Sequence record: MN850584.1
Length of the DNA stretch: 64,000 nt
Origin: Escherichia phage arall
Reading direction: 5' to 3' (one strand)
Shown: positions 1-64,000 of the stretch, one piece after another
How the letters are laid out: the number at the start of each line of letters is the position of its first letter
How positions within the stretch are numbered: position 1 is the first letter of the stretch
The notes under the pieces: model-generated
Told to the model about the DNA's origin: nothing
What the model saw: only the letters and a program-made list of their open reading frames with translations
Database searches by the model: none
Made by a program: the position numbers and the translations under genes

Positions 1-7
1 CGAAGCC

Positions 8-349
8 ATGTCTGAACGTATTTTAGAACTAGAAGATTTGTGTGGAGAGGCTTATCAAGTGGTTGGTGCGCTGGCTTGTGAAGCACAAATGTTTGAAACT
101 TCAGAACAAGTTTCACATATGTTAGATAATTTGAGTGAATGTAAAATGATTCATGATGATGTATTGCCATTTTGTTGCAATGTTAACAAAACAGAGCAAA
201 CACAAGATTCAGAAACAGTTTATGTTCCGCTAATGTGTGTTCCAGATCATCTAAAAGGTGTATTCTCTTGTAAATGGTCGCTGTTGAGCGTTACTAATTG
301 TGGTGAAAACTATTCTGCCAACATTGAATTGCTAAAACACGTTAAATAA
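8..349 (+). CDS. hypothetical early protein
   Basis: ORF track, 113 aa; first gene of + early block; no recognisable motif. Confidence 0.5.
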   Translation: MSERILELEDLCGEAYQVVGALACEAQMFETSEQVSHMLDNLSECKMIHDDVLPFCCNVNKTEQTQDSETVYVPLMCVPDHLKGVFSCKWSLLSVTNCGENYSANIELLKHVK

Positions 350-359
350 GGAGAGTAAT

Positions 360-764
360 ATGTGGTCTGTTAAAATCAAATATAATGCGCAGTATTATGG
401 TGGAAAGCCTTACGAAGTTGTTATTTGTGACTGTATCTCTAAAGAAGTTGCACAGCTTTGTGGCGCTGGTGTTAGTGAAGCTATGAACAAAATGCATAAC
501 TCTACTGTGCGTTACCTGGATCAAGATATTCCAGAAGATGTAAATGACTATGCTTACGAAATTATTTACAGTGAAGGTAAAAAGCTCTCTATTGAAGATG
601 CACTTAAAGCACTACCTGCTATGTGCAACCCGACACCAGAAGCAGTTAAAGAGATTTTACCAGAATCCAACCCCGATGAATATGCCTCTATGGTTGCTTC
701 AGATATGTGGAATCTCTGTCGAGAAACTATGATTAAAAATCTGGTGGAAATGGCGCATGAGTAA
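360..764 (+). CDS. hypothetical early protein
   Basis: 134 aa ORF; RBS GGAGAG 6 nt upstream of ATG. Confidence 0.6.
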   Translation: MWSVKIKYNAQYYGGKPYEVVICDCISKEVAQLCGAGVSEAMNKMHNSTVRYLDQDIPEDVNDYAYEIIYSEGKKLSIEDALKALPAMCNPTPEAVKEILPESNPDEYASMVASDMWNLCRETMIKNLVEMAHE

Positions 765-975
765 AACGCACTTTATACATCCGTTTGATCCAAAGAACAA
801 GGCGGTTATACACCGCCGTTGGACTGAAACGCGCATTACAAAATGTCCTGTGCCAGCAGCACAGGAATATAACAAAACATATAAAGCAGAATTTGTGGAG
901 TACACCTTTGTAAATAACAAAGGGAAGGAGGTTTATGTTCCAGAATACTGCCTTTGGATAAAATGGGAGGAATAA
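757..975 (+). CDS. hypothetical protein
   Basis: 72 aa ORF, start overlaps upstream stop (operon-style coupling). Confidence 0.5.
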   Translation: MSKTHFIHPFDPKNKAVIHRRWTETRITKCPVPAAQEYNKTYKAEFVEYTFVNNKGKEVYVPEYCLWIKWEE

Positions 976-1142
976 TGCAAACATTTTTTATCGACAAGTT
1001 TAATAAAAATATGAACACGTGGATGGCAACATTCACTATGCAATTTGCGTCATTTAAAGAGGCTCAAGAATGGTGCGATCAGCACAAGGATTTTGATTTT
1101 TACTATCAAATTAATACAAATCTTTCTCCAGAGGATAAATAA
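954..1142 (+). CDS. hypothetical protein
   Basis: 62 aa ORF; RBS GGGAGGAA upstream. Confidence 0.5.
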   Translation: MDKMGGIMQTFFIDKFNKNMNTWMATFTMQFASFKEAQEWCDQHKDFDFYYQINTNLSPEDK

Positions 1143-1143
1143 T

Positions 1144-1488
1144 ATGTTGGCTGATATTGAAATCCTTATGTACCGCCAAGGTATGATCAAAATGTGGCTG
1201 GATTCTTTTAGCAACATATACTGCACAGTGCGATCAGCAGAGGAGCGTAAAACGCTTATTTTATCTGCTATTGTTGATAAACAACGTTTCTTCAAAGAAG
1301 TTTTGCAAACAGGCTTCTCCGATGCAGGAGTAGAGATTGCAACTCTTAGTCTTGGGGTGCTGTCTTACTTGGAATCCGTTGTTTTATATGTCTTCTCTTT
1401 AGAAGAACACTTGCAATTTGAAGCATTAAAACTTATCTTAGACGCTGCAATTGACATAGAACAAAATCGAATTGATTCTTTTGAATAA
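1144..1488 (+). CDS. hypothetical protein
   Basis: ORF track 1045..1488 trimmed to in-frame ATG 1144 directly after upstream stop. Confidence 0.5.
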   Translation: MLADIEILMYRQGMIKMWLDSFSNIYCTVRSAEERKTLILSAIVDKQRFFKEVLQTGFSDAGVEIATLSLGVLSYLESVVLYVFSLEEHLQFEALKLILDAAIDIEQNRIDSFE

Positions 1489-1504
1489 AAATAAGGAGAA
1501 AACC

Positions 1505-1963
1505 ATGCAAGAGGTTAAACATTATCCACATGGTCGTAGTTTTGTAGCTGTATGGCATGTTCCTGCTCGTAATGAACTGTTTTGTGCATCTTTTCATTAC
1601 AAAGATGGACAATATTTCACCTATGACGAGACGATGGATGATTTTATCCCAGAGTGCGATCATGGGTATACACCAATGTTCTTTAAACGTATGAAAGCTC
1701 GTTTCTTCGTTACAGATGTTGATGGTGAACCTACTTGGCACATCGAAGAAGATTGGCAAGATTCTGTGGATATTAAAGAAGCCCCAGAATGGGCTACACT
1801 ACTGGTACACGTGAAAACCCCTACCCTTGACATTATGGCGTGGGTTAATCATGATGATACCCATTACCAATACATAAACAGTAGCACAGAGATTTCTGGT
1901 GAGATTATTGGTCGTTGGAAGCCTACGAATCAGGTTGCTATTGTCGGATATAAGACAGTATAA
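1505..1963 (+). CDS. hypothetical protein
   Basis: ORF track 1472..1963 trimmed to ATG 1505 preceded by AAGGAGAA. Confidence 0.6.
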   Translation: MQEVKHYPHGRSFVAVWHVPARNELFCASFHYKDGQYFTYDETMDDFIPECDHGYTPMFFKRMKARFFVTDVDGEPTWHIEEDWQDSVDIKEAPEWATLLVHVKTPTLDIMAWVNHDDTHYQYINSSTEISGEIIGRWKPTNQVAIVGYKTV

Positions 1964-1964
1964 T

Positions 1965-2159
1965 ATGAAAAGTAGCGTAGATTGGGATGATTTATCCGCT
2001 TTTGAAAAATGGTTCTTAGGTAGTGGTTGTTATGCAGATGGGGATCTCGAAAGAGATCCTTCTGGAAACTACATTATGCCATTAACCCAAGGTTTTTATG
2101 AGTGCTGGTGCGCAGCACAAAACAACGTACTGAATAAGGAGACAACACAATGCAATTAA
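1965..2159 (+). CDS. hypothetical protein
   Basis: ORF track 1899..2159 trimmed to ATG 1965 after upstream stop. Confidence 0.45.
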   Translation: MKSSVDWDDLSAFEKWFLGSGCYADGDLERDPSGNYIMPLTQGFYECWCAAQNNVLNKETTQCN

Positions 2160-2389
2160 ACATCGGACAACCAATTTTTGATGCAGATACTGGTCAATAT
2201 GCAGTGATTGTTGCTCGTATGAGCGGTGATGACTTTATTGTTTCAGAACTACTGGAATCAGATCCGCAACTGCGTGTGGTTTGTGACCTATATCTTCGAG
2301 ACGAAAGTGATCGCATTGCACTGAAAGAAGATGGTATGCTTTACTACACCTGGACTAGAGATCCTGGTGTAAAGGAGGTAGAGGTATAA
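2150..2389 (+). CDS. hypothetical protein
   Basis: 79 aa; RBS AAGGAGA upstream. Confidence 0.55.
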   Translation: MQLNIGQPIFDADTGQYAVIVARMSGDDFIVSELLESDPQLRVVCDLYLRDESDRIALKEDGMLYYTWTRDPGVKEVEV

Positions 2390-2688
2390 TGGTAAGGAAT
2401 AGGGGTTTACATAAAAGAAGACACCTTACTTACTGGCATCGCAAAGTACATGAACCTGTATCAAAGAAAGAATGGCAATACCTTCCTTATGGAAAGGAGC
2501 GAAGGAAGTATTTGTTAGCTCATTTAAGGGTACATGGTTCGCTTCCTGTTAACAGTAAGTGGCAATTGCAAACAGCTTATGACGAAGATATGAAATATCT
2601 GTTAAAGAGAGGCATTATTTGCCTTGTTAAGATAGGACGATGGAAATCTCGTCAATCTTATATCGTACTTAAACAGGAGAAACGATGA
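2389..2688 (+). CDS. hypothetical basic protein
   Basis: 99 aa, K/R-rich; RBS AAGGAGGTAGAGG upstream. Confidence 0.55.
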   Translation: MVRNRGLHKRRHLTYWHRKVHEPVSKKEWQYLPYGKERRKYLLAHLRVHGSLPVNSKWQLQTAYDEDMKYLLKRGIICLVKIGRWKSRQSYIVLKQEKR

Positions 2689-2936
2689 ATATCAAAGATG
2701 TTGTAGCATACGTAGAAGATGAAGTTAAAAACCATACAAGTTTACTGAAAGTAATGGTTGTGGTTAAAGATGGTATTGGACAAGTAAACGTACAACATGT
2801 CTTATCTGACACTGTATATAATGTGTTTGAATGTAAAGAAACACCTCATGGAGTACGTGTGGTTTATATTGATAACAATTTCAAAGAATGTGTGAGACAT
2901 ACCTTAGAAAATGAACTAAGGATCACAATCTTATGA
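2685..2936 (+). CDS. hypothetical protein
   Basis: 83 aa; RBS AGGAGAA upstream; start overlaps upstream stop. Confidence 0.55.
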   Translation: MNIKDVVAYVEDEVKNHTSLLKVMVVVKDGIGQVNVQHVLSDTVYNVFECKETPHGVRVVYIDNNFKECVRHTLENELRITIL

Positions 2937-3106
2937 GTTATTATGTTGTACCTTATGCCAATAAGTGGAGAGTAAGAGAAACTTGTTTTCTGTTCTCCTG
3001 GTGGGCTACATTCGGAGATGGCTGTGGAAATGATACAGGGAAGCCTGTAGAGTATGACACAAAAGAAGAATGTGAACAGTGGATAAAATTAACACAAAGA
3101 TGTTGA
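2933..3106 (+). CDS. small Cys/Trp-rich protein (57 aa)
   Basis: ATG overlaps stop of upstream gene (ATGA); below ORF-track size cut-off; translated by eye. Confidence 0.35.
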   Translation: MSYYVVPYANKWRVRETCFLFSWWATFGDGCGNDTGKPVEYDTKEECEQWIKLTQRC

Positions 3107-3159
3107 CACGATCTTAACTTCTTGTTAGTATCAATGTGTACTAACGATAAGGAGGGTTT

Positions 3160-3384
3160 ATGAAGTCTGTAAACAAGTTGCAACAATTTTTGTTATCAAC
3201 AGCAATCTTTTTGCTTTTGTTAATTGGTATTCTGTATGGTGCATCTAACTTATACAATCTACATAATGATGTAGAACAGAATAAAGAGAAGTGCATCATT
3301 CTAAAACACAAGAAACAAGCAGAAGATTTCTTAAAGAATAAGTGTTACAACTACATTGATTATGAGGAGACAAACAATGATTAA
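3160..3384 (+). CDS. small membrane protein
   Basis: 74 aa; hydrophobic segment LLSTAIFLLLLIGILYG; RBS AAGGAGGG upstream. Confidence 0.55.
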   Translation: MKSVNKLQQFLLSTAIFLLLLIGILYGASNLYNLHNDVEQNKEKCIILKHKKQAEDFLKNKCYNYIDYEETNND

Positions 3385-3619
3385 AGAATTAGGTATGCGA
3401 GTATACAGTGAGTGGACTCCAAGCAATGGCCCAGGAGTTGTTGCAGCTAAATGTATCAATGGTCGTATTGAGTACCTGGAAGGGTATGAAGATAATGAAG
3501 AATTAGTAGATTATGCTAAATCTTTTATTGAAGATGATACAGACTTTATTGTATTATATGATACAGGAGAGTTAGAGTATGGATATGATGGAGATGGGGA
3601 TATCTTTGAACTTCAATAA
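3377..3619 (+). CDS. hypothetical acidic protein
   Basis: ORF track 3356..3619 trimmed to ATG 3377 after GAGGAGACAAACA. Confidence 0.55.
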   Translation: MIKELGMRVYSEWTPSNGPGVVAAKCINGRIEYLEGYEDNEELVDYAKSFIEDDTDFIVLYDTGELEYGYDGDGDIFELQ

Positions 3620-3826
3620 GAGTAGTAAGTAAGGTATAAAGAGTATATAGTTAGTTATAGAGTTAGTAACATTACATATACTCTTTCCATGTATAACATG
3701 GAATATTCTCTACCTCGCTATCGCTCGGTATATAAGATTAGGGTAGCATGTTTTTTACGAAAAGTAAAACTGTTTATACCGATTGATAGCAGGTTTTTAA
3801 TAGATTCTATCTGTGAGGAGTAGAAA

Positions 3827-4045
3827 GTGTACAAATTATATAAAGGAAAAGATAAGTTTACGGGTAATACATCTGGTTTCTATGTAACACCACGCGGCGT
3901 TGCCGTATTTGATTGGATTCCTGGTACTCCAGATCGTGAAATGATCTCTCTTGTAAAACTGTCGGAACAAGAGTACACTTACGGTGACATTACAACATTC
4001 TATTCTCGTGCAGAAAATCCAAAACTGATTGCGGAGTGGGAATAA
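3827..4045 (+). CDS. hypothetical protein
   Basis: 72 aa; GTG start after GAGGAG; follows 200-bp promoter-like intergenic region. Confidence 0.5.
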   Translation: MYKLYKGKDKFTGNTSGFYVTPRGVAVFDWIPGTPDREMISLVKLSEQEYTYGDITTFYSRAENPKLIAEWE

Positions 4046-4308
4046 TGGTTACACGATATGATTTAGAGGTGTACAGCCAAGGTGCTGCTGGTCAATGTGA
4101 TATTGTACCAGATCCAGAAGGAGACTATGTTCTTCTTGCTGATTACAACAAGCTAGAAGAAAGACTTCTGGCTGTGTATGCTAAAGAGAACAAAACAATC
4201 TGTCCTTATTGCAATGGAATGGGTTGGGTGGTTGCAGATGTTGGACAAATGTATGAGTGTGTACCTTGTAAAACCACAGGCTTTATTGAAAAGGATACTG
4301 ACAAATGA
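4036..4308 (+). CDS. zinc-ribbon protein
   Basis: 90 aa; CPYCNG...CVPC two CxxC pairs. Confidence 0.55.
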   Translation: MGIMVTRYDLEVYSQGAAGQCDIVPDPEGDYVLLADYNKLEERLLAVYAKENKTICPYCNGMGWVVADVGQMYECVPCKTTGFIEKDTDK

Positions 4309-4553
4309 CTGTAGCAGATAAAATGAGAGAACTGGCAGAAAACGCAGAACTTAACAAAGCAAAGGAGAGTTTACAAAACATCTACGCGTATATTGAAAGA
4401 GCAGCTAAAGATGGAGACAGAGAAGCCGCTATATACACGCTTTATCCAACTTTTGTAAAAGTTAGTTTGGATGCTGAAGGTTTTTCAACTTTTATTGATA
4501 CAGAAACATCTCATTACGATGAAAACTTTACTCGAATAGTTATTCGATGGTAA
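4305..4553 (+). CDS. hypothetical protein
   Basis: 82 aa; start overlaps upstream stop. Confidence 0.5.
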   Translation: MTVADKMRELAENAELNKAKESLQNIYAYIERAAKDGDREAAIYTLYPTFVKVSLDAEGFSTFIDTETSHYDENFTRIVIRW

Positions 4554-4658
4554 ATTTCTGATATTTATGCGCCCTGGCTACCTGGGCGTAATAAATTCAG
4601 CTTATATTTGATCCGCGCCTTCGGCGCTTAGGCAAAGCCACGCCACATAGGAGAGTTT

Positions 4659-5069
4659 ATGTTCAAATGGTTAAAAGAGTTTCTAACATCTTTGGCAGAA
4701 CCTAAGCAAGATGTTATTAAAAGCTCTATCACAGGAAAACCGCTTGTTATAGTTACAGGCGTCTTTGGTCATGGGTTTTCTCTTAAACAAACAGACATAG
4801 GTTTACAGGGATGTTTGATTAGTTTTAGAATCACTCAATTAGGAGATAATAGACAAACAATCTTAGACCTTTTCAATGGGGAGTTTGATGATTATTTATC
4901 TAAGAGTGGTAAAGAACGTCTGATCGAACATATAAAACACCGCTATGAGCATGGTGGTTACTACTTAGATACAAAACGTAATGCACAAGGTGATCTTGAC
5001 ATAGTTCGTATAGCGTGGGATAATGAATTTAAAACTAAACTTGGTAAACTTCTGGAGGAGTTGTGGTAA
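4659..5069 (+). CDS. hypothetical protein
   Basis: 136 aa; RBS AGGAGAG upstream. Confidence 0.55.
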   Translation: MFKWLKEFLTSLAEPKQDVIKSSITGKPLVIVTGVFGHGFSLKQTDIGLQGCLISFRITQLGDNRQTILDLFNGEFDDYLSKSGKERLIEHIKHRYEHGGYYLDTKRNAQGDLDIVRIAWDNEFKTKLGKLLEELW

Positions 5070-5245
5070 ATATTAAAACAGGTGATATTGTACGTCTTGC
5101 CAGTGAAGAAATGTTAATGACTGTAATGGTATCTACCTATGATACTTGCGAAGTGGTATGGTTTGATGTTAATGAACAACTACAGAAAGCTACATTTGAT
5201 AAACGTATGCTTCGTAAAGTTGAAGAAGTGAAGGAGGAAGAATAA
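5063..5245 (+). CDS. hypothetical protein
   Basis: 60 aa; RBS GGAGGAG upstream. Confidence 0.45.
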   Translation: MVNIKTGDIVRLASEEMLMTVMVSTYDTCEVVWFDVNEQLQKATFDKRMLRKVEEVKEEE

Positions 5246-5246
5246 T

Positions 5247-5459
5247 ATGACAATGTTGCTTCGTATGTTTGTGTTTCTTATGTTCTGGATTATCGTTGGT
5301 AACGGTATTGTGTTTTTGATTTTTCCTGAAGTAATGACAGGTAATGAAAATAAGGCAGTGCCTTACATTATGCTTATCGGTTACGGTATTGGTACACTCG
5401 GATTACTGTTTGCTGACTGGTTAGTCAATACTTTGTTCTCTAAGTACAGGAACAACTAA
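5247..5459 (+). CDS. small membrane protein (two hydrophobic helices)
   Basis: 70 aa; FVFLMFWIIVGNGIVFLIF and LIGYGIGTLGLLFADWLV; RBS AAGGAGGAAGAA. Confidence 0.55.
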   Translation: MTMLLRMFVFLMFWIIVGNGIVFLIFPEVMTGNENKAVPYIMLIGYGIGTLGLLFADWLVNTLFSKYRNN

Positions 5460-5460
5460 T

Positions 5461-5733
5461 ATGTCGGAAAAATTACCTAATGTTTTCTTTTGTTTTGTAG
5501 ATTGTGTTACACAAGAAATTATAGTTGACGAAGAAGGTATGTTTACTTATTTTGCATCTGAAGAAGAGGCAAAACTGTCAGCTATGAAATGTATAAGCCA
5601 ATTGTCAGTACCTGCTGTCAACAGGTTCGGTATTGCACAGGTGTATAAAACAGTAACAGAGTTTACACCAGATCGAAAACTAACTTTTCTTAACGTTCAC
5701 TTTGTTTGTAAGTTTAGTGAACTACGACATTAA
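5461..5733 (+). CDS. hypothetical protein
   Basis: 90 aa ORF. Confidence 0.5.
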   Translation: MSEKLPNVFFCFVDCVTQEIIVDEEGMFTYFASEEEAKLSAMKCISQLSVPAVNRFGIAQVYKTVTEFTPDRKLTFLNVHFVCKFSELRH

Positions 5734-5746
5734 ATCAGGAGTGAAA

Positions 5747-6346
5747 ATGAAAGAATATTGGAGTGGTGAGAAGGGCTTACTAAAGCCAGGAATGCTTTTG
5801 CGAGTAAAGAACATGTTGATCACACAGGATTACATAATGCCTAATCCTGGGGCATTAGTAGAATTCCTTACTGCACGAGATCAACCTGGGGTTGGTGAAA
5901 TGTGGATTGTAACGTGGATATCTCTTGATGGTAAGTTGCGCGTTGCTCCTATCGACCCAAAACATTTGGAATCTCCTTACGCCAGCATTGATTCTCGGAT
6001 CATAGATTTGGCTAGAGTTTATAAGGCTAGGACTGGTGTAGAATTAGATGTAGAAATTTTAAATCAATGTATTGACTTCTTACCTGAAAAAGTGCATAAT
6101 GCACAACAAGAAGATAGCGGTTTAGAAGTTATTCTTCTGAATGATGGGATGTTCTCTGGTTTGGCATCTGTAGATTTTCCAATAACATTAAGATTGTTAC
6201 CTGGGGAATACGTACTGGATGAAACAACTATTGCTATATCCTCTAAAATTTTAGAACTCATTCCAGGTGCAAGGTGTGTTGGTGATACCTCTTCCTTGCT
6301 GTTTACTCTGAATGAAGAAGCCATTATAGTTAAAAAGGAGAAGTAA
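5747..6346 (+). CDS. hypothetical protein
   Basis: ORF track 5702..6346 trimmed to ATG 5747 after AGGAGTGAAA. Confidence 0.55.
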   Translation: MKEYWSGEKGLLKPGMLLRVKNMLITQDYIMPNPGALVEFLTARDQPGVGEMWIVTWISLDGKLRVAPIDPKHLESPYASIDSRIIDLARVYKARTGVELDVEILNQCIDFLPEKVHNAQQEDSGLEVILLNDGMFSGLASVDFPITLRLLPGEYVLDETTIAISSKILELIPGARCVGDTSSLLFTLNEEAIIVKKEK

Positions 6347-6502
6347 ATGATGACGTTTATTGTTGGTGTTGTTGTTGGTTATTTTGGTCACAAGTACCAG
6401 GATGTTATCATCGCTAAAGTTGACGAAGTAATCGAAAAATTTAAACACTAATTTTCTAAAAGGCTGTACTATTGTGCAGCCTATCTTTCAAAGGAGAGTA
6501 AA

Positions 6503-6676
6503 ATGTTCAAAGATACCAATTATAAATGTGTACATTGTGGTAAATCTTTTGGTGATCACCAAGCTAAAACATTCAATTGTCCACGAAAAGGGCGAGGTAG
6601 CTTTAAAGGTTTTAATCCATCCCACGTTTATTCTCCCAACTACGAGAAACCAGAAGAAGAAAAATTTGTAATCTGA
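6503..6676 (+). CDS. small zinc-finger-like protein (57 aa)
   Basis: ATG after AAGGAGAG; CxxC...C pattern (KCVHCGK...NCPRKG); replaces track ORF 6474..6671, which is in another frame. Confidence 0.45.
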   Translation: MFKDTNYKCVHCGKSFGDHQAKTFNCPRKGRGSFKGFNPSHVYSPNYEKPEEEKFVI

Positions 6677-6685
6677 GGAGGCAAT

Positions 6686-6973
6686 ATGGAACTAGTACAA
6701 GAAGTTTATGAAAAACTAAAAGAAGAGAATCTTGATTGGCCTGAACATGCTCTTATTGTCGTCAAAGATACTAATGGTGAAATAAAATTCTCAAGTGTAA
6801 GTGAAGACGATGTTGTTTTAAGTCCTACAGGATATTATATGAGAGGTGTTACGTGCCTATTCAACACCAAAGTGTATCCTGAAGTTAAACTTAGTTACGG
6901 TGAACCTGATCATCCAGAAATCGTTACACGTAATGAATATGAAAATTATTATTTTGCTCGTGAAAGCAAATAA
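6686..6973 (+). CDS. hypothetical protein
   Basis: 95 aa; RBS GAGGAGG upstream. Confidence 0.6.
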   Translation: MELVQEVYEKLKEENLDWPEHALIVVKDTNGEIKFSSVSEDDVVLSPTGYYMRGVTCLFNTKVYPEVKLSYGEPDHPEIVTRNEYENYYFARESK

Positions 6974-6981
6974 GGAAAGCT

Positions 6982-7305
6982 ATGCAAAAAATAAACACTG
7001 GTTCTCGTCCTAAACAGAAGCAAACAAAAGCAAGGGTATCTTATGTTGACAACTCTTGTTATAATTTCAAAAATGTTAAAGAAGTTATCATTGATGAAAA
7101 AGAAGGTTTGATTCACATTTCATCTGAACGTTTGAAAGGTAGTGTTACTCTTCGTGAGAATGTATCTATACCTATGAAAGTTGTGGCTACACTCTGTGTT
7201 GATAAACCAGATGTTGTTAACTACTATGTGTTCCGTGATAGTTGTATTTCATTACATAATAAGATTTTTAAATCTTCGCACGTTAAAACAAAACACATTG
7301 TATAA
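6982..7305 (+). CDS. hypothetical protein
   Basis: 107 aa; followed by terminator hairpin. Confidence 0.55.
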   Translation: MQKINTGSRPKQKQTKARVSYVDNSCYNFKNVKEVIIDEKEGLIHISSERLKGSVTLRENVSIPMKVVATLCVDKPDVVNYYVFRDSCISLHNKIFKSSHVKTKHIV

Positions 7306-7310
7306 CACAT

Positions 7311-7334
7311 AAACCCGCTTCGGCGGGTTTTCTT
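7311..7334 (+). terminator. rho-independent terminator
   Basis: hairpin CCCGCTTCGGCGGG followed by TTTTCTTG. Confidence 0.6.
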
Positions 7335-7379
7335 GTATGTGTGTTTTTATTTGTCTTAGCATAAACAATAGGAGGTATT

Positions 7380-7601
7380 ATGTCTGTAGTTGTAGAAGGT
7401 AGTATTGGTTTCTTAGTAGATAACCCTCACCCTTTCGTGGTTAAGGTTCATATTCAAGAAAAGGTAAGCAACAATACGTGGTTGTGCTTGTTAGATAGTA
7501 AGATACACTCTTATACAGAGGTTTATCTTCACACTTGGCAAATTGGTACGATAACAGCAGAGGATGAATTGATAATTGAACTATATGAACGAGATCTGTA
7601 G
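7380..7601 (+). CDS. hypothetical protein
   Basis: 73 aa; RBS AGGAGGT upstream. Confidence 0.55.
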   Translation: MSVVVEGSIGFLVDNPHPFVVKVHIQEKVSNNTWLCLLDSKIHSYTEVYLHTWQIGTITAEDELIIELYERDL

Positions 7602-7679
7602 ATGACTTTATTAGAGAGTATCGTAGTGTTAATCATCTTTATCATTGTTGTCATAGGATATTTTACAGAAGACTAAAAT

Positions 7680-7716
7680 AAAGCCCCTAGAATCGCTTCT
7701 AGGGGCTTTTGTTTGC
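7680..7716. terminator. bidirectional terminator between convergent + and - blocks
   Basis: hairpin GCCCCTAGAATCGCTTCTAGGGGC flanked by A-run and T-run. Confidence 0.6.
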
Positions 7717-7776
7717 ATTAGATAGGGAAACGTATTACTAAAATAAAAAGTGCGTTAGAATGCGTTACAGGAGGTT

Positions 7777-8034
7777 TTAAGAATGCATAAAATCTTCTTC
7801 AGGGCAGGTTGAGAGATAAGAGATGCACGTTGGGACAACAACAACATTATCTTTAAGGTTTGCAACCAAGCCTTTTGTGATTCCAGCCACTGCCCCGTTA
7901 ATATCTGCTTGACGGATACCAAAACCTTGTTGTGCGGATAGATAACAAAATCCCTCACCTTTCTGTTGATTATTATTGAAGTAATAAACGTAGTGCATCA
8001 TAAAATGGTCTTTAACGATTTGTTCTGTGGTCAT
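7777..8034 (-). CDS. hypothetical protein (last gene of - block)
   Basis: 85 aa; RBS AGGAG upstream on - strand. Confidence 0.5.
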   Translation of the reverse strand: MTTEQIVKDHFMMHYVYYFNNNQQKGEGFCYLSAQQGFGIRQADINGAVAGITKGLVANLKDNVVVVPTCISYLSTCPEEDFMHS

Positions 8035-8047
8035 AATATTCTCCTAT

Positions 8048-8068
8048 AAGAAAAGGGGCTTTCGCCCC
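8048..8068 (-). terminator. rho-independent terminator
   Basis: GGGGCTTTCGCCCC hairpin with U-tract on - strand; same hairpin recurs at 19344 and 32435. Confidence 0.55.
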
Positions 8069-8077
8069 TTGGTCAAG

Positions 8078-8890
8078 TTACTTAGTCAAATGATCTTCTA
8101 TCATTTTTATGAAAGCAGGATTGCTAAAAGCATCTGCTGCCTTTTCTCTGTAAACAAAGACTCCTCTATCTTCGTAAAGAAGAGTTTCTTCGTAATTAAT
8201 TCCTGGGTTAACAACAATCATTTTTGTACCCATATTAAGTGCAGGGAATAATTCCCAATTAAAATTGATAACTTGGTTTGAACATCCTACTACAACAACC
8301 AAATCTTGCATGGTCAAAGTATCAAACAAGTGAGCCATATCTGCATACAAAGGTGCAGCCTCACCAAAAAATACAACATTAGGCTTCACCCAGTTATAAT
8401 CATCTATGTTTATACTATTGTAACCAATATCTACCAGTGTTTTGTAATCTCCAGGATGCATACGGTAAACTACTTCAGGAAGATACCCGTGCACGTGAAT
8501 AACAGAATCCCTGTCCACACCTGCTCGCTCTAGTAGATCATCAACGTTTGTTGTCAAGTTTACTACTTGGTTAGGATATTCCTTAAACCACTTTGCTATT
8601 TGAATATGTGCAGCATTAGGTTGTACATCTTTAAGCTCAACACGTCTTTTGTTATAAAATTCGTGTGTTTTGGCATACAAGTCCATACCGTTCTCGTCTA
8701 CACCACCGACCACTGGAAGATCTGGAGATGTTCTCACACGATAACCTGCTTGGAAAGCTCCAATATCGCAGACCTCTTCTAAGTCATATTCTTCCCATAA
8801 GGCACGACCACTATCTGTGTCTGTTCGGAACGTTCGAATCCCACTGTCTGCACTTAAACCTGCGCCACTAACAAAAATTACTCTTCGCAT
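8078..8890 (-). CDS. Sir2-family (sirtuin-like) NAD-binding protein, no zinc-ribbon
   Basis: 270 aa; GAGLSADSGIRTFR (GAGIS/GIPxFR), TTNVDDLLERAG (TQNID-like), VIHVHG (catalytic His), VVVGCS; no CxxC pairs. Confidence 0.8.
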   Translation of the reverse strand: MRRVIFVSGAGLSADSGIRTFRTDTDSGRALWEEYDLEEVCDIGAFQAGYRVRTSPDLPVVGGVDENGMDLYAKTHEFYNKRRVELKDVQPNAAHIQIAKWFKEYPNQVVNLTTNVDDLLERAGVDRDSVIHVHGYLPEVVYRMHPGDYKTLVDIGYNSINIDDYNWVKPNVVFFGEAAPLYADMAHLFDTLTMQDLVVVVGCSNQVINFNWELFPALNMGTKMIVVNPGINYEETLLYEDRGVFVYREKAADAFSNPAFIKMIEDHLTK

Positions 8891-8901
8891 TCAATATCCT
8901 C

Positions 8902-9447
8902 TTAGTAATCATCATCCCAAGAAGATGCGTCGTAACGCTCTTCCTCTTCGAAATCCCAATTAATTTCTACTCCAAAATCTAAAAACAATTTAACAATGTT
9001 TTCTGTAGAGTAGTATTTATCATAAGCATTAGCTAGTTCCCAATACTTGTCACTCAATTTTTTATATTTAGGATCATTATAGTCATAATCTACTTTATAA
9101 CCATAATCATACATCTCTTGTTTAGCTTTAAGCATAGCTTCTGGTGTAAGAAGATTAGGGAACGGACGATTTCTTTCTTTTAACTTAGAAGCAATCCAGT
9201 TTGCAACATTCGCCACTTCACCATCTCGATTATCACCTAAACAACTTGCATAATCTCCATCTTCGTAAGTGCCTAAATCCCCACAGACCACATGTACAAT
9301 ACTTGAATACGATCCACACGTTTCACAATCTGAAAAAGTGTCTACTGTTGTAATATCAATAGATAAAACTGGTAAAGCCATAGCTTCTTTCACACAAGCC
9401 TCCTCATATAATAACATATCATCAAAACCCATATATCCTCCACACAA
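8902..9447 (-). CDS. hypothetical protein, acidic C-terminus
   Basis: 181 aa ORF. Confidence 0.55.
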   Translation of the reverse strand: MCGGYMGFDDMLLYEEACVKEAMALPVLSIDITTVDTFSDCETCGSYSSIVHVVCGDLGTYEDGDYASCLGDNRDGEVANVANWIASKLKERNRPFPNLLTPEAMLKAKQEMYDYGYKVDYDYNDPKYKKLSDKYWELANAYDKYYSTENIVKLFLDFGVEINWDFEEEERYDASSWDDDY

Positions 9448-9449
9448 AT

Positions 9450-9473
9450 AAAGCCCCTGATTGGGGCTTTGGT
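9450..9473 (-). terminator. rho-independent terminator
   Basis: hairpin AGCCCCTGATTGGGGCT with U-tract on - strand. Confidence 0.5.
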
Positions 9474-9486
9474 TAAGTTTTATGGA

Positions 9487-10098
9487 TTATACCAGACTTT
9501 TAAGGTACTTGTCAAGGGCTTCTTGATCACCTTGACAAACATAGCAACGGAAGTCTTGAGCAGAAGGTTCTTTGTCCTCGTCCCAATCCCAATAAACAGT
9601 ACCTTTATAACGTGAACCTGGGAACTCGAAATATGCCACATGAGTAATATGGTGTGGGCCACCCCAAAATTCTGTAAAAGTAAATTGAGGATACGCTGCT
9701 TTAACTGTATTCTCAAACCAAGTTTTACGATCTAATGCTTCGTTTATAAAATAAGCATGGCGTTCCATTTCATCCCAATCTTTCCAAACGCATTTTTCAT
9801 CCAGAGAAAAAACAAAATCTTCACTGTTAAAATCGTCTGTATCTGATTCCAAAATATCATAATCATGTGCACTAGGTATCCACCATCCAGCTTCTAATAG
9901 TGCTTTTGCAGGTACAAAACCTTTTTCAGCATATTGATCAAATTCTTTTACTCTACGTACAGTGCAGTATTCATCTTCACCACCAATGTCCAGCAGACAA
10001 GCACCTTTGCGTCTTGCTGCAAGACCATGTGTATCAAAAACTACAACACTACCTTCACCATCTTCACGATCTACTTGATATGCAACTTTTTGAGTCAT
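9487..10098 (-). CDS. hypothetical protein
   Basis: 203 aa ORF. Confidence 0.55.
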   Translation of the reverse strand: MTQKVAYQVDREDGEGSVVVFDTHGLAARRKGACLLDIGGEDEYCTVRRVKEFDQYAEKGFVPAKALLEAGWWIPSAHDYDILESDTDDFNSEDFVFSLDEKCVWKDWDEMERHAYFINEALDRKTWFENTVKAAYPQFTFTEFWGGPHHITHVAYFEFPGSRYKGTVYWDWDEDKEPSAQDFRCYVCQGDQEALDKYLKSLV

Positions 10099-10221
10099 AT
10101 TACCCCCAATGTATATGGGAAATTAACCAAAAGATAAATTCCCAAAAACACCAACCAAGAAAAGTTAATGGAATTATAAAAGCTATCAGAGCAGTCTTCC
10201 AGCCTTTCCACAATGTTTCCA

Positions 10222-11211
10222 CTATTCCTCCATACATTTAAGAATATGTGCAATGACAGGTATAGTCCAACCGTTGCCTAACATCTTATATGCTTGTGTG
10301 TTACTACTCACTTTAAAGTAATCATCTGGAACACCTTGTAAGCGGCAACACTCTTTAACCGTTAACTTTCTGTAATGTACGCCTTCACTCAATTTTTCAA
10401 AGGCATCTAGATATCTTCCAGGTGGAATGTAAGCTAATAGTACGTCTTTCGGCACAGTCGTGAGGCAACGAGTTTTTTCACTGTCCTGAACTTCCAAACA
10501 ATGTACCAAACGATCAGTTTTAGATGTACTACGTTTGCCATTCTCATTAATTCTACGCCCATATATTGCTGCCGGATAAAAAACCAGTTGTCTGCGACTC
10601 TTTTCAAAATACTGTTCTATATTACCACCTTTGGCATAATTTGCATCTATGCAATAAGCCTTATCTCTGTCTACAATACTATCATCTTCAATAATATCTT
10701 GCAACACTTCATTGGTAATCTCCCAGGGTTTTATTTCCCAGTTGCACCAGTATAAACGTTGTCTATTCTGTGCCGTGAAATCTGCGGAGTTAATGAATAC
10801 GGGATCAACACCTAAGTAACTTGTGATCACGTTTTCCCACTCCACTTTCATCTTAACGTTTTCAAGCATGAACTTAACATTAGGATTAAACTTTTTAATA
10901 TGTTCAAGAATTTCAACATATTCGAAGAATAGCTTAGATCGCGGATCTTGAAAGTTCAAACCCTTACCAGAAGAAGAGAAGCCTTGACACGGACTACCAC
11001 CTAACAAAAGATCAATTTCTCCCCACGGGATATCCCATTCTCTCCATTTTGTAACATCACCTAACTGAATAATATCTGGAAAATTTGCTTGGCTTTCAGC
11101 TATGGCAAATTTGTCTAATTCTGAAGCATAATATGTATCTACTTCAATACCTGCACTTTTTAGCGCAAGCATTCCTCCTGACATACCATCAAAAAGACTT
11201 AAAACTTTCAT
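10222..11211 (-). CDS. DNA (cytosine-5)-methyltransferase
   Basis: 329 aa; LFDGMSGG (motif I), GGSPCQGFS (catalytic PCQ), MLENVK (ENV). Confidence 0.85.
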   Translation of the reverse strand: MKVLSLFDGMSGGMLALKSAGIEVDTYYASELDKFAIAESQANFPDIIQLGDVTKWREWDIPWGEIDLLLGGSPCQGFSSSGKGLNFQDPRSKLFFEYVEILEHIKKFNPNVKFMLENVKMKVEWENVITSYLGVDPVFINSADFTAQNRQRLYWCNWEIKPWEITNEVLQDIIEDDSIVDRDKAYCIDANYAKGGNIEQYFEKSRRQLVFYPAAIYGRRINENGKRSTSKTDRLVHCLEVQDSEKTRCLTTVPKDVLLAYIPPGRYLDAFEKLSEGVHYRKLTVKECCRLQGVPDDYFKVSSNTQAYKMLGNGWTIPVIAHILKCMEE

Positions 11212-11213
11212 TA

Positions 11214-11624
11214 TTACTTCTTCTCCTTAACACTAGCTGGTAATTCTGCCTTGAGGCAGAAGTTTAAACGGTAAGCCTCATTCTCATTTAAAAGTACAGA
11301 TTCACACGATAACCAGAACAAGAGATCCTCAATACCAGGGCTGTTAAGCCAACAGTGCAGAAGAGAATGTTGTTCTATATCAATGTAATTTAGTAACAAG
11401 GCTTGTAAGGCGTAACTAGTTCCTGTCGTTTTTGCTTTTTCAAGGATGATATTGTGTTTACTAACAACTTTCTTCTTAAGACCAAACCATTTATTAACAA
11501 CAACAGTCTCTTCTTGTAGTTGTTTTCTTATTTTCTCACATTCTTTAACTACAATCTGCATCTTATCCACTGCTGATTGAAGTTGTTCTTTTGTTGGGTT
11601 TACAAAATAGTCACTATAGTACAT
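11214..11624 (-). CDS. hypothetical protein
   Basis: 136 aa ORF. Confidence 0.55.
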   Translation of the reverse strand: MYYSDYFVNPTKEQLQSAVDKMQIVVKECEKIRKQLQEETVVVNKWFGLKKKVVSKHNIILEKAKTTGTSYALQALLLNYIDIEQHSLLHCWLNSPGIEDLLFWLSCESVLLNENEAYRLNFCLKAELPASVKEKK

Positions 11625-11682
11625 GCTAATCTTCTCCTCTTCTGTTTTTCTGTAGTTTATTCGAAAAAACTGGTGTTGTCAA

Positions 11683-11708
11683 CAAAAAACCCGCCGAAGC
11701 GGGTTTAT
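11683..11708. terminator. terminator hairpin
   Basis: CCCGCCGAAGCGGG hairpin flanked by A-run and T-rich run. Confidence 0.5.
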
Positions 11709-11709
11709 A

Positions 11710-11967
11710 TTATTCTACAGGAACTTCTTCACCAAGAGAAACTTCTAAACGGAATGCTTTACTTTCAATACACTCACTACCTTTTAGAAAATCAAATTGC
11801 ACTATAGACTGACTTAATAGGATAGATAGAATCACATCACAATCTTCACTAGGAGCTAGATGTTTGTATTCTTCCTTCAAGGTAACATCATAAAAACATA
11901 AATCCCCTACTCCTAGTTCATCCCATCCTTCCCACGCATCTACAAAGTTAAACTCTAAACCTTTCAT
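11710..11967 (-). CDS. hypothetical protein
   Basis: 85 aa ORF. Confidence 0.5.
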   Translation of the reverse strand: MKGLEFNFVDAWEGWDELGVGDLCFYDVTLKEEYKHLAPSEDCDVILSILLSQSIVQFDFLKGSECIESKAFRLEVSLGEEVPVE

Positions 11968-12488
11968 ACAACCTCCTCGTAGTTGTTATTGTGTTTTACT
12001 GTCTCAACATACAATAAAGATTCCATCTGTAATACATTACCAGAAATAATAAACCCGTAAGCCATTTCAGATGTGTCTATATCATATGCCCCGTCTTCCG
12101 GTTTAGCAAAGTGTAAAACTATTTCATCTGGGTTTTCTTCATCCCATAGTTTAGAAATTTTCCGAACCAGAATGTTAGCTAAAATAGTTGACATTCGGGA
12201 TAAAGCTGTATCCTCGTATCTTTTAAAACCTAACCAATAGAGGTTAAGAATTTCTACTTCTTCTTGTGTTAAGTTTTTGTCTAAAGTAATCAGATCTGTA
12301 GGATACATCGTTTTTGTTGAACCTACTGTTACAAAACCTGGAGTGTTATGAAAAACAATCTTAACTTTATCACGTATAAAGTTTAAACCTTGTGCCTCAA
12401 CTATATATTGTATTGTAGGTACAATATCGTTTGTTACATCAATAAAACTATCTTTAATGACGCTTATATTATTTCTGGACAAGACCAT
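11964..12488 (-). CDS. hypothetical protein
   Basis: 174 aa ORF. Confidence 0.55.
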   Translation of the reverse strand: MVLSRNNISVIKDSFIDVTNDIVPTIQYIVEAQGLNFIRDKVKIVFHNTPGFVTVGSTKTMYPTDLITLDKNLTQEEVEILNLYWLGFKRYEDTALSRMSTILANILVRKISKLWDEENPDEIVLHFAKPEDGAYDIDTSEMAYGFIISGNVLQMESLLYVETVKHNNNYEEVV

Positions 12489-13050
12489 TCTCCTCTAAAA
12501 TAGGCTTAATAAATTCGAAAATTTGTTTTTTACTTTTATCTCGAATATTAAAACAAGGAACATTAAACTTTTTAGCCAACATCCAAGCTGTTCTTGTACC
12601 ACCTAAAGGATCTCCATTTTTATCTGTATTTGCACAAGCTAAAAGAAAACAAGATGGTTTTGGATTCTCAAGATCTCTTCCAAGAACTTGGTGGATATTT
12701 CTTTGATGTAATTTTTTAGCACCTTGAGATAATCTGTCCCAAGCTGGATGCAATTCTTTTGCATATTGCAAGGTTAGAGCATAGTTTACACTATCTGGTC
12801 TGTCAAGAACAATAACCTCTCCCTCTATTTCATTACCTTTAAACGAGAGCCAAGGGATGTATATTTCTTTCTTTGTATTGTTCCCACTATCATATACCCC
12901 GCATTCAAATGCGGAATCTGCACCTTCTGCTTTACCAGATCGCAAAATGAACCATGTAGATAACCATTTTGCAACAGATACCATAGTATCCCATTCTTCG
13001 TCTGTAATATCTCTGCTACCAACACCTGTGTAGAATAAATCGCTCATGGT
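12469..13050 (-). CDS. Rossmann-fold SLOG/DprA-like nucleotide-binding protein
   Basis: ORF track trimmed to M28 (RBS AAGGAGAA); YTGVGSR...RSGKAEGADSAF resembles the GxGxR...G(A)xGxD signature of Smf/DprA/LOG folds. Confidence 0.45.
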   Translation of the reverse strand, partial: TMSDLFYTGVGSRDITDEEWDTMVSVAKWLSTWFILRSGKAEGADSAFECGVYDSGNNTKKEIYIPWLSFKGNEIEGEVIVLDRPDSVNYALTLQYAKELHPAWDRLSQGAKKLHQRNIHQVLGRDLENPKPSCFLLACANTDKNGDPLGGTRTAWMLAKKFNVPCFNIRDKSKKQIFEFIKPILEENGLVQK

Positions 13051-13057
13051 TTTCTCC

Positions 13058-13378
13058 TTAACAAGTAATATTGGGAGTAACAATTGGATTAACAATTGGA
13101 GTAATAGGGTACGTAAACCAAGGGCTTCCAATTTCCCAAGGATAATAAGGTCTACGAGGATCGTATGGAGGAGTTACTTCAGGCTTTTTCCAAATCTCCG
13201 CTAATTGTTTCTTCCATTTATCCCTTGCTGTCTCATTATCTTCATCCAACTGTTCATCATTATCTTTTATTTCTGGTTTTGGAAATAAAAGCTCTTTGAC
13301 TAATTCAACATCTTCCGTCTCAATAGTAGTTTCTTTCGTAAGTTCTCCTACTGTTTCTTTAATTGTGATTTTATACAT
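13058..13378 (-). CDS. hypothetical Pro/Glu-rich protein
   Basis: 106 aa ORF. Confidence 0.5.
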   Translation of the reverse strand: MYKITIKETVGELTKETTIETEDVELVKELLFPKPEIKDNDEQLDEDNETARDKWKKQLAEIWKKPEVTPPYDPRRPYYPWEIGSPWFTYPITPIVNPIVTPNITC

Positions 13379-14124
13379 TAGTCCTCCTCTAAAGTAGAAT
13401 AAAATTGTAACGTATTTGAATCATCAAAATATGCAAAGGTTAAATTACCATTGAAGCAAGATCCTGTGTCCATATATACCCTATTACTGCTAATCACAGG
13501 TTTAGGAACATAAGAATGCCCGTGAAATACATAATCTACTCCTGAAACCCTAGGAAGAAGAATCCCTTCAAGTGCGCAATCTATCATATCACGATCCCAC
13601 ATTAAAGATTCTGTGAATTGAGAAACTTGCTCTTTATTCATATTCAAACAAAATGGCAAAACTTCTGTCACTGGTAAATGTTCCAAAACTGAAGGATACC
13701 CACCGTGAATAAAGCCTAGTTTCATATTACGATAATTGACAACAAGTACAACAGGTAAATCTTCTAGCATCAAAGCAAGAGCAGTTGCACCCTCTTCTCC
13801 ACACTCGTCTAGAACTGTATGGCCTCCGTTCTGAAACCAACATTCGTAATATCGTCTATCACCTTCTAACAACCCTTTAATCATCATATCTTCATGATTT
13901 CCACGAATACCATAACGATTTAGCTTTCTGGTGAATTCAACAACACAACGAAAATTCTGCTTGCCGCGATCTGTAAGATCTCCTAAAGATACAACAACAT
14001 CTTGATCTCGGATACCTAAAGTATTAACACCTTTCTGGTACAAATCAAAGCAACCATGTAAATCACCAATAATAAACAGGTCTTGATCATCTTTTACACT
14101 AATTTCTTGATATACTAACATCAA
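13378..14124 (-). CDS. Ser/Thr protein phosphatase (calcineurin-like metallophosphoesterase)
   Basis: 248 aa; GDLHGC, GDLTDRG, GNHEDM motifs. Confidence 0.85.
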   Translation of the reverse strand: MMLVYQEISVKDDQDLFIIGDLHGCFDLYQKGVNTLGIRDQDVVVSLGDLTDRGKQNFRCVVEFTRKLNRYGIRGNHEDMMIKGLLEGDRRYYECWFQNGGHTVLDECGEEGATALALMLEDLPVVLVVNYRNMKLGFIHGGYPSVLEHLPVTEVLPFCLNMNKEQVSQFTESLMWDRDMIDCALEGILLPRVSGVDYVFHGHSYVPKPVISSNRVYMDTGSCFNGNLTFAYFDDSNTLQFYSTLEED

Positions 14125-14447
14125 CTCTCCTCAAAATCCATAAGTATAAAGATATTAACTTTACCTTCTATATTATGTTCTACAACAAGATCTGCAAATT
14201 CTTTGTAGGCTTTTTCTTCTATTTGTTCAATGTGAGACGCTACATCTTTGTATATAGCGTCACCATCTACTTTAACAAGGAGGAATAGAGATCTTACTTC
14301 AATCTCTTTATTTTTACGGGGTAGAAAATCGACGGCTTCTTGTATACGCCAGCCGAGATACCCTGGAGTCCTTTGAATATCCTCCAAATGACTTTCTAAG
14401 ATTTCCCTTCCTTTGTCTATTAAAGCCTGTTCTGTCGTTATTTTCAT
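14121..14447 (-). CDS. hypothetical protein
   Basis: 108 aa ORF. Confidence 0.5.
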   Translation of the reverse strand: MKITTEQALIDKGREILESHLEDIQRTPGYLGWRIQEAVDFLPRKNKEIEVRSLFLLVKVDGDAIYKDVASHIEQIEEKAYKEFADLVVEHNIEGKVNIFILMDFEES

Positions 14448-14457
14448 CCCCTTCTCC

Positions 14458-15030
14458 TTAATGTGTTAATGAAACTGCGTAGCTAAACACAGGTTCAGAT
14501 ATTACATCGGCTACAGTAATAAAAACGTCTTCGTCTTGAGTTGTTTCTACACGACATACAGTTACACCATTCACCACGAATTCAACGCAATGTGGAATAT
14601 CTTCACAAACGAAGGTAGTGTAAGTAACACCCAAAGCATCATACAAAGATTTAACAGTGTTTGCAAGTGCCGCAGTTTCTTCTTTTTCTGAGACAATGAA
14701 TGCTGTAACAACAAGATTGTTTGCATAGTTTAGACTGTCCTCTATAGCCAATGATTTACAAGGTAGTAATGCAAAATATTTACCTGGTTTAATCAGACCT
14801 GCTTCCCATTGATTCAAAATTGCCTGGGATGGTTTAGTAATATAAAACAGATTTTCACTTGGGTTATCAATATTACTTCTGGCGATACAACGTGAAGGAT
14901 TATTATTATCAAATACATGATCAAAATCTACACAAACAGGTAAACTGAAAGGTGTGAATTTTTTACCTAATAATCCTATGGCTGATAATATGTTTGCTGT
15001 GCTTATCTTCCCGTTAAAAGCTAAACGCAT
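14458..15030 (-). CDS. hypothetical protein
   Basis: 190 aa ORF. Confidence 0.55.
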   Translation of the reverse strand: MRLAFNGKISTANILSAIGLLGKKFTPFSLPVCVDFDHVFDNNNPSRCIARSNIDNPSENLFYITKPSQAILNQWEAGLIKPGKYFALLPCKSLAIEDSLNYANNLVVTAFIVSEKEETAALANTVKSLYDALGVTYTTFVCEDIPHCVEFVVNGVTVCRVETTQDEDVFITVADVISEPVFSYAVSLTH

Positions 15031-15041
15031 ATTTAACTCCT

Positions 15042-15245
15042 TTAACTAGCAACCGTAACTTCCGAACTTTCTTCTTTCGTACTGTCTACGATATGCCTGG
15101 TGGCAATATACGAGACTTGCCAGTTACCATCTGGTGTAGTCTCAATAAGTACCCTATCTACTTCGAGAAAATGCAAAAATTCAACCATCGCTCGCTTCGA
15201 TAGGAATTGTTTTTTAACAGTCTCCTCAAAAGATTGAACTGCCAT
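15042..15245 (-). CDS. hypothetical protein
   Basis: 67 aa ORF. Confidence 0.45.
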   Translation of the reverse strand: MAVQSFEETVKKQFLSKRAMVEFLHFLEVDRVLIETTPDGNWQVSYIATRHIVDSTKEESSEVTVAS

Positions 15246-15254
15246 GTTTCCTCC

Positions 15255-15917
15255 TTATTTAATATTCAATTTTGCACAAAGACGTTGTACCGCTTTGGCA
15301 TCGAACAAACTCCCACGAATAGTTCTCTTTCCTGATTCATTCAGATGTTTTGCAATCGTCATATATGGCGTTTTACAAGCTCTGTATGCAACTAAAGAAT
15401 CTTTTAAAGAAAGCGCAAACTCTTTTGAGCGTTTTGCTTCTTCCGTTTTCGTATAATCTGTTCTTTTGTATTTAGGGTTTGCTGCACCAAGAAGCGTTCC
15501 CTTCGCTTTTGCTACTTTAAGGCTCTTCTTAACACGATCAGATATTGCACGAGCCTCTTCTTCTGCCAGAACTGCTAAAATATTTATTATCATATTTTCA
15601 GCGGAGGGCATAGTTGCTATTCGTACATTAATCATCTCTAACAAGGTTGCAACAGAAGCTGTGTTACGTCCAAGACGGTCAACCTTAGCAACAACAAGTG
15701 TAGCACCTGTTTCTTTGCAAAGATTAACAGCTTTTACAAGCTCTCTACGTTGCTTCCAATCGCCTTTACCCGAATAAAACTCTGCAAAGCTACCTACAAT
15801 AGTATAATTTTCTTGTGAATCCAGGAAGCGTTGGATATCTGCTTCCTGTGATTCTATACCATACTGGTTGCCTTGTTGTTTCTTCTTAGAAAGTCGATGA
15901 TACAGTACAAACTTCAT
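15255..15917 (-). CDS. serine recombinase (resolvase/invertase family)
   Basis: 220 aa; N-terminal YHRLSKKKQ (catalytic Ser), LVVAKVDRLGRN, ISDRVKKSLKVAKAKG; C-terminal HTH-like region. Confidence 0.75.
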   Translation of the reverse strand: MKFVLYHRLSKKKQQGNQYGIESQEADIQRFLDSQENYTIVGSFAEFYSGKGDWKQRRELVKAVNLCKETGATLVVAKVDRLGRNTASVATLLEMINVRIATMPSAENMIINILAVLAEEEARAISDRVKKSLKVAKAKGTLLGAANPKYKRTDYTKTEEAKRSKEFALSLKDSLVAYRACKTPYMTIAKHLNESGKRTIRGSLFDAKAVQRLCAKLNIK

Positions 15918-15974
15918 AATACCCTCCTGTTCTGTTACAGGAAGTATGCACTACCTTAACGTTAAAGTCAACAG

Positions 15975-16190
15975 TTAAGTAGTGGTAATATCATCTTCTT
16001 GAATATCAGGATCAACTTCTGCAAAGATAGCTTCTACAGGAATTTCTTCACCTGCTATTCTAGAAAGAAGCACTGAACCAATAGCTTTTGCGTGTTCTTC
16101 GGATTCCGCATAAACATTAGTCCCTGTGTCTTTTTTCTTAGTTTCGTTAAAATATACCAGATAGTAATTGTATGCCATTATTCTTCCCAA
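15975..16190 (-). CDS. hypothetical protein
   Basis: 71 aa ORF. Confidence 0.45.
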   Translation of the reverse strand: MGRIMAYNYYLVYFNETKKKDTGTNVYAESEEHAKAIGSVLLSRIAGEEIPVEAIFAEVDPDIQEDDITTT

Positions 16191-16429
16191 TCGTTGTTAC
16201 GAGCATTTTCAAGAACCTTGACAACTTCTGCATACTCTACAGCTAAACCAGCACACACTTCAGCTTGTTTTGCAATTGCTTGTTTAAAGAACATAGCGAT
16301 TGCAACACTCTGTGTTGTGTGAATGTTATCTGCTTTAGTTGATACGTGAAGATCAAAATCTTCTTCATCAAAGGTGAGTTCCATAGTAACAATAAATTTC
16401 TCGGTCATAAAAATGCTCCTCTTAAACAA
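16178..16429 (-). CDS. hypothetical protein
   Basis: 83 aa ORF. Confidence 0.45.
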   Translation of the reverse strand: MFKRSIFMTEKFIVTMELTFDEEDFDLHVSTKADNIHTTQSVAIAMFFKQAIAKQAEVCAGLAVEYAEVVKVLENARNNDWEE

Positions 16430-16931
16430 AATAGAAAGGTTGAGTTAAACCCAGCCTGTTTTTTGGGTCGTAGACGTACCAAGCATATGCTGTCTTATCA
16501 GTACCACCTGCAACAAAAGATGGTCGTTCAGAAAGAACAATCAAATTTGTTGGTGGATTCTGTTTATGGAATTCCCTTCGTTTAATAGACTCTAGGAAAC
16601 CAAGACGCAACAAGTATATGCAAACGTCTGCTTCTTTTAAGCTCTTTTGCAAGAACTCAAGTGCAAGTTTGAATGGGGGATTTGTGATTATAATATCCGG
16701 CTTAGTATACCATTCATGGTTAAAATAATCTTTCCCTTCTTCTAACTCACAATATTCTGATCCTTCTGGAAAATGTTGATAAATTGCAGCAGCAGCGCCT
16801 TTACACGGTTCTGCAAAAATAAAACCTTCTTCTTTAAGGTTATTAAAATCTATTACACTAAATAATGCATTTATACATTTTTGTGGAGTAGGATAGTAAT
16901 CAGTTGGTGGACGATCATACTTATTTGCCAC
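16422..16931 (-). CDS. small DNA N6-adenine methyltransferase-like protein
   Basis: 169 aa; DYYPTP and TNPPF (motif IV of amino-methyltransferases). Confidence 0.65.
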   Translation of the reverse strand: MANKYDRPPTDYYPTPQKCINALFSVIDFNNLKEEGFIFAEPCKGAAAAIYQHFPEGSEYCELEEGKDYFNHEWYTKPDIIITNPPFKLALEFLQKSLKEADVCIYLLRLGFLESIKRREFHKQNPPTNLIVLSERPSFVAGGTDKTAYAWYVYDPKNRLGLTQPFYFV

Positions 16932-17349
16932 TACTTAAAATCTCCTCTTTTGTGATTTCAGGGTCTTCTTCAAAAACCATAATATCTCTTAAGAACGTTA
17001 ATTCTTCCATAGATACTGGTATTGTATCTTCTTCTGTTTTTCGTTTACATAAATCGTCAAGAAAGTTTTTAAAGTTTTCTGACAAATCGTAAAATTTCAA
17101 CAGTTGATAATCACAGGAGGAGATCCTATCTAGTTCTAACATTCTTTCTAAGATATTTTCTGTGTTGCCATACAGCACACGAACTTCTCCGAAAGGGTTG
17201 ACTGAATATTGTGAAGTTCTGAACCATCCCTTTTTAGATACAGTGTAACGCTGTTCTGCTAAACTTTCAATAAAATTTTTAGCTCTTTTACAGTTTTGTT
17301 CTAAAGAGTAGTAGGCTTTTTCTACAAAGGTTACAGGTACTGGTAACAT
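16921..17349 (-). CDS. hypothetical protein
   Basis: 142 aa ORF. Confidence 0.5.
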   Translation of the reverse strand: MLPVPVTFVEKAYYSLEQNCKRAKNFIESLAEQRYTVSKKGWFRTSQYSVNPFGEVRVLYGNTENILERMLELDRISSCDYQLLKFYDLSENFKNFLDDLCKRKTEEDTIPVSMEELTFLRDIMVFEEDPEITKEEILSSGK

Positions 17350-17359
17350 ATCTCCTCCT

Positions 17360-17380
17360 AATAAACCCCCTTGAGGGGGT
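17360..17380 (-). terminator. rho-independent terminator
   Basis: hairpin CCCCCTTGAGGGGG with U-tract on - strand. Confidence 0.5.
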
Positions 17381-17390
17381 TTGTGTTAGA

Positions 17391-18044
17391 TTAATTATCA
17401 GAGGATACTTTATCAAGTTTTTCAGAGACTGTCAATACTTTTTCTTGTGATTCTTTCATTTCTGCTAAAATACTTTCAGCTTCATCACTATCAGGATCAC
17501 CAGTCAACAGCATACTAATTAGTTGCTCCTTGCTGAAGTTCAGAATATCTTCCGCTGTTAGTTCCAGTTGTTCTTCGATCTCTTCAATAAAAGTTTCACC
17601 ACCGGAAAAAGCATCTCGTAGTTTTGCAACTTCCATCGCTTCTTCTGGAGTTGCCCCTGCATCTAAAGCTGCTAAAGCAAAATCTGCCCCACTACCAACA
17701 GCATAATAATCTTCAGTTAAAGGATATGCTCGCGTTGGATTATTACCCTCGTGCATATAAATTTTACCGTCTGGGTGAACAACCAATGCCACAAACTCTT
17801 CATCTTCTTTATCAGGATCTGACTGGATCACCAAACCTGGGATTGTCTCTTGTGCTGCTTGGCATTGTAAGTTTTGTTCGAACCAAGAAAAGAAAGTCAG
17901 GATAGAAGACAGACGTCCTGCACCACCAACAAGGTAATCCCCAATTTTACGCACTTTCTTGAAATTTAAAGTGTCTACACGACTACCTACTGTTACTTTA
18001 CCATCAGATAGAATTTTGTTATGTGTTGCAATAATTGTTGTCAT
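17391..18044 (-). CDS. HslV-like (proteasome beta-type Ntn-hydrolase) peptidase with acidic C-terminal extension
   Basis: 217 aa; N-terminal MTTII (Thr nucleophile), KKVRKIGDYLVGGAG, GSGADFALAA parallel E. coli HslV MTTIV...KKVRR...GFAGG...GSGG. Confidence 0.6.
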   Translation of the reverse strand: MTTIIATHNKILSDGKVTVGSRVDTLNFKKVRKIGDYLVGGAGRLSSILTFFSWFEQNLQCQAAQETIPGLVIQSDPDKEDEEFVALVVHPDGKIYMHEGNNPTRAYPLTEDYYAVGSGADFALAALDAGATPEEAMEVAKLRDAFSGGETFIEEIEEQLELTAEDILNFSKEQLISMLLTGDPDSDEAESILAEMKESQEKVLTVSEKLDKVSSDN

Positions 18045-18535
18045 TGTACTTCCTCCTGTAGTGTTTTAAGGACTGCTTTACCACCGCTTACATATTTACG
18101 GAGGTAATCAATAGCTCTTAGTGTTTCTTTATCCACAAGAATTTTATTAGTTCTTGTCAATGGATGATTCAGTAAGTCACTGCAATTTCTTACTAACATA
18201 GATTTCTTGTGAAAGATACTGCTAAGAAAAAGAAGTTTAGAATCTTCTTCATCAATCAGGAGTAATTCTGAATTAGACCCAGCTACATTTATTATACACT
18301 CAAACAAGCCTTCTTGACTATCAGATAATTCCTGGTAATATTTAGTTAGCCAATCCTCTCCTTTTAACCAACTAAAAAACATCTGAACTTTTTGCAAAGT
18401 TGTCATGTTCTCTAAACGAAGAGATATTTCTTTTTCAATCTTGTCAATATAAATCTGTCTAAACTCATTCGGCTTAACTAAGCCAGCTTGATAGCATTCA
18501 TCAATACCATTGCGATCAATCTCAATTAGCGTCAT
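18041..18535 (-). CDS. hypothetical protein
   Basis: 164 aa ORF. Confidence 0.55.
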   Translation of the reverse strand: MTLIEIDRNGIDECYQAGLVKPNEFRQIYIDKIEKEISLRLENMTTLQKVQMFFSWLKGEDWLTKYYQELSDSQEGLFECIINVAGSNSELLLIDEEDSKLLFLSSIFHKKSMLVRNCSDLLNHPLTRTNKILVDKETLRAIDYLRKYVSGGKAVLKTLQEEVQ

Positions 18536-18571
18536 TTAACCTCCATAATAGGCATCCTTGCCTTGTAATTA

Positions 18572-19324
18572 TTAATATACTTCCGTGATGAACTGAGACA
18601 AACGGGAACGTTGGTTATCAGCAGTTGTCATTTCAACATAACCAATAAAATCTACAATAGCTTCCCTTTCTCCTTCTTCGTTAATAGGAACAACACGATC
18701 TAACAAATCACCTAACCCGTTAGCTCTTCGTTTAATTGCATATGTTTGATTAACATCGCCCATAATGACAATACGTGTATTAAGACCTGCTCGCTCAAGG
18801 AGAAGTTTTACTGTATTTGGTGACATAAGTTGAACTTCATCAATAAGAATAATACTGTTATCCCACGTAGCACCTAGTGCATAGTTTGGAATATTAAGTT
18901 CAATTTTGCCACTTGCAATATCGTTTTCCAATTTATTTGCAGTCATAAACTGTTGGAAAATTCTTTTAGTTGATTCGTAGTGTGCTGCTAGTTTATCAGT
19001 CTTATCTCCAGATAAGAAACCAATTTGATCATCACCTACTTCTGTCGGGTTTTTAAGGAAAATCAACTTTCTGAAATCACCAGCTTTAAGCATTTGCAAT
19101 GCTTTCCATAGTGCTGTTGTCGTTTTTCCTGTTCCTGCTGGGGCATTAACAATGGTTAAATCATTCCAAACCATGCTTCTTACAATAGCTTCTTGATTCC
19201 CAACAGGGGTAAATTCATCAAGACGGTAATCATCATTTCCTACTGCTTTAGCCGCATAACGACTGGCACGTTTGTCATCATTGGCTGCTGATTGACGACG
19301 AGCCTTTGCGGTTTTATTTCCCAT
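18572..19324 (-). CDS. phoH: PhoH-like ATPase
   Basis: 250 aa; Walker A NAPAGTGKTT; PhoH-like organisation. Confidence 0.85.
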   Translation of the reverse strand: MGNKTAKARRQSAANDDKRASRYAAKAVGNDDYRLDEFTPVGNQEAIVRSMVWNDLTIVNAPAGTGKTTTALWKALQMLKAGDFRKLIFLKNPTEVGDDQIGFLSGDKTDKLAAHYESTKRIFQQFMTANKLENDIASGKIELNIPNYALGATWDNSIILIDEVQLMSPNTVKLLLERAGLNTRIVIMGDVNQTYAIKRRANGLGDLLDRVVPINEEGEREAIVDFIGYVEMTTADNQRSRLSQFITEVY

Positions 19325-19337
19325 GTTTGCACTCCTT

Positions 19338-19358
19338 ATAAAAGGGGCTTTCGCCCCT
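19338..19358 (-). terminator. rho-independent terminator
   Basis: GGGGCTTTCGCCCC hairpin with U-tract on - strand. Confidence 0.55.
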
Positions 19359-19362
19359 TTGT

Positions 19363-19863
19363 TTAGTTATAAGCGTCTAATGTTCCAGTTTTAAGTACCT
19401 GAATTACACGCTCTGCGCGATTAGGCGTTTGGCGATACCATTTACTTTTACGTAAATTTATAGAGGCTTGAGTATAATATGAATTACTCACTAAAGTCAA
19501 GCTATTTTTGAAAGATTCTGCACCTTTCAATCCCATTTGAAATACCATATTGATAATAGCCATTTTACGATTAGGACTTACTTTATCGTAAATAGGAGAT
19601 AATATGGTACTTGAATGGATTTGTTGTATCGCTTTCTTTACGTCACTTTCAAAGATTCTTCTAGCTTCCGCTTCAGTAATAACTCCATTGGTTTTTCTAC
19701 CTACTAAGTTATCAAGAATGCGTATAGCTTCTGCTTTATCTTTGCGTTTTGTCAGAAGGTGTCCAATACCAACTGTCCAATACCCTTCGGTATCAGGATA
19801 TACAGTTAGCTTTAGTCCTTCATCAAAACGTAACATATCAAACACATCAACTACTTTAGCCAT
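19363..19863 (-). CDS. T4-type lysozyme (endolysin)
   Basis: 166 aa; MLRFDEGLKLTVYPDTEGYWTVGIGHLL parallels T4 e lysozyme N-terminus. Confidence 0.9.
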   Translation of the reverse strand: MAKVVDVFDMLRFDEGLKLTVYPDTEGYWTVGIGHLLTKRKDKAEAIRILDNLVGRKTNGVITEAEARRIFESDVKKAIQQIHSSTILSPIYDKVSPNRKMAIINMVFQMGLKGAESFKNSLTLVSNSYYTQASINLRKSKWYRQTPNRAERVIQVLKTGTLDAYN

Positions 19864-19875
19864 GTTTTCCTTATA

Positions 19876-20019
19876 TCAGTCGCCCTCCCCATGATCTAGC
19901 TCTTGAAACAGTAGGTGTTCAGGAGACATTTCACGTTTAGGCTTCGTCTTTTTAGTTTGGGACTTAAGCTCTGTTGCCAAAGCACGAGAAAAGATCTTAC
20001 GTTTCTGTTTACCTTTCAT
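19876..20019 (-). CDS. small basic protein (47 aa)
   Basis: ATG with GGAG upstream; below track cut-off; translated by eye. Confidence 0.3.
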   Translation of the reverse strand: MKGKQKRKIFSRALATELKSQTKKTKPKREMSPEHLLFQELDHGEGD

Positions 20020-20023
20020 ATTG

Positions 20024-20290
20024 TTACTCCGCAATCTGAGCCATGAATTCACGTAGTTCAGAAAAACCTCCTACGTGGGTTAGCTGTTCACCATCTTCCA
20101 CAAAAATCTGAGGAAATGTGCGTGGTAGAACACCTGTTTTCTCTAAAACCAGATTCTGAATCTGATCTAAAGAATAGTCTTCATCTAAGGTAAGATATTT
20201 AAAATCCTGTTCACGCTGTTCTAGTAGAATCTTAGCGTTAGTGCAGAAAGGACAATTTGGTTTACCGTAGATAATAAAATTCATTTTCAC
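20024..20290 (-). CDS. glutaredoxin/NrdH-like redoxin
   Basis: 88 aa; CPFC active site. Confidence 0.8.
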   Translation of the reverse strand: MKMNFIIYGKPNCPFCTNAKILLEQREQDFKYLTLDEDYSLDQIQNLVLEKTGVLPRTFPQIFVEDGEQLTHVGGFSELREFMAQIAE

Positions 20291-21117
20291 TCCTTGTTTA
20301 AAAGTATAGTTAAAGTTCTTACAATACCGCTATCAACACTTCGCGGATTTAAAGTAGGATCTGTTTTTAAATAAGATGTTGCTGGTCTGACTGCTTTGGA
20401 ATTATAGGTTGAAGCAGATACAGGATTAACTGTAACAGATAAATCTATAACAAGAAATATCTTTCGTGCAAAATCATACCAAGAAATATAATCTGCACCT
20501 GCATAGTGTACAACTTTACTATTTACACCATCTTTTACAAGTTTAAAAATTGTTTCTGCAAGATCAGGTGCATAAGTAGGACATGACAAATGATCACATA
20601 CTACATTAAATTCTTTTTGACCACCGTTGTAGCGTTCCAACATAGTTTTCAAAAAGTTATGTCCAAATTCACTATAAACAGAAGCTGTTCTGATAATAAG
20701 TGCTGTAGGACAAACTGTTTGTACTAAAGTTTCACCTAATTGTTTACTGTAACCGTAGGTGTTCAAGGGGTTTGTTTTACTATCTTCTGTGCCAGCAACA
20801 TGCCCATCAAAAACATAGTCTGTTGAAATATGTACAAACTGTATCAGTAAATCATTACATGCTTTGGCAATGTTTGTTGCACCGTATGCATTAACATTTA
20901 TACAGGTGTTAACATCTTCTTCAGCTTTATCTACTGCCGTGTAAGCCGCACAATTCACAACAACATCAGGCACGTGCTGTACAAGACTATTCATAACATC
21001 TTTAAAGTTGGTAATGTCTATATCACTTGCTTCAATCAAAATAACATCTTCGGGCGCAACTTTTGCCAAAGACTGTCCTAATTGACCTTTTGAACCAAAG
21101 ATTAAAAATTTTGTCAA
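20287..21117 (-). CDS. rmlD: dTDP-4-dehydrorhamnose reductase
   Basis: 276 aa; N-terminal Rossmann GSKGQLG; position in rml cluster. Confidence 0.75.
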   Translation of the reverse strand: MTKFLIFGSKGQLGQSLAKVAPEDVILIEASDIDITNFKDVMNSLVQHVPDVVVNCAAYTAVDKAEEDVNTCINVNAYGATNIAKACNDLLIQFVHISTDYVFDGHVAGTEDSKTNPLNTYGYSKQLGETLVQTVCPTALIIRTASVYSEFGHNFLKTMLERYNGGQKEFNVVCDHLSCPTYAPDLAETIFKLVKDGVNSKVVHYAGADYISWYDFARKIFLVIDLSVTVNPVSASTYNSKAVRPATSYLKTDPTLNPRSVDSGIVRTLTILLNKE

Positions 21118-21668
21118 AATATGATCTCCTTTAGTGTTTTGGCTTGCTGATCTTTTTGTGACAAGATAGGTTTAAAATTAATATCATTAAAGATTAAATC
21201 AAAACCCCAATCAATATTGATATCTGGATCATTCCACGCAAGACTACACTCTGAAGTCGGATCGTAATATTCTGTACATTTATATTCAAAATCAGCAATG
21301 TCACTAATCACAACAAAGCCATGAGCGAAACCAGGAGGAATCCAAAATTGTGTTTTATTCTTTTCAGATAAGAGAACACCTACCCATTCTCCAAATGTTG
21401 GACTACCAACCCTAATATCTACAGCAACATCATAAACTTCACCACGAACACAACGTACTAACTTCCCTTGTGGGTTTTTCTTTTGAAAATGAAGCCCACG
21501 TAGAACTCCTCGAATAGAACGTGAATGGTTATCTTGGACAAAGTTTTGTTTACCTATGTATTGATCATATAAAGCCTGATTAAAACTTTCTAAGAAAAAA
21601 CCACGTTCATCTCCGTAAACGTCAGGTTGAATGATCAACAAATCTTCGATTTTTGTTGCTTGAATCAT
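21114..21668 (-). CDS. rmlC: dTDP-4-dehydrorhamnose 3,5-epimerase
   Basis: 184 aa; cupin-type YGDERGFFLESF. Confidence 0.75.
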   Translation of the reverse strand: MIQATKIEDLLIIQPDVYGDERGFFLESFNQALYDQYIGKQNFVQDNHSRSIRGVLRGLHFQKKNPQGKLVRCVRGEVYDVAVDIRVGSPTFGEWVGVLLSEKNKTQFWIPPGFAHGFVVISDIADFEYKCTEYYDPTSECSLAWNDPDINIDWGFDLIFNDINFKPILSQKDQQAKTLKEIIF

Positions 21669-21680
21669 TTAATTTCCCCT

Positions 21681-22550
21681 TTATTTTAATTTAAGTAAAT
21701 ACTTACCGTAGTCTGTTTTACTTAAAACCTCTCCAGAACTTTTTACAGAGTCTAAAGTAATCCATTCATTTTTAAAAGCAATCTCTTCCAGGCATGCAAC
21801 CTTCATACCTTGTTGCTTTTCTATTGCATGAACAAATTGAGATGCTTCCATAAGACTTTCATGTGTTCCTGTATCCAGCCAAGTGAAACCTCTTCCTAGT
21901 TTACAGACACGTAAAGCCTTTTCTTTCCAGTACATCTCATTTATATCTGTAATCTCTAACTCCCCTCTAGCAGAAGGTTTAACGCTTTTAGCTTTCTGTA
22001 CAACAGAATTATCGTAAAAGTACAAGCCTGTGATTGCATAGTTGCTTTTTGGTGCTTTTGGTTTTTCTTCAATACTCACCACTGTACCTTCAGAATCAAA
22101 CTCAACAACACCAAATCTTTCAGGATCATTTACGTGATACCCAAAAATATTAGCTCCACCATTCTTTTCAATATGTTCTTTAGCAGAATCTAAAATGCTA
22201 CCAAAACTCTGACCAAAGAATAAATTATCACCTAGCACAAGTGCTACAGAATCTTCACCAATAAAGTTCTCACCAATAATAAACGCTTCTGCTAAACCTC
22301 TTGGGCTATCCTGTATTGCATACTGTAAGGAAATACCAAAAGAAGAACCATCACCTAGAAGATTTACAAAATTAATTTGATCTTCTGGTGTTGTAATTAT
22401 TAGTATTTCCCTAATTCCAGAAAGCATTAGGACAGAGAGTGGATAATAAATCATAGGCTTATCATAAATTGGTAATAGTTGTTTACTAACCCCTTTAGTA
22501 ACTGGGTAAAGTCTTGTTCCACTACCACCTGCTAAGATAATACCTTTCAT
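21681..22550 (-). CDS. rmlA: glucose-1-phosphate thymidylyltransferase
   Basis: 289 aa; [18 protein letters not shown] signature. Confidence 0.9.
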
Positions 22551-22558
22551 ACTCCTCC

Positions 22559-23548
22559 TTAAACTTTATTTTCCCACCACTCTTTGTTATCTACATACCA
22601 ATCAATGGTTGAATAAAGTTTTTCTTCAAATGTGCCTTTAGCTTTCCACCCTAATTCCTTTTCAATCTTATAAGGATTCACTTCGTATCTTAAATCATGT
22701 CCAGGTCTATCTGTAACCATTTCAATGAGGCTACAAGCATCTGTTTCAGATGGATACACCGCATCCATATAATCACAAATCATATAGATTACATCAATAT
22801 TAGTTCTAGGGTTTCTGCTCCCAATATTATATGTTTCTCCAGATTTGCCTTTAGTTACTACTAGGTGTAATGCTTCTGCGTGATCGTCAACGTATAACCA
22901 ATCTCTTACTTGAAGACCATTGCCATAAACAGGGATTGGTTTATGCATCAAGATATTTGTTATCGTTTTAGGTATTAGTTTTTCTGGATGATGATATGCT
23001 CCAAAATTATTTGAACAATTTGTTATAACTGTCGGAATACCATAAGTACGATGCCATGCTCTTACCAAATGATCGCTTGCAGCTTTAGATGCAGCATATG
23101 GACTACTTGGTTTATAAGGATTCTGTTCTGTAAACGGATAATCCCCTTCTTCCATATCACCATACACTTCATCTGTTGAAATATGATGGAACATTTTAAG
23201 ATTTGATTTATCTCCCATTAAACGAACAGCTTCTAGAAGATTAAATGTTCCAACAATATTTGAATTTATAAAAACACTCGGTGATGCTATTGAATTATCT
23301 ACGTGACTCTCTGCTGCAAGATGCATTATATAATCTGGATTAACATCTGCCACAATCTTAGCAGTTAACTGCGCATTTGTCAAGTCAACACGACAAAACT
23401 TTACATTAGGTGTTTCTGATAAATTTCTAGGGTCTGAAGCGTAACCCCATTTATCTATAACGTAAATATCATTCTTAGTATTTTTAGCCAGGAAACGAAC
23501 TACTGCACTTCCAATAAAGCCTAAACCACCTGTTACTAAGTATTTCAT
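22559..23548 (-). CDS. rmlB: dTDP-glucose 4,6-dehydratase
   Basis: 329 aa; TGGLGFIGS Rossmann, YAASKAASD (YxxxK). Confidence 0.9.
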
Positions 23549-23742
23549 TTAGTCTCCTTCCAATTATTCCCTTCAGTAAAAATAATACCTTCATAAAACA
23601 ACCATCTGGAACCTTTTTCAACAGGAACAGGAATCTCTTCTTCAGTAAAGTTATAAACCTCTCTAGCATCTTCTAAAAGTGATGCAAATGTTTTTGGACT
23701 TACTGTTACGCGAGGAGCATTGATCAGTTGATCTAGCATCAT
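23545..23742 (-). CDS. hypothetical protein
   Basis: ORF track 23545..23835 trimmed to ATGATG 23742 after GGAGGA. Confidence 0.45.
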   Translation of the reverse strand: MMLDQLINAPRVTVSPKTFASLLEDAREVYNFTEEEIPVPVEKGSRWLFYEGIIFTEGNNWKETK

Positions 23743-23755
23743 TCTACTATCCTCC

Positions 23756-24082
23756 TTACCAAACGTGTTGAGAAATAATAGTTTCCGTTTCAATGTTATA
23801 TTTTTCAAGAAGTTGTGCGTAGGCTTCTTTTGCATTCTTATTTAGTTGCTCAAGATCTACAGCTATACTTCCTTCGCCACCTTCTAAATAAATGCCATAT
23901 ATGCAATAAGATTCATCAGCATCATAGAAAGGAGAGATACGGCTTAAATCAAGACCTTCTTGTAAGAACCAATTAAAATCTCCATCAAATTCTTCTTCAA
24001 TTCTAGGATCTTCTCCTACAGCCTCTTCCCATTTATTAAAAGGTGCACCCTGTAACATACGCCATGCAATATCAACCCCCAC
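23756..24082 (-). CDS. hypothetical protein
   Basis: 108 aa; GTG start. Confidence 0.5.
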   Translation of the reverse strand: MGVDIAWRMLQGAPFNKWEEAVGEDPRIEEEFDGDFNWFLQEGLDLSRISPFYDADESYCIYGIYLEGGEGSIAVDLEQLNKNAKEAYAQLLEKYNIETETIISQHVW

Positions 24083-24218
24083 TATCTTCCTCCTCTTCTT
24101 TTTCTTCTGTATGAACGAAACCTAAGCCGTTACAATTCCAACAAGGAATAAATTGTTCCATACTAACAATAAAATTCCCAGTGCCGCCGCAGATAGGACA
24201 AATACTTACATCGTCCAT
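24072..24218 (-). CDS. small zinc-ribbon protein (48 aa)
   Basis: CPICGG...CWNCNG; below track cut-off. Confidence 0.35.
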   Translation of the reverse strand: MDDVSICPICGGTGNFIVSMEQFIPCWNCNGLGFVHTEEKEEEEDSGG

Positions 24219-24220
24219 TA

Positions 24221-24427
24221 TTAAAGCTCCTCAATCTTTTCTAACATCTGTTTTAACTCATTCTCTGTTAACAGAATTTCTGTGATACCATCATAAGTTT
24301 CTACCATCAGAGTAAAACATTTCTCTCCATCTGAACATACAAAAGCACCACCTTCATCTTCTGTTAAGTCAGAATTAATATCTACATCAACAAAATCAAT
24401 CATCTTTTTCTCCTTTGATAATTTCAA
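24221..24427 (-). CDS. hypothetical acidic protein
   Basis: 68 aa ORF. Confidence 0.45.
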   Translation of the reverse strand: MKLSKEKKMIDFVDVDINSDLTEDEGGAFVCSDGEKCFTLMVETYDGITEILLTENELKQMLEKIEEL

Positions 24428-24614
24428 ACTTGGCTACACCATTAACTATAATATGACCGCAAGACAGAACTCCTAGCCAATGATCACCATTCTTTTTTAA
24501 ACGTTTACCGTAAACATCACAGAAACCATTCTGTAATTCGGAAGCCTCGTAAGAGGCTCCCTTTTCGAAAACGTCTTTGAAGTCAGAAATTAATCCAACA
24601 CAAAGTAGTTTCAT
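24396..24614 (-). CDS. hypothetical protein
   Basis: 72 aa ORF. Confidence 0.45.
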   Translation of the reverse strand: MKLLCVGLISDFKDVFEKGASYEASELQNGFCDVYGKRLKKNGDHWLGVLSCGHIIVNGVAKFEIIKGEKDD

Positions 24615-25699
24615 TAAAAGTCTAACTCCTCGTCATCACTTACATCTTTATTTGCTGAATTCAGTTTGTAAGCTGTAATTTGGATCTCTTGTGCTGCTGC
24701 TTGAATTTGATCTGGATTTAACCAAACATCCATCCAAGGCAGTGGACTTTTCTTCGGTGCACGGAATTTGTGTTTCATTTTCAGTCTGCGATAGATAGGC
24801 GCGGCATTGAAGTAAACCCAAAGTTTGAACAACTCTGCGTTACCACCAACGATAACCCTTCCTTCACTAAACAGATAGTCACACCAATCTTCCTCTTGTC
24901 CAACTACCGTATCAAGAATTTCTGTCAGAACGTCGATATTGTCTTCGTATACTTTTCTCCAAACAGGATCTTTCAGCAGTGCATCAATAATAGCATAATC
25001 CATTTTAACGTGCAATAGTTCATCCAACATAATTTTTTGAATGAGTTTAGCTGCACCTACAAACAATTGCTGCTCTGCTAAGGCAAATGTTGCAGCAAAA
25101 GAGGAGATGAACTGAATACCTTCCAGACCGATAAGTGCAATCATTCCTTTCAGGATCAGTAGACGAAGGTTATCATCCTTCTCAATCAGACCTAGAGCAT
25201 ATTTATGTCCTGCCTCTGCCAGATCACTCATTATCTCTTCAACTATACCCATCCTCTGGAAGATTCTTTCATTCTCCATGATCTGATCGATAACTTCATT
25301 CGGATTAGGGATACACTGACGAATAATTTCAGAATATGTCAAAGCGTGTAAAACTTCCATTTCTGATTGCTTCATCATCATTGCACATGCTTCGTTGTTG
25401 CTTAAAAATGGTGCAAACAAAGTGATGATTGATTTAGCAAGTGAATCATTTTCCCATTGGAAAGATAGGTTTTTGATCATAACATCATAGTTGCTTTTAG
25501 AACAAGCTACGAAATCTTTTCGTGTCTGATCTAAGTTTACTTCGTTTTCATCCCAATCTTGCTGTTTTTGTAGTTTGTACAGACGATGCATTTCTGGGTA
25601 TGTTACGTTAATAGAATCAAAAATACCTAACTGTTCTCCCAAAAATACAGGGTAGAAACCTTCTTTGTAAGTGTCGTTGTATAAATTAATTGCTGCCAT
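24614..25699 (-). CDS. nrdB: ribonucleotide reductase small (beta) subunit
   Basis: 361 aa; class Ia R2-like, adjacent to nrdA. Confidence 0.85.
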   Translation of the reverse strand: MAAINLYNDTYKEGFYPVFLGEQLGIFDSINVTYPEMHRLYKLQKQQDWDENEVNLDQTRKDFVACSKSNYDVMIKNLSFQWENDSLAKSIITLFAPFLSNNEACAMMMKQSEMEVLHALTYSEIIRQCIPNPNEVIDQIMENERIFQRMGIVEEIMSDLAEAGHKYALGLIEKDDNLRLLILKGMIALIGLEGIQFISSFAATFALAEQQLFVGAAKLIQKIMLDELLHVKMDYAIIDALLKDPVWRKVYEDNIDVLTEILDTVVGQEEDWCDYLFSEGRVIVGGNAELFKLWVYFNAAPIYRRLKMKHKFRAPKKSPLPWMDVWLNPDQIQAAAQEIQITAYKLNSANKDVSDDEELDF

Positions 25700-26021
25700 T
25701 TAAATCCTCCACAATATCACACATTGCTTTTATTGTATCAATGTGTTCTCTCTCCATACCATTCTCTATGTAAGCCTTCTCTAATGCGTTCCATACACTC
25801 TTTGTGAGTAGTACAGTAACTTCTCCCTCATATCTTGCCCTGGTTAAAGCATACCAGGTAGCTATGGGATCATTGGAAGCCCATATTTCAACACTGGAAA
25901 ATTGAAAACCTGCAATATAATGACAACACCAATCGAATGTAAAATCTTTACTCTCTACCAGTGTATAATTTCCCCAGCGTCTTTGTGGTGTTGCCCCAGG
26001 TAATACAACTAATGTAGGCAT
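25686..26021 (-). CDS. hypothetical protein between nrdA and nrdB
   Basis: 111 aa ORF. Confidence 0.5.
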   Translation of the reverse strand: MPTLVVLPGATPQRRWGNYTLVESKDFTFDWCCHYIAGFQFSSVEIWASNDPIATWYALTRARYEGEVTVLLTKSVWNALEKAYIENGMEREHIDTIKAMCDIVEDLNGSN

Positions 26022-26029
26022 ATTCCTCC

Positions 26030-26055
26030 TTAAGAAAGGGGGACAAAGCCCCCTA
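26030..26055 (-). terminator. rho-independent terminator
   Basis: hairpin AGGGGGACAAAGCCCCCT with U-tract on - strand. Confidence 0.5.
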
Positions 26056-26061
26056 GTTTCA

Positions 26062-28326
26062 TTACATTTTACAGGCGCTACACCCCTCGTCTTCAGAATC
26101 TTCTTGAGCGAGTGAGGATGCCGATTTTGTTCTGCTATTTAGATAGTACAAAGACTTACCACCAAGTTTTGCAAACTGAAGAATATATTGCATTTCTGAT
26201 TTAATGGATAAACGACCACCTTCCATCTTAGAATAGTCAATCCACTTATCACATGATGCACCTTGATCTAAGAATTTAGTCAACAGTCCATATGCTTCAG
26301 CCATATCTTTATCTGGTGTATCCCAAGCCGATTGGTAAATATCTTTTAGTTTATCGTAGTCTGGCACAATAAACAGAACATTACCCTTTTGGCTTTGTTT
26401 ATAAACTATAGTATCACGTACAGGATACACAGAGTTAGTCGTATTACTTACAAGACTACTGGACTCATTCGGAGCAATAGCTGCTAATACACTATTTCGG
26501 ATACCACCTTGTGCAATTATATCTTGTCGTAAACCTTCCCAATCCATTTTAAGTTTAAAATTGCCAATATCGTCTACAGCTTTAGCGTAGGTATCAATAG
26601 GCAACCATCCTTCAGGCCATTTGGTTTTATGCATCCATTCTGCATTACCTTTCTCTTTTGCCAAACGAAGAGAAGCTCTTGCTAACCAATAATAATGTCT
26701 TTCTGCTAATTCGTGAATTAGTTTTTTGCCGTAAGGATCTGAATAAGTAACAAAATTACTTGCCAGATAATGTGCAAGGTTTGTAATACCTACACCGATA
26801 GACCTACGTGCTTTAGCAGTGATTTCGTTATGTTTAAACGGATACTTCATTGTTTCAATAACATTATCAATAGTCAGAACGGTATAATATGCAACATCTT
26901 CATATTCTTCTGGTGTAACACGACCAGCTACAATAGAAGACAGGAAGCATAATGCCAATTCTTGATCTTCTGTATTCTCACCTGTGAAAAGATCAGTCAT
27001 ATTGTGAAATGCTTTCGTAGGTAAGAAAATTTCTTGGCACAAGTTTGACTGGTAAATAACATCCTTAAACGGAGTATGCTTATTAGCATTATCCGCAAAG
27101 AACATATAAATACGTCCTGTCTCTGCTCTTTGTGTAATAATTTCTGCCAGAAGATCTCGTGCTTTTACAAACTTCTTCTTAATTCGTTTGCGACTAACTT
27201 TTTCATATACTTCTTCAAACTCTTCCTCGCTTTTATAAAGCGCCTCATAGAGTTCTGGTGCTTCGTCATAACTGACTAGCATCCAATCTTTACCTTTTGC
27301 TGCACGGCGCAGGAAAGCATTGTTTACTACAATAGAGTAATCAAGTTTATCTACTCGTTTTTCACTAACAGTAGTTGGATTTTTCAAACGTACCAGATCT
27401 TCAAAATCAGGTTCTAGTATTGTAAACGTTACTGTTGCACTTCCACCACGACTTGCTTGTTTTGATGCTCCAACACTTGTCTCCATCCATTTCAGATATG
27501 GTAAAAGACCACCGTGAACGATACGGTTGTTCTTAACACCTTGTCCTGTGGCACGGGTTTGAAGGTTAACACCAATACCTGCATTATTCAATGTATATTC
27601 ATGCGCAAGATAGTTAGCAATTGCTAAAGATTCTGCTGTATCGTCTGCTCTAAACAGACAACAAGAAGCACTACCTTTAATCTTAGTACGCAAAGTTGTT
27701 AAATAAGGCGATGGTAAATTAATCTTAAGATCACTTACGTAGGTATATAGACGTTTAATGTCTTCTACTCTGCGATCTTTTGGTTGAATTTCCATTACCT
27801 TCATTGCTACACCAATGAATAAAAACTGTGGTGATTCAAAAACAACATCATTGATCGCATCTTTCACAAGATACTTATCAACCATCTGGCGCAGTACGGA
27901 ATAACCATAAGTTAGGTTTTTATCGTGATTGACAATTTTACCAATCTCAATAATTTCTTCTTCTGTATAATCCATTTTTCCCCAATAGCCTTTACTTACA
28001 GACATATTGTAGAAATCCAGGAGGGAGGGGATATTGTGATATCCCCCATGAGCCTGTTTATAAATCATACCAAGAAGTAACCGACCTGCCATATCACTAT
28101 ATGCCTGATCTTTCTTATCAATACATGCTGCTATCATAGCTTTATGTAAATCACGAGTAGGCACACCGTCGTAACAACGTTTAACAGCTTCGAGTTCAAT
28201 TTCAGACCAATTTAATTTACCAGCAGCAAACTCTGACCATTTACGAAGTTTTTCTGGATTAAATTCTTCTTTCTTGCCGTTTGTTTTTGTTACATAACGG
28301 ATAGATTTGCTTAGATACTGAGTCAC
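26062..28326 (-). CDS. nrdA: ribonucleotide reductase large (alpha) subunit
   Basis: 754 aa; ATP-cone N-terminus, C-terminal Cys pair (CSACKM). Confidence 0.9.
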   Translation of the reverse strand: MTQYLSKSIRYVTKTNGKKEEFNPEKLRKWSEFAAGKLNWSEIELEAVKRCYDGVPTRDLHKAMIAACIDKKDQAYSDMAGRLLLGMIYKQAHGGYHNIPSLLDFYNMSVSKGYWGKMDYTEEEIIEIGKIVNHDKNLTYGYSVLRQMVDKYLVKDAINDVVFESPQFLFIGVAMKVMEIQPKDRRVEDIKRLYTYVSDLKINLPSPYLTTLRTKIKGSASCCLFRADDTAESLAIANYLAHEYTLNNAGIGVNLQTRATGQGVKNNRIVHGGLLPYLKWMETSVGASKQASRGGSATVTFTILEPDFEDLVRLKNPTTVSEKRVDKLDYSIVVNNAFLRRAAKGKDWMLVSYDEAPELYEALYKSEEEFEEVYEKVSRKRIKKKFVKARDLLAEIITQRAETGRIYMFFADNANKHTPFKDVIYQSNLCQEIFLPTKAFHNMTDLFTGENTEDQELALCFLSSIVAGRVTPEEYEDVAYYTVLTIDNVIETMKYPFKHNEITAKARRSIGVGITNLAHYLASNFVTYSDPYGKKLIHELAERHYYWLARASLRLAKEKGNAEWMHKTKWPEGWLPIDTYAKAVDDIGNFKLKMDWEGLRQDIIAQGGIRNSVLAAIAPNESSSLVSNTTNSVYPVRDTIVYKQSQKGNVLFIVPDYDKLKDIYQSAWDTPDKDMAEAYGLLTKFLDQGASCDKWIDYSKMEGGRLSIKSEMQYILQFAKLGGKSLYYLNSRTKSASSLAQEDSEDEGCSACKM

Positions 28327-28337
28327 TTCCTCTCCTA

Positions 28338-28598
28338 TTAATTATGCATATTTAGAACATCTACATCATAACCGCCACGCATCTCATTATATAAGCCATT
28401 TGCGTATAGAAAACCTTCAAAATGATCTATACCTTCAAAACCTTTTGCCTTTGCTTTGCGGTCTGCTTCTTGTCTTTTTGGGGATAATCTTTTAGATGTA
28501 TCAAGGATAACTGTTACATTGCAACCTAATGTTTCATCAAAATAGACTTCAATTTCACAGCCTTCATATTTATTACTTTCTGTCATTTGGCCTCTCAA
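28338..28598 (-). CDS. hypothetical protein
   Basis: 86 aa ORF. Confidence 0.5.
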   Translation of the reverse strand: MRGQMTESNKYEGCEIEVYFDETLGCNVTVILDTSKRLSPKRQEADRKAKAKGFEGIDHFEGFLYANGLYNEMRGGYDVDVLNMHN

Positions 28599-29009
28599 TT
28601 AGAATTCAGAATCATCATCTCGTGATGGATCATGTTCATTTCCGAAGTCTTCCATTTTGATATGAGAGCTACCCCAACCTGTAAAATCTTCTTCTCCAAA
28701 GTGCAAAATATCTACACCTTGATAGATTCGCTTATATTTATAGTCTTGTCGAACTGGGAAAGTATACAATGTAGTATTTGCAAACACCACACGTCGATTG
28801 TTGTTACTACGAATATTAACACCACGTTCTACTGTATAATGTCCATCGGTAGACATACCAAGCATTACTAATGCTGCTCGCAATGTAGTGTTATGATACT
28901 CGTGAGGAATTTTTCCTCCGTGTTTTTTAGCCATTTCTTTCCAGATCGGTGTAGCCTTAATGGTAGACATACTTACGGTCGCCCAAACGGTTGTATTAAT
29001 TAGTGACAT
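28599..29009 (-). CDS. hypothetical protein
   Basis: 136 aa ORF. Confidence 0.5.
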   Translation of the reverse strand: MSLINTTVWATVSMSTIKATPIWKEMAKKHGGKIPHEYHNTTLRAALVMLGMSTDGHYTVERGVNIRSNNNRRVVFANTTLYTFPVRQDYKYKRIYQGVDILHFGEEDFTGWGSSHIKMEDFGNEHDPSRDDDSEF

Positions 29010-29107
29010 AAATTCTCCTTCTCTCTTTTTAAGGAGAGCTACGCTCTCCTAACGTTAGCCTATACTACACGAATCTCAATTAAAAGTCAACTATAATTTT
29101 AAGTTGA

Positions 29108-30079
29108 TCACCATTTTGTATGGTTAGTCAAAAGTTGACGATGTTGAATCCAAGCGCAGAAGTTTCCACTCCACAAACGATGTTTACGATCCATATGTGT
29201 AATACCTTCTTCCCAAGAAGTAGGGAACGGAGGAATATTAATACCACCTTTCTGTTGTTTTAATCCTGACAAATCCATTTCTTTCATTGGCGTTGCCTGG
29301 TGTTCAAACGGAGATGCATGTACCTTTTGTCCAGACAGCAAACGAGAATAGATATCCAATGCTTTATCTTTAGTATCATTCAACTTACGATAACTTACCT
29401 GAGCGCAACAAGAAGCTGAAATAGCTTTTGCTTCCTCTTCTGTCAACATTTTCTCGTTGGAGAAGGTTTCACCCAAGAAATAACGGATCATACCAGTTTC
29501 TGGATCTCGATCACGATTAACGTAAGGTGTATGCCATTCCCCTGGGAAAAGAAGATATGGTTCAGAAGATTCATACAGTTTTTTAATTTCTTTAGCAAGA
29601 GCCTCAATAGTAGGATCTGCATCAGCATCTACACGCAACCACAAGAAGTTTTCTAGCTCTGTAGTGGTTACTACAGTCTTCATACGCTGGAATGGTTCTA
29701 GTAGGCGGTTTGCAACCTGTTTATGATAACCAGCAAGGGCAAACTCTTCTGCAAAACGTGCAGCACTTAGTGCAGCCAAGTCCCACCATTCTTTTGCAGT
29801 GTAACCTGCATCAATCAGGGCATCGTGATCTGTGCCTTTATCTTGCATACCTGGTTGGTTAGCACCAAAACGATAAGGACGTGCTGGAGATTGCCGTACC
29901 ATTTCAATTAGAGTTTTAACAGGGATAGCTCGACTTGATGCAGCATTACGAGAAAACAAACGATGCGTCATCAATTCAGAGTGAATGATTCGAGGATATT
30001 CAAGTTCAAAGGTAACAATATCCTTACCTTCAGATGTTTGAGAGTGTGCAATAATTTTTGCTGAAATAGAATCTGTCAT
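29108..30079 (-). CDS. thyX: ThyX-like flavin-dependent thymidylate synthase (divergent)
   Basis: 323 aa; THRLFSRNAASSR in place of canonical RHRx7S; FLWLRVDADA. Confidence 0.65.
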   Translation of the reverse strand: MTDSISAKIIAHSQTSEGKDIVTFELEYPRIIHSELMTHRLFSRNAASSRAIPVKTLIEMVRQSPARPYRFGANQPGMQDKGTDHDALIDAGYTAKEWWDLAALSAARFAEEFALAGYHKQVANRLLEPFQRMKTVVTTTELENFLWLRVDADADPTIEALAKEIKKLYESSEPYLLFPGEWHTPYVNRDRDPETGMIRYFLGETFSNEKMLTEEEAKAISASCCAQVSYRKLNDTKDKALDIYSRLLSGQKVHASPFEHQATPMKEMDLSGLKQQKGGINIPPFPTSWEEGITHMDRKHRLWSGNFCAWIQHRQLLTNHTKW

Positions 30080-30088
30080 TATTTCTCC

Positions 30089-30679
30089 TTAAGGTAGTAA
30101 AATACTTTCAATTTCTTCCCACTGATTATCTAAACCAGTGATAATTACATTAGGAAGTTTCTTTAACTCTTCCAAGTACGGATCTTCATAAATAGTGTTG
30201 AAATATATTTTCAACGTTTCATCTGGGAATAGGACAAGATTTTCAGCCCTATCATCAATAGTTACGTCGCAAGGCAATAAGTATTTTTCTTTTGTTGCGA
30301 AAAAACCATTACCAGATGTTCTACTAAAATCCACTTTATCTAAAGATCGTGTTACGTGTCTATATTTAGAACTAAGGTGTCCACCCTTAGTGTGGCTTGC
30401 TATAGATATATTAGCTCCATTTGCAATTATACGATGAACAACATCTGTACTATTAGGTACTACTCCCATAGTATCATATAGATGTTGGTTATCCCAAAAA
30501 GAGTAAGGATCTACACCAAATTGCTTTTTAAAATCAGGAAAATATTTCGTAATATCATAATGCACAGTCTTTTGTGTCTTATCAAACTTGATATTAGATC
30601 TACTTACCGCATTTAACCAACTCAACCATTCTATATCGGCAGGAGCTATTACTAAATCCCAATCACATACTAGACGCAT
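30089..30679 (-). CDS. HAD-family 5'(3')-deoxyribonucleotidase-like
   Basis: ORF track trimmed to M39 (RBS AGGAG); DWDLV motif I, DVTIDDRAENL. Confidence 0.5.
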   Translation of the reverse strand: MRLVCDWDLVIAPADIEWLSWLNAVSRSNIKFDKTQKTVHYDITKYFPDFKKQFGVDPYSFWDNQHLYDTMGVVPNSTDVVHRIIANGANISIASHTKGGHLSSKYRHVTRSLDKVDFSRTSGNGFFATKEKYLLPCDVTIDDRAENLVLFPDETLKIYFNTIYEDPYLEELKKLPNVIITGLDNQWEEIESILLP

Positions 30680-31226
30680 TATTTCTCCTGTTATAACATT
30701 TTCTACACATTGTTTCGTAAATGTCTTCTCCTCCAATAACAATCTGTTCTTTAGAGTCGATAAGTCTAGCATTGAAAATAGCTTTTCTTCCACATTTACA
30801 AATGCTTTTCAATTCTGTAATTGAATCTGCTATGGCTAATAACCGTTCAGAACCTTCAAACAATTCTGTAGCAAAATCTGTTTTAAGTCCATAGCAGAAT
30901 ACAGGAATATCGTAATTATCTACCACATCTCCAAGAATGTCAACCATATCTTTAGTTAGGAATTGTGATTCGTCCACAAATACTGCATCTACTGGATTTT
31001 CTTTAAGCTGTGTATAAATTTCCAGCATATCTTCTTTTGTTTTAACTGGTTTTGCTTCCTCTTTAATACCTATCCTAGAAGCAATAGCACAACCAGATCT
31101 GGTATCTAAAGCTGAAGTTAAAAGAAGAACTTTCATATTTCTTTCTTTATAGTTCCAAGCTGTTTGTAGCAGATGTGTGCTTTTACCACTGTTCATTGGA
31201 CTATATCGGAAATAAAGTTTAGCCAT
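30663..31226 (-). CDS. tdk: thymidine kinase
   Basis: 187 aa; P-loop SPMNSGKST; C-terminal Cys pairs. Confidence 0.9.
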   Translation of the reverse strand: MAKLYFRYSPMNSGKSTHLLQTAWNYKERNMKVLLLTSALDTRSGCAIASRIGIKEEAKPVKTKEDMLEIYTQLKENPVDAVFVDESQFLTKDMVDILGDVVDNYDIPVFCYGLKTDFATELFEGSERLLAIADSITELKSICKCGRKAIFNARLIDSKEQIVIGGEDIYETMCRKCYNRRNNASSM

Positions 31227-31268
31227 ATTTTCTCCTCTAACGCTCCCATTTGTGGGAGCGATAATACT

Positions 31269-31847
31269 TTATTTTTTCTCTTCGTCAAGAAGAATTTTTA
31301 CTATTTGTTTTCTTCGCTTACTTACTGTACTTTCTGGTGAAATTCCGCGCTTCGTTAGCCAATTTTTATCCTTTTTAGACTGGCATAAAGCTATCGCTTC
31401 TTTCTCCGCTTTTGCTTCCCTGAATGTCATATCGTGCTTGTCAGCATAAGCCAGGATAGCGTTACACTGCTTACAAACTACACGCAGGTCGTCTTCTGTT
31501 ACGTACAATAGGCGTGAAACAAAACTTGGGATATCTTCATAACAGGTTAATGTACCTGCTGCATTAATATGGTCTACTTGAAAGTCTTTCATACCTCCTG
31601 TATGTCCACACAATTCACATTTACAATTCCAAACCTGTTTCGGTTTGCCTGTTTTCTTATCTAAAACTATATTTCCATCTTTATCCAACCTATCCGCTTT
31701 AAATCGTACAGATTGGATCTTTTTTATCTTATTCGGGTGTCTCACCCATGCTTTCCTTAAGCAACCCCTTAAATATGTATAAAAGGCTGCTTGAGTTTTC
31801 CAAGGTGTTCCATCTCCCCAAATAACTTTAGGTTCTTTATTTTCCAA
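31269..31847 (-). CDS. HNH endonuclease-like protein
   Basis: 192 aa; CKCELCGH...DFQVDHI...CKQCN. Confidence 0.55.
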   Translation of the reverse strand: MENKEPKVIWGDGTPWKTQAAFYTYLRGCLRKAWVRHPNKIKKIQSVRFKADRLDKDGNIVLDKKTGKPKQVWNCKCELCGHTGGMKDFQVDHINAAGTLTCYEDIPSFVSRLLYVTEDDLRVVCKQCNAILAYADKHDMTFREAKAEKEAIALCQSKKDKNWLTKRGISPESTVSKRRKQIVKILLDEEKK

Positions 31848-32031
31848 TAGTGCTCACCTTTTTAGCTACATAATCTCCAGGTGGAATGTTATATTTAAAG
31901 AAAAGCATACGGTCTAAACCAGCTTTACACATGTTTTCTGGGATTGTGATTGTATATAGGAGTTTATCTCCACGTTTATTGTATATTTTATATACTTCAC
32001 CCTCTCCGTATTGTTTACCGTGAGAAGCCAT
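31837..32031 (-). CDS. hypothetical protein
   Basis: 64 aa ORF. Confidence 0.45.
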   Translation of the reverse strand: MASHGKQYGEGEVYKIYNKRGDKLLYTITIPENMCKAGLDRMLFFKYNIPPGDYVAKKVSTIGK

Positions 32032-32416
32032 CTACGCTCTCCTTCAATGTTTCAATAGCATCTGCTGCTTCAATATACTTACCTTTGTACATTGCTTTTA
32101 AAGCCTTACGAACAAGATCATCGTCTGTGTATAAATCAATTAGCTGATTAGCTAACTCAATTTTTACAGGATTTTTTAAGTTAGGGTAGGCTTCATACAA
32201 CATATTGTAATACTTATCACTTAATTCTTTTTCAATATGAATAACGTGAATCGCTTTGTTTAGGTTGATCACACGATCACCTTTGTTTCGACAAGCATAC
32301 TTAGCTAACTTAGTGAAACAAGGAGTTGCACCAATTAGATATGCAAGTTCCAAAGGTTGCATACGCATACGTTTGTAGTGATCACCATCAATTTGAATAT
32401 CCAGTGCTGTAGTCAT
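32015..32416 (-). CDS. hypothetical protein
   Basis: 133 aa ORF. Confidence 0.5.
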   Translation of the reverse strand: MTTALDIQIDGDHYKRMRMQPLELAYLIGATPCFTKLAKYACRNKGDRVINLNKAIHVIHIEKELSDKYYNMLYEAYPNLKNPVKIELANQLIDLYTDDDLVRKALKAMYKGKYIEAADAIETLKESVDGFSR

Positions 32417-32425
32417 AAATCCTCC

Positions 32426-32454
32426 AAAAATAAAGGGGCTTTCGCCCCTTTTTA
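32426..32454. terminator. terminator hairpin
   Basis: GGGGCTTTCGCCCC flanked by A-run and T-run. Confidence 0.55.
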
Positions 32455-33417
32455 TTAAATTCCAATAACAGTGTTTACACGCTTCTCTTTGCTACGCAAA
32501 TTAACACGTCCACGAGACAGGCTATTACATGATGTGCATCTTAGCACTTGGAATGTACTAACCGCTGTTGTGTAAACCTTACCAGGAACAACTTCAAGGT
32601 GCTCTTTACCGCAACGAGGACAACGAAGTTTTTCATCGTCATAGAATGCAGATACGTTAGGATGTTGTGGAATCCATGCACGAAGTTTGATGTAAAGATC
32701 TCTAAGAGAAACAACATCACCATCATTGTATGTTTGCATACGGAAGAAGGCATGTCTATCTCCTTCACAACATGCTTTCCACAAAGGAAAACCTTCATTA
32801 TCAAGTTTAAAGTTTTCTGTATCAAAATACAAACACATTTCTTTAAGCGCATTAGAAGGTAGTGCAAACTGCTTCTTAGCTGCCTTGAGTGTATCAATTA
32901 CAACATAATGTGATGGTGGCTCCATACCGTGAAAAGCAAAACGTTGGTTAATATAAGCCTTATCAAACTTAATACCATTGTGCGCGATCACAATATCTGC
33001 ATCGTCAAGTAAGTGCCAGAGATCTTGACATAATTCCCAATCATCTGTATGATCTATGTCAAACAAAGGGTAATTGCTAAGGTTCTTACCTTCTACTTCC
33101 CCTGTTTCTAAATCAGCAGATGAATAGGAAAGCAAGTAACCTCGACGAATAACTTGTTCAGGTGCAATAAAGGCTTTGAAACGTGAGAAGCTATACACAA
33201 TCTCCGGTGCTGTCTCTACGTCAATAATTTTAATTACTGGCCCACCTTTATCTTGCGGAGCACCGCGATGTGGTGAATTTACACGAGCTAAGTAATCATT
33301 TACTGTGCTCTTCTTAGTAGAACTTCCCAACACCTCTTGTGCAATCTTACGCGAAGAATAACCTTGTGCTTTCATAGATACAATCAAGGCTTTCTGTTCG
33401 TCTGTTAATTTACTCAA
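32455..33417 (-). CDS. DEDD-type 3'-5' exonuclease with N-terminal HTH and C-terminal zinc finger
   Basis: 320 aa; IKIIDVETAP (Exo I DxE), HNGIKFDKAY (Exo III), CPRCG...CTSC. Confidence 0.6.
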   Translation of the reverse strand: MSKLTDEQKALIVSMKAQGYSSRKIAQEVLGSSTKKSTVNDYLARVNSPHRGAPQDKGGPVIKIIDVETAPEIVYSFSRFKAFIAPEQVIRRGYLLSYSSADLETGEVEGKNLSNYPLFDIDHTDDWELCQDLWHLLDDADIVIAHNGIKFDKAYINQRFAFHGMEPPSHYVVIDTLKAAKKQFALPSNALKEMCLYFDTENFKLDNEGFPLWKACCEGDRHAFFRMQTYNDGDVVSLRDLYIKLRAWIPQHPNVSAFYDDEKLRCPRCGKEHLEVVPGKVYTTAVSTFQVLRCTSCNSLSRGRVNLRSKEKRVNTVIGI

Positions 33418-34448
33418 TGTTCCTCCTGCTCTGAAATATATGCTTGTAGCATACTTTCAAAAGTTGTTTCATCATTCGCCCAACGTTTCATATATACCAA
33501 CTGAAAAATTGTCTCTATCCATTCGTCAGTTGTCATCTCTACTTCTTCACCATCCCAAGAAGTAAATTTAACGCCATCTGGGAACCATTCATAATACTGA
33601 TCTTTAACTGTCTGAAAAAGTTCAGCCTGTGTTTTACATTTGGAAATAAGATTAAAGCAAGTAATATCTCCAAACTTAACATCGAAATCTTGGTAAGGTC
33701 GAATACTATCTGTCTTATCGCCCATTAGCATTTGATAAGCTAACCAGTAACTACCCCAACCCTTAACTTCTTTTTTCTTACCTTTTTCTACGATCCAGAT
33801 ATCACCAATAGATTCATCAATCAGAATAACACAAGGATTTTTATAAACACCATCCTCTTTATAAAAGTTAAAGAGTAAACTTGGTGTGTGTAAGCTATCT
33901 TTGTCGATAGATGCTACAATATGAGAAAACTTACCAGTTTCCTTGTAGGCTTTATACCCTGCATATCCATAGATTTCTAAAGCATCATCTGCCTCAATAC
34001 CAGTAACAACGTCACCGTTATGTTTTTCAACTAGATAATCTTTAGTATCTGATAATTGGATTGGTCTTAAATCTGATCGCTCTGATTTATATTCTTTTGG
34101 CATTTTGAAAGAATGCCGGAAGGTTTTTCCTACCCCGATGACACCGCAATACTTTTGAAGTTTTAGGTGATCCACCATCTGGGTTATTTTTGTCTTTGCA
34201 GCTTGAAACGTAAAAGAAATATTCTCTGGGACTATTTGAACATCTTTTATTTCAAAATCTTCTTTGGAGAACAACTTCTTACCAGCAGCTTCGCGTTGCG
34301 CGTTAAGTGCTCCTAACCATCCTCCAATATTTTTTGAAGATTTACCCCAAAAATCTGTTCTTGTTTCAAACTCTTTTACATTACCGGAAGCCTTGTGTAC
34401 AGCGTGGATTTTTCTTTGTTCTAAAGCTGAAGACGCTTGGAACGCCAC
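33414..34448 (-). CDS. 5'-3' exonuclease / flap endonuclease-like
   Basis: 344 aa; LMGDKTDSIRPY resembles H3TH LxGDxxDNIPG of FEN/5'-exonucleases. Confidence 0.55.
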   Translation of the reverse strand: MAFQASSALEQRKIHAVHKASGNVKEFETRTDFWGKSSKNIGGWLGALNAQREAAGKKLFSKEDFEIKDVQIVPENISFTFQAAKTKITQMVDHLKLQKYCGVIGVGKTFRHSFKMPKEYKSERSDLRPIQLSDTKDYLVEKHNGDVVTGIEADDALEIYGYAGYKAYKETGKFSHIVASIDKDSLHTPSLLFNFYKEDGVYKNPCVILIDESIGDIWIVEKGKKKEVKGWGSYWLAYQMLMGDKTDSIRPYQDFDVKFGDITCFNLISKCKTQAELFQTVKDQYYEWFPDGVKFTSWDGEEVEMTTDEWIETIFQLVYMKRWANDETTFESMLQAYISEQEEH

Positions 34449-34540
34449 TTGATCGTAGTCTATTGCAAGAATTGTGTTCTCGTCAACATATTTGTGCAGG
34501 TCTTCCGGTTGGATTAAAATGTAACCGCTAATATTACCTC

Positions 34541-34753
34541 CTATTCATCATCTGAACTCTCTGTTGAGAATGTTCGTGTGTAGGGACACTGACGACTTGC
34601 AGAAACCTCTATAACCTTGTCGTACATACCGTTAGAGTAAAAACAGTATTTTGTACTTCCAGAAACTTGTTCTCCAGAATTAATTAAAGTTATTTGACCA
34701 GCATAAGAATAAGAACTGATTACTAAAAGTAAACCGACAAGAAGTTTTTTCAT
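34541..34753 (-). CDS. small secreted/lipoprotein-like protein
   Basis: 70 aa; N-terminal signal-like MKKLLVGLLLVISSYSYA. Confidence 0.5.
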   Translation of the reverse strand: MKKLLVGLLLVISSYSYAGQITLINSGEQVSGSTKYCFYSNGMYDKVIEVSASRQCPYTRTFSTESSDDE

Positions 34754-34828
34754 TGGTGTGTCTCCTTAAAAGCCCACCTAACTAAGTAGGTAGGCATATT
34801 AACACATATTAAATTAGTAAGTCAAGTA

Positions 34829-35713
34829 TTATTTTTGAATAGTTGACTTAATAAGGTCTTGCATAATACCACGGATTTCATTAAAGCACAGAAGGACAGA
34901 TGCTTCAAAAGATCCTTCTTCATCGTTAAAGTATTTAGGGAATTTAATACCACTCAACTTAAATTCTTTATCAACAATAAAGTTAACGAAACCGTCATAT
35001 TCCAGGCCAATGGCAACAACGTGCTTACCATCTTCCATAAGTTCTACTGCACGAGATTCATAAAGGGATTCTTTACTCCATACAACCACACCTTCAGAAT
35101 CTTCAAGTTTAATATAATTACCAAGGGTCAGTCGTTCAGCCTCATGTTCTTCTAAGATGGTATCAAAACCTTTAATAATGGCTTCTTCGTGTACACTAAA
35201 CGGCAGAACTGGGAAAGTACCCAACACCTCACGAAGAAACACAGCAATATCTTCACTAATTTTCTTAGTACCATTAAGAACGTAGGTAATACTGTTCTCA
35301 GTGTCTACAACAACATAGTTATAGAAATCATCTGCCTCTGTTTCTGGGAGCAGAGAAAACACGATATCAGCCTCAATTGCTTTTTTACTTTCTTTATCCA
35401 AGAAGAATTCTTTAGTAGGATTTGCAGCAATAAACTCTTGTTCCATCTCTTGGAGTTTTTCATTAAGAATGCGTTTAACTTTTTTCTTGTTAACTTTCTT
35501 AACAGATTGCCCTACTTTAATAACCTCTAAACCAGAGAACACTTTTACATAGGAACCATCATCTTCAAAACGAACAAGACCAATGGTATGTGCTTGTTGA
35601 CCCTGTGCCACAACAAAATCCAGCGGTTTGTCTGTTACTGTGTTCAGTGCGGAAATAGACAGACCATCACCAGAAATCAGGGTTACGCAAGATTTGAAAT
35701 TTTTAGCAAACAT
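34829..35713 (-). CDS. hypothetical protein
   Basis: 294 aa ORF. Confidence 0.55.
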   Translation of the reverse strand: MFAKNFKSCVTLISGDGLSISALNTVTDKPLDFVVAQGQQAHTIGLVRFEDDGSYVKVFSGLEVIKVGQSVKKVNKKKVKRILNEKLQEMEQEFIAANPTKEFFLDKESKKAIEADIVFSLLPETEADDFYNYVVVDTENSITYVLNGTKKISEDIAVFLREVLGTFPVLPFSVHEEAIIKGFDTILEEHEAERLTLGNYIKLEDSEGVVVWSKESLYESRAVELMEDGKHVVAIGLEYDGFVNFIVDKEFKLSGIKFPKYFNDEEGSFEASVLLCFNEIRGIMQDLIKSTIQK

Positions 35714-35723
35714 AGTTTTCTCC

Positions 35724-36002
35724 TCAAATAATAACTACAAAATATTTTACACCATCATATTCGACAATATGATCAGGATATTTAAATCCTTTATAAGATT
35801 TACCAAACAGACTAACAGCCTCATTAGCTTTGTTTTGCGGATTACTCAGCCACTGTTCTTCTGTGTAAAACTTAAACTCTGTTCTCTTACCTTCTTTTTC
35901 TAAACCAACAATTTCCTGTGTGATATCTTCAATACCTGCATTCTTCAAGGATTTGATTACCTGACGCAAACCGTGTTTAAAGATATCTTCTGCTGTTAAC
36001 AT
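35724..36002 (-). CDS. hypothetical protein
   Basis: 92 aa ORF. Confidence 0.5.
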   Translation of the reverse strand: MLTAEDIFKHGLRQVIKSLKNAGIEDITQEIVGLEKEGKRTEFKFYTEEQWLSNPQNKANEAVSLFGKSYKGFKYPDHIVEYDGVKYFVVII

Positions 36003-36009
36003 AATACCT

Positions 36010-36034
36010 CCAATAAGCCCCCGAAGGGGCTTTA
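36010..36034. terminator. terminator hairpin
   Basis: AGCCCCCGAAGGGGCT followed by TTATTT. Confidence 0.45.
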
Positions 36035-36038
36035 TTTC

Positions 36039-36761
36039 TTAAGCAATGATTGCTGCGATATTAGGTTTAACAAAGGTAGATGGTTTCATAATTTTACCTT
36101 TGTCATCAAAGAATACGTACACCTTTTGAACTTCGTTATATACAGCATGTACCCCAGTATAAGAACCTTCTGCACGATCTTTGCTTCGCATCTCGATAGC
36201 ATCGCACTCTTTTTCAAGAGCTTCAATAATATCCTTAGTTTCCCAAATAGCCAGGAGTTGCTTCTTGGTAGGATACTTGGACTCATTGCTATTCAACACT
36301 TCACGCATAACCTTCTTCTCGTTATAAACAGAACGCACCAAAGTATCTCGTGCCATACGGGTAAGTGTAAGAGACATTAAGGCAAATTGCAAGTCATTTT
36401 CTACCATTTTATCAAATTCAATGATAACATCGTAAATGTTTTCTGCCAGAACATCTCCTGTCGGCATTTCCAGAGCTTTATCAACACCTTCTTTACCAAA
36501 GAACATAAATGCCAGGTAGGATGCTACCACAAAAATATCTGCTGCTGCATCAAGTAATTCAACGTGATCATTTTCCTGTGCTGCTGCTTGAAACTCTTTA
36601 AGTTCTTCTCGTACAAAAGAAAGTTGAGCTTCAAACATCTCTTGAGTAAATTCTGGAGTTACTCCACCGCGTGCCTTAGCATTCCAAGCAACAATTTGAT
36701 CGGCAGCTTTGATAAAGAAGCTATTGTCCACTTTTACTTGTTTGAAAAAATTCTCGATCAT
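36039..36761 (-). CDS. hypothetical protein (possibly all-alpha NTP pyrophosphohydrolase-like)
   Basis: 240 aa; EELKEF...ELLDAAADIF acidic helices. Confidence 0.4.
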   Translation of the reverse strand: MIENFFKQVKVDNSFFIKAADQIVAWNAKARGGVTPEFTQEMFEAQLSFVREELKEFQAAAQENDHVELLDAAADIFVVASYLAFMFFGKEGVDKALEMPTGDVLAENIYDVIIEFDKMVENDLQFALMSLTLTRMARDTLVRSVYNEKKVMREVLNSNESKYPTKKQLLAIWETKDIIEALEKECDAIEMRSKDRAEGSYTGVHAVYNEVQKVYVFFDDKGKIMKPSTFVKPNIAAIIA

Positions 36762-36770
36762 TGTTTCTCC

Positions 36771-36977
36771 TTATTTAAAATATTGTTCTAACAAAACACT
36801 AATGCGAACTACCGATTCGCCCATATACGCCCCAGCACAGAGGAAAACAACAAATCTACAAAAATTGCAGTACCATTTGTCCACTGGAAACGAGGCTAAC
36901 ATTATAATTGCAATAGCAATTAACATCATAAGAACTGTTACTAATACCATATTACCTCTTACTCTGCTGGTTCCCAA
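36771..36977 (-). CDS. small membrane protein
   Basis: 68 aa; hydrophobic MVLVTVLMMLIAIAIIMLASF. Confidence 0.45.
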   Translation of the reverse strand: MGTSRVRGNMVLVTVLMMLIAIAIIMLASFPVDKWYCNFCRFVVFLCAGAYMGESVVRISVLLEQYFK

Positions 36978-38074
36978 GTACCTGGAATCATCTTACGTAA
37001 ACGGACACCTGTTGGTTTCGTAGGTATTCCACCATCGGAAAACTCTTCATACTCAATCTCAACAAATTTACCAATTAACATTTCAGCATTTTCTGCTTTA
37101 CGATAGTTAATAGTTTCGTCTGAATCCTTACGCATCAGGAATTCGACTACTTTACCATTTTCCATCTCTCCTGTCAATACCCCGTCACCATTTTTATCAC
37201 GCTTTGCACTTACCACTTTAACTTCAAGCGTCTGGCGTGGTTTACGTTTAATAACATCATAAGAACGTTTATCAAATTCGTAAACACCTTTTGCATTACG
37301 ATACACCACACCTTCCGCTTTCTCACGTAGAGCTTTTGCATAGAAAGCATCAAACTGTTCTTGGTTTTCAATGTACTCTGTATGTACTACACAAATAAGT
37401 TCATCTAAACCTTTGTCTTCAACAACTTCTTTTAGAGCAGCCAAAACTTGAACCCTCTTCTCAAATGGTACAGATGCCACAGGAACATCATATACATAGT
37501 ATTTAAGAAGTGGTGTGTTAGCATTATGCTTTTTCCACGCACTATTAATTTGTTGAAGGCTAAGAACACCCAAGCCAGCAAAAACTTCACCGTCAAGAGG
37601 ATGACCAACTACTTCTTTAATAAAGGTTGGAATTTCTTCCCAGTGAGGTGGAAGTTTATATACCTCCCCAGCTTTAGATAAACATTCACCTTGCATGTTA
37701 ATCATTGAACGTAGACCATTCAATTTATATTGTGCATAACCTGGGAACAAAACACGGTCAGCATAATCTTTATAATCCTGACATTTCATGGGTGTGGAAG
37801 GAACATGGTTTTCAGCTTCCTCTTTTGTTTTATAGTACCCATTCTTAAGTTGCTTTGTCCATTTGGCAAGAGCTTCTATTTCAGCTTGTTCTTCTGCTGT
37901 TGTTTCATTTGAGCGACCAATATTTTTAGGTTCTGCCGTATAAGATTTGCTAGTGATCTTTCCACCTAATTGACCATGAGCAACAGTTACAACACTACCT
38001 TCGGTATAGACTGACCACTGTCTAATTTTACCTGTAGAAGTTTTACCATATAATGTAGGATTAGTTTGTTTCAT
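36959..38074 (-). CDS. ATP-dependent polynucleotide ligase (probable DNA ligase)
   Basis: ORF track trimmed to ATG 38074 (RBS GGAGG); motif I KLNGLR, DGEV, EGVVYR, KRKP. Confidence 0.65.
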   Translation of the reverse strand: MKQTNPTLYGKTSTGKIRQWSVYTEGSVVTVAHGQLGGKITSKSYTAEPKNIGRSNETTAEEQAEIEALAKWTKQLKNGYYKTKEEAENHVPSTPMKCQDYKDYADRVLFPGYAQYKLNGLRSMINMQGECLSKAGEVYKLPPHWEEIPTFIKEVVGHPLDGEVFAGLGVLSLQQINSAWKKHNANTPLLKYYVYDVPVASVPFEKRVQVLAALKEVVEDKGLDELICVVHTEYIENQEQFDAFYAKALREKAEGVVYRNAKGVYEFDKRSYDVIKRKPRQTLEVKVVSAKRDKNGDGVLTGEMENGKVVEFLMRKDSDETINYRKAENAEMLIGKFVEIEYEEFSDGGIPTKPTGVRLRKMIPGTWEPAE

Positions 38075-38264
38075 CTTTAACCTCCAGTTGCGAAAGAACC
38101 CATTTAGCCATTTCAATTTCACCGTGTAGTCTGCCTAGTTCATAGGCATCATCAATATTACCACCAGTGTAATCATCCACCATAAAGTAAGGATCTTCAC
38201 TACTGTTAGGCGCGTTTGCAATTCTCGTTAGTTCTTCAATAAATGTCATAGTTAACCTTACCAA
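38061..38264 (-). CDS. hypothetical protein
   Basis: 67 aa ORF. Confidence 0.45.
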   Translation of the reverse strand: MVRLTMTFIEELTRIANAPNSSEDPYFMVDDYTGGNIDDAYELGRLHGEIEMAKWVLSQLEVKDETN

Positions 38265-38482
38265 TTATACACAAGAGTTTGAATTTGTTCCATCAAATCT
38301 TCAAGATCTGTATCAACATATTCAGAAGATGTTGCCATAAAGTATGTAATCATTGTGAACCCTTCCGAAGAAAGGGCATCAAGGATATCATTAAACATAT
38401 CTTCCATTTCAGTATTCTCACCAAATGAGAATAACATTTGTTGATCTTCGCTTACACCTTTAACATAGATAGCTGTACTCAT
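38258..38482 (-). CDS. hypothetical acidic protein
   Basis: 74 aa ORF. Confidence 0.45.
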   Translation of the reverse strand: MSTAIYVKGVSEDQQMLFSFGENTEMEDMFNDILDALSSEGFTMITYFMATSSEYVDTDLEDLMEQIQTLVYNW

Positions 38483-38485
38483 ATA

Positions 38486-38806
38486 TTAATCCTTAAGACG
38501 TTCATTTAAATCTGCAATAACATCACCTAAATCTTCACATTCCAGCGTTAACTCTGAAACTTGTCCACTCAAATAAGAAACTTCTTCGTTTAGATCTGAA
38601 ATAATGTTTTCTAATGAATCTACTTGGTCATCATATGCACGTTTTGTTTCTTCAAGTTCTTCCGTAAGATCATTAATCAAACGGAGCAAAGATAAGATAT
38701 AGCCGTCTCCTGTCTCGTTCCTCCACTCACTTCCATAGCGATAAATAATAATTTTACCATCATCGACTACTGTAAAATACTTACCTTTACCAGAATAAAT
38801 TTCCAT
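38486..38806 (-). CDS. coiled-coil protein
   Basis: 106 aa; heptad-like acidic helix. Confidence 0.5.
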   Translation of the reverse strand: MEIYSGKGKYFTVVDDGKIIIYRYGSEWRNETGDGYILSLLRLINDLTEELEETKRAYDDQVDSLENIISDLNEEVSYLSGQVSELTLECEDLGDVIADLNERLKD

Positions 38807-38815
38807 AAATTCTCC

Positions 38816-39220
38816 TTATTGTAGCTTAAGTGAACTGCGAAGACGTTTCTCTTGCTGATCACGAATATGTTGTGGAACCTCATGAATTGAGTCGTTACCG
38901 TGCCTATTTTCAACAACTAAAGAGATAACTTGATAACCAAACTCTTCAGCAAGAGTTAAATAAGGTTTAAGTTCTTTCTCTGTGGTTGAAGTGTTAGAGA
39001 CAATAATCTTTTTAATATTAGATGCCATAGCATCACGAACAATACTCTGACACCATGCGTGGGCTTTACCTACATTTTCTGGCTTCCAATCGTAAACACC
39101 CCTTTCTGTGTAATGGTATTGATCTGCCTCACAGATAGGCCAATAACCTTCAGAAATAATTTCTGCTACTGTAGATTTACCTGCACCTGAAACACCACGT
39201 AAAATGATAAGTTGTTTCAT
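38816..39220 (-). CDS. polynucleotide 5'-kinase (T4 Pnk kinase-domain-like)
   Basis: 134 aa; ILRGVSGAGKST P-loop, IIVSNTSTT, EFGYQV parallel T4 Pnk ILTIGCPGSGKST/VIISDTN/EYGWKV. Confidence 0.7.
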   Translation of the reverse strand: MKQLIILRGVSGAGKSTVAEIISEGYWPICEADQYHYTERGVYDWKPENVGKAHAWCQSIVRDAMASNIKKIIVSNTSTTEKELKPYLTLAEEFGYQVISLVVENRHGNDSIHEVPQHIRDQQEKRLRSSLKLQ

Positions 39221-40153
39221 TTAGCCTCCAAAGAAGTTTTCTATTTCTTTACGTCGCTCTTGTGGAGCTAGAGCAGCCCATTGAACCTTCGTAAAATTAT
39301 TTCGAAGCCATTCTATCAAAGTATAATATTCTTCGTCAACAATTTGTTTAGCATTATTTGGGTTGTCCCAAATCATATCCCACTTCTTATTACCACCACG
39401 CATAAGGAACTTCTTAGCAAGATAGTATGGTGACTTAATTTTTAAGAGTAAGTTAAACGGGTAGTTTGTTTCACGAACAACAAAGCCTTCGTGTCTACAA
39501 TGTTTAGACATTTCAACAACATCTGAAAATTTAATCATCGGATAAACTTCAGGACGTTTAAATTTTGTAATAGATGCAATCCCATCAAGAACACCTTCAG
39601 GTAACATGAAACTTGTCCCATCAAGATTTTGAATTCTTGCTCCAATTAAGTATGCGCCTGGTTCTTCTTCGACAATATGTGGATCAGAAGGATCACAGAT
39701 TTCAAAAAGGAAAGTTGCTTTTGCACTTTCTGTCCACTTAATGAAATACTCTATGTCATCACACTCGGAAACAATACGGTTCTTGGCAATAGTTGCAAAG
39801 TCTGACTCTAGGCTCCCTGTTGTTGATACAACAAGTTTCCCTTTGTACACACCTACAGATGCCATAAAACCGTTTACTTTACGGACAGCATCTACAAATT
39901 CATCTCCTGGAAGATCTGTACCATTCTCAAAACGATTAAAGATTTTAGTAAAAGGCCAAATAACAATATTATCTTCTGAGTCAACAACCAACCCACGACA
40001 ATCTAAAAGTCGTTTGTCAACGTTCCACAAGTTATCCCAGAATACATTGTTTTTGTATTTAAGTACAGCAAGACCAGCATACTCTCCAGATTTAACTTCT
40101 TTTTTATGCACTAAACCTTTTGCAATCAGGTCATCACAATTGAACTTAGCCAC
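39221..40153 (-). CDS. RNA ligase-like nucleotidyltransferase
   Basis: 310 aa; motif I RKVNGF (KxNG), HEGFVVRE, LLKIKSP. Confidence 0.6.
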   Translation of the reverse strand: MAKFNCDDLIAKGLVHKKEVKSGEYAGLAVLKYKNNVFWDNLWNVDKRLLDCRGLVVDSEDNIVIWPFTKIFNRFENGTDLPGDEFVDAVRKVNGFMASVGVYKGKLVVSTTGSLESDFATIAKNRIVSECDDIEYFIKWTESAKATFLFEICDPSDPHIVEEEPGAYLIGARIQNLDGTSFMLPEGVLDGIASITKFKRPEVYPMIKFSDVVEMSKHCRHEGFVVRETNYPFNLLLKIKSPYYLAKKFLMRGGNKKWDMIWDNPNNAKQIVDEEYYTLIEWLRNNFTKVQWAALAPQERRKEIENFFGG

Positions 40154-40154
40154 C

Positions 40155-40706
40155 TTAATCTCCTTTGATTATCTTATGATGGTCTACAACAATAATATCA
40201 CGCTTATCCATAATAGAGATGATTTCGTCAAAATGCAAGATTTTCCCGTGTGCATCCCAACCAACATCCAACATTTTCCCATACAAATGATCAGGGAATG
40301 ATCCGTGAGAGTGTCCGTGTAGCATGATTGATCCATGCCCTTGTTTATTCCAGGCAGCCATAGGGTAATGACTTAAGACGAAGAACAATTTCTGATATTT
40401 CACTTCGTCATAATACACAACTTCTCCATACTCTGCAAGCACTTTTCTGTGTTTACTGTAATCATGGTTCCCAACACAGTAAGTAATATCCCCTTGGAGA
40501 CGGGAAGCAATCTTACGGGTATCTTCTTCAGTCCCGAAACAGAAGTCCCCAAGATGGTACATCTTTACTCCTGGTGTTGTGGCACATTTATTCCATGCTT
40601 CGATCAGTGCTTCTGTCATATGCTCCATATCTTCCCACGGGCGATATTCAGGAGCAAACTCTCGGATACGTTTGTGCATAAAATGCAAATCACTTGTAAT
40701 AAACAT
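40155..40706 (-). CDS. calcineurin-like metallophosphoesterase
   Basis: 183 aa; SDLHFMH, GDFCFG, GNHDY, GHSHG. Confidence 0.8.
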   Translation of the reverse strand: MFITSDLHFMHKRIREFAPEYRPWEDMEHMTEALIEAWNKCATTPGVKMYHLGDFCFGTEEDTRKIASRLQGDITYCVGNHDYSKHRKVLAEYGEVVYYDEVKYQKLFFVLSHYPMAAWNKQGHGSIMLHGHSHGSFPDHLYGKMLDVGWDAHGKILHFDEIISIMDKRDIIVVDHHKIIKGD

Positions 40707-41065
40707 TAGTATAATCCCTCGCTGAATAGTTCACTGTTGTGACCATTTCTTTCGTAGTTAATTTGTTTGGCGTTATCTGCAATGACATAAGCATCTTTGC
40801 GACTCCACCAGTTATAATACTGATCAATAAACCCTTGATTATCAGGTAAGCAAAACAGTTTATCGATCAATCCTGCATCTTTTAAAACATTAAGTTGTGC
40901 AGATAGTACAGGATTTGCATGCCTAACACAAGGAATAATTAACTCTTCACCATTGTTAAGAATATACTTGTTCGCAGCGCAGACTATAACACGTTGAGCA
41001 TAGTGATCCTCACCAATCCAAGTGAGAGGTTGGTAACAAATATCATGTTGATTAGTAGCGCACAT
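40706..41065 (-). CDS. hypothetical protein
   Basis: ORF track start (TTG 41068) moved to adjacent ATG. Confidence 0.5.
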   Translation of the reverse strand: MCATNQHDICYQPLTWIGEDHYAQRVIVCAANKYILNNGEELIIPCVRHANPVLSAQLNVLKDAGLIDKLFCLPDNQGFIDQYYNWWSRKDAYVIADNAKQINYERNGHNSELFSEGLY

Positions 41066-41214
41066 CAATTTTCTCCATACTCTTTTAGTCTATCAGCTAA
41101 AAAACTGTAATCAGGAAGTAAAAGATCATTACTCGTATCGCTCCAATTTTCTTCCTCTCTATAGATAAAATGCCCTTCATCCTCTTCTTGCTCTGACCAG
41201 ACTGAGTAATGCAT
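41065..41214 (-). CDS. small acidic protein (49 aa)
   Basis: ATGA overlap with downstream gene; below track cut-off. Confidence 0.3.
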   Translation of the reverse strand: MHYSVWSEQEEDEGHFIYREEENWSDTSNDLLLPDYSFLADRLKEYGEN

Positions 41215-41223
41215 AACACCTAC

Positions 41224-41598
41224 TTAATAGTTAACACGTTTAATTTCAACACCATAGGATGCAATAAAATTTTCCTTAGCTAACATATATTTACCAGCAG
41301 CAGAAGGATTTGATGTATGAACATAGATAGTTTTAAGAGCATCCCATTCACCTGCGTACAACATACATTCTACGTCTAAGAACGCATGATATCCTTCTTG
41401 ATCTTCTCCAAGATCATTATCGAAGTGTATCTCTGAAATATTATTGAAATTATCTTCATCTGAAACAAAAGATGACCAATCCCCAAAAGATTTTAACCAA
41501 ATGGCATCCTCATAACCATAATCTTTAGGATCTCTTAAATCGTCTAACCAAAGAATTTTAGCCACTATCAACCCCCTTCCTGTTTCTCTTCTTTCCAA
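41224..41598 (-). CDS. hypothetical protein
   Basis: 124 aa ORF. Confidence 0.55.
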   Translation of the reverse strand: MERRETGRGLIVAKILWLDDLRDPKDYGYEDAIWLKSFGDWSSFVSDEDNFNNISEIHFDNDLGEDQEGYHAFLDVECMLYAGEWDALKTIYVHTSNPSAAGKYMLAKENFIASYGVEIKRVNY

Positions 41599-41759
41599 GT
41601 TTTACCTTTATCTACCAATTGCTTAGAAACAGCAAATCTTTCTCCATTGACATAAAACAGATAAAGAATAAAGGATTTTCCTATAGTTACAGTATCTACT
41701 ACTTCTGCACGCTTTACACCTTGCATGTATTTGGCTTTACCTGAATAAATAAGGAACAT
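41568..41759 (-). CDS. hypothetical protein
   Basis: 63 aa ORF. Confidence 0.4.
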   Translation of the reverse strand: MFLIYSGKAKYMQGVKRAEVVDTVTIGKSFILYLFYVNGERFAVSKQLVDKGKTWKEEKQEGG

Positions 41760-42037
41760 TATTTATTCCTTTTGTTGTTGATCACATCTAAAGCTGTGTA
41801 AGGTTTGTTTGTACCACTGTATTCAAGAATAATTGGTGCATGTTCATAGACAAACTCAAAAGTACCATACACAGAATCTGCAACTGAAATAAGCATTTCA
41901 GTGCCTTCATCGTTCTTAATTAATGAAAACCTTGCCCCTGGTTTATTGAGCACTTCATATTTCTTACCTACTGTCAGCAAACCTGAATACCATTCATTTT
42001 GCACAACAGACAAACACTTCAGGTAGGTTTTTCTCAT
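41759..42037 (-). CDS. hypothetical protein
   Basis: 92 aa ORF. Confidence 0.5.
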   Translation of the reverse strand: MRKTYLKCLSVVQNEWYSGLLTVGKKYEVLNKPGARFSLIKNDEGTEMLISVADSVYGTFEFVYEHAPIILEYSGTNKPYTALDVINNKRNK

Positions 42038-42375
42038 TTCTTTTTGCTCCTTCTTTTAGGCTTCTCATATAAACCTAACACAGCCGACTCTTTTGCACAA
42101 ATAGGAACTGATTTCATTCCTCGTTTTTTAGCTTCTGGTAGATTCAAAACCCACCAGCCAAACCAATACAATTCATCTTCTGTGAAAGGATCTGCCATAG
42201 GATCTGCTTCACGTTCTTCAAATTTAGCAAGAGCTTCTTCTATCTTTTCTATTGGAGTATCAAAGACAAAAGCCTCTGTGTCAAATTTTTGTTTCTTAGG
42301 AGCGGCCTTTGCCGCCCCATCTTTAGATGCGTGCTTTGTTACGGATCGCTTCTTCGGTGTTTTCGCCATCAACAA
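42034..42375 (-). CDS. lysine-rich basic protein (possible DNA-binding)
   Basis: 113 aa; KKRSVTKHASKDGAAKAAPKKQK and KPKRRSKKK tails. Confidence 0.5.
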   Translation of the reverse strand: MLMAKTPKKRSVTKHASKDGAAKAAPKKQKFDTEAFVFDTPIEKIEEALAKFEEREADPMADPFTEDELYWFGWWVLNLPEAKKRGMKSVPICAKESAVLGLYEKPKRRSKKK

Positions 42376-42562
42376 CCTCCATACGGTGTAAGAAATCTTG
42401 CTGGAATCGCCAATACTGTTGACCAGTCCTTACATCTTCGTAGATCACAACAGGATCAAATACTTTAGATACACCCGCTGGTTTAGGAAAGCCAACTACA
42501 CGATATAAACCACCTTTGCTAATACAAGAATATGTTACATCAGTTAAAATTTCTTTTTTCAT
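42323..42562 (-). CDS. hypothetical protein
   Basis: 79 aa ORF; 3' end overlaps next gene. Confidence 0.4.
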   Translation of the reverse strand: MKKEILTDVTYSCISKGGLYRVVGFPKPAGVSKVFDPVVIYEDVRTGQQYWRFQQDFLHRMEVVDGENTEEAIRNKARI

Positions 42563-42756
42563 TTTTTAATAAACTCCAAAACAGGTACGTGATCAGCAGT
42601 CAAAGTTACACAATTGTAACTTACCTTTTCAACTTCAGAGAATGCTTCAACCCAAAGTAAGAAATTCTCTTTAGCTTCTTCATAATTCAATGTTGACTTA
42701 ACAACATGGAACTCACCAAGAATTACTCTATAGATTGTTTGCATAGTTTGATTCAT
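42559..42756 (-). CDS. hypothetical protein
   Basis: 65 aa ORF. Confidence 0.45.
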   Translation of the reverse strand: MNQTMQTIYRVILGEFHVVKSTLNYEEAKENFLLWVEAFSEVEKVSYNCVTLTADHVPVLEFIKK

Positions 42757-42822
42757 TTATTTTTCCTTTGTTTAGAATGTGTTAAACAATCGCAAATGCT
42801 TGTGACGCACTTTGTGATCCCA

Positions 42823-43191
42823 CTAATTAACGTCAGCACTATGATTGTTGAGAGTATAGGATACTCCATCGCCCAAGTCAACATGAATCTCAACTCCTAA
42901 CTGTCTTTCTAATGGTAAACGTTTTGAGAATTGATAATTACAAAGTTTGCAATCTAAGTCAAGCAACTCATGTTTGCTTAAGCCTGGAATGATAACTTTG
43001 CTTCCCACTGTCCACTCAATACCTTCAAAGTTATCTCTTCTTTTCAAAATGTCAAGTAAGAAGATGATTTGTTGCCATTCCGTAGACAAGTCTTCTTCAT
43101 AGAACGCAGAACAAAAAGTTTTATCATCGTAGAAAGCATACATTATGCTTCCATCTATTGTTTCACTTCTAACGTAGCGTGTGACCCTCAT
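42823..43191 (-). CDS. hypothetical protein (first gene of - block)
   Basis: 122 aa; RBS AGGAGGG upstream. Confidence 0.55.
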   Translation of the reverse strand: MRVTRYVRSETIDGSIMYAFYDDKTFCSAFYEEDLSTEWQQIIFLLDILKRRDNFEGIEWTVGSKVIIPGLSKHELLDLDCKLCNYQFSKRLPLERQLGVEIHVDLGDGVSYTLNNHSADVN

Positions 43192-43532
43192 TATTCCCTC
43201 CTATACGGCTCTGTAACGAGCTAATGGCCTTTAAGATATGCAATCACCTTACCTCACAGTAAAACTCGTTACAATCGTTTTTAGGAGGTTTAGGTTGTAC
43301 TTAAAAATAATCTAAAAAGGTGTTGACAAACGCAAAAAAGTATGCTACCCTAACCCCCGAAAAACGCCGAGCGCAGCGAGGGGGTGTTATCTAATCTTGT
43401 GATACATGATCTAACAGACAACTGAGTAGTCTACATATAGCACTATGTTATGTCTATAATACTAACATACATGCTCTATACTAACAATAGATTCTTTATT
43501 AATTTTATTATTAATTAAATAATAAATATCTA

Positions 43533-43561
43533 TTGACTTTAGATCTATCTGTATGTAGAGT
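43533..43561 (+). promoter_or_regulatory. sigma70-like promoter (TTGACT-N17-TAGAGT)
   Basis: -35/-10 hexamers with 17-nt spacer downstream of AT-rich UP-like region. Confidence 0.45.
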
Positions 43562-43600
43562 AGAAAACATAAAGTCCGAACTCAACTAAGGAGATAAACA

Positions 43601-44494
43601 ATGAAAGTTAGTATTCTACATGGTGTTGACTGTTATGTTACTGATGTAGACGTTAAAGTCTTTACATTCTCTGGTGGAGAACAACATGTTCAACTAGATA
43701 CGAATCTATCAGGTTTCAATCATGCTACAGACAGAATCTTACTCTCTTTAGAAGTAAGATCTGCTAAAGACTTGATGACTTTGGTTATGACTAAGAATGC
43801 ATTGGACAATATGCTATATCATAAACCATATTGTGTTGATTTGCTCATGTTGTATGTGCCATATGCACGACAAGACAGAGTGTGTGAACCTGGGGAAGCA
43901 TTCGGAGTTAAAGCATTTGCTTCTATAATTAATTCATTAAATTTCTCACGTGTTATCGTTGCTGATCCACATAGTGATGTTACTCCAGCGGTGTTTGACA
44001 GACTCTGTGTAATACCTCAAGAAGAGATTGCTTACGAAACTTTAAAGTGGAAGTTACGTATGGAGAATTTTGCTCTTGTTAGTCCTGATGGTGGTGCTCT
44101 TAAGAAAATATTTAAATTATCTAAGAAAATGTCTTTAGATGTGTTCTGTGCAGAGAAGGTTAGAGATACTGCAACAGGTGCTATTGTTCGTACAGACATT
44201 TCTGTACAGGATTTCAATAAGCGTAACCTGATGATCGTAGATGATATCTGTGACGGCGGTAGAACTTTTATTGAATTGGCTAAAGTGCTACGTGCTCGTA
44301 ACGCAGGTAAGATTGAGTTATATGTTACACACGGTATCTTTTCTAAAGGTCTTAAAGAGTTAAGTGAGCACTTTGACTGCATTCATTCTCTTAATGTGTG
44401 GGAAGATAACATCCAAGAAGATTCCGGTGTTCTTGTTAAGAATCAGTCAGATTTGCAACAACAAATTGTATCTCCATACGTGTGGAATTTTTAA
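43601..44494 (+). CDS. PRPP-synthetase-like phosphoribosyl pyrophosphokinase (candidate ADP-ribose pyrophosphokinase, Adps-like)
   Basis: 297 aa; VPYARQDR, VSPDGGALKK, IVDDICDGGRT motifs; RBS AAGGAGA. Confidence 0.8.
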   Translation: MKVSILHGVDCYVTDVDVKVFTFSGGEQHVQLDTNLSGFNHATDRILLSLEVRSAKDLMTLVMTKNALDNMLYHKPYCVDLLMLYVPYARQDRVCEPGEAFGVKAFASIINSLNFSRVIVADPHSDVTPAVFDRLCVIPQEEIAYETLKWKLRMENFALVSPDGGALKKIFKLSKKMSLDVFCAEKVRDTATGAIVRTDISVQDFNKRNLMIVDDICDGGRTFIELAKVLRARNAGKIELYVTHGIFSKGLKELSEHFDCIHSLNVWEDNIQEDSGVLVKNQSDLQQQIVSPYVWNF

Positions 44495-44504
44495 ATAATA
44501 AGTG

Positions 44505-44533
44505 TTGACAATAGGGAGTATGCTTAGTAAGAT
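44505..44533 (+). promoter_or_regulatory. sigma70-like promoter (TTGACA-N17-TAAGAT)
   Basis: consensus -35 with 17-nt spacer. Confidence 0.45.
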
Positions 44534-44565
44534 ACTCCCACACTAACAAACAAGGAGACATAACT

Positions 44566-46299
44566 ATGAATATTTTTGCACCTTTTGCTACTGATTGGTA
44601 TAAACCTGGTCACAAGCAGATGTACAACCAAAATACAAAACTCATTTTCTCTAATTTAACTCCTCGTAATGATAAAAACTTTGCACACTATGCAGATCGT
44701 GAAGCACGTGGTGTAATTGTTTTAGGTATTCGTCGAGCAGTTACTGATGCTCTTGTAACTATGTGGGATAGCTTCTTTAAAATGTCTCGTAGTGCAGCAG
44801 TAAATAAGTTTTATCGTATGTCTAAAAATGCATTAGGTGCTTCTTCTCCTTCTGCTGAATGTTGGGGAGAATTGCACGATTTAGGTTATCTTCCGCTGGA
44901 AGTTCGATCTCTGCCAGAAGGTGTTTTGTGTCCTATTGGTGTTCCTGTGTTTACTGTGCATAATACTTTAGAAAAATTCTTTTGGTTAACTAACTATGTG
45001 GAAACACTATTGTCAGATGAAACTTGGAAGACAATGACTAATGCTACAGCAGCTTTTCAGTATAAGCGTATTGCTATGGCATATGCGATGGCAACGTGTG
45101 ATAATATTGATCACGTTAACTTCCAGTGTCATGATTTTAGCCTACGTGGTTTAAGTAATATTGAAGATGGTTATAAGAGTGGTATCGCTCATTTGGCATC
45201 GTTCACAGGCACAGATAATATTCTGGCTATTGAAACTGTGCATGATTATTATGGTATTGATTATGATCAGTTTGTTGCAGGTTCTATTCCGGCAACAGAA
45301 CATTCAGTAGCAACGACTAACATTGGAGCTATTGTTGAAGATCTGAAGAAACATTTCCCACATCTTAAAGATGATGTTGATGGGCTTCGTTATGTAGCAG
45401 AGAAAGAGTTTCTTCGCCGCTATATTGAAGAAATTGTTCCAGAAGGTTTTTGTTCATATGTAGCAGATTCTTATGATTACTGGGCTGTCTTGACTCGCAT
45501 TCTGGTAGAATTGAAAGAGTCCATTATGTCACGAAATGGTCGTCTTGTTATTCGTCCAGATTCAGGAGATCCGGTTAAAGTTGTTGCAGGATACAATGTT
45601 GAATCTTTTGCTAACTATGAAGACCTTTTAAATAATGGTATTGCTACAGCCACTGAAGTAGTTCATTTGGCTGATGTTAATAAGTATTACAATGTTCTTC
45701 AGGATTGCAGTGTTGCTGATTGTATTGATGAAACTTATGAGATTCCTTATTGTGAAGCAGTAGGTTCTATTCAAATCCTTTGGGAAGTGTTTGGTGGTAC
45801 TATCAACCGAAAAGGCTACAAGGTTCTTGATCAGCACATCGGTATGATTTATGGTGATTCTATTACTGTTGAACGAGAACACGAGATCTTACGCCGACTG
45901 AAGAAGAAAGGTTTTGCAGCTTCCAATATTGTATTTGGTGTTGGTAGTTATACTTATCAGTTCAATACACGAGATACTTTTGGTTTTGCTGTTAAAGCAA
46001 CAGGTAGTATCATCGGTGAACACGAAATTTTGGTAAGTAAGGAGCCTAAAACTGATCCTGGTAAACGCTCTGCAAAAGGTTTTATTAAGGTTGTTAAGGA
46101 TACAAATGGTAAACTTTCTCTTGTGGATAATCTTTCTTTTAAAGATATTCAAGATGAAGACAATGAGTTAAAAGTTATCTTCAGGGATGGTACGGTTATT
46201 ACACCACAAGTAGAAGGACGTGATGAAACATTTACTGATATCCGCAACCGTGTTGATGTAGAGGTTCTTCGTACTATGGGAACCATCCAGGTTGACTAA
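44566..46299 (+). CDS. nicotinamide phosphoribosyltransferase-like (NadV/NAMPT family; candidate Namat)
   Basis: 577 aa; N-terminal FATDWYKPGHKQMY and overall NAMPT-like organisation; RBS AAGGAGA. Confidence 0.8.
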   Translation: MNIFAPFATDWYKPGHKQMYNQNTKLIFSNLTPRNDKNFAHYADREARGVIVLGIRRAVTDALVTMWDSFFKMSRSAAVNKFYRMSKNALGASSPSAECWGELHDLGYLPLEVRSLPEGVLCPIGVPVFTVHNTLEKFFWLTNYVETLLSDETWKTMTNATAAFQYKRIAMAYAMATCDNIDHVNFQCHDFSLRGLSNIEDGYKSGIAHLASFTGTDNILAIETVHDYYGIDYDQFVAGSIPATEHSVATTNIGAIVEDLKKHFPHLKDDVDGLRYVAEKEFLRRYIEEIVPEGFCSYVADSYDYWAVLTRILVELKESIMSRNGRLVIRPDSGDPVKVVAGYNVESFANYEDLLNNGIATATEVVHLADVNKYYNVLQDCSVADCIDETYEIPYCEAVGSIQILWEVFGGTINRKGYKVLDQHIGMIYGDSITVEREHEILRRLKKKGFAASNIVFGVGSYTYQFNTRDTFGFAVKATGSIIGEHEILVSKEPKTDPGKRSAKGFIKVVKDTNGKLSLVDNLSFKDIQDEDNELKVIFRDGTVITPQVEGRDETFTDIRNRVDVEVLRTMGTIQVD

Positions 46300-46370
46300 A
46301 TAAAAACTTCGTGATAAGATTAAGGTAAGGAGAGCCTGCAACTGCCCTGGATGGGCTTCACGAAGGATTT

Positions 46371-46592
46371 ATGAAACAACATAATTTTTATTTTCGTTGC
46401 CGAGCCTGTAACAGACACTTGACTAATCATTCCCGTAGAGACAGGAATGGTAATATTCAAGAGTCGGATCTATGCTCGATTTGTACAAGTTTGGCATTCG
46501 ACGACAGTCCCGAAAGGGTTTATCAACATCAAAGTGTAACTGATCTTCTTCTAAATTACACAGCACCAGAGGAGGAATTAGATTTCACATAA
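46371..46592 (+). CDS. zinc-ribbon protein
   Basis: 73 aa; CRACN...CSIC. Confidence 0.5.
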   Translation: MKQHNFYFRCRACNRHLTNHSRRDRNGNIQESDLCSICTSLAFDDSPERVYQHQSVTDLLLNYTAPEEELDFT

Positions 46593-46605
46593 TTAAGGAA
46601 ACAGT

Positions 46606-46716
46606 ATGTCTACAGAAATTATTTTTGGCTTATCTGTTTTTATTGCTATTGTATCTTTTGTATGCGGTTATACATTAGGGTACAGATCAAGAAAAAATAT
46701 TGTAAAAACTAGTTGA
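46606..46716 (+). CDS. small membrane protein (36 aa)
   Basis: RBS AAGGAAACAG; hydrophobic IIFGLSVFIAIVSFVCGY; below track cut-off. Confidence 0.3.
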   Translation: MSTEIIFGLSVFIAIVSFVCGYTLGYRSRKNIVKTS

Positions 46717-46742
46717 CAACATAGCTAGTTATTTGCTAAGAT
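46713..46742 (+). promoter_or_regulatory. sigma70-like promoter (TTGACA-N18-TAAGAT)
   Basis: hexamers upstream of gene at 46772. Confidence 0.4.
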
Positions 46743-46771
46743 AAGCACAAGTTAAACAAAAGGAGAAAACT

Positions 46772-47038
46772 ATGACAGAAAAGACTTATGGTAAAGAATT
46801 GATTGAGAAGCACGTATTGATTGATAATAAAGGTGGAGCAATCTTTATTTTTGAACCTGAATCAGTTCTTACTGAAAACGAAAATGGTAGCGTTAGCCTT
46901 AAAACAGAAAGTTTGGTAATTGACTTCCTTGCTCTTCTGGATGAAATGGGGCTTCCTCACGAAGAAGAAGCAGCTATTGCTTTGATTGCAGTTCTTCTGG
47001 AGAAACGCGAAGCTGGTGAAATGACCCAGTATGCTTAA
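46772..47038 (+). CDS. hypothetical protein
   Basis: 88 aa; RBS AAGGAGAAAA. Confidence 0.55.
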   Translation: MTEKTYGKELIEKHVLIDNKGGAIFIFEPESVLTENENGSVSLKTESLVIDFLALLDEMGLPHEEEAAIALIAVLLEKREAGEMTQYA

Positions 47039-47045
47039 TATTCAA

Positions 47046-47121
47046 GGTTCCATAGCTCACTGACGAGAGCGCACACCTCATAAGTGTCGAGGGCAGGGAT
47101 TGTAACCCTGGGGAACCACCA
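47046..47121 (+). tRNA. tRNA-Met/Ile2 (anticodon CAT), non-canonical T-loop ATTGTAA
   Basis: hand-folded cloverleaf: acceptor GGTTCCA/GGGAACC (one A.G), D-arm GCTC-ACTGACGA-GAGC, anticodon loop CTCATAA, T-stem CAGGG/CCCTG, CCA encoded. Confidence 0.55.
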
Positions 47122-47152
47122 TTTAAAAGGAGGTGCTATGCATCTCCTATAT

Positions 47153-47238
47153 GCAAGTGTGGTGGAATTGGTGATACACATTGTGCTTAAAACGCAACGC
47201 TTAAATGCTTGAGGGTTCGAATCCCTCCACTTGCACCA
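47153..47238 (+). tRNA. tRNA-Leu (anticodon TAA)
   Basis: acceptor GCAAGTG/CACTTGC, anticodon loop CTTAAAA, long variable arm, T-loop TTCGAAT, CCA encoded. Confidence 0.75.
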
Positions 47239-47240
47239 AC

Positions 47241-47346
47241 GCCTAGTAGGGTATTTGGTAATTCCGAGGCCATCAAAGCCTGAAAAATATGTTAGACCGC
47301 TTTGTCTAACTAAATACGAAATATGGTTCGATTCCATAACTAGGCT
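47241..47346 (+). other. atypical over-long tRNA-like gene (106 nt)
   Basis: perfect 7-bp acceptor GCCTAGT/ACTAGGC and canonical T-arm TATGG-TTCGATT-CCATA, but about 30 nt too much between them, including a 7-bp hairpin GTTAGAC-CGCTTT-GTCTAAC. Confidence 0.35.
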
Positions 47347-47379
47347 TCAATTTAAATAGTAATTTTAGTAAAAAATATC

Positions 47380-47408
47380 TTGACATTTACTTAGTTTTTT
47401 GTTATAGT
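47380..47408 (+). promoter_or_regulatory. sigma70 consensus promoter (TTGACA-N17-TATAGT)
   Basis: near-consensus hexamers ending 12 nt upstream of tRNA-like gene at 47420. Confidence 0.55.
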
Positions 47409-47419
47409 CGTTATGAAAA

Positions 47420-47501
47420 CGGGGTGTATCTCACCTGACTTCTAATCAGGCGTTAACCGAGTAATTGGAGTATGCAGGTTCGAATCCTGTCACCCCGGCC
47501 A
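47420..47501 (+). other. atypical tRNA-like gene with anticodon hairpin TCT (Arg-type) and no recognisable D-arm
   Basis: perfect acceptor CGGGGTG/CACCCCG + CCA, T-arm GCAGG-TTCGAAT-CCTGT, anticodon arm CCTGA-CTTCTAA-TCAGG; only 7 nt (TATCTCA) where D-arm should be; 23-nt variable region with GNRA-capped stem. Confidence 0.4.
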
Positions 47502-47519
47502 AAAAGTTTTAAAAACTAC

Positions 47520-47549
47520 TTGACAAGCAAGATAGTTTTATGTTAGATT
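47520..47549 (+). promoter_or_regulatory. sigma70-like promoter (TTGACA-N17/18-TTAGAT)
   Basis: hexamers upstream of tRNA-Ser. Confidence 0.4.
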
Positions 47550-47564
47550 TAAAGTATGATAACT

Positions 47565-47654
47565 GGAAGGTAGGGCGCAGCGGTGCGCAACCAGGTTTGA
47601 ACCCTGGCCCATTGTAGCGATACGGTGATGGTTCGACTCCATTATCTTCCTCCA
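47565..47654 (+). tRNA. tRNA-Ser (anticodon TGA)
   Basis: acceptor GGAAGGT/ATCTTCC, anticodon arm CCAGG-TTTGAAC-CCTGG, long variable arm, T-loop TTCGACT, CCA. Confidence 0.7.
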
Positions 47655-47660
47655 AATTCA

Positions 47661-47825
47661 ATGAGTGATTTTATGAATTATAAAACTATTGGACAGGTTG
47701 TTACCGGAGTTAAGATTGTAAATAATAAAGTTGTTTATGAGTATTCTAATCTTCAACAATCTGAAGATGGTAAGAATATTCGTATGGTAAAAGCAGAACA
47801 AAAAGATTCCGGTTGTTTTGAATAA
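47661..47825 (+). CDS. small hypothetical protein inside tRNA cluster
   Basis: ORF track 47625..47825 trimmed to first ATG after tRNA-Ser 3' end; no clear RBS. Confidence 0.3.
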   Translation: MSDFMNYKTIGQVVTGVKIVNNKVVYEYSNLQQSEDGKNIRMVKAEQKDSGCFE

Positions 47826-47833
47826 TTAAGAAC

Positions 47834-47919
47834 GGTAGATTGGTGAAATGGTAGCCACAACAGTTTGCTAAACTGTCGTCGGAAACGGCGTGTAGGTTCA
47901 AGTCCTACATCTACCGCCA
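47834..47919 (+). tRNA. tRNA-Ser (anticodon GCT)
   Basis: acceptor GGTAGAT/ATCTACC, anticodon loop TTGCTAA, long variable arm, T-loop TTCAAGT, CCA. Confidence 0.7.
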
Positions 47920-48054
47920 AGTTATCTTTAATGTAGCTTGTAATCTTACTTTAGCAGAGTAAATCTTCGGCAAGTGGCGGTAACCACTTTACCGATACCC
48001 CAATACTTCATAGCTAAGTGCCGCAAACACTGGCTATTTTAAAGATAATTTTAT

Positions 48055-48129
48055 ACATCGTTAGCCAAGCGGTAAGGCACTTGACTTTTAATCAAGGGAG
48101 CGAAGGTTCGAATCCTTCACGATGTACCA
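48055..48129 (+). tRNA. tRNA-Lys (anticodon TTT)
   Basis: acceptor ACATCGT/ACGATGT, D-arm GCC-AAGCGGTAA-GGC, anticodon loop CTTTTAA, T-loop TTCGAAT, CCA. Confidence 0.75.
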
Positions 48130-48134
48130 AACAC

Positions 48135-48221
48135 GTAGGTATCGCATAGCGGCAATTGCTGGAGACTGTAAATCTCCTGCCCTTCTGGGCTTCGTTGGTT
48201 CGAGTCCAACTACCTGCACCA
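48135..48221 (+). tRNA. tRNA-Tyr (anticodon GTA)
   Basis: acceptor GTAGGTA/TACCTGC (U2.G71), anticodon arm GGAGA-CTGTAAA-TCTCC, long variable arm, T-loop TTCGAGT, CCA. Confidence 0.7.
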
Positions 48222-48228
48222 AATTAAA

Positions 48229-48313
48229 GATGGATTGGCCTAGTGGTTGGGCGACGGACTGTTAATCCGTGAACGAAAGTTCTAGCAAGGTTCAAATCCT
48301 TGATCCATCGCCA
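48229..48313 (+). tRNA. class-II (long variable arm) tRNA with anticodon GTT (Asn codons) in a Ser/Tyr-like body
   Basis: acceptor GATGGAT/ATCCATC, 3-bp D-stem GCC/GGC, anticodon arm ACGGA-CTGTTAA-TCCGT, 15-nt variable arm GAACGAAAGTTCTAG, T-loop TTCAAAT, CCA. Confidence 0.5.
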
Positions 48314-48320
48314 GAATTAT

Positions 48321-48397
48321 GGACTTGTAGAGTTAAGGTAAAACCCCAGTCGCCAAGAGGCTTCTGGAATTGCAGGTATCGAATCCTGTCGAGTCCA
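48321..48397 (+). pseudogene. degenerate tRNA-like element (possible tRNA pseudogene)
   Basis: acceptor-like GGACTTG/CGAGTCC and T-arm-like GCAGG-TATCGAAT-CCTGT (8-nt loop); no D-arm or anticodon arm found. Confidence 0.3.
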
Positions 48398-48403
48398 AGT
48401 ATT

Positions 48404-48478
48404 GCTCCTATCGTATAACGGCTATTACGGTTGCCTTGTAAGCAACTTATCAGGGTTCGAGTCCTTGTGGGAGCACCA
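48404..48478 (+). tRNA. tRNA-Thr (anticodon TGT)
   Basis: acceptor GCTCCTA/TGGGAGC, anticodon arm GTTGC-CTTGTAA-GCAAC, T-loop TTCGAGT, CCA. Confidence 0.75.
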
Positions 48479-48495
48479 ATTTTAACTCTAAAGGA

Positions 48496-48825
48496 GTGTA
48501 TGTGACAGAAAAAGAGTTAGAGAAATATTTTAATATCAATGTTTTCGATGGTTTTGATGATATTGAAGATGTTGAAAGATATTATGAAGTAGAGTTAGAT
48601 AAGGATAACATTGTAATTCTTTCTGCCACTTATGATTGTGCATATTATGAAGGTGAATCTCACGTTTATTTTTATGATATGAAAACATCTTTGTTTTATG
48701 AAGTACACGCATATCATTGTTCTTGTTATGGTTTAGAAGGTCAGTGGGAACCTGAAGAAATAGGTGATTTGGATTTTACTATTGCATATCTAAACAGACG
48801 TGGTGCATCTACTATTTTAAAATAA
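48496..48825 (+). CDS. hypothetical acidic protein inside tRNA cluster
   Basis: 109 aa; GTG start at RBS AAGGAG (alternative GTG 48502). Confidence 0.5.
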   Translation: MYVTEKELEKYFNINVFDGFDDIEDVERYYEVELDKDNIVILSATYDCAYYEGESHVYFYDMKTSLFYEVHAYHCSCYGLEGQWEPEEIGDLDFTIAYLNRRGASTILK

Positions 48826-48839
48826 ATATCAAAAGCCTC

Positions 48840-48869
48840 TTGACAAAGTGGCTAATAATATGTTAGAGT
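48840..48869 (+). promoter_or_regulatory. sigma70-like promoter (TTGACA-N18-TAGAGT)
   Basis: hexamers upstream of tRNA-Gly. Confidence 0.4.
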
Positions 48870-48880
48870 AATATTGTTAA

Positions 48881-48955
48881 GCGGGTATAGTGTTAATTGT
48901 AGCATATGAGGTTTCCACCCTCCAGGTGCAGGTTCAAGTCCTGTTACTCGCTCCA
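48881..48955 (+). tRNA. tRNA-Gly (anticodon TCC)
   Basis: acceptor GCGGGTA/TACTCGC, anticodon loop TTTCCAC, T-loop TTCAAGT, CCA. Confidence 0.65.
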
Positions 48956-49302
48956 AGATTATTTAAATGGAATCGCTAGAGAAAATTTCTCTTTTCGCTC
49001 ATGGTTTTCTCCTTCAAACTCTAGCGGTTCTTTTTAAGTGATTTTTAGTTTATTGGAGATTCACTGCCTTAGTATGAGCTAAAATCGAGGAGCCATCGAA
49101 CTGTCTGATTAATGATTTGCGAATCATTATAGTTTTAAGACCCCGGCAGTTTTATGGTGTACCTCTTGAATGTGAATGATGACGGGTTTATGGTTATCCT
49201 GGTCGTTAAATATCCAAAAACCTATGTTCCCCTTGATGGCTTGCGCAGGCAATGCCAATAAGTCCTGCATTTTCATTTAAAAGAGAATTTATAATGGAAA
49301 AA

Positions 49303-49380
49303 GATGAACTTAAGTATGCTAAGCCTCTGGCTTCTGCTGCACGAAAAGCAGTTCGTCACTTTGTGGTAACACTGAAGTAA
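49303..49380 (+). CDS. very small ORF (25 aa) in structured noncoding stretch
   Basis: ATG 9 nt after AAGAGAA; MEKDELKYAKPLASAARKAVRHFVVTLK; speculative. Confidence 0.2.
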   Translation, partial: DELKYAKPLASAARKAVRHFVVTLK

Positions 49381-49385
49381 TTTAT

Positions 49386-49460
49386 TGGAGATTAGCCTAG
49401 TGGGAAGGCAACGGCCTTTGAAGTCGTGATGACTAGGTTCGATTCCTAGATCTCCAGCCA
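49386..49460 (+). tRNA. tRNA-Gln (anticodon TTG)
   Basis: acceptor TGGAGAT/ATCTCCA (U1-A72), anticodon arm ACGGC-CTTTGAA-GTCGT, T-loop TTCGATT, CCA. Confidence 0.75.
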
Positions 49461-49467
49461 AGATTTA

Positions 49468-49543
49468 CAGTGCGTAGCGCAGTTGGTAGCGTGGGAGCTT
49501 TGGATGCTTCGGGTCGCAGGTTCGAGTCCTGCCGCACTGACCA
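49468..49543 (+). tRNA. tRNA-Pro (anticodon TGG)
   Basis: acceptor CAGTGCG/CGCACTG (C1-G72), anticodon loop TTTGGAT, T-loop TTCGAGT, CCA. Confidence 0.75.
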
Positions 49544-49548
49544 AATTT

Positions 49549-49623
49549 GCAGAGATAGCTGAGACGGATTAGTGCTACCCTGAAAAGGTAGAAAGGATGG
49601 ATCGTTACCATCTCTCTGCACCA
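49549..49623 (+). tRNA. tRNA-Phe (anticodon GAA), non-canonical T-loop ATCGTTA
   Basis: acceptor GCAGAGA/TCTCTGC, anticodon arm CTACC-CTGAAAA-GGTAG, T-stem GATGG/CCATC, CCA. Confidence 0.6.
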
Positions 49624-49700
49624 AATAACACCATCCAAGGAGTAGACTTGGTTAACTGTCAATAGCACATTGAGGCTTCTTACAGTGGTGTACTTATTAT

Positions 49701-49785
49701 GGCTAAGTGGTGGAATGGTATACACGATACGCTTAGAACGTATTGCCCCAAGGGATTGTGAGTTCGAGTCTCACCTTAGCTACCA
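49701..49785 (+). tRNA. tRNA-Leu (anticodon TAG)
   Basis: acceptor GGCTAAG/CTTAGCT, anticodon arm ATACG-CTTAGAA-CGTAT, long variable arm, T-loop TTCGAGT, CCA. Confidence 0.7.
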
Positions 49786-49800
49786 AATTATTACAGATTG

Positions 49801-49879
49801 TGCGGGATAGAGGAGTCTGGTCGTCCTCGCCAGTTTCATATGCTGGAGATCATCGGTTCAAATCCGATTCCCGCCTCCA
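49801..49879 (+). tRNA. tRNA-Met/Ile2 (anticodon CAT)
   Basis: acceptor TGCGGGA/TCCCGCC (1-72 mismatch), D-arm GAGG/CCTC, anticodon arm CCAGT-TTCATAT-GCTGG, T-loop TTCAAAT, CCA. Confidence 0.6.
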
Positions 49880-49956
49880 ATAAATACCTCCCTTCTGGTG
49901 TAATGATTAAATTGCATTGACACTTCAAGGAACTCATAGCCGGGTAGATTTAAAAG

Positions 49957-50020
49957 AGTATGGTACTCAATATGGCTCCAAACCATAGATCAAGGGGTTC
50001 GATTCCTCACCTTGCTGCCA
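49957..50020 (+). other. short (64 nt) tRNA-like gene with anticodon hairpin CCA (Trp-type), no D-arm
   Basis: anticodon arm TATGG-CTCCAAA-CCATA, T-arm AGGGG-TTCGATT-CCTCA, 3' CCTTGCT-G-CCA pairs with AGTATGG (6/7); only 7 nt (TACTCAA) in D-arm position. Confidence 0.35.
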
Positions 50021-50025
50021 ATTAT

Positions 50026-50101
50026 TGTGGTATCGTACAGATGGTTAGTACACTCGACCGATAATCGAGAAACAACGGTTCGACTCCGTTTACCACGACC
50101 A
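50026..50101 (+). tRNA. tRNA-Ile (anticodon GAT)
   Basis: acceptor TGTGGTA/TACCACG, D-arm GTAC/GTAC, anticodon arm CTCGA-CCGATAA-TCGAG (C33), T-loop TTCGACT, CCA. Confidence 0.65.
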
Positions 50102-50213
50102 AACTCCGTGCCAGCGGTGTCTTCGAAGAACAAGCCTAGTTCCTTCTGAGATGGAGGGGTGCGACTCCTTAACGCACATACCACTACTACTAAATACTTA
50201 TCAGGAGATATTA

Positions 50214-50482
50214 TGTATACTTTAAAAGTAATTCGCAAGTTTCCTCAAGAAGAGGAAGTAAGAATTTATAACACCGTACCCTTCGTAGTAAATGAAGAAG
50301 AATTCTTTTATTGCTTAGAAGATGAAGTAATTATTCAATATCATTGGGAAGGTTACGACAGACAAGATGGTGTTGTAGCTTCTGTGCTTGCTGGTGATAG
50401 AGTGTTATTCATTCACAAGACTGAATCAGCATATCTAATGAATGATAAAGGACAAACTGTTAAAGTAATTAACAGACTATAA
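50214..50482 (+). CDS. hypothetical protein
   Basis: ORF track 50159..50482 trimmed to ATG 50214 after AGGAG. Confidence 0.55.
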
Positions 50483-50494
50483 AGAATTTTATAA

Positions 50495-50520
50495 AAGCCT
50501 CCTTTTTGGAGGTTTTTATT
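50495..50520 (+). terminator. rho-independent terminator
   Basis: hairpin GCCTCC-TTTTT-GGAGGT followed by TTTTTATT. Confidence 0.65.
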
Positions 50521-50587
50521 ATCTATAAAATAAAGATCTTTACAAAACGTATAAAATATGTTATCCTTAAGTAAGGAGGTGCATATT

Positions 50588-50878
50588 ATGCCTAAATTGA
50601 AAAGAGGTCGAGGTAGACCTACAGCCGAAATGCAACAGATTTATGCTATGGATGCTGCACAGGCGCAAGTAAAAGAAATTTTTGCTGGTCGTTATTTAGA
50701 TGCTATGCGTTACATTGCAGATCTTGTTGTAGATGAAAAGGCTTCTGCTAATATTAAGTTGACTGCTTCTAAGATCATCAAAGAACAAGTAGAAGAATGG
50801 CTGGAAGAACATTATGAATCTATGGAAGAAGAAGATATTCTTCCAGAAAATTCTCCCCCTCAAAAAATCGTTATCTAA
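50588..50878 (+). CDS. hypothetical DNA-binding-like protein (KRGRGRP motif)
   Basis: ORF track 50558..50878 trimmed to ATG 50588 after GGAGGTG; AT-hook-like PKLKRGRGRPT. Confidence 0.5.
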   Translation: MPKLKRGRGRPTAEMQQIYAMDAAQAQVKEIFAGRYLDAMRYIADLVVDEKASANIKLTASKIIKEQVEEWLEEHYESMEEEDILPENSPPQKIVI

Positions 50879-50924
50879 TTCTCCTCTCTTGGGAACTTTG
50901 TTCCCCCTCTCCTTGTTAATTAAC

Positions 50925-50957
50925 ACCCCTCTCCGAAAGGTTAGGGGGTTTTTTATT
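50925..50957 (+). terminator. rho-independent terminator
   Basis: hairpin CCCCTCT...AGGGGG followed by TTTTTTATTTT. Confidence 0.55.
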
Positions 50958-51016
50958 TTATACCTATTGCTTTTATATGTGTTTTTATGATATGATTAAT
51001 ACAGGAGGACTATAAA

Positions 51017-51190
51017 ATGAGAAACTATGTAGCTAAACACGATTTTAATAGGGCTTCTTATCACAGAGATAAGAAGAACAGTTATTCGCGTAAATGGGAT
51101 CTGGAGGAAGAGTTAGACTATGATTACAGAAGAACAATGGAAGGAGATTTTGGAGAATGCACAACCGATGGTAGTGAAGAAGATAGTTAA
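51017..51190 (+). CDS. small hypothetical protein (57 aa)
   Basis: ATG after CAGGAGG; below track cut-off; alternative overlapping ORF at 51119. Confidence 0.3.
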   Translation: MRNYVAKHDFNRASYHRDKKNSYSRKWDLEEELDYDYRRTMEGDFGECTTDGSEEDS

Positions 51191-51225
51191 TAATTCACCA
51201 AATCTGCCTAAAGTAAAATTTAAAG

Positions 51226-51657
51226 ATGATGATACTGACTATGTTAATAAACCTACTGAAGAATAAATGGGTTAGGTATTTTGTTCTTATTATAGCACTG
51301 TTTGGTGGTTTGTATGTTGGTTTAAACAAATTACACGATGACGTGTATGCACAAGGCTACAACGCAGGTGTTGCTAAACAAGAACAAATATTACAACAAA
51401 ACCAAATTAAAGCAAAACAGCAATTCGATATCTTACAAGCAAAAGCAGATTCAGAAAGATCTAAATTGAATGAAAAAATTCATTCATTAACGAAAGAAAG
51501 AAATGATCTTCTTACACAACTGGATAAGAAGAGTAATAACATAACACAAGAGAGAATAGATTATGCGAAAACATCTTCTGGCGCTATGTCTTGTTTTAGC
51601 CCTAATGATGACGGGTTGCGCATCATCAACAACAGCTTCCCAGCCTCTACTGATTGA
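51226..51657 (+). CDS. i-spanin (Rz-like) candidate
   Basis: 143 aa; N-terminal TM WVRYFVLIIALFGGLYVGL then coiled-coil; overlapped by lipoprotein ORF. Confidence 0.55.
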   Translation: MMILTMLINLLKNKWVRYFVLIIALFGGLYVGLNKLHDDVYAQGYNAGVAKQEQILQQNQIKAKQQFDILQAKADSERSKLNEKIHSLTKERNDLLTQLDKKSNNITQERIDYAKTSSGAMSCFSPNDDGLRIINNSFPASTD

Positions 51658-51892
51658 GCAGTGTAAAGCTGTAGCAACACAACAAATAAAAGCCCCTGAT
51701 TCTGTCAGTATGGAAAAACCATCTACCCCTGTTTTATATACCCCTAATCAAATAAAGAAAGGAGTTACAAGATCAGAGGTAGTTGATAATCAAACTTTAA
51801 ACAACACTTTGTGGGAAAAAGATAGGATAAAACTTATCAGTTTACAAAACTATATTAAAACATTACAAAGCGAAGGAATAATTTCTAATTAG
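51563..51892 (+). CDS. o-spanin (Rz1-like) lipoprotein candidate
   Basis: 109 aa; signal/lipobox-like LALMMTGC; starts inside Rz-like ORF in another frame. Confidence 0.5.
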   Translation: MRKHLLALCLVLALMMTGCASSTTASQPLLIEQCKAVATQQIKAPDSVSMEKPSTPVLYTPNQIKKGVTRSEVVDNQTLNNTLWEKDRIKLISLQNYIKTLQSEGIISN

Positions 51893-51900
51893 GAGGAGAT

Positions 51901-64000: not shown

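Follow-up and report, generated by a model that had tools for sequence, protein, structure and literature searches.

The host-takeover module of Bacillus phage SPO1, the pre-early region of T5 and the early clusters of T4 and T7 are dense groups of small, mostly non-enzymatic genes located by a genome end. Their genes are read by the host polymerase, and many of the products bind host proteins. The closest described counterpart of the block discussed here is found in phage phi92 (NC_023693.1, 3891-11840), where gp011 to gp036 have the identical gene order, and over 50 Justusliebigvirus genomes carry orthologs. We detected no material difference between this region and the block at the left end of the window, i.e. 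the 64,000 nucleotides of Escherichia phage arall (MN850584.1) that were analysed. As in the SPO1, T5, T4 and T7 clusters, dense, small and non-enzymatic genes in one orientation adjoin a genome end. The sole sequence relationship to those clusters is Tk.3 (gp013), and for the phi92-like phages early expression and host shut-off are putative.

Identity and genome setting

Window positions 1-7700 have matches in 55 phage records, 95-99% identical, and coverage of the query is 80% or more in 53 of these. The phi92 genome is 97.5% identical over approximately 100% of the query and colinear (phi92 4230-11939; a phi92 position minus 4228 gives the window position), and other members of the genus reach up to 98.2%. 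Judged by these alignments, the phage is a Justusliebigvirus, a phi92-like myovirus infecting E. coli, and the block is phi92 gp011 (truncated at the window edge) to gp036. The gp027 product is 100% identical to a phage arall protein. In phi92, 356 bp separate the left terminal repeat (343 bp) from the start of the block, which lies outside the repeat. The neighbouring minus-strand block contains nucleotide-metabolism and replication genes.

The block is an ordinary and already catalogued one; its sequence and annotation are available for more than 50 phages. Public records list its genes as hypothetical proteins, and for a few of them a guess based on fold is given (DnaJ-like zinc finger, potential transcription regulators). 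In the literature, we found no reported function, target, phenotype or toxicity for any of the 25 complete products, and no transcriptome for phi92-like phages.

Gene content and coding evidence

The block comprises 25 complete genes of 34-199 aa and the C-terminal 115 codons of gp011, and 92.8% of it is coding. Genes overlap at 10 of the 25 junctions, and the gap is at most 1 nt at 15 of the 25. A Shine-Dalgarno core (GGAG, GAGG or AGGA at -18 to -4) precedes 23 of the 25 genes. These figures bear out the tight packing, strong ribosome binding sites and overlapping stop and start codons that a sequence-only reading had described. A PHROG match was found for every product. In a comparison with phi92, PaulScherrer and SD2, pN/pS is 0.11 over the whole block and 0-0.12 in most genes.

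The plus-strand array of about 25 small ORFs is real, but several details had to be corrected. The ORF at 8-349 is not a whole gene, since its start is an internal methionine of the 228-aa gp011, which begins to the left of the window. The 214-aa ORF at 5702 extends gp031 (199 aa, 5747-6346) to a TTG codon. The start of gp025 is most likely the ATG at 4045 and not the GTG at 4036. A further ORF, 3689-3823, is annotated in some genomes. It is probably not a gene, having neither a Shine-Dalgarno core nor a PHROG match, and showing 0 synonymous versus 5 non-synonymous changes.

No enzymatic domain was found in the 25 products with Pfam, NCBIfam or PADLOC (the latter two searched with a concatenated query and validated with a positive control), in agreement with the earlier statement that enzymatic motifs are not recognisable. 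DUF7202 (gp013) is the sole Pfam family above threshold in the block. No product matches a structural or replication protein; such matches had been named beforehand as contrary to an accessory early region, and the proposal is therefore not contradicted on this point. Paralogous pairs are gp001/gp020, gp007/gp022 and gp008/gp025.

The block could conceivably be a gene nursery, a set of largely dispensable ORFans without selected function. Nearly all families are confined to one subfamily, a set of 1.84 billion proteins includes 8 members of the gp031 family, and no product has a known function. Nevertheless, the low pN/pS and a synteny that holds in over 50 genomes, and to some extent in diverged lineages, make this explanation highly improbable.

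Conservation and the early-region reading

Gene sets are identical in phi92, EmilieFrey, PaulScherrer and SD2. Across six lineages, conservation follows a two-part pattern, with gp024-gp036 conserved and gp011-gp023 mostly lineage-specific. Foremost among the conserved genes are gp032, gp033, gp034 and gp036, which are kept in all Stephanstirmvirinae-like lineages examined. Gene turnover was seen in the left part alone, and there only when genera were compared. In Phapecoctavirus (e.g. phage nieznany gp073-gp108) and in unclassified Stephanstirmvirinae-like contigs, a plus-strand small-ORF array likewise converges on a small ORF that precedes Sir2. These arrays share with the block orthologs of gp024, the gp025 C-terminus, gp030-gp034 and gp036, as well as a putative antisense promoter element. 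Their left part is instead made up of unrelated small genes, with only gp013 and a few domains in common.

The designation of the region as accessory is wrong at the genus level, where gene content is identical in the compared genomes and purifying selection is strong. With its subfamily-wide conservation, the right part (gp024-gp036) resembles a core early module and not arms-race cargo. The early-region reading itself fits the position by the left terminal repeat, the single orientation, the gene density and the lack of enzyme domains, but it draws no support from sigma70-like sites, which are not enriched in the block (29 versus 31 expected). Several such sites lie upstream of gp001, in a number not above that in shuffled sequences.

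Our preferred explanation, which we consider probable as a whole, is that the block is the window's share of a phi92-like left-arm small-gene block (gp001-gp036). Its timing would be early: shortly after the DNA enters the cell, host RNA polymerase would read the block as a small number of translationally coupled operons with hairpins between them. The mode of action of the products would be stoichiometric, with SH3-like barrels, zinc knuckles and membrane anchors serving to bind macromolecules of the host or the phage. The folds and motifs that were found are of the binding type only (SH3-like gp031, the putative gp025 knuckle, the gp033 finger and membrane segments). The right part (gp024-gp036), with the 34-aa gp032, the C2H2-like gp033, gp034 and gp036 as its core, would supply core early regulatory functions. 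The left part (gp011-gp023), with its small, mostly acidic or membrane proteins without catalytic domains, mostly lineage-specific, would supply host-specific takeover, exclusion or counter-defence functions.

The left part and the anti-defence question

The left part contains the following genes, all on the plus strand:
gp011, 2-349, plus: C-terminal 115 codons of a 228-aa gene, in synteny with phi92 3891-4577
gp012, 360-764, plus: 134 aa, acidic; phrog_6144 over the N-terminal 57 aa
gp013, 757-975, plus: 72 aa, DUF7202, homolog of T4 Tk.3
gp014, 975-1142, plus: 55 aa, genus-specific; phrog_24511
gp015, 1144-1488, plus: 114 aa, genus-specific, absent in other lineages; phrog_27509
gp016, 1505-1963, plus: 152 aa; phrog_22298; C-terminal domain common to some other lineages
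gp017, 1965-2159, plus: 64 aa, start uncertain; phrog_24254
gp018, 2150-2389, plus: 79 aa, very acidic, pI 4.1
gp019, 2389-2688, plus: 99 aa, pI 10.6, N-terminus rich in Arg, Lys and His; genus-specific
gp020, 2685-2936, plus: 83 aa, paralog of phi92 gp001 (phmmer E = 6e-12)
gp021, 2933-3106, plus: 57 aa, four Cys; phrog_15964; pN/pS 0
gp022, 3160-3384, plus: 74 aa, predicted N-terminal signal or membrane anchor
gp023, 3377-3619, plus: 80 aa, very acidic, pI 4.1; phrog_23012; pN/pS 0

The full-length phi92 protein was used to assign gp011 to phrog_28884; its pN/pS is 0.06, and that of gp012, which has no Pfam family above cut-off, is 0.12. The assignment of gp013 to DUF7202 (PF23832) is firm (E = 4e-35, 120 bits versus a cut-off of 27, profile positions 2-70 of 70), and tblastn finds T-even phage homologs at 47-75% identity, several of them in records annotated as tk.3. 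For gp014, no homolog was found in the five other lineages. Residues 78-136 of gp016 match two other lineages (L007 and L010) in tblastn, and no PDB relative was found for this protein. Constraint appears relaxed in gp017 (pN/pS 0.81), which has no Shine-Dalgarno core. The same L007 ORF is matched by gp018 and gp023, and gp018 is possibly a remote paralog of the latter. The basic gp019 (pN/pS 0.01; no Pfam or PDB match) is a candidate nucleic-acid binder. The membrane mini-protein proposed at 3160 (gp022) is upheld by hydropathy (Kyte-Doolittle 19-residue maximum of 2.41); a signal peptide is annotated in phi92, and the paralog is phi92 gp007 (E = 2e-9).

The sequence-only reading pointed to regions of this type as typical carriers of anti-defence proteins. 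In size and genomic setting, the block products are comparable to known anti-defence proteins such as Ocr, Tad1 and Gad1. None of the 25 matches a known anti-defence family by sequence, among them Ocr, ArdA, Acb1, Acb2/Vs.4, Tad1, Tad2, Gad1, Stp, Atd1 and NADAR. Pfam and PHROGs were searched with each protein, PDB sequences with a polyprotein, and the PDB also with gp016, gp019, gp027, gp033, gp034 and gp036, each as a profile or as a single sequence. Structural comparison with anti-defence folds, made for gp031 alone, returned a generic SH3-like barrel.

An anti-defence island, with several small proteins devoted to inhibiting bacterial immune systems, would account for the small size, the early-type position, the acidic products (gp017, gp018, gp023 and gp025 have pI 4.1-4.3) and the turnover of the left part by lineage. 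According to published titles and abstracts, genes of this kind are frequently of small size and occur in clusters. Against such an island, no anti-defence family is detected in Pfam or PHROGs and no relative in the PDB, and members of the genus do not differ in gene content. Moreover, phi92-like phages are reported to be unusually sensitive to restriction-modification, and sensitive also to type I CBASS, KpAvs2 and ARMADA II, and they are affected by overexpressed Zorya II. For the genus, the reported anti-defence proteins are Atd1 (MazG-type) and a NADAR protein, and neither is a block product, as judged by the absence of such Pfam matches. We therefore consider a dedicated island rather unlikely, and retain the preferred explanation, under which an anti-defence role of the lineage-specific left part is possible.

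The right part

The right part contains the following genes, again all on the plus strand:
gp024, 3827-4045, plus: 72 aa, GTG start; kept in three of the five other lineages
gp025, 4045-4308, plus: 87 aa, putative DnaJ-type zinc knuckle CPYCNGMG ... CVPCKTTG
gp026, 4305-4553, plus: 82 aa, genus-specific
gp027, 4659-5069, plus: 136 aa; conserved in Phapecoctavirus and L010
gp028, 5063-5245, plus: 60 aa, DUF2158-like; phrog_3261
gp029, 5247-5459, plus: 70 aa, two transmembrane helices predicted from hydropathy; phrog_10205 "membrane protein"
gp030, 5461-5733, plus: 90 aa; conserved in four of five lineages
gp031, 5747-6346, plus: 199 aa, SH3-like barrel at the N-terminus, then two helices, and at the C-terminus a second, beta-rich domain
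gp032, 6347-6451, plus: 34 aa, short hydrophobic N-terminus; conserved in five of five lineages
gp033, 6503-6676, plus: 57 aa, C2H2-like zinc finger; C9, C12, H19 and C26 invariant
gp034, 6686-6973, plus: 95 aa; conserved in five of five lineages
gp035, 6982-7305, plus: 107 aa, basic, pI 9.6; present in two of five lineages
gp036, 7380-7601, plus: 73 aa, between two terminators; conserved in five of five lineages

CxxC zinc ribbons had been proposed for the products starting at 4036 and 6503. The former, gp025, indeed has a DnaJ-type pair, although the second CxxCxGxG motif (CVPCKTTG) lacks the middle Gly and the Pfam DnaJ_CXXCXGXG match is below cut-off (15.9 versus 32.7 bits), as is a match to Anti-TRAP. 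Its C-terminus is conserved in four of five lineages, and paralogs are phi92 gp008 and an ORF at window 24075-24230 on the minus strand. The latter, gp033, has a single CxxC with a conserved His and Cys and is not a classical four-Cys ribbon. Residues 4-21, with the YKCxxCGKSF knuckle, give profile matches to C2H2 fingers (sub-threshold in Pfam), and there are weak matches in jumbo phages. Because C9, C12, H19 and C26 do not include an H-x3-5-H pair, gp033 was rejected as a canonical C2H2 zinc finger, and it may work like a zinc knuckle.

The second predicted membrane mini-protein, at 5247 (gp029), agrees with hydropathy, and the block has two to three such proteins in all. A DUF2158 match in gp028 falls just under the Pfam cut-off (E = 6e-4, 19.9 versus 22.3 bits). 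Two products were modelled. In the predicted model of gp031, the N-terminal domain superposes on SH3 domains. The AF2 model of gp034 is unusable, as its pLDDT is 41.6. Comparison with the PDB gave no match for gp034 or gp036, and no significant match for the gp027 profile.

A repeated, putative promoter-plus-box element

Between the two parts of the block lies one copy of a repeated element:
Copy A, 3714-3768, minus: predicted promoter plus box, antisense to the gene array

Copy A has a -35 hexamer TTTACT (3768-3763), a 17-bp spacer that includes TGC (3748-3746), a -10 hexamer TACCCT (3745-3740) and the box CGAGCGATAGCGAG (3727-3714). It overlaps the spurious ORF 3689-3823. Nucleotide conservation of copy A is 71-86% in four diverged lineages. 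The element is present in three copies per genome, and its downstream box, CGAGCG-n-AGCGAG, occurs twice in the window versus 0 expected. Among nine aligned copies, the -35 is TTGACT, TTGACA or TTTACT, the spacer varies in sequence and is 17 bp long in eight and 18 bp in one, and TG(C/G)-TACCCT is found in all nine. Despite the non-consensus -10 hexamer TACCCT, the arrangement (-35, 17 +/- 1 bp spacer, -10 TAnnnT) is that expected of a sigma70-type promoter. On sequence grounds, this subfamily-conserved, putative promoter-plus-box element is the one new feature of the analysis.

Antisense or operator-controlled phage promoters include lambda oop, P22 sar and the promoter-primed origins of T4. 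In these systems, a promoter inside an early region faces against an operon, and a conserved sequence lies downstream. Copy A similarly faces against the operon and is followed by a conserved sequence. In contrast to oop, sar and the T4 origins, to which it has no sequence similarity, the element occurs in three copies per genome and has an unusual TGC-TACCCT -10 region. The copy between the two parts of the block probably helps to set the timing or insulation of both.

The element also bears on the possibility that gp030-gp036, and gp033 in particular, form a core transcription-reprogramming module, which redirects host RNA polymerase or binds the CGAGCG-n-AGCGAG box and thereby switches temporal classes. 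With 75-88% identity in five of five lineages, versus 23-60% for neighbouring genes, gp033 is better conserved than any other product, and it has the C2H2-like knuckle. Every lineage whose locus covers the region has a box-bearing element, and each also has gp033. BASEL annotators labelled the gp026, gp027 and gp033 orthologs as putative transcription factors, but these labels are unreferenced predictions. Moreover, one finger in a 57-aa protein says little for sequence-specific DNA binding, and the link between box and protein is a candidate one. On balance, such a module appears somewhat unlikely.

A more far-reaching reading would be that the block is not one uniform array of early operons, that the promoter class TTGACT-N14-TGC-TACCCTA plus box is controlled by a conserved small early protein (e.g. 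gp033), that the antisense copy shuts off or insulates the variable left part, and that at least one lineage-specific ORFan represents a new takeover or counter-defence family. In combination, these proposals are distinctly unlikely to hold.

Terminators, hairpins and a candidate promoter

The following signals were located in and next to the block:
3103-3131, plus: putative strong sigma70-like promoter TTGACA-17-TAGTAT with TGn, upstream of gp022
3685-3703, plus: terminator-like hairpin 3' of gp023
4570-4627, plus: hairpins at 4570-4588 and 4615-4627, both G+C-rich, within the 105 nt that precede gp027
6462-6481, plus: hairpin followed by TATCTTTC, between gp032 and gp033
7311-7330, both strands: bidirectional terminator-like hairpin
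7680-7709, both strands: strong bidirectional terminator with a 13-bp stem, where the block and the minus-strand block converge

Terminator-like sites are more numerous than in shuffled sequences (18 versus 4.7 +/- 2.4). The bidirectional hairpin at 7680-7709 confirms the terminators proposed at the point of convergence. Neither of the two hairpins upstream of gp027 is followed by a T-run. Compensatory changes preserve the hairpin 3' of gp023 in other lineages, and the intergenic sequence 3107-3159, upstream of gp022, is 100% identical in five genus members.

Identity and gene content of the array

In GenBank, 55 phage records match positions 1-7700 of the window with nucleotide identities of 95-99%, and coverage is at least 80% in 53 of them. 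Escherichia phage VivaForever is the closest (98.2% identity), and phi92 is 97.5% identical. The right part of the 64-kb window matches the same phages. Because both ends match phi92-like phages, the window is assigned by sequence to Justusliebigvirus, the phi92-like myoviruses of the Stephanstirmvirinae. In phi92, the plus-strand block of small genes extends from gp001 to gp036. Its first gene starts 356 bp rightward of the left terminal repeat (343 bp), and its end converges on a minus-strand block in which a small ORF and a Sir2 gene come first. The window holds the share from gp011 to gp036 (names after the phi92 orthologs), and its coordinates are those of phi92 less 4228. As sequence and annotation, the feature is already known, and it is nothing unusual in a large virulent phage. 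Deposits of its genes date back to 2012, and more than 50 genomes list them as hypothetical proteins. Small uncharacterized proteins are expected to fill a phage early region, and the sequence-only reading, which proposed just this, matters little as given.

Once start codons had been corrected by comparison with the annotations of phi92 and the BASEL phages, the array comprises 25 complete genes and the last 115 codons of gp011, in agreement with the estimate of about 25 small ORFs. The products are small, as described, but the limits of 35 and 215 aa shift to 34 and 199 aa. The ORF read at 8-349 has an internal Met of gp011 as its start; this gene (228 aa) is truncated by the left window edge. 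The largest ORF (~215 aa) is gp031 (199 aa) extended upstream to a TTG. The tight packing, overlapping stop and start codons and strong ribosome binding sites of the earlier description are all present: 92.8% of the region is coding, the gap is at most 1 nt at 15 of the 25 junctions, genes overlap at 10 of them, and a Shine-Dalgarno core is found in 23 of 25 genes. Pooled pN/pS (versus phi92, PaulScherrer and SD2) is 0.11, with most genes at 0-0.12, and each product matches a PHROG family. By these sequence criteria, the genes are real. The exception is gp017, with a pN/pS of 0.81 and no Shine-Dalgarno core. The ORF at 3689-3823 that some genomes annotate is unlikely to be a gene, to judge from its 0 synonymous versus 5 non-synonymous changes and its lack of both a Shine-Dalgarno core and a PHROG match.

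Gaps of more than 50 nt split the array into gp011-gp021, gp022-gp023, gp024-gp026, gp027-gp032, gp033-gp035 and gp036. Terminator-like hairpins are enriched (18 vs 4.7 +/- 2.4 in shuffles), and the terminators thought to bound the array are found as bidirectional hairpins at 7311-7330 and 7680-7709. A strong sigma70-like site (TTGACA-17-TAGTAT, with TGn) lies upstream of gp022, and the intergenic stretch before this gene is 100% conserved in the genus. Sigma70-like sites overall are not enriched.

Conservation and paralogs

The gene set is identical within the genus, in every genome inspected. Comparison was extended to five other lineages, namely nieznany (a Phapecoctavirus), a 157-kb contig from an ENA metagenome, to which a relative of gp031 had led, and three contigs from IMG/VR. 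Four genes (gp032, gp033, gp034 and gp036) were found in all five, gp030 and the C-terminus of gp025 in four, and gp024 and gp031 in three, whereas gp011, gp014, gp015, gp017, gp019, gp020 and gp026 were found in none. Identity across lineages is 75-88% for gp033, compared to 23-60% for its neighbours. Since genes of the right part (gp024-gp036) recur across lineages and those of the left part (gp011-gp023) are mostly absent, the block is a composite, with a left part mostly specific to the lineage and a right part conserved across the subfamily.

Three paralog pairs, gp001/gp020, gp007/gp022 and gp008/gp025, occur in the same order, with the upstream partners outside the window (phi92 699-3891 vs window 2685-4308). 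Their colinearity suggests that a segment within the left-arm block was duplicated long ago. A single ORF in another lineage matches both gp018 and gp023, which may therefore be remote paralogs. The phi92 genes gp006 and gp010 are also paralogs, and a third small CxxCxGxG zinc-knuckle ORF (CPICGGTG ... CWNCNGLG), paralogous to gp025 and phi92 gp008, is located at 24075-24230 (-).

Predicted products

The absence of recognisable enzyme motifs was borne out across Pfam, NCBIfam, PADLOC and PHROG searches. When the 25 products and full-length gp011 were searched, gp013 alone passed the Pfam threshold, with a match to DUF7202, the T4 Tk.3 family, relatives of which are widespread among T-even phages. 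The score of gp028 is slightly under the DUF2158 cut-off. The only PHROG label is that of gp029 ('membrane protein'), all other families being of 'unknown function'. One concatenated query of all 26 products matched nothing in NCBIfam, PADLOC or PDB sequences; as a positive control, the same query in hmmscan recovered DUF7202, so that the PADLOC and NCBIfam negatives are good for strong matches only. The PDB negative was followed up with six separate searches, by single sequence or profile, of which those with gp016, gp019, gp027, gp034 and gp036 were empty or insignificant.

Zinc ribbons had been proposed at 4036 and 6503. Both products carry zinc-type motifs, but of other types: gp025 (start 4045) has a DnaJ-type pair, CPYCNGMG and CVPCKTTG, and gp033 has a single CxxC with invariant His19 and Cys26, in a knuckle that matches C2H2 finger profiles. 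The suggested membrane mini-proteins at 3160 (gp022) and 5247 (gp029) have clear hydrophobic segments, and gp032 has a short one. Homolog searches with gp031 and gp027 returned near-identical genus members only, and an exhaustive representative search among 1.84 billion proteins gave 8 representatives of the gp031 family. An AlphaFold2 model from this family (pLDDT 79) predicts a beta barrel at the N-terminus, a pair of helices and a further domain rich in beta structure. Its similarities are generic (SH3, Tudor or Agenet-like) or to uncharacterised phage proteins; Foldseek returned only such proteins of ~70 aa, and no significant PDB match. The model of gp034 (19-sequence alignment, 6 lineages) was unusable (pLDDT 41.6). 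One public source names a gp034 homolog (CAM6587385.1) 'Profilin'; the gp034 profile has no PDB match. As domain, motif and fold searches yielded only such features, the block is predicted to encode binding-type modules, zinc knuckles and membrane anchors, and no recognisable enzyme.

A repeated, putative promoter-plus-box element

The 207-nt gap between gp023 and gp024 houses an unexpected conserved stretch. At 3683-3824, nucleotide conservation is 71-86% in lineages that either lack the flanking proteins or have them at 30-45% identity. The stretch matches 120 phage records, often without annotation there, which are named as Justusliebigvirus, Phapecoctavirus and related ~145-160-kb phages. 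It contains a predicted promoter followed by a box, one of three copies of this element:

3714-3768 (-), copy A, inside the block, overlapping the annotated ORF 3689-3823
43323-43380 (+), copy two, in a divergent intergenic region, facing PRPP-synthetase-like and NAMPT-like genes
phi92 ~129.4 kb, third copy, outside the window

The element can be summarized as TTGACT-N14-TGC-TACCCTA, then CGAGCG-n-AGCGAG, and is sigma70-like and subfamily-conserved. The -35 sequence is TTTACT in copy A and TTGACT or TTGACA in other copies. The spacer varies in sequence and measures 17 bp in eight of nine aligned copies and 18 bp in the ninth. The -10 region, TG(C/G)-TACCCT-A, is invariant and is separated by 11-15 variable nt from the likewise invariant box, CGAGCG-(1-2 nt)-AGCGAG. 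The window contains exactly 2 boxes, vs 0 expected, and each of two different lineages has three copies per genome.

Readings on the forward strand, either as an RNA that carries a 5' hairpin or as a promoter specific to the phage, were rejected: it is the reverse strand that gives a canonical -35, a near-fixed spacer and an extended -10, and only in this orientation are three copies from other genomic contexts co-directional with their flanking genes. As these copies fix the orientation of the element, in every lineage the predicted promoter of copy A runs antisense to the array, toward gp023. A sigma28-like reading was rejected for lack of a conserved CCGAT, and a sigma54 reading because the spacing does not fit. 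The element matches no Rfam family, and its motif strings are absent from the searchable phage literature. It offers a testable handle on the transcription programme of the Stephanstirmvirinae, and together with its antisense copy at 3714-3768 is the sole item worth follow-up.

The PRPP-synthetase-like and NAMPT-like (NAD+ salvage) genes lie directly downstream of copy two, at 43601-46299 (+), and a Sir2-family gene at 8078-8890 (-) is second in the minus-strand block. Both the pair and the Sir2-family gene touch NAD+ metabolism, a target of several defence systems.

Possible roles of the array

The best-supported reading is that of an early-type block of small binding proteins, read by the host polymerase and split in two: a core module that is conserved and an accessory part specific to the lineage would meet at a conserved, putative antisense promoter. 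We infer that the block is expressed early, that its products would act by stoichiometric binding, and that the promoter-plus-box element may have a role. The right part, with its predicted zinc finger gp033, is the better candidate for core regulation, and one could hypothesize that gp033 is linked to the conserved box. The sequence-only description of the array is correct. Its interpretation as an early accessory region is plausible in outline, but is partly contradicted, on the term 'accessory', by a gene set that is the same throughout the genus and by a right part conserved across the subfamily.

It is possible that the left part encodes anti-defence proteins. Nothing found in this analysis favours this reading; the searches gave no homolog of a known anti-defence protein in the block, and the invariance of gene content in the genus weighs against a rich counter-defence arsenal. 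The published sensitivities of the phi92-like BASEL phages Bas60-62 point the same way. They are reported to be exceptionally susceptible to restriction-modification systems (PMC8594841), and sensitive to a type I CBASS (10.1101/2025.07.12.664507), to KpAvs2, the sensor of Ksap2 (Bas60_0220) (PMC11564622), to ARMADA II, and to Zorya II when overexpressed (PMC13463889). The anti-defence genes reported for the genus encode the MazG-type protein Atd1 (PMC11724313) and a NADAR protein (PMC11257639), and there are no MazG or NADAR Pfam matches among the products of the block. In the literature searched, no function is assigned to any of its genes, no transcriptome or gene-level study of it was found, and the 2026 paper on the phi92 virion structure does not mention gp27, gp31 or gp33. 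The practical value of the block is a shortlist of 25 ORFs, which can be screened directly because Bas60-62 carry them and are easily obtained; the left/right split tells where to seek host-specific functions (left) and core regulation (right).

In the minus-strand block of nieznany (17483-17498 and beyond), one gene is annotated as a vs.4 homolog; in T4, Vs.4 is the anti-CBASS protein Acb2. Bas60 is reported to be CBASS-sensitive. Ksap2 (Bas60_0220), a small protein that was shown to act as activator of the defence protein KpAvs2 (PMC11564622), has a homolog of 97% identity encoded at 25689-26021 (-), between the two ribonucleotide reductase subunit genes. The BASEL orthologs of the genes at 14461-15030 (-) and 8902-9447 (-) are annotated as 'putative aminoacyl-tRNA synthetase', which looks doubtful since neither of the two window genes has a significant Pfam match. 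The window also carries a cluster of 15 tRNA genes predicted by ARAGORN at 47046-50101 (+), 14 of which are also above the Rfam tRNA threshold.

Follow-up and report, generated by a model that had tools for sequence, protein, structure and literature searches.

A sirtuin gene and its transcription unit

The stretch of DNA analysed here (the window; 64,000 nucleotides of Escherichia phage arall, record MN850584.1) belongs to a phi92-like Justusliebigvirus and is 99.7% identical to phage inny over 3.5 kb. An open reading frame of 270 amino acids that encodes a sirtuin lies towards the 3' end of an extended early/middle region on the minus strand, a region that also holds RNR, thymidylate synthase, dTDP-rhamnose, PhoH, methyltransferase and calcineurin-like phosphatase genes. 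It is the orthologue of phi92 gp038 (99.3% identical), which is annotated as a "predicted NAD-dependent deacetylase (Sir2-like) fold", and its ATG is preceded by an AAGAGGA ribosome-binding site. The neighbours of the gene are ORFans and a Dcm methylase. The features of the locus are as follows.

8053..8070, minus strand: terminator-like GC hairpin and T-run directly 3' of the sirtuin stop codon
8078..8890, minus strand: sirtuin coding sequence, 270 aa, phi92 gp038 orthologue, PHROG 2162 (ORF list, Pfam, PHROG, AF2)
8902..9432, minus strand: gp039-like upstream ORF, 176 aa, acidic, with four invariant cysteines
9450..9470, minus strand: GC hairpin downstream of the promoter and ahead of the gp039 start codon
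9486..9515, minus strand: perfect sigma-70 consensus promoter, TTGACA-N18(TG)-TATAAT (sequence scan)

The promoter at 9515..9486 is the sole perfect sigma-70 consensus within the 64-kb window, and it is kept in phi92, in EmilieFrey and, as TATAGT, in Phapecoctavirus TSP7_1. The whole arrangement of promoter, hairpin, gene pair and terminator recurs in phi92, in EmilieFrey and, outside the genus, in Phapecoctavirus, where TSP7_1 has an equivalent terminator hairpin. Since the promoter is perfect and the unit conserved, these signals suggest that the gp039-like ORF and the sirtuin gene form a two-gene unit that is expressed early by the host RNA polymerase. The hairpin at 9470..9450 could act as a leader stem-loop of this unit, as a terminator for the operon upstream, or in both ways. 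As a clue to function, gp039 was dropped: it has only 5 homologue clusters, its structural model is confident but the fold is not recognisable, and the "aminoacyl-tRNA synthetase" label that it bears in a BASEL record is unsupported.

Family assignment and distribution among phages

The original prediction, made from the letters of the DNA, was of a 270-residue ORF with the NAD-binding motifs of sirtuins, and all of the motifs that it quoted are present in this minus-strand ORF: GAGLSADSGIRTFR at residues 9-22, TTNVDDL at 113-119, HG at 134-135 and VVVGCS at 199-204. Profile searches agree with this assignment. The Pfam SIR2 family (PF02146) matches with E=1.3e-22 and 81 bits, as compared to a cut-off of 24, and PHROG 2162, "Sir2 (NAD-dependent deacetylase)", matches over its full length (residues 1-269) with E=1.3e-105; both are far above chance level. 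As in sirtuins generally, a Rossmann fold carries the GAGxS, (T/Q)N(I/V)D and HG motifs; the AlphaFold2 model has a pLDDT of 91.2 and a pTM of 0.88. The gene as such is already known, being annotated in hundreds of genomes, and both the missing zinc ligands (in 2016) and the clade with a functional hypothesis (in 2022) have already been published.

Homologues were detected with tblastn in 983 phage records, with identities of 65-100% in phi92-/phAPEC8-like phages, 50-60% in T5-like, ~57% in Mydo-like and ~48% in rV5-like phages, ~37% in KVP40-type vibriophages and 30-35% in jumbo phages. The arall sirtuin is a member of the PHROG 2162 phage clade and shares 36-60% identity with the T5-, rV5- and KVP40-type proteins. 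When 1.84 billion cluster representatives were searched exhaustively, 2,174 matched at E<1e-3, and the query was aligned with 150 representatives from this search. When the motifs of the clade were compared with 185,579 bacterial and archaeal species genomes (one for each species), no relatives were found, and by this measure the clade seems confined to phages; Iyer et al. 2022 (PMC9503650) had already set the phage sirtuins apart as "a distinct clade". Altogether about a thousand sequenced phages carry the gene, among them T5, the rV5-like and phi92-like phages of the BASEL collection and the KVP40-type vibriophages. Members of the clade have always been labelled "NAD-dependent deacetylase", a label that is annotation only; our literature searches found no published experimental work on any member of the phage sirtuin clade.

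Conserved residues and the predicted active site

Conservation was assessed over 56 members of the family, with 55-92% identity to the query, all of which match PF02146. The segments that would make up the active site, together with the module that follows it, are listed here.

8825..8866, minus strand: cofactor-binding loop GAGLSADSGIRTFR, residues 9-22 (conservation); G9, A10, G11, S13, S16, F21 and R22 invariant
8642..8659, minus strand: FYNKRR, residues 78-83, class III Tyr/Arg anion-binding pair (HMMER alignment to CobB, conservation); Y79 and R82 invariant (56/56)
8534..8554, minus strand: TTNVDDL, residues 113-119, equivalent of TQNID (conservation); N115 and D117, nicotinamide-ribose site, invariant
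8486..8491, minus strand: catalytic His-Gly, H134-G135, general base, aligned with CobB H147 (alignment, conservation); invariant
8375..8488, minus strand: zinc-ribbon-equivalent module, residues 135-172 (alignment, AF2, conservation)

Also invariant among the 56 members are K169-P170-N171-V172 and F174-F175-x-E177 of the FGE strand and N228-P229 of the adenine-ribose site. FYNKRR matches the Tyr-x-x-Arg signature of class III sirtuins: in the HMMER alignment Y79 and R82 fall on CobB Y92 and R95, and the counterpart in SIRT5 is Y102/R105. The HMMER alignment carries the acyl pocket of CobB onto the query as A76 to C41, Y92 to Y79, R95 to R82, I131 to V116, V187 to V172 and F190 to F175; these residues of the query are all invariant in the phage family, the geometry of the pocket being read from the alignment alone. 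PDB titles show that CobB variants engineered for acyl specificity carry changes at A76, Y92, I131 and V187. The family is uniformly acidic, with a median pI of 4.98 and a net charge of about -13, and the pI of the whole arall protein is 4.8.

The zinc-ribbon module

The absence of CxxC pairs, as originally claimed, was borne out: the only cysteines in the protein are C41 and C203, none lies in residues 135-172, and the four-Cys zinc site of class III sirtuins is thus missing. The further statement that the protein lacks the zinc ribbon holds for the four ligands and fails for the segment that carried them. From the catalytic His to the VVFFGE strand there are 44 residues in the query and 45-48 in relatives that have the C-x2-C...C-x2-C arrangement, an alignment of this segment shows a D/N-I-G-Y core common to the ligand-free query and the Cys-bearing relatives, and AF2 models it as three strands (135-143, 151-154 and 167-172) with pLDDT of ~95. 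Because the segment is of normal length and three strands are predicted in it, the ribbon appears to be kept in the arall sirtuin, with only the four Cys ligands replaced, and outright deletion of the ribbon was rejected. A degenerate or alternative metal site built from His or Asp was likewise rejected, because the four positions formerly occupied by Cys (Y142, H145, S159 and I162) vary within the family. A comparable state has been described for the KVP40-type Sir2, in which a "finger-like" domain has salt bridges in place of the bacterial zinc ligands (Skliros et al. 2016, PMC5107563).

A CxxC is absent from all of the 120 nearest clusters at 90% identity. Farther out, 142 distant representatives were informative, 51 of them without zinc ligands and 91 with. 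Zinc-bearing near relatives turned up in a Mollicutes-like cellular context as well as on a contig that looks phage-like, and since they occur in both settings the loss of ligands in the enterobacterial and vibrio phage clade is derived. A separate ligand-free subgroup consists of chromosomal sirtuins of the Bacteroidota (Parabacteroides, Flavobacterium, Dyadobacter, Chryseobacterium and others), in which 79 of 80 sirtuin loci have no more than two Cys in the module. Like the arall protein, these are class III-like, keep the catalytic residues and FYNxRR, and have no four-Cys site; unlike it, they keep TQN, have the motif ...GDKxxDGSQLRPHIVWFGE and are cellular housekeeping genes. As they form a separate lineage, their ligands were lost independently of those of the phage clade, and zinc-ligand loss is not peculiar to phages. 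Missing cysteines are no evidence for a defence-like NADase; the ribbon appears to be kept, and ligand-free sirtuins are common in Bacteroidota chromosomes. What makes the gene of interest is not the absence of CxxC; it is that it encodes a widespread and easily testable putative phage enzyme.

Relationship to cellular and defence sirtuins

The original prediction also held that the architecture is closer to the NAD-hydrolysing or ADP-ribosylating SIR2 domains of defence systems than to CobB. This found no support, because sequence, profile and Foldseek comparisons all put CobB and the deacylases first. With the sequence as query, E. coli CobB is the top match in the PDB (1s5p, E=1.5e-18), followed by Sir2Af2, Sir2Tm, Sir2Af1 and SIRT5; with the family profile CobB again leads (1.9e-25), followed by Sir2Af2, Sir2Af1, SIRT5, Sir2Tm and SIRT2. 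Foldseek puts CobB at the head of the PDB matches (E=1e-17, target TM 0.84), and every one of the best 50 is a deacylase sirtuin. The structural comparison is summarized in Table 1, in which SirTM and ThsA, the proposed points of comparison, both lie below Sir2Af1.

Table 1. Structural comparison of the arall sirtuin
Sirtuins: Sir2Af1 (29% identity) 21.6; PfSir2A 19.2; SIRT4 18.3; Hst2 17.8; SIRT2 17.8; SIRT1 17.6; SIRT6 14.3
SirTM: 15.0 and 14.8
Defence SIR2 proteins: PsSIR2 13.3; KomC 12.3; SIR2-HerA 12.3 and 11.6; ThsA 11.6; Avs5 10.5 and 9.3

With CobB, Sir2Af1, Sir2Af2 and SIRT5 leading the searches and the Tyr-x-x-Arg pair in place, the protein falls nearest to class III. It has the same fold and domain order as CobB (PDB 1S5P, 6RXJ) and the class III proteins Sir2Af1, PfSir2A and SIRT5, which match best by sequence, profile and structure alike, and it has in common with them the GAGxS loop, the F-R pair, N-x-D, HG, FYxxRR, the K/R-P-x-VV-F-F/W-GE strand, the acyl-pocket residues and a small domain of similar length. 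The identity, however, is just 27-29%, and there are a number of differences besides the replacement of all of the zinc-ligand Cys. TQN of CobB is TTN in the phage sirtuin, a Q-to-T change that is fixed across the phage clade; the cofactor loop has a conserved 4-residue insertion, residues 24-29 being the sole low-confidence stretch of the AF2 model; and there is an extra helix-loop at residues 43-70, with an insertion of about 25 residues (46-70). The peptide-binding loop, GTSGHVYP in CobB, has become GCSNQVINFNWELFP (VYP to VIN-FNWELFP), with loss of the Pro and a motif specific to the clade. The NCBIfam CobB equivalogs are not reached, the best score being 106.5 bits as compared to the 243 required by NF001753, with others at 44-87 as compared to 221-395. 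Scores so far under the equivalog cut-offs, the change in the peptide loop and the poorly modelled insertion in the cofactor loop are counted against reading the protein as a deacylase.

The defence SIR2 NADases (ThsA, DSR1/2, SIR2-HerA, SIR2-APAZ, KomC, Avs5) and SirTM have the same Rossmann-type NAD-binding core and catalytic Asn, and the defence NADases resemble the arall protein further in having a catalytic His and no zinc ribbon. They are nevertheless not its closest structural relatives. The Pfam match is to SIR2 only, SIR2_2 (PF13289) being matched by none of the 56 family members, and PADLOC gave nothing credible for the sirtuin, its sole match being of 13.8 bits over 37 residues. The protein is a single domain of 270 aa with no fusion or operon partner of the defence type (SLOG, HerA, APAZ/pAgo, STAND or KomB).

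Neighbourhoods of the phage sirtuins

In several lineages of the clade the sirtuin gene keeps company with genes for the repair of RNA ends. The rV5-like phage AlexBoehm has RNA ligase, cREC_REC (PF20274), sirtuin and MazG-like in that order, with kinase and phosphoesterase divergent; in a Mydo-like Klebsiella phage the genes run phosphoesterase, RNA ligase, cREC, kinase, Sir2, DNA ligase and MazG; and in the T5-like phage Stitch a HAD_SAK_2 "Swiss-army-knife RNA repair" domain is encoded three genes downstream of the sirtuin. Sirtuin genes beside RNA-end-repair genes have been reported for jumbo phages, too (Iyer et al. 2022, PMC9503650). A generic protein deacylase leaves this adjacency in the rV5-like, Mydo-like, T5-like and jumbo phages unexplained. 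The arall window also holds 15 tRNA genes and an RNA/DNA end-repair block, which is unlinked to the sirtuin.

36039..41598, minus strand: RNA/DNA end-repair block
36039..36770, minus strand: MazG-like
36959..38122, minus strand: DNA ligase
38816..39220, minus strand: P-loop kinase
39221..40153, minus strand: T4-type RNA ligase
40155..40706, minus strand: calcineurin-like phosphoesterase
41224..41598, minus strand: cREC homologue

The block lies ~28-33 kb from the sirtuin gene in arall, which therefore has no local RNA-repair neighbourhood of the kind seen in its rV5-like, Mydo-like and T5-like relatives. The Stephanstirmvirinae (phi92-/phAPEC8-like) differ in this way from other phages of the clade: their sirtuin is detached from the RNA-repair operon and belongs to a gp041-gp039-sirtuin-gp037 block served by a consensus promoter of its own. 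BLASTP comparison found no partner gene common to the phi92-, rV5-, T5- and nt-1-type loci. Among Salmonella phage records an RNA ligase is present in only 15 as compared to a sirtuin in 289, and 175 Pseudomonas phage records have an RNA ligase, the sirtuin being undetected among the top taxa.

The NAD+ resynthesis pair that had been noticed in the window is indeed there, and can be assigned as a NARP1-type pair.

43601..46299, plus strand: NARP1-type NAD+ reconstitution pair (Pfam, annotation)
43601..44494, plus strand: PRPS-like (Adps-type) ORF
44566..46299, plus strand: NAMPT-like (Namat-type; NAPRTase/NAMPT-family) ORF

The NARP1 pathway converts ADPR and nicotinamide to NAD+ (10.1101/2024.02.11.579819). 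The NAMPT-like gene occurs in 1,824 phage records, and because many of the lineages that carry it have no sirtuin, a specific coupling between the sirtuin and the NARP1-type pair was rejected. An argument against a phage NADase, drawn from the observation in that paper that ADPR-PP shows up only in the presence of a host NADase (10.1101/2024.02.11.579819), was dropped as well: it is not transferable, the phage used there, Bas63, being a Felixounavirus and not an established carrier of the sirtuin.

Proposed function and alternatives

The interpretation that we prefer, at about even confidence, is that the arall protein is a stand-alone, early-expressed, Zn-independent class III (CobB/SIRT5-type) NAD+-dependent lysine deacylase of host and/or phage proteins; the analysis shows the gene, its family and fold, the conserved residues, the transcription signals and the restriction to phages, and from these we infer the deacylase activity, acyl preference, timing and targets. 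In such an enzyme the acyl-lysine would enter the hydrophobic tunnel formed by C41, V116, V172 and F175, while the GAGxS loop, F21/R22 and N115/D117 would hold NAD+; the acyl carbonyl oxygen would attack C1' of NAD+ with release of nicotinamide, and H134 would then activate the ribose hydroxyl, leading to free lysine and 2'-O-acyl-ADP-ribose. Because the Y79/R82 pair is invariant, the enzyme is predicted to accept acyl groups with a negative charge (succinyl, malonyl, glutaryl) besides acetyl, as CobB and SIRT5 do. The three-stranded ribbon would serve as a structural element in which the packing of side chains takes the place of a Zn(Cys)4 centre, and co-transcription with the small acidic gp039-like protein from the perfect sigma-70 promoter would probably bring the enzyme in early, by way of the host RNA polymerase. 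Its likely role would be the removal of acyl marks from host and/or phage proteins during infection. If this is true, phages would reset the lysine acylation of the host or of their own proteins early in infection at the expense of NAD+, which would bear on NAD+-depletion immunity and on the NAD+-reconstitution pathways. The original prediction, taken as a whole, is partly supported.

A serious but rather unlikely alternative is that of Iyer, Burroughs, Anantharaman and Aravind, who proposed from gene neighbourhoods that phage sirtuins remove RNA 2'-phosphates in the manner of KptA (Iyer et al. 2022, PMC9503650, sec. 3.7.3). In such an NAD+-dependent, Tpt1/KptA-like reaction the 2'-phosphate left on RNA by a metal-independent nuclease would attack C1' of NAD+, and a 2''-OH activated by the His would yield ADP-ribose 1'',2''-cyclic phosphate, so that the phage RNA ligase pathway would be left with a clean junction and phage or host tRNAs would be shielded from anticodon nucleases. 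The published neighbourhoods are confirmed in AlexBoehm, in the Mydo-like Klebsiella phage and in Stitch, and the arall window holds all of the partners (cREC, phosphoesterase, RNA ligase, kinase and MazG-like) as well as the tRNA genes; sirtuin chemistry formally parallels both Tpt1 steps, and the invariant Tyr/Arg/Arg cluster could bind a phosphate. Against these points stand the distance of the arall sirtuin from the repair block and its possession of its own promoter, the lack of any partner common to the lineages compared by BLASTP, and the uneven co-occurrence with RNA ligase, which is rare among Salmonella phage records, where the sirtuin is common, and frequent in Pseudomonas phages that are without the sirtuin. 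The acidity of the family is unusual for a polynucleotide-binding enzyme, the invariant residues of the narrow acyl-lysine tunnel would not be required by an RNA substrate, and repair of the T4 type by Pnkp/Rnl yields no 2'-phosphate. In its strongest form the idea would make the entire clade a sirtuin-fold analogue of Tpt1/KptA and not a protein deacylase, one that acts by 2'-phosphate removal or by ADP-ribosylation of phosphorylated RNA ends in the repair of tRNAs cut by anticodon nucleases, the phi92-like phages having merely moved the gene out of an RNA ligase/cREC/kinase operon; we think both of these propositions improbable. If RNA repair were nonetheless the true function, it would give the sirtuin fold a new chemistry or substrate class and phages a new counter to anticodon-nuclease defence.

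The remaining readings concern NAD+ itself and ADP-ribose transfer. A protein that hydrolyses NAD+ without an acceptor, or that binds immune signals derived from NAD or ADPR, might redirect the metabolism of the host or dampen defence signalling based on NAD, its products then being recycled by NARP1. In the defence SIR2s, too, the NADase residues are the catalytic Asn and His, a role in NAD+ hydrolysis was first ascribed to the KVP40 homologue (reported in PMC5107563), and arall does carry the pair that rebuilds NAD+ from ADPR and nicotinamide; we regard this manipulation of NAD pools, and the consequences just named, as very unlikely. Mono-ADP-ribosylation of a protein or nucleic acid of the host for the purposes of takeover, by an enzyme of the SirTM, SIRT4 or SIRT6 type, strikes us as highly implausible. 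SirTM is distinguished by a His-to-Gln change (QG-R motif) and an operon with a macrodomain and GcvH-L, and its zinc is still bound (PMC8120803). The arall sirtuin instead has the invariant H134-G135 where SirTM has the catalytic Gln, no macrodomain, GcvH-L or lipoate-ligase gene within ~12 kb on either side, and 11-14% sequence identity to SirTM; the deacylase classes match it far better.

Genomic setting of the sirtuin gene

The 270-aa Sir2-like protein of phage arall (the sirtuin) is encoded apart from the following block of genes, which is present in complete form elsewhere in the window:

36039..41598, minus strand, complete RNA/DNA end-repair block

The members of this block are a MazG-like protein, an ATP-dependent DNA ligase, a P-loop polynucleotide kinase, a T4 Rnl1-type RNA ligase, a calcineurin-like phosphoesterase and a homologue of the rV5 protein cREC (E=3e-31 against the rV5 sequence), the last of which was left unflagged by the Pfam search of the block. 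The block matches an operon of the rV5-like and Mydo-like phages that, in those phages, includes the sirtuin gene, which implies that the sirtuin was moved away from its end-repair neighbors in the Stephanstirmvirinae, i.e., the phi92-like and phAPEC8-like phages.

Signals flanking the sirtuin operon

In arall, the sirtuin gene lies downstream of gp039, a 176-aa ORF with which it is co-transcribed, and the pair is preceded by the following signals:

9450..9515, minus strand, sigma-70 promoter and GC hairpin

The promoter is a perfect sigma-70 consensus (TTGACA-N18 with an extended TG-TATAAT) and is the only one of its kind in the whole 64-kb window. The GC hairpin lies ~16 nt downstream of it and ahead of the gp039 ribosome-binding site, a position that would place it at the 5' end of the transcript from this promoter; it also looks like a terminator of the operon upstream. 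Stabilization of the 5' end, attenuation and termination are all candidate roles for this hairpin. The same arrangement of promoter and hairpin has been kept in phi92, EmilieFrey and the Phapecoctavirus TSP7_1.

The minus-strand operon finishes with the sirtuin gene and its neighbor gp037, and meets the plus-strand early genes at a convergent junction marked by two perfect palindromes:

7311..7330, GC hairpin, T-runs on both strands
7680..7709, GC hairpin, T-runs on both strands

Because of these T-runs, both hairpins are candidate bidirectional terminators.

NAD+ genes and tRNA cluster

Two further features occur on the plus strand, the second directly after the first:

43601..46299, plus strand, NARP1-type (NAD+ reconstitution pathway) pair, PRPS-like Adps and NAMPT-like Namat
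47046..50101, plus strand, 15 clustered tRNA genes, among which tRNA-Met(cat), Leu and Ser each occur twice

Sirtuin relatives in other records

Several records labeled as Campylobacter jejuni phages, e.g., MG065689.1 (Campylobacter phage A110a) and MG065682.1 (A112b), encode an RNA ligase and a sirtuin with ~95% protein identity to those of E. coli phi92-like or rV5-like phages, and their host labels look doubtful. For the T5-like Escherichia phage DT57C (NC_027356.1), the record of which carries an annotated "sir2" gene, alignment to the sirtuin is limited to residues 193-228 (13% coverage, 68% identity); the gene may have decayed or diverged highly in some T5-like phages. A Zn-bearing relative on a contig from Logan ERR10093333 adjoins a lipoate-protein ligase gene and a Mycoplasma MpPF1-family gene. 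Translation of the called gene under table 11 differs from the stored protein, which suggests a genetic code of the Mollicutes type (UGA=Trp).

Follow-up and report, generated by a model that had tools for sequence, protein, structure and literature searches.

The locus considered here raises the question of what two methyltransferase genes, neither accompanied by a recognisable restriction partner, do for the phage that carries them. The window, by which we mean the whole 64-kb stretch of DNA analysed, belongs to a phi92-like lytic myovirus of the genus Justusliebigvirus (subfamily Stephanstirmvirinae), namely phage arall or a near-identical relative; bases 8000-19500 share 99.6% identity with Escherichia phage inny and 98.3% with phage phi92. 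The GC content is ~37%, transcription runs leftward across ~8 to 43 kb of the window, and both methyltransferase genes are among the early and auxiliary genes read in this direction. The catalytic motifs of amino- or C5-methyltransferases occur in the 64-kb window in two reading frames only, ORF A, a 329-aa C5 methyltransferase (10222-11211, minus strand), and ORF B, a small methyltransferase of 169 aa (16422-16931, minus strand). The first-pass annotation had headed its entry with the coordinates of ORF A alone and named ORF B in its text. Both genes are already known as methyltransferases and their anti-restriction reading is standard and in print. Thus gp043 and gp056 of phi92 were both annotated 'DNA methyltransferase' in 2012, the BASEL record of EmilieFrey lists a 'Dcm-like C5 cytosine methyltransferase' and a 'putative N6 adenine methyltransferase', many further records carry similar annotations, and the orphan methyltransferases of the Justusliebigvirus phage BME3 are said, in a paper of 2025 and without experiment, to protect against host restriction.

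The first of the two genes, ORF A, comprises the following features.

10222..11211, minus strand: gene of 329 aa, assigned to the C5-cytosine DNA methyltransferases by PF00145, TIGR00675, PADLOC and PDB matches
10984..10992, minus strand: motif IV codons P74-C75-Q76, with the predicted catalytic cysteine of a C5 methyltransferase (from the translation)
10855..10863, minus strand: motif VI codons E117-N118-V119 of a C5 methyltransferase (from the translation)
11223..11228, minus strand: ribosome-binding site AAGGAG, upstream of the ATG of the C5 methyltransferase (from the sequence; phi92 carries a ribosome-binding site annotation at the equivalent place)

The product matches PF00145 with an E-value of 1.1e-43 (150.3 bits, cut-off 22) over its full length, residues 1-327 aligning with profile positions 1-322 of 324, and it likewise matches TIGR00675 (141.1 bits, cut-off 100.65), the PADLOC type II methyltransferase model (E 7.5e-46) and, among the sequences of the PDB, DNMT3A/B, M.HaeIII and M.HhaI. 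All six motifs checked are intact, these being I (F7xGxxG), IV (P74-C75-Q76), VI (E117-N-V), VIII (Q148xRxR), IX (R281xLTxxE) and X (G312-N-G). Judged by its sequence, ORF A is by family a bona fide, canonical C5-cytosine DNA methyltransferase, and the complete enzyme with PCQ and ENV motifs that a first-pass annotation had placed here is borne out. The protein is an exact match of phage arall QHR67598.1 ('cytosine methyltransferase'), with phi92 gp043 and EmilieFrey bas61_0190 as orthologs, and is 97.9-100% identical across all nine phi92-like records listed. The phage records matching it at 95% identity or above number 54, all of them Justusliebigvirus; beyond these, identity falls to ~50%, in Vibrio phage ICP1 and jumbo coliphages.

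In common with the orphan phage C5 methyltransferases of the Dcm/M.HaeIII/M.HhaI superfamily, ORF A is a stand-alone, full-length enzyme in which the checked landmarks are present, but for its variable region (approximately residues 160-275) no similarity could be detected, either to E. coli Dcm or to any solved structure. Membership of the E. coli Dcm/M.EcoRII subfamily is not supported by sequence: the corresponding model, NF007772, scores 29.9 bits where 710 are required and covers residues 280-328 only, and the Dcm structures 3lx6 and 3me5 match at residues 273-328 only. Since the variable region is unlike that of Dcm, the public 'Dcm-like' label does not establish a specificity for CCWGG.

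The genomic slot occupied by ORF A is itself subject to turnover. In Phapecoctavirus the syntenic position holds a different and very divergent C5-like protein of 227 aa (motifs FDGSG, PPCT and ENP), and the two Stephanstirmvirinae genera share the flanks of the slot (identities of 69% for gp041 and 24% for gp044). A divergent protein of this 227-aa type is also present in rV5-like phages, a statement that concerns its presence and not the slot. Because the C5 gene has been replaced while its flanks were kept, it can be regarded as a replaceable cassette, which fits a role in the struggle against host defences, where turnover of this sort is typical of the genes concerned.

The second gene, ORF B, is less easily placed. 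Its features are these.

16422..16931, minus strand: minimal amino-methyltransferase gene, 169 aa, predicted N6-adenine core (phrog_799, motif order, structure model)
16671..16682, minus strand: motif IV codons N84-P85-P86-F87, predicted adenine-binding catalytic motif (translation, family alignment)
16942..16947, minus strand: ribosome-binding site GAGGAG, upstream of the GTG start of ORF B (from the sequence; phi92 annotates AGGAG at the equivalent place)

The upstream gene (16921-17349) contains the GAGGAG element within its 3' end and overlaps ORF B by 11 nt. The protein is an exact match of arall QHR67611.1, a 'hypothetical protein', and its orthologs are phi92 gp056 and EmilieFrey bas61_0203. 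It matches phrog_799, labelled 'DNA methyltransferase', at E 1.2e-56 and the PADLOC type II methyltransferase model at E 6e-5. A third 'DNA methyltransferase' annotation circulating in Justusliebigvirus is erroneous and owes its spread to a PHROG label; with one PHROG label of this genome shown to be wrong, that of phrog_799 was checked independently. No Pfam or NCBIfam model is matched above threshold by the single sequence or by the family profile, and the models N6_Mtase, Eco57I, EcoRI_methylase, Dam and MTS give nothing at E <= 0.01, with weak matches around motif IV only. Against the PDB the single sequence has no match and the family profile sub-threshold matches only, Erm and METTL5 being matched as weakly as the DNA methyltransferases. 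Among 52 family members the most frequent sub-threshold Pfam match is EcoRI_methylase (47/52), MTS, the rRNA methyltransferase small domain, is matched by 23/52, and further such matches to N6_Mtase, Dam and Eco57I fall around motif IV. The identification of ORF B as a methyltransferase rests accordingly on phrog_799, on the conserved order of its motifs, and on a structure model with its fold matches, so that it is a prediction from sequence and model.

These 52 members were aligned from 224 homologs, the yield of a search of 5.8 billion proteins, and extend down to ~42% identity. In the alignment N84-P85-P86 is invariant, F87 nearly so, and T15, E41, P42 and R136-P-x-F are likewise invariant. 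The conserved elements comprise Y13-P-T15-P16, E41-P42-C43-x-G45, E62 and D68-Y69 in the N-terminal part, then T83-N84-P85-P86-F87, F93, K96-S97 and R136-P137-x-F139, and finally a C-terminal cluster, D145/Y149/W151/D155. The resulting order, X (YPTP), I (EPCxG), acidic II and III, IV (NPPF) and so through VIII, is that of the gamma-class amino-methyltransferases. A target-recognition domain is absent, as only ~30 residues follow motif VIII (RPSF, 136-139) and ~80 follow motif IV. The AlphaFold2 model built on the 52-homolog alignment (pLDDT 90.5, pTM 0.87) has the class I Rossmann methyltransferase fold. Foldseek comparison of this model with the PDB returned both DNA enzymes (CamA, M.TaqI, the type I HsdM subunits of StySJI and EcoKI, and PacII, all with probability 1.00) and RNA enzymes (PH1948/METTL5, KsgA/Dim1/Erm and TrmM), the E-values ranging from 1e-4 to 5e-3 and the TM-scores from 0.45 to 0.63. 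The lowest E-values belong to the DNA enzymes CamA and M.TaqI, the highest TM-scores to the putative RNA methyltransferase PH1948 (TMq up to 0.63). With two exceptions, lmo1582 and DNMT2, nearly all the best matches are N6-adenine enzymes. Sequence and model together therefore give good support to the prediction that ORF B is an N6-adenine amino-methyltransferase core. The first-pass description of a 169-aa amino-methyltransferase with an NPPF motif agrees with the invariant N84-P-P, the Rossmann model, phrog_799 and the N6-adenine fold matches; its designation of both proteins as DNA methyltransferases holds for the C5 enzyme and runs ahead of the evidence for the smaller one, whose fold matches DNA and RNA enzymes alike.

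How general is such a minimal enzyme? When the family profile was run exhaustively against 1.84 billion cluster representatives (50% identity clusters), 13,581 relatives were recovered at E <= 1e-3, of which 6,805 also reach E <= 1e-10. Almost all of them stand alone, with lengths of 160-220 aa, and since this size holds family-wide, the absence of a recognition domain is a property of the family and not a truncation. Informative domain fusions were looked for among the longer members and none was found; some members carry a Cys-rich zinc ribbon, inserted directly behind motif VIII or at the C terminus. Among cultured phages the family is represented in 503 records, including Justusliebigvirus, Phapecoctavirus (~87% identity) and the rV5-like Vequintavirus (~48%), and extends to the temperate Vibrio phage Kappa/K139, whose kp12, located between cII and rep, is 36% identical over the full length. 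It is a very large family without a Pfam or NCBIfam model, and we found no experimentally characterised member. Small adenine methyltransferases of phages in which a recognition domain is slight or missing do exist, in the 'Dam' enzymes of the HP1, T1 and VT-2 type, PF05869 (cited in PMC7556043). This model is matched weakly by 13/52 family members (best E 0.0059), none of them above the curated threshold. An identity of the ORF B family with the HP1/K139 'Dam' was rejected, as neither ORF B nor Kappa kp12 matches PF05869, and the two are separate families.

In its motif order, its NPPF, its 'YxTP' motif X and its Rossmann core, ORF B resembles the gamma-class N6-adenine DNA methyltransferases (M.TaqI, CamA, M.EcoRI, the Eco57I family and HsdM), but those enzymes have 325-580 aa with a C-terminal recognition domain, against 169 aa and none in ORF B, and the TM-scores are only 0.45-0.6. 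The small RNA m6A methyltransferases PH1948/METTL5, KsgA/Erm and TrmM are similar to ORF B in size and give its best TM-scores. METTL5 also carries an NPPF-type motif IV and a 'YPT' motif X, as does ORF B. Unlike these translation-related enzymes, however, the ORF B family occurs in a context of DNA replication and modification, and, in contrast to METTL5-type enzymes, no TRMT112-like partner is kept beside the gene.

This context was established by a guilt-by-association survey of 49 non-redundant IMG/VR viral loci and their 148 nearest ORFs. The Pfam families recurring near ORF B homologs include replication protein A (Phage_GPA), AAA and DnaB helicases, VapE and Toprim primases, a gp32-like SSB, 5'-3' exonucleases, Pol A, topoisomerase, and HNH, GIY-YIG and PD-(D/E)XK nucleases. 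DNA modifiers are also represented among the 148 neighbours (N6_N4_Mtase twice, DNA_methylase twice and Mom once), and two metagenomic phage contigs carry an ORF B homolog in the vicinity of another methyltransferase, a 442-aa C5 enzyme or one of Dam type. The 25 most frequent neighbour families include none concerned with RNA modification or translation. A conserved partner protein beside the family was not found in these loci, an ORF of the gp057 type occurring next to it only within the Stephanstirmvirinae. In view of this replication and modification context, a DNA substrate is favoured for ORF B and, from gene neighbourhood only, we regard it as quite probable.

The principal competing possibility is that ORF B is an RNA m6A methyltransferase, whose substrate would be the rRNA of the host or the tRNA of host or phage, much as for METTL5/PH1948, KsgA/Erm or TrmM, and which would tune translation during infection. 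It draws on the superposition with PH1948, on the presence of KsgA/Dim1/Erm, METTL5 and TrmM among the fold matches, on the equally weak profile matches to Erm, METTL5 and DNA methyltransferases, on the MTS matches of somewhat under half of the aligned family members, and on the lack of a DNA target-recognition domain; moreover, the 15 tRNAs encoded in the window would be possible substrates. Set against this are the location of the family in DNA replication and modification modules beside other DNA methyltransferases, the translation-free list of frequent neighbours, the rank of CamA and M.TaqI by E-value, and the predominance of EcoRI_methylase among the weak Pfam matches. On balance we consider an RNA substrate unlikely.

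Whatever the substrate of the smaller enzyme, neither gene forms part of a recognisable restriction-modification system. The neighbours checked were 8902-9447, 9487-10098, 11214-11624, 11710-11967 and 11964-12488 near ORF A, and 16178-16429, 16921-17349 and 18041-18535 near ORF B. No restriction-endonuclease or defence model of PADLOC matches any of them, and in Pfam none reaches the curated cut-off (best E 0.016). A type II restriction-modification system has a cognate endonuclease gene adjoining that of the methyltransferase, and no such gene adjoins either ORF; the recognisable nucleases of the window are HNH homing-type genes only, situated away from the methyltransferase loci. As no restriction or defence model is matched beside either gene, both methyltransferases are orphans without a restriction partner, as had been claimed from the first reading of the sequence, with the caveat that several of their small neighbours are without assigned function. 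Two of these neighbours were considered as obligate partners or hidden restriction genes and rejected: gp057 (16921-17349) matches no model and co-occurs with ORF B only within the Stephanstirmvirinae, and gp044 (11214-11624) likewise matches no model and is kept where the C5 gene has been replaced.

Do these orphans protect phage DNA? Restriction by EcoRI, EcoRV, EcoP1 and BREX is in each case blocked by N6-methylation of adenine in the system's own site. For the BREX system in question, which recognises GCTAAT, N6mA at this sequence was shown in the Durham study. The published plating data concern phages that are >98% identical to the window in the methyltransferase block and carry both genes. 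In the BASEL raw data the phi92-like phages Bas60 PaulScherrer, Bas61 EmilieFrey (98.8% identical to the methyltransferase block of the window) and Bas62 JohannJBalmer gave zero plaques on EcoRI, EcoRV and EcoP1 hosts, with efficiencies of plating of ~0.1-0.4 on EcoKI, ~0.06-0.6 on EcoCFT_II and ~1 on EcoCFT_I. Phages Pau and PATM of the Durham collection, which we equate by name only with the records Paula and vB_Eco_PATM (>98% identical in the block), were restricted ~10^7-fold by BREX; the C5 enzyme of Paula is 100% identical to ORF A. The target of BrxU is modified cytosine, and the phages sensitive to it do not include Pau and PATM. Dense 5mC is accordingly not a product of the C5 enzyme, the argument from BrxU reaching dense modification only. 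A protective effect of either gene is thus nowhere seen in the published plating on near-identical phages. Our literature search found no methylome or biochemistry on either enzyme, and the Durham DNA-modification paper of 2026 covers T-even-like phages only.

These data bear directly on the idea that ORF B methylates adenines in DNA efficiently and without sequence specificity, as M.EcoGII or Hia5 do. Such an activity would explain why a recognition domain is missing from a protein with so few residues beyond motif IV, but it would also block all four of the adenine-sensitive systems named above, each of which completely restricts the carriers, so that ORF B is not an efficient enzyme of this kind. 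The idea is contradicted by the plating, would survive only if the enzyme were very weakly active or poorly expressed, and is in our estimation extremely improbable. Any protection must be limited to motifs outside those tried, and narrow protection against other enzymes is possible. In this respect the proposal that the phage methylates itself to evade restriction is partly supported: its premise, the presence of orphan methyltransferases, holds, and the restriction of near-identical phages by EcoRI, EcoRV, EcoP1 and BREX argues against broad protection.

A defence of another type is written into the composition of the genome. Counts of restriction sites in a complete Justusliebigvirus genome of 148 kb, compared with a maximal-order Markov expectation, were as follows.

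GGWCC: 1 found, 48 expected
GGYRCC: 2 found, 51 expected
AAGCTT: 0 found, 45 expected
CTGCAG: 1 found, 33 expected
AGTACT: 0 found, 22 expected
GGTACC: 0 found, 22 expected
GRGCYC: 0 found, 22 expected
CAGCTG: 0 found, 21 expected
GGATCC: 0 found, 20 expected
GGTNACC: 0 found, 16 expected
CCATGG: 0 found, 14 expected

In the same genome GGCC, CATG and CTAG are strongly depleted, and the pattern repeats in the window alone. Site avoidance is the dominant anti-restriction signature of the genome, in which selection by restriction is visible. Present at the expected frequency are GAATTC, GATATC, AGACC, GCTAAT, CCWGG, GCGC, GCWGC and GATC; that the first four are not avoided agrees with the observed restriction sensitivities. 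For CCWGG, the phi92-like genome has 199 sites against 211 expected (z -0.8), the rV5-like genome 227 against 317 (z -5.0) and Phapecoctavirus 46 against 50. The contrast with the rV5-like genome would fit a phage enzyme specific for CCWGG, and is to be read as a lead and not as a result. We observe that tolerance of CCWGG is equally explicable by the Dcm methylation of the host, and that Phapecoctavirus does not avoid this site either.

Taking these lines together, we think that the two genes probably encode stand-alone SAM-dependent methyltransferases acting on phage DNA, the likeliest role of which would be a narrow, motif-specific protection secondary to the elimination of sites. By analogy with M.HhaI and M.HaeIII, the C5 enzyme would flip its target cytosine, Cys75 of the PCQ motif would attack C6, and a methyl group would be transferred to C5 at a short specific motif. 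ORF B would most likely place N6-methyl groups on adenines at specific sites of phage DNA and, because a separate recognition domain is absent, would have to recognise its sequence through the short C-terminal hairpin and the N-terminal helix. Methylation by both enzymes would then shield progeny DNA, narrowly and by motif, from the cognate restriction enzymes of the host. Besides the published plating and the 15 tRNAs, it weighs against this account that the missing recognition domain makes sequence-specific recognition of DNA by ORF B hard to explain, and that the protein falls below every curated family threshold, with PH1948 as its best superposition by TM-score. Alternatively, the enzymes might methylate phage DNA for other ends, either as a mark of self recognised by a phage nuclease directed at host DNA, or in the regulation of replication, packaging or late transcription. 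The failure to protect against six tried restriction-modification systems or BREX, the prior removal of many restriction sites from the genome and the conservation of ORF B across three genera, suggestive of a housekeeping role, would all be in keeping with such ends. Yet neither a cognate phage nuclease nor a methyl-dependent regulator was found near either gene, the replacement of the C5 gene by another type in sister genera fits a defence-related gene better, and the proposal is speculative; we regard it as distinctly unlikely, and retain narrow protection of phage DNA as the preferred role.

The customary anti-restriction reading of these genes consequently needs to be tempered, since few of the coliphages tested are as sensitive to restriction as the close relatives of this phage, and the visible defence is the avoidance of sites. 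The scientific interest lies in the family of small methyltransferases without a recognition domain, which is huge and has no Pfam or NCBIfam model. Recognition in this family could involve a short C-terminal hairpin, into which a zinc ribbon is inserted in some members, action as a dimer, single-stranded or replicating DNA, or RNA. It is conceivable, and we put it forward tentatively, that its mode of substrate recognition may differ from that of every DNA methyltransferase studied, and that its role may be other than classical anti-restriction.

The position occupied in the window by the 329-aa C5-cytosine methyltransferase (10222-11211, minus strand) is filled in the sister genera by a highly divergent 227-aa C5-methyltransferase-like protein, exemplified by gp059 of the Phapecoctavirus Schickermooser:
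L013:20767-21450, minus strand, 227-aa C5-methyltransferase-like protein, syntenic with window 10222-11211

This putative enzyme, unusually short among C5 methyltransferases, carries the motifs FDGSG, PPCT and ENP and shares 25% identity with the 329-aa enzyme over 128 aa. Since the genes on either side of the differing C5 enzymes are conserved between the window and Schickermooser, the comparison of sequence and gene order indicates that the methyltransferase cassette has been replaced. Six further genes, all on the minus strand, lie in the same block as both methyltransferases:
8078-8890, minus strand, Sir2-family protein
12469-13131, minus strand, DprA-like protein (label from the phi92 annotation)
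13378-14124, minus strand, calcineurin-like phosphatase
15255-15917, minus strand, serine recombinase/invertase
17391-18044, minus strand, HslV/proteasome-like peptidase
18572-19324, minus strand, PhoH-like ATPase

The serine recombinase/invertase is unusual for a lytic phage.

The 90%-identity protein cluster containing the 169-aa small methyltransferase also contains many 142-aa proteins, which are homologs of gp057 (e.g. QXV78333.1) encoded by the upstream overlapping gene (16921-17349, minus strand); their presence looks like either a clustering artefact or the product of read-through or fused gene calls in some assemblies. Within the family alignment (A1, columns about 180-220) a subset of members carries a Cys-rich zinc-ribbon insertion directly after motif VIII (RPxF), while in kp12 of Vibrio phage Kappa (L006:2396-3013) such a ribbon is placed at the C terminus. 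The zinc ribbon is a candidate accessory module by which these small methyltransferases would recognise nucleic acid.

Both the window and the complete Justusliebigvirus genome (L007-L009) show strong avoidance of numerous type II restriction sites, with near-zero occurrence of GGWCC, GGYRCC, AAGCTT, CTGCAG, AGTACT, GGTACC, GRGCYC, CAGCTG, GGATCC, GGTNACC and CCATGG (z -3.7 to -6.8). EcoRI, EcoRV, EcoP1 and BREX sites keep their expected frequency in both, which matches published phage sensitivities. Going by the annotation of its relatives, the window encodes a sugar nucleotide pathway:
about 20287-23548, minus strand, four-gene dTDP-rhamnose-type pathway (epimerases and dehydratase)

DNA glycosylation has been proposed by others as its role, and the BASEL authors point out that these phages are highly restriction-sensitive all the same.

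One further gene bears on the count of methyltransferases:
55736-56227, plus strand, 163-aa ORF, with the portal gene on one side and a 371-aa head gene on the other

In related phages this ORF is labelled 'DNA methyltransferase' (e.g. VivaForever XNS40510), a label originating in phrog_1530. We reject this identity, because the ORF matches the XkdF-type prohead serine protease in Pfam (PF14550, E 2.7e-11) and lacks a methyltransferase motif; the label is a mis-annotation already propagated among its relatives. Methyltransferase tallies published for Justusliebigvirus, such as the 'four CDSs' in BME3, may consequently be too high.

Finally, the window encodes a tRNA cluster:
47046-50101, plus strand, 15 clustered tRNA genes, including two each for tRNA-Met, tRNA-Leu and tRNA-Ser

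Should the small methyltransferase act on RNA, these 15 tRNAs would be possible substrates.

Follow-up and report, generated by a model that had tools for sequence, protein, structure and literature searches.

The gene at positions 12469..13047 of the stretch analyzed here (64,000 nucleotides of Escherichia phage arall, record MN850584.1; hereafter, the window) codes for a SLOG (Smf/DprA-LOG) Rossmannoid domain that stands alone and belongs to a large family carried by mobile elements. The gene and its fold were already known, and its biochemistry is a prediction from sequence. We tentatively suggest that the protein is a counter-defense accessory linked to ADP-ribose (ADPr), its ligand being either ADP-ribosylated single-stranded DNA (ssDNA) or a soluble ADPr derivative.

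A stand-alone SLOG domain in phages and conjugative elements

The SLOG gene is a real minus-strand gene, tightly packed among its neighbors:

11964..12488, minus strand: ORF of 174 aa (phrog_8569), downstream of the SLOG gene
12469..13047, minus strand: SLOG-domain gene, orthologue of Phi92_gp047, 192 aa, single-domain (ORF, phrog_768 match)
13054..13059, minus strand: Shine-Dalgarno sequence AAGGAG, 6 nt 5' of the SLOG-gene ATG
13058..13378, minus strand: ORF of 106 aa, acidic and Pro-rich (phrog_15301), between the phosphatase and SLOG genes
13378..14124, minus strand: PPP-family metallophosphatase, lambda-PPase/NinI/PrpA-like (PF00149, phrog_246, motifs)

The coding sequence runs from an ATG at 13047-13045 to a stop at 12471-12469; an earlier sequence-only reading had started the frame at 13050, which adds one codon (Thr) before this Met. 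The Shine-Dalgarno sequence overlaps the TAA stop of the upstream ORF (13060-13058), and the start of the 174-aa ORF overlaps the 3' end of the SLOG gene by 20 nt, so that these two genes are likely co-transcribed.

The protein is 99.5% identical to Phi92_gp047. Direct sequence searches of PDB, Pfam and NCBIfam with this orthologue returned no matches, and only profiles and structure were informative. The phrog_768 profile, named "DprA-like DNA recombination-mediator protein" in the PHROG database, matched over its full length (E 2.2e-60; protein residues 3-187 against profile positions 2-184 of 191). The AF2 model (pLDDT 96.5, pTM 0.92) has an alpha/beta Rossmannoid core of three layers, which can be superposed on solved SLOG proteins, and the hallmarks of this fold are present: a Gly-rich phosphate loop following strand 1, conserved polar residues in the helix that follows strand 3, and a loop of the GG(x)T type. 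The sequence-only reading had tentatively assigned the product to the SLOG/DprA-type folds and called for fold classification; the structural matches, the profile match and the confident model bear this assignment out. The signature on which it was based, GxGSR...SGKAEGADxAF, is present in the translation as YTGVGSRD...LRSGKAEGADSAFECG.

Numbered from Met1, the conserved motifs are G10-S11-R12, R36-S37-G38-x-A40-x-G42-x-D44, P65-W66..F69, H100-P101, L113-H114-x-R116-N117-x-x-Q120..G123, G149-G150-T151-R152-T153-A154 and N167. GxGSR, RN..Q and GGT show no or almost no variation across 259 family sequences. P65-W66..F69, H100-P101, H114, Q120 and N167 are invariants specific to the family. To our knowledge, every solved SLOG protein grips the phosphate-ribose portion of a nucleotide with the same four loops, and all four are retained here (GSR after strand 1, SGxAxGxD, the RN helix, and the GGT loop).

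The family is widespread. A search of a set of 5.8 billion proteins recovered 384 homologues, and an exhaustive search yielded 5,900 clusters at 50% identity. The gene is present in 1,510 of 50,697 phage records (~3%), and family members occur in conjugative elements as well. In a search of BFVD, TM-scores were 0.65-0.85 within the family, compared with 0.42-0.47 for the YAcAr/DUF2493 viral SLOGs. The isoelectric point (family median 7.9, mildly basic; 6.3 for the Phi92_gp047 orthologue) is uninformative as a proxy for DNA binding.

Relationship to DprA

Judging by sequence, the nearest family is DprA, specifically its ssDNA-binding domain. PF02481, the Pfam model of the DprA/Smf Rossmann domain, was matched by 39 of 52 family members, in all cases below the gathering threshold of 29.6 bits (best E 3.6e-6), with fusion proteins of the family scoring 16-21 bits and the Phi92_gp047 orthologue itself giving no match at E <= 0.1. 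Apart from LDcluster4 in 6 of the 52, no other SLOG Pfam family was matched by these members, including the YAcAr/YpsA-type models (PF10686, PF06908), and PF03641 (LOG) matched neither the orthologue nor its 52 relatives; YAcAr, where present, is a separate domain of the same polyvalent protein. Local hhalign comparison with five DprA/ShosA sequences gave E 3.4e-5 over the N-terminal 48 columns only, and the global alignment brought GSR, SGxAxGxD, (F/L)xxRN and (S/G)G(S/T) into register with DprA, at a probability of just 6.7% when taken alone.

The ssDNA-binding arginines of HpDprA include R52 and R143 (PMC12961424). These align with R12 and R116, both invariant in the phage family, and the third ssDNA arginine, R170, aligns with position 156, which is variable (M/L/K/V/N/E). 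Compared with DprA and the DprA-like antitoxin ShosA (PDB 4LJK/4LJR, 3UQZ, 3MAJ; 8ZVA), the phage family differs in several respects: DprA carries N-terminal SAM and/or C-terminal DML1/winged-helix-like domains, whereas the 192-aa protein is a Rossmann core without either; neither the DprA-invariant SE motif nor the second Arg of RNR is present; and the elements that lie between strand 3 and the RN helix come in a different order.

This proximity to DprA raises the possibility that the protein is a minimal recombination mediator that binds phage ssDNA and loads host RecA, or protects or processes replication and recombination intermediates. The collinearity of the four motifs with those of the closest sequence family and the invariance of two of the three ssDNA-contact arginines would fit such a role, as would several gene contexts: the family gene adjoins that for SSB in phage Faunus and in integrative and conjugative elements (ICEs), those for a UvrD-like helicase and a ligase in PAK_P3, and those for an exonuclease and a DNA polymerase in a roseophage. 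It has also been suggested that DprA copies of jumbo phages serve as extra ssDNA-binding proteins (Iyer et al. 2021). Against this possibility stand the bare Rossmann core, the failure of the orthologue to match PF02481 and the absence of the third ssDNA arginine and of DprA-invariant residues such as the SE motif and RNR's second Arg. Moreover, the phi92-like genome has no annotated RecA/UvsX recombinase, encoding an RdgC-like protein instead, and its exonuclease and RdgC-like genes are located ~21 kb from the SLOG gene, while the fusion partners of the family are ADPr-processing rather than recombination domains. We therefore regard a recombination-mediator function as unlikely.

Domain fusions suggest a link between the family and ADP-ribose

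Most members of the family are stand-alone, and a minority are fused to other domains. NADAR-SLOG fusions (P0157, P0251), DUF4326-SLOG fusions (P0205, P0206) and polyvalent proteins that combine NADAR, YAcAr and LDcluster4 (P0122, P0123) were assigned to the family by profile matches at E 1e-48 to 1e-64. In bacterial genomes, loci found with a 7-sequence family alignment included a fusion of DarT1-type NADAR (PF22397, E 3e-32) with SLOG and YAcAr, along with SLOG-Macro (E 2.5e-22) and SLOG-DUF4326 (E 9e-19) fusions; two clusters (C1 and C6) in high-GC bacterial loci were antisense artefacts of crude ORF calling and were discarded. The phage lineage of arall also encodes separate NADAR (PF08719, 2.5e-36) and Macro proteins, as well as SIR2 and NARP1-like genes, and the window itself contains a SIR2 gene and an Adps/Namat-like pair.

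The same fusions were noted in a previous survey of viral SLOG domains (Iyer, Burroughs, Anantharaman, Aravind 2022; PMC9503650), which predicted that these domains process or sense ADPr derivatives. Our analysis recovered the NADAR, Macro and DUF4326 fusions independently and concerns the same kind of protein, the stand-alone SLOGs of larger phages. The two differ in placement: the survey assigned most viral SLOGs to a YpsA-like clade and proposed soluble cADPr-type substrates, whereas the present family shows Pfam affinity only to DprA and LDcluster4 and is set apart from YAcAr/DUF2493 in BFVD. NADAR reverses guanine ADP-ribosylation (PMC11125620). Now that work later than the survey has shown ADP-ribosylated DNA to be a target of NADAR, a ligand linked to DNA is plausible for the SLOG family. 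In T4-like phages, a DarT1-antitoxin-like enzyme, the orphan NADAR protein AdfB, neutralizes DarTG1 (PMC11825919). Like the SLOG family, AdfB is borne by mobile elements without a toxin partner; in contrast, it has another fold and an established hydrolase activity, and the SLOG family is connected to this theme through its DarT1-type NADAR fusions and the lineage's own NADAR. The DarTG1/NADAR literature that we searched contained no mention of SLOG.

Given how often its relatives are fused to ADP-ribose-removing enzymes, the protein more likely helps the phage against NAD-based host defenses than promotes recombination. The ligand, any catalysis and the targeted defense system are inferred as follows. 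The gene would be expressed from a block of non-structural phage genes, and the conserved pocket would bind an ADP-ribose-bearing ligand in an arms race over NAD+ and ADP-ribose. Such a ligand could be ssDNA whose bases have been ADP-ribosylated in a DarT-type attack; alternatively, it could be a soluble product or signal derived from ADPr. The protein may present, shield or possibly cleave it alongside the separate NADAR and Macro hydrolases of the lineage. The stable retention of the gene across whole phage subfamilies counts against a counter-defense role, given the patchiness of many anti-defense genes. Also counting against the proposal are the minority share of fused members, the variable position of the third ssDNA arginine and the no more than mildly basic isoelectric point of the family. 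In addition, when phage proteins that degrade cADPR were screened for biochemically in a 2026 study, RyR-domain proteins were recovered, and SLOG goes unmentioned in that paper.

A more specific version, in which the family is a DprA-derived module that specifically recognizes ADP-ribosylated ssDNA or even splits the N-glycosidic bond between base and ribose, serving virulent phages and conjugative elements as a stand-alone anti-DarT factor, appears rather improbable to us. Such a function would explain the DarT1-type NADAR and Macro fusions and the adjacency to SSB and primase genes in ICE establishment regions, and the cleavage variant would involve LOG-like chemistry with a different set of catalytic residues.

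At the other extreme, the protein might sequester or hydrolyze soluble immune signals or toxic products that derive from NAD, such as gcADPR, His-ADPR and ADPR-1P, with no DNA role. The sequence-only reading had proposed a sink or processor of signaling nucleotides, and this remains compatible with the NADAR, Macro and DUF4326 fusions and with the published prediction (PMC9503650), except that neither ssDNA nor ADP-ribosylated DNA is a poorer candidate for the ligand than a soluble signal. The SLOG fold is common to the phage protein and ThsA, the Thoeris effector and 3'cADPR sensor (7UXS), and, with a separate SIR2 protein encoded 3.6 kb from the SLOG gene, both ThsA domain types are present in the phage. 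However, DprA is closer by sequence than either the ThsA-type or the YAcAr/YpsA-type SLOGs (Pfam matches to the latter two in 0 of 52 members), the YAcAr-type viral SLOGs form the separate, weaker group in BFVD, and the position of the LOG catalytic Glu is variable. None of the anti-Thoeris proteins named in the literature searched (Tad1-7, RyDEP) is described there as SLOG. An exclusively soluble ligand seems unlikely.

A further alternative is inhibition of a host sensor at the protein level, modeled on ORF83, a phage protein that is annotated as Smf/DprA and reported to counter Salmonella Avs3, and that is described as having the SLOG fold, an RN motif and relatives fused to DUF4326 (EVADES preprint); ORF83 is not contained in the accessory-gene preprint of Silas et al. 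Compared by its reported residues, ORF83 (R89, N90, T112, D114) does not fit the family spacing R116/N117 ... T151-R-T153. In its giant-virus relatives, DUF4326 is C-terminal, whereas in the fusions of the phage family (P0205, P0206) it is N-terminal, and the structural match to the SLOG protein of Marseillevirus is only weak (TM 0.44). We consider this alternative very improbable.

If the ADP-ribose-linked counter-defense role holds, the family would be a widespread component of the phage arsenal beside NADAR, Macro and NARP1, and a systematic misannotation would be corrected. The gene, found in some 3% of sequenced phages and in many conjugative elements, is currently labeled a recombination mediator by annotation pipelines on weak grounds. 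The SLOG gene is a reasonable, although not urgent, experimental target.

Genomic neighborhoods and the adjacent phosphatase

The most common neighbors of the family gene in phages encode ThyA, dUTPase, RNR, glutaredoxin, PhoH and dCMP deaminase, a setting that would also fit a role in the nucleotide pool or replication. In bacteria, family genes found in conjugative-element regions have genes for a TraG/VirD4 coupling protein, SSB and a RepB/CHC2 primase beside them, or directly follow RadC. The protein could be a nucleotide-pool enzyme, such as a LOG/PpnN-like (d)NMP N-glycosidase, or have another nucleotide-modifying activity that serves phage DNA synthesis. However, adjacency is weak evidence because nucleotide genes and genes for DNA handling occur together in phage replication modules, and the fusions indicate ADPr rather than nucleotide biosynthesis. 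In LOG/YgdH/PpnN proteins, the motif PGGxGTxxE supplies the catalytic Glu, whereas the corresponding position (156) varies in the phage family; the GGGxxG loop of these enzymes is replaced by GxGSR. With the Glu required for LOG catalysis absent and no match to PF03641, we judge an enzyme of this kind to be quite unlikely.

The lambda-PPase-type phosphatase that the sequence-only reading placed two genes away is real (PF00149, Metallophos: E 3e-13, 50.9 bits against a cut-off of 21.5) and is the second gene upstream of the SLOG gene. The implied functional link between the two is not supported: nine further phage lineages were sampled, in which the SLOG gene has different neighbors from different PHROGs, with a phosphatase less than 3 kb away only in Pseudomonas phage K4, and the adjacency is limited to phi92-like phages. 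For the same reason, namely that the flanking genes in other phages fall into unrelated PHROGs, we rejected the downstream ORF, the upstream ORFs and the phosphatase as conserved operon partners. Most likely, the Ser/Thr phosphatase is unrelated to SLOG function. The "phage phosphatases" that extend NARP1 were considered as Metallophos kin of this neighbor and rejected, being Macro-domain proteins (Poa1p-like).

The phosphatase itself matches phrog_246 (NinI-like) at E 5e-76 and the PrpA/PrpB-like NCBIfam model NF008516 at E 4e-27 but under its cut-off, and hence is related to PrpA/B without being an equivalog. Its translation contains GDLHG, GDLTDRG and GNHE, corresponding to the motifs GDxHG, GDxxDRG and GNHE, and the ATG used in related annotated phages would place the gene at 13378..14121.

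gp047 is a single-domain SLOG protein with DprA-like phosphate-binding loops

Phage arall is a phi92-like E. coli myovirus (Stephanstirmvirinae, Justusliebigvirus); window positions 11000-15000 share 99.4% identity with phage inny and 98.7% with phi92, and this region has matches at ≥95% in 55 phage records. All genes around gp047 are tightly packed on the minus strand:

ATG at 13047, stop at 12469, minus: gp047, 192 aa as read from the sequence
13378..14124, minus: phosphatase, with a 106-aa ORF between it and gp047

The sequence-only reading had correctly recognized a gene here, but its start at 13050 included one codon too many; AAGGAG lies 6 bases 5' of the ATG at 13047 and overlaps the stop codon of the preceding ORF. 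Residues are numbered from Met1, so that alignments built on 12469-13050 run one higher. The motifs quoted earlier are present in the translation (YTGVGSRD...LRSGKAEGADSAFECG). gp047 is an already known, annotated family member, 99.5% identical to Phi92_gp047 and matched by phrog_768 (E 2e-60), from which recently annotated relatives take the label "DprA-like DNA recombination-mediator protein".

Searched by itself, the gp047 sequence had no match in Pfam, in NCBIfam or among PDB sequences. The SLOG assignment is solid because an AlphaFold2 model with 51 homologues was very confident (pLDDT 96.5, pTM 0.92) and its top Foldseek match was HpDprA (E 7e-6). The fold originally proposed was right. 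Judged by the modeled fold alone, no SLOG family is clearly ahead as the closest. In BFVD, the gp047 family forms a tight structural group (TM 0.65-0.85), with the YAcAr/DUF2493 viral SLOGs and a Marseillevirus SLOG protein apart from it (TM 0.42-0.47).

Sequence comparison points to DprA as the only consistent affinity of the family. PF02481 matched 39 of 52 members below threshold (best E 3.6e-6) and LDcluster4 matched six, with zero matches to the LOG, YpsA and YAcAr models across the 52; DprA chains also topped a family-profile search of PDB sequences (E ~0.1). Against the Rossmann domains of Hp, Sp and Rp DprA, ShosA and E. coli Smf, rebuilt from alignments, local hhalign aligned the first two motifs at E 3.4e-5, and global alignment placed all four motifs in register (gp047 family/DprA: GSR/G[ST]R, SGxAxGxD, LHxRN/FxxRN, GGT/SG[ST]). 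Among the three HpDprA arginines needed for ssDNA binding, R52, R143 and R170 (ShosA paper, PMC12961424), the first two correspond to gp047 R12 and R116, both invariant in the family, and the third to the variable position 156. The latter is also the site of the catalytic Glu of PGGxGTxxE in LOG enzymes, and its variability therefore indicates that LOG-type chemistry is not conserved. Other invariants are specific to the family (P65-W66..F69, H100-P101, H114, Q120, N167). gp047 is a conserved SLOG protein with a single domain and with phosphate-binding loops that match those of DprA. It is a predicted DprA-type phosphate/nucleotide binder, yet outside formal DprA membership.

That gp047 is a genuine minimal recombination mediator, in keeping with its label, appears unlikely. 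It consists of the Rossmann core only, without the SAM and C-terminal domains of DprA, and the genome annotation of the relative EmilieFrey, 98.8% identical over the 4-kb query region, lists no RecA/UvsX-type recombinase. The arall window does encode an RdgC-like protein annotated as "putative recombination protein" (34829..35713, minus; PF04381, E 2e-19), and jumbo-phage DprA copies have been suggested to act as additional ssDNA binders (Iyer et al. 2021).

A large mobile family without a fixed phage partner

The gp047 family is very large and borne by mobile elements. By tblastn, the gene occurs in 1,510 of 50,697 phage records, and the ten commonest host genera listed are all proteobacterial. 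Carriers include Justusliebigvirus, Phapecoctavirus-type relatives, the Pseudomonas PAK_P3/PaP1 groups, many T4-like genera (among them Krischvirus, Moonvirus, and Klebsiella and Acinetobacter T4-likes), N4-like roseophages, Zobellviridae, Chaseviridae and jumbo phages. When 1.84 billion representatives were searched exhaustively with the family profile, 5,900 clusters at 50% identity matched with E ≤ 1e-3, and 1,793 with E ≤ 1e-30; in bacteria, scanned at one genome per species, at least 357 loci carry a gp047-type SLOG.

The neighboring phosphatase is genuine, with matches to Metallophos (E 3e-13) and the NinI-like phrog_246 (E 5e-76), the motifs GDLHG, GDLTDRG and GNHE, and a below-cut-off resemblance to PrpA/PrpB in NCBIfam. 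Its implied functional tie to gp047 is not supported: among the phages compared, a Ser/Thr phosphatase lies within 3 kb of the SLOG gene only in phi92-likes and K4, so we regard the adjacency as incidental. Across the phage contexts compared, no conserved partner of the SLOG gene was found, and the small ORFs flanking or overlapping it belong to unrelated PHROGs.

Neighbors of the SLOG gene in other phages
Pseudomonas phage K4: thymidylate synthase, PhoH, glutaredoxin, RNR
Ralstonia phage RP13: dUTPase, RNR
Roseophage: class II RNR, exonuclease, DNA polymerase
PAK_P3: endolysin, ligase, dCMP deaminase, UvrD-like helicase
T4-likes: RNA ligase 2
Faunus: SSB
~150-kb metagenomic phage: PhoH, endolysin, glutaredoxin, RNR
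T4-like contig: thymidylate synthase

The ThyA, dUTPase and RNR genes in these varied neighborhoods suggest a nucleotide-pool enzyme, an explanation we consider improbable. PAK_P3 also has a gene for an "HslV family peptidase" within a few kb of the SLOG gene, and the arall window encodes an HslV/proteasome-subunit-like protein (17391..18044, minus; weak PF00227 match, E 2e-5).

Fusion to ADP-ribose-removing domains and location in conjugative elements

The most informative result on the family is its recurrent fusion to ADP-ribose-removing domains. About 14 of the 150 best representatives are far longer than the SLOG domain. Among the ten of these that were scanned, four contain NADAR, two as NADAR-SLOG (P0157, P0251) and two within ~1,480-aa polyvalent proteins combining NADAR, YAcAr and LDcluster4 SLOG domains (P0122, P0123), and two others contain DUF4326 (P0205, P0206). 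Among the genome-scan loci, an acidobacterial protein (L058) joins a DarT1-associated NADAR antitoxin domain (PF22397, E 3e-32) to SLOG and YAcAr, as confirmed by Pfam, and L071, L076 and L088 carry SLOG ORFs of similar length. Further architectures confirmed by Pfam are SLOG-Macro (L051; PF01661, E 2.5e-22), SLOG-DUF4326 (L037; E 9e-19) and YAcAr-SLOG-YAcAr (L034). The neighbors of the bacterial SLOG-fusion genes included no DarT toxin.

The bacterial gp047-type genes lie in conjugative-element (ICE) regions, beside SSB, primase and RadC. In Solirubrobacterales chromosomes (L043-L050, e.g. L046 791..7862), a block conserved in many related MAGs comprises a TraG/VirD4 coupling protein, SSB, RepB/CHC2 primase, one hypothetical, SLOG and two hypotheticals, the hypotheticals (clusters C8, C3, C10) having no Pfam match. 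RadC lies upstream of the SLOG gene in Acidobacteria, and the P0122 contig encodes a large AAA_34/Helicase_C_4 protein, HigB/HTH and RadC. Polyvalent proteins of ~1,200-1,480 aa on conjugative-element-like contigs (L019 6001..10428, L034 3..3602) carry up to three SLOG families in tandem (gp047-type, YAcAr, LDcluster4); the L019 protein also includes NADAR and adjoins RadC, HigB and a large helicase.

NAD and ADP-ribose genes of the phi92-like lineage

The phi92-like genome is rich in NAD/ADP-ribose counter-defense genes:

EmilieFrey (L016, outside the window) 27084..27635: NADAR (PF08719, E 2.5e-36), adjoining a CapR/T5orf172 protein
EmilieFrey (L016, outside the window) 6875..9090, minus: three-gene cluster of Macro, ComF-like PRTase_3 and HAD hydrolase, with a possible nucleotide or ADP-ribose function
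Window 8078..8890, minus: SIR2-family protein (PF02146, E 1e-22), 3.6 kb from the SLOG gene
Window 43601..44494, plus: PRPP-synthetase-like, by Pfam domains
Window 44566..46299, plus: NAPRTase-family (NampT-like), by Pfam domains, adjoining the former

SLOG, NADAR and Macro, fused elsewhere, thus each have a gene of their own in this lineage. Likewise, the Thoeris effector ThsA unites SIR2 and SLOG domains in one protein, whereas phage arall encodes them separately. Judged by Pfam domains, the 43601..46299 pair has the NARP1 (Adps/Namat) NAD+-reconstitution architecture.

We tentatively propose, with somewhat less than even confidence, that gp047 would bind an ADP-ribose-bearing ligand and may contribute to counter-defense. 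Two ligands appear roughly equally likely: ADP-ribosylated ssDNA, in line with the family's affinity to DprA, its fusions to DarT1-type NADAR and its SSB and primase neighbors, and soluble ADP-ribose derivatives, in line with the ThsA precedent and a published prediction. A survey of viral NAD+/ADP-ribose systems found SLOG domains in 7% of small, 19% of medium and 31% of jumbo phages, along with viral SLOG fusions to Macro, NADAR and DUF4326, and predicted computationally that viral SLOGs sense or degrade ADP-ribose-derived signals (Iyer et al. 2022, PMC9503650). The earlier suggestion of a sink or processor of nucleotide signals was reasonable and already published as a prediction; its phosphatase link is unsupported. 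A purely small-molecule sponge or hydrolase, which overlaps with our proposal, seems rather unlikely; a 2026 paper that screened phage proteins biochemically for cADPR degradation recovered RyR-domain glycosidases and does not mention SLOG. NADAR reverses guanine ADP-ribosylation (PMC11125620), and orphan antitoxin-like enzymes of T4-like phages neutralize DarTG1 (PMC11825919); SLOG is unmentioned in the NADAR/DarTG1 papers searched. The DarT1-type NADAR connection is a testable refinement enabled by post-2022 work, not a discovery. Finally, the phage protein ORF83, annotated as Smf/DprA, is listed as a SLOG-fold anti-Avs3 factor (EVADES preprint), but its reported residue spacing, compared by the described residues, does not fit the gp047 family, and a similar protein-inhibitor role for gp047 is very improbable.

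Other features of the window

The gp047 region is flanked by genes for a Dcm-type C5-cytosine methyltransferase with a visible PCQ motif and a small N6-adenine methyltransferase-like protein (10222..11211 and 16422..16931, both minus), probably serving anti-restriction self-methylation. Products of 14458..15030 (minus, 190 aa, phrog_4806) and 8902..9432 (minus, 176 aa) are annotated "histidyl/aminoacyl-tRNA synthetase", in relatives and in EmilieFrey only, respectively; this name looks doubtful because neither has a Pfam or NCBIfam match. EmilieFrey has two further genes so annotated elsewhere. A serine recombinase/resolvase is encoded at 15255..15917 (minus; PF00239, E 8e-22) in a phage regarded as strictly virulent. 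GC skew changes sign at window positions ~8000 and ~44000, matching coding-strand switches between gene blocks.

Follow-up and report, generated by a model that had tools for sequence, protein, structure and literature searches.

The DNA invertases Gin (phage Mu), Cin (phage P1), Hin and Pin are small, phage-encoded serine recombinases with a common catalytic fold, and are characterized by an HTH_7 DNA-binding domain, close mutual relatedness in sequence, a Fis-dependent recombinational enhancer in the 5′ portion of their gene and an invertible segment between inverted crossover sites, which usually adjoins the gene and occurs in populations in both orientations. Invertases of the Mpi type act on several distant promoter segments, each between short conserved inverted repeats. 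Strand exchange by serine recombinases is site-specific and proceeds via a phosphoserine intermediate. The likewise small resolvases of the Tn3, γδ and Sin type have an adjacent res site and a transposon or plasmid context, and Tn3-type resolvases autoregulate. Large serine recombinases such as Bxb1, PhiC31 and CcrB typically exceed 400 amino acids, use att sites and extend from the catalytic domain and helix E into a "Recombinase" domain, a zinc ribbon and a coiled coil. IS607-type transposases, which are mobile and multicopy, have an N-terminal MerR-like HTH followed by the catalytic domain. Phage P1 also encodes Cre, a recombinase with a single-copy site that cyclises terminally redundant DNA and resolves multimers. 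With respect to expression, the ribosome-binding sites (RBS) of gene e, gene 49 and I-TevI of phage T4 are sequestered in read-through RNA, and a promoter inside the hairpin yields a translatable mRNA.

A serine recombinase gene is located in the window, i.e. the whole 64,000-nucleotide stretch of Escherichia phage arall (MN850584.1) that was analysed (Table 1). The original prediction had placed the 220-aa ORF exactly. The gene call itself is not new: the ortholog Phi92_gp053 (YP_009012384.1) was annotated before as "DNA invertase" or "recombinase", the former label being used in NC_023693 and RefSeq. Labels in databases vary, "DNA invertase" and "methionine ABC transporter ATP-binding protein" being the extremes. 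Both motifs quoted originally are present, YHRLSKKKQ at aa 6–14, with Ser10 in the catalytic position, and LVVAKVDRLGRN at aa 74–85. The proposed identity as a small serine recombinase agrees with Pfam (PF00239 Resolvase, aa 4–141, E = 8.4e-22, 78 bits with a cutoff of 23), PHROG (125 "DNA invertase", E = 1e-31) and AlphaFold2 combined with Foldseek. By its catalytic domain and residue set, as read from sequence and structure model, the protein is a member of the serine recombinase superfamily (PF00239).

Table 1 Features of the recombinase locus (positions in the window) and plasmid-borne relatives of the protein
Feature	Position	Strand	Basis or details
Serine recombinase gene, 220 aa	15255..15917	minus	ATG start; ORF list
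Catalytic domain and helix E, aa 1–141	15495..15917	minus	Pfam, family alignment, AlphaFold2, Foldseek
C-terminal four-helix DNA-binding-type domain, aa 156–216	15270..15452	minus	AlphaFold2; PF07508
Own sigma70-type promoter (predicted)	15943..15971	minus	TTGACT 15966–15971, 17 nt, CATACT 15943–15948
RBS-sequestering stem-loop (predicted) CTTCCTGT-aacaga-ACAGGAGG	15923..15944	minus	Unique in window and 147-kb genome
Plasmid-borne relatives			e.g. Phaeobacter piscinae pP18_i WP_102906889; Synechococcus elongatus pIITB3_2 WP_338431979; Spirosoma rhododendri WP_169553723

In an alignment of 30 family members, Tyr6, Arg8 and Ser10 are kept in at least 90 % of the sequences and Asp80, Arg81, Arg84, Glu121 and Arg128 are invariant, this conservation of catalytic residues reaching down to 31 % identity. 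The AlphaFold2 model (pLDDT 87.7) comprises a catalytic domain of the resolvase type, the long helix E (108–138) and a C-terminal domain of four helices (156–170, 172–180, 185–194 and 207–216), in which aa ~185–216 form the predicted recognition helix. Significant Foldseek matches of the model were exclusively serine recombinases, including Bxb1 (best match, E = 1.7e-7, 250 columns), Sin, γδ and PhiC31. Foldseek was of no use for discerning affinity to small versus large recombinases, a distinction achieved with Pfam profiles applied to each member. The solved structures closest by sequence are those of Sin (2r0q, profile E = 1.4e-17) and Tn3 (1e-16), and Gin structures align over the catalytic domain alone (E ~ 1e-3). 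Residue conservation together with purifying selection (see below) suggests recombinase activity; judged from alignment and model, the protein is a catalytically competent small recombinase with a resolvase-type catalytic domain.

The C-terminal HTH originally proposed held true insofar as a helical DNA-binding-type domain is present; its type is that of large serine recombinases. Of the 30 family members, 17 match PF07508 (best E = 3.3e-7) and none matches HTH_7. Only the initial ~30–50 positions of PF07508 are matched (positions 18–48 by the tail of the phAPEC8 ortholog, E = 6e-4), the NCBIfam CcrB profile aligns over positions 10–225 of 542, and the region carries the conserved motif IA..LN..G..T..G..W....V.R. 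By these profile matches, the C-terminal domain is a truncated "Recombinase" domain of large serine recombinases and not an HTH of the Hin/Gin/resolvase kind, an assignment new here.

With Bxb1, PhiC31 and CcrB the phage protein shares the catalytic domain, helix E and the initial helices of the "Recombinase" domain, but at 220 aa it lacks the remainder of this domain as well as zinc ribbon and coiled coil, its model ending after the four-helix domain; the full architecture of a large serine recombinase is absent. Resolvases of the Tn3, γδ and Sin type resemble it in their small size and provide the best structure-sequence matches, but the phage gene has neither an adjacent res site nor a transposase, is not set in a transposon or plasmid context and encodes a different DNA-binding domain. 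IS607-type transposases differ by their reversed domain order, and the phage gene is single-copy and positionally fixed in each genus. The nearest non-phage relatives, annotated as "recombinase family proteins" and belonging to the same subfamily, are plasmid-borne (Table 1), share 35–36 % identity over the full length (~215–235 aa) and likewise combine the catalytic domain with an HTH tail of the large serine recombinase type (IA..LN..G..T..G.W). Their genes, on plasmids of 6.4 and 7.3 kb, adjoin rep, parA and RHH genes, and from this context, in which they are the lone recombinases, a role in plasmid maintenance by resolution-type exchange is expected. Large dyads are located directly upstream of them, as expected for a res-like site acting in cis, whereas the phage gene has no site of this kind.

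The promoter upstream of the recombinase gene, which has a TG two bases upstream of the −10 element, is not above chance by consensus scan alone; TTGACA/T-N17-(−10) recurs, however, at constant distance from the ATG in 7–8 lineages in which other non-coding DNA has diverged. Its −10 element overlaps the 5′ arm (15937–15944) of a stem-loop, this arm being located upstream of the predicted transcription start (~15936), and the Shine-Dalgarno sequence (15923–15928) forms the 3′ arm. Folding predictions yield an 8-bp stem over AGGAGG in read-through RNA (z-scores −2.2 to −4.8) and no such stem in promoter-initiated RNA (−0.35). An equivalent stem, of different sequence and with G·U pairs, occurs in 6 other lineages; RNAalifold revealed compensatory double changes in five of the six consensus pairs, and in a shuffle control, which was run next to a slide control, the observed pairing or covariation was reached in 0 of 500 cases. 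Phages of the phAPEC8 type are devoid of the hairpin, and the minimum-energy fold of FKP3 is a different hairpin. Since the pairing is kept without the sequence, G·U pairs occur and the Shine-Dalgarno sequence serves as 3′ arm, the upstream dyad is interpreted as an RNA hairpin, and CTTCCTGT-N6-ACAGGAGG, the initial 9 nt of which we take to resemble a gix half-site, was rejected as recombination site.

The gene with its sigma70-type promoter directly upstream would accordingly constitute an autonomous cassette, the −10-to-start region of the promoter acting as 5′ arm and the Shine-Dalgarno sequence as 3′ arm of the hairpin. Read-through transcripts of the operon would hide the RBS, and a short transcript starting inside the hairpin would be the sole translatable one, such that the enzyme would be kept scarce and bound to (early-type) transcription by the host RNA polymerase. 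Such a promoter-in-hairpin translational gate, new here and modelled on 7 sequences and a predicted transcription start, is probable in view of the covariation. By analogy with T4 gene e, gene 49 and I-TevI, the RBS would be hidden in read-through RNA; the internal promoters of T4 are late, whereas that of the recombinase gene is of the sigma70 type with a predicted start.

Inspection of the surroundings bore out the original statement that no att site, large C-terminal domain or invertible segment is found nearby, and the genome search for inverted and res-like sites proposed along with it retrieved no cognate site by sequence analysis. Genome-wide, significant inverted repeats were all terminator hairpins and short pairs occurred at chance level. 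A 23-nt perfect inverted pair (7309–7331/11686–11708) was discarded because each of its arms is a terminator hairpin, and the 4.4 kb they enclose were never found inverted in ~55 genomes. Inversion isomers were absent from 75 kb (25 kb surrounding the gene together with tail-fibre module and early region) in these ~55 independent genomes, and the window is collinear with phage inny over 64 kb. No multi-subsite res of ~100 bp adjoins the gene, its 57-bp upstream spacer being filled by promoter and RBS hairpin, and neither a transposase partner nor a plasmid state was detected. The divergent intergenic region at 43185–43610 of the window contained nothing notable.

Sites of the lox kind were also considered, the genome ends of phi92 being 343-bp direct terminal repeats. 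P1 Cre/loxP can serve as a functional analogy only: Cre is a tyrosine recombinase and P1 a temperate phage with a plasmid prophage, whereas the phi92-type terminal repeat has no lox-like site. Islands within the repeat that are common to the genera represent only promoter elements, the boundary of the repeat and a Fur box close to consensus, and no crossover site for a Cre/lox-like cyclisation was among them. A perfect 22-bp palindrome at position 138007 of inny was rejected as a lox-like site, as phi92 has a different centre and Phapecoctavirus has lost the palindrome by deletion. It resides, in single copy, within a ~56-bp dyad at a distance of ~280 bp from the terminal repeat, on its outer side, where it is the tip of a structured element whose stems show compensatory changes and for which no match was found in Rfam.

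The absence of both an inverted site pair and an adjacent res-like site from the genome points to a single-copy site used in trans, and the genome may harbour a short target of this kind. The recombinase would then work in trans, each genome unit offering a single short site, and genome copies of the replicating pool would undergo exchange of the deletion or resolution type or between molecules, with concatemers, circular multimers or co-infecting genomes as substrates. Resolution or exchange at a single-copy site is a low-confidence best guess, weakly favoured since the nearest non-phage relatives reside in plasmid maintenance modules. The original suggestion that the enzyme resolves concatemers or multimers is thereby kept as a possibility, but the cognate site it implies was not found. 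The whole explanation, consisting of a competent resident enzyme, its gate and resolution, is put forward tentatively. With fixed direct terminal repeats and packaging from concatemers, the phages have no obvious need for multimer resolution.

Alternatively, the enzyme could target non-phage DNA (host chromosome, prophages, plasmids or competing phages), rearranging or breaking it early in infection. In agreement with this, the phage genome shows no detectable site, takeover or competition would suit a gene with an early-type host promoter and tightly controlled dosage, and the lytic phages that carry the family infect widely different hosts, the DNA-binding domains having diverged strongly; relatives also occur in Vibrio/Shewanella phages. 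Positive evidence is missing, however, the nearest relatives are enzymes of the plasmid housekeeping type, and we know of no precedent for a serine recombinase rearranging or breaking host or competitor DNA in infection, rendering this alternative unlikely. That the family represents a clade of minimal serine recombinases specific to large, strictly lytic phages, with a long-kept, gated early function and a target in trans, be it a single-copy site for cyclising or exchanging genome copies of terminal-repeat phages or host or competitor DNA, is a rather doubtful reading.

The window derives from a phi92-like E. coli myovirus (Justusliebigvirus) and is 98.9–99.9 % identical to Justusliebigvirus phages; the virulent-phage context assumed at the outset was corroborated, such DNA being found in none of 5,426 complete E. 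coli genomes and their plasmids. The recombinase protein is at least 99 % identical (100 % in most) throughout the ~55 Justusliebigvirus records, and an ortholog of 57 % identity is fixed in Phapecoctavirus (at least 63 records, counted as those covering at least 80 % of the phAPEC8-type locus). Ortholog divergence between the genera (57.8 %) is within the range of backbone neighbours (33–85 %). The gene is single-copy and constant in position within each genus, and its locus differs between the genera, which have only the ORF and its promoter in common; phAPEC8 has a 45-bp spacer containing a terminator at its empty site. Among the lineages compared, no common conserved neighbour qualified as partner or accessory factor. 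Base composition equals that of neighbouring genes, the cassette has neither terminal nor flanking repeats, pN/pS amounts to 0.22 (versus FKP3), and 3 synonymous and 0 non-synonymous changes separate the gene from that of phi92. Fixation in both genera, purifying selection and lack of flanking repeats argue against a relic; by comparison of these genomes, the gene belongs to the resident core of the phi92-like and phAPEC8-like lytic phages and evolves under purifying selection, a conclusion new here.

A gene without a role for the phage, selfish or relict in nature and derived from a moron or a former mobile element, would account for a promoter-ORF cassette at different positions in two genera with clean "empty sites", and for its having been overlooked in several genome papers without consequence. 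Such an origin, of which the original prediction had envisaged a mobile-element relic, is very unlikely in the face of invariant catalytic residues, purifying selection, native composition and missing terminal repeats. Moreover, the gene is present in every record seen of both genera with one relocation over ~40 % protein divergence, and its dedicated translational control element is conserved. The sole broken-looking copy (Schickermooser) displays 23 clustered 1-nt deletions, which also affect the upstream gene; as these look like sequencing error, pseudogenisation as a sign of dispensability was rejected.

A main function as DNA-binding regulator, e.g. an autorepressor that has lost recombination, would match the autoregulation of Tn3-type resolvases and the dyads over the promoter, with arms of at least 10 nt in 3 of 8 lineages (background 3.9 %). 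It is scarcely probable, given that the full catalytic set (R8, S10, D80, R81, R84, E121 and R128) is conserved across the family and that the dyads covary with the Shine-Dalgarno sequence and are G·U-compatible, indicative of RNA pairing rather than protein-DNA recognition.

The inversion switch elsewhere that the original prediction had considered, i.e. an invertase of the Gin/Cin/Hin or Mpi type flipping a segment or promoters at another place in the phage genome, is largely refuted and highly improbable. The PHROG assignment and the several host-range tail fibres of phi92-type phages are compatible with it, as is a full-length match to the Mpi family NF009949 of NCBIfam, which is weak (E = 3e-8) and with 33.5 bits far under the cutoff of 272, placing the protein outside this family. 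Like Gin, Cin, Hin and Pin, the protein is small, phage-encoded and of the common catalytic fold, but it has no HTH_7 and aligns with Gin over the catalytic domain only, and an adjacent invertible segment, inverted sites and isomers are all absent. Besides the inverted repeats attributable to terminators or chance, the ~55 genomes without opposite-strand segments and the collinearity with inny, the Mpi inverted-repeat motif, presumably ARACGTWCGT, occurs twice (1.1 expected), the two copies sharing one strand at a distance of 19 kb. The label "DNA invertase" does not fit the recombinase.

Least plausible is an integrase, or a function in maintaining a plasmid prophage during a lysogenic or carrier state that has stayed hidden. 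The DNA-binding domain and the best profile matches do stem from the large serine recombinase lineage, but the parts carrying att-site logic (most of the recombinase domain, zinc ribbon and coiled coil) are absent, and the E. coli genomes searched contain no phi92-like DNA of the kind that attP/attB integration would leave as a prophage.

Phages of the phi92 and phAPEC8 type are promoted for therapy, the routine safety criteria of which include "no recombinase or integrase gene", and published genome reports on them deny any recombinase or guess its role. A literature search retrieved no data on function, transcriptomics or essentiality for these phages. Safety assessment is helped by the findings that the gene does not encode an integrase, that there is no prophage state and that the invertase label is unsupported. 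A compact recombinase of 220 aa with a DNA-binding module of the large serine recombinase type may also be of interest to tool builders once its site is known. As far as can be told from sequence, a strictly lytic E. coli phage appears to possess an active, tightly regulated DNA-rearranging enzyme with nothing visible to rearrange. A conserved, selected and gated recombinase without lysogeny or invertible DNA poses a small biological puzzle, and a trans-acting role, if true, would represent an undescribed use of site-specific recombination in lytic infection.

The predicted 220-aa open reading frame of a small serine recombinase held in its coordinates, start codon and length, and its motifs YHRLSKKKQ (aa 6-14) and LVVAKVDRLGRN (aa 74-85) were both found. 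The assignment to the resolvase/invertase type was likewise borne out: PF00239 (Resolvase) spans aa 4-141 (E=8.4e-22, far above the curated Pfam cutoff), PHROG 125 matches with E=1e-31, and significant matches of the structural model in a Foldseek search of the PDB are serine recombinases only. Among solved structures, the single sequence weakly retrieves Sin, Tn3, gamma-delta and Gin (E=1e-5 to 1e-3), and the family profile reaches E=1e-17. Modelling with AlphaFold2 on a 30-sequence alignment gave a confident structure (mean pLDDT 87.7): a resolvase catalytic domain with the long helix E (108-138) is predicted, and a disordered linker leads to a C-terminal domain of four helices (156-216). 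Since the catalytic residues are conserved in an alignment of 30 family members with identities down to 31 % (Asp80, Arg81, Arg84, Glu121 and Arg128 invariant; Tyr6, Arg8 and Ser10 in at least 90 %), the catalytic apparatus appears intact across the family.

Features of the recombinase locus, the tRNA region and the genome ends
Feature	Position	Strand	Details
Recombinase ORF	window 15255-15917	-	ATG start, 220 aa
Predicted promoter	57-bp spacer upstream of recombinase gene		TTGACT-17 nt-CATACT; sequence scan
Dyad	57-bp spacer, downstream of promoter		CTTCCTGT-aacaga-ACAGGAGG; unique in genome
Cluster of 14 tRNA genes	window 47153-50098		
Non-coding element, ~170 nt	inny (MN850601) 137860-138120 (inny piece L004:37860-38120); phi92 L011:2225-2480; ABPW7 L017:880-1140		
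Repeat boundary common to both genera			TCGCGTTA/AGCAC (slash, boundary); genus comparison

None of the 30 members matches HTH_7, the DNA-binding domain of Hin, Gin and resolvases, and 17 match PF07508 (best E=3.3e-7), the domain named 'Recombinase' that belongs to large serine recombinases; when the tail of the phAPEC8 ortholog is searched on its own, it aligns with PF07508 positions 18-48. In NCBIfam the CcrB model aligns best (positions 10-225 of 542), followed by Mpi and YneB, all three far below their own cutoffs. Because of the PF07508 and CcrB matches and the lack of HTH_7, the protein resembles a large serine recombinase cut off after its initial ~220 residues: the catalytic domain and helix E are there, as is the first helical part of the recombinase domain, whereas the remainder of the latter is missing, together with zinc ribbon and coiled coil. 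In contrast to Hin, Gin and resolvases, its C-terminal domain is not HTH_7. The phi92 ortholog Phi92_gp053 (YP_009012384.1) is labelled 'DNA invertase' in RefSeq, which the architecture, as read from sequence, does not support; labels in other records are recombinase, resolvase or hypothetical protein, and in several Phapecoctavirus records 'methionine ABC transporter ATP-binding protein'. Since Phi92_gp053 was already annotated, the gene call is not new; the finding is real and the gene identity largely ordinary. New are the finer family placement, a proposed translational gate, and results that speak against the database label as well as two of the three roles offered in the original prediction. 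Two genome papers on the sister genus Phapecoctavirus state that a recombinase is absent; the searchable literature gives remarks only, and no experiments, transcriptomes or essentiality screens on the recombinase were found in it.

About 55 records of the genus Justusliebigvirus (phi92-like E. coli myoviruses, subfamily Stephanstirmvirinae) match the locus at 98.6-99.9 % identity, with phage inny closest. Across all of these the protein is at least 99 % identical (100 % in most); the Phapecoctavirus (phAPEC8-like) ortholog shares 57 %, and 63 records cover at least 80 % of its locus. Identities of relatives amount to 78 % in Klebsiella phage FKP3, 44-51 % in other Klebsiella phages and 25-35 % in phages of Vibrio, Shewanella, Cellulophaga and others. 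Among 5.8 billion proteins 83 relatives were detected, all of 200-290 aa and many on 135-157-kb contigs. The three relatives inspected all reside in phage contexts, two among auxiliary genes of large phages (dTDP-sugar genes, NAMPT/PRPP, rIIB, ligase, UvrD) and one adjoining a P22-type portal gene; no neighbour gene is common to the three. Differences to phi92 are synonymous (3) and never non-synonymous (0), pN/pS to FKP3 is ~0.22, and GC, GC3 and trinucleotide composition equal those of the neighbours. Judged from its sequence, the recombinase is intact, under selection, equipped with a DNA-binding module of the large-serine-recombinase type and predicted to be active; both lytic phage genera carry it as a resident core gene. 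Records named as Campylobacter, Acinetobacter, Serratia, Salmonella and Pseudomonas phages share 97-99 % identity with E. coli Justusliebigvirus or Phapecoctavirus genomes, which makes their host labels doubtful.

At the locus, the two genera share only the ORF and its promoter. The backbone around it is unchanged in phAPEC8 (phosphatase, 0087, 0088, 0089 / 0090, 0091, methyltransferase, HslV and PhoH); there, the homologs of phi92 gp052 and gp054 are direct neighbours, with only a 45-bp spacer, a terminator hairpin, between them. In phAPEC8 the recombinase comes after phAPEC8_0048; the homolog of this gene, window 763-966, is followed by no recombinase and marks a reciprocal 'empty site' of the phi92 group. 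In view of these reciprocal empty sites, a cassette of promoter and ORF has shifted position once. The suggested mobile-element relic is at odds with cassette ends devoid of direct or inverted repeats, a divergence (57.8 %) within the range of backbone proteins (33-85 %, median ~63 %) and a position fixed within each genus; the recombinase reads as a relocated resident gene, neither decaying nor an actively mobile element. The product of window 763-966 has ~70 aa, yet is named 'putative ABC transporter ATP-binding protein' in some records. In phage Schickermooser (NC_048196, L008:2100-3100), 23 single-base deletions cluster within ~400 bp of an otherwise clean locus; as they are clustered and extend from the 5' half of the recombinase into the upstream gene, they probably represent a local sequencing or assembly artefact and not a pseudogene.

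Full-length relatives of equal size and with the same C-terminal motif (35-36 % identity) were found in a plasmid collection on plasmids of diverse bacteria, including 6.4-kb Synechococcus and 7.3-kb Phaeobacter plasmids, on which rep, parA and RHH genes surround the gene. Large dyads are located directly upstream of these copies, e.g. CTTGTAACACCCTCAA-N32-TTGAGGGTGTTACAAG, ending 5 nt before the ATG, a layout expected of a multimer-resolution system; such a role is suggested by context. By analogy with the plasmid relatives, we tentatively propose that the phage recombinase may act in trans on a short single-copy site in phage DNA, performing resolution-type or intermolecular exchange between genome copies. 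No adjacent site, inverted-site pair in the genome, isomers or prophage state was found for it. A target on host or competitor DNA is a rather doubtful alternative; a functionless selfish gene is improbable, a purely regulatory DNA-binding role more improbable still, and the remaining probability falls to something else.

Inversion elsewhere in the genome is yet harder to credit, and the invertase reading is very unlikely. The complete inny genome (147,483 bp) was assembled and self-compared: its significant inverted repeats, like those of the window, are all GC-rich terminator-type hairpins, exact inverted pairs of at least 13 nt spaced 60-6000 nt are at chance level (26 versus 18-32 in shuffled genomes), and an Mpi-type motif occurs twice (1.1 expected). 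Among ~55 independently assembled, near-identical genomes, an active segment would be expected in both orientations. In these, three 25-kb stretches (the surroundings of the gene, the tail/tail-fibre module and the early region) are collinear and without inversion isomers, the all-genome scan covering inny outside 25-60 kb and 85-122 kb; at least two matching places occur only where a match abuts the record end. These repeats and the lack of isomers argue against the inversion switch offered earlier. Unlike in other records, the match of phage cardinal (PQ567651.1) to inny 60-85 kb (tail module) breaks ~1.7 kb from the record end, which may be due to an insertion, rearrangement or assembly problem. 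The perfect 23-nt inverted pair at window 7309-7331 and 11686-11708 (ATAAACCCGCTTCGGCGGGTTTT and its complement), enclosing a 4.4-kb block with Sir2-like and cytosine methyltransferase genes, was rejected as a switch, since its arms are terminator hairpins and the block is never inverted in ~55 genomes. Outside the window, an 18-nt inverted pair at inny 126748-126765 and 130947-130964 contains the promoter-like motif TTGACAAG and encloses 4.2 kb of the early region with its sole minus-strand gene, inny_195; inversion was seen in no genome compared. Integration is the least credible role, as no chromosome or plasmid of 5,426 complete E. coli genomes matches the 5.5-kb locus.

The window is collinear with inny over 64 kb. 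Because window 47943-49061 is 92.5 % identical to inny versus ~99 % elsewhere, the tRNA region appears to be a local variation hotspot. Outside the window, the phi92 annotation gives direct terminal repeats of 343 bp, which correspond to inny 138304-138647, where many independent records are linearised exactly. A Cre/lox-like site in this repeat for cyclisation of the injected DNA was rejected, as the islands common to the two genera consist of a near-consensus Fur box, early promoter elements and the repeat boundary; so was a nearby 22-bp palindrome, which lies outside the repeat, differs at its centre in phi92 and is absent from Phapecoctavirus. This palindrome is the tip of the ~170-nt element, 100-300 bp left of the repeat and 79 % conserved between the genera, with at least two compensatory stems (GCCTATG..CATAGGC versus CGCTATG..CATAGCG; AACGCA..TGCGTT versus AAGCCA..TGGCTT). 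It matches no Rfam family and looks like a structured RNA or ssDNA element, perhaps serving packaging or acting as an origin or sRNA. Several near-consensus Fur boxes (e.g. AAATGATAATCATTATC and TGATAAT-T-ATTCTCA) were identified at inny 137430-138600 (L004:37430-38600), two copies inside the repeat; they also occur in ABPW7 (L017/L018), one is conserved between genera, and they suggest iron-responsive host control of early/terminal-region promoters.

The dyad upstream of the recombinase gene was discarded as a recombination site, since its pairing with the Shine-Dalgarno is kept across lineages while sequences change. In an alignment of upstream regions from seven lineages (protein identity 44-88 %), all seven retain a TTGACA/T-N17-(-10) promoter at equal distance from the ATG and a pyrimidine-rich stretch directly after the -10 that pairs with the Shine-Dalgarno, with differing sequences and, in some lineages, G.U pairs (e.g. 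TCCTGT/ACAGGA, CTCTTCT/AGGAGGG, CTCCTCT/AGAGGAG, CTCCTCTT/AAGAGGAG, ACACTTCT/AGGAGTGT). RNAalifold yields a 6-bp consensus stem with 5 pairs changed on both sides; stem pairing is 85.7 % versus 74.5 % in shuffles (slid registers 48-71 %) and covariation scores 0.52 versus 0.31, neither value being reached in any of 500 shuffles. In the predicted fold of the window's read-through RNA an 8-bp stem covers AGGAGG, and RNA begun ~7 nt downstream of the -10 is without the 5' arm and stays unstructured (-4.5 kcal/mol, z=-0.35). In four other lineages z is -2.6 to -4.8, and the minimum-energy fold of FKP3 uses an alternative hairpin. In the two Vibrio-type members the loop contains the -10 and the promoter spacer contains the 5' arm, apparently following the same gating logic; phAPEC8-type phages, where the gene belongs to a different transcription unit, have no hairpin (z=+0.4). 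The most economical reading of these predicted folds is a translational gate: read-through transcripts from upstream genes would be untranslatable, their ribosome-binding site hidden in the hairpin, and the transcript from the gene's own sigma70-type promoter (predicted start) would be the only translatable one. That this sequestration confines expression to the own promoter is reasonably probable. In this gating of read-through transcripts the gene would resemble T4 genes e and 49 and I-TevI, which use the same device. The predicted gate would imply tight limits on both the amount and the timing of the recombinase, which is usual for enzymes of site-specific recombination.
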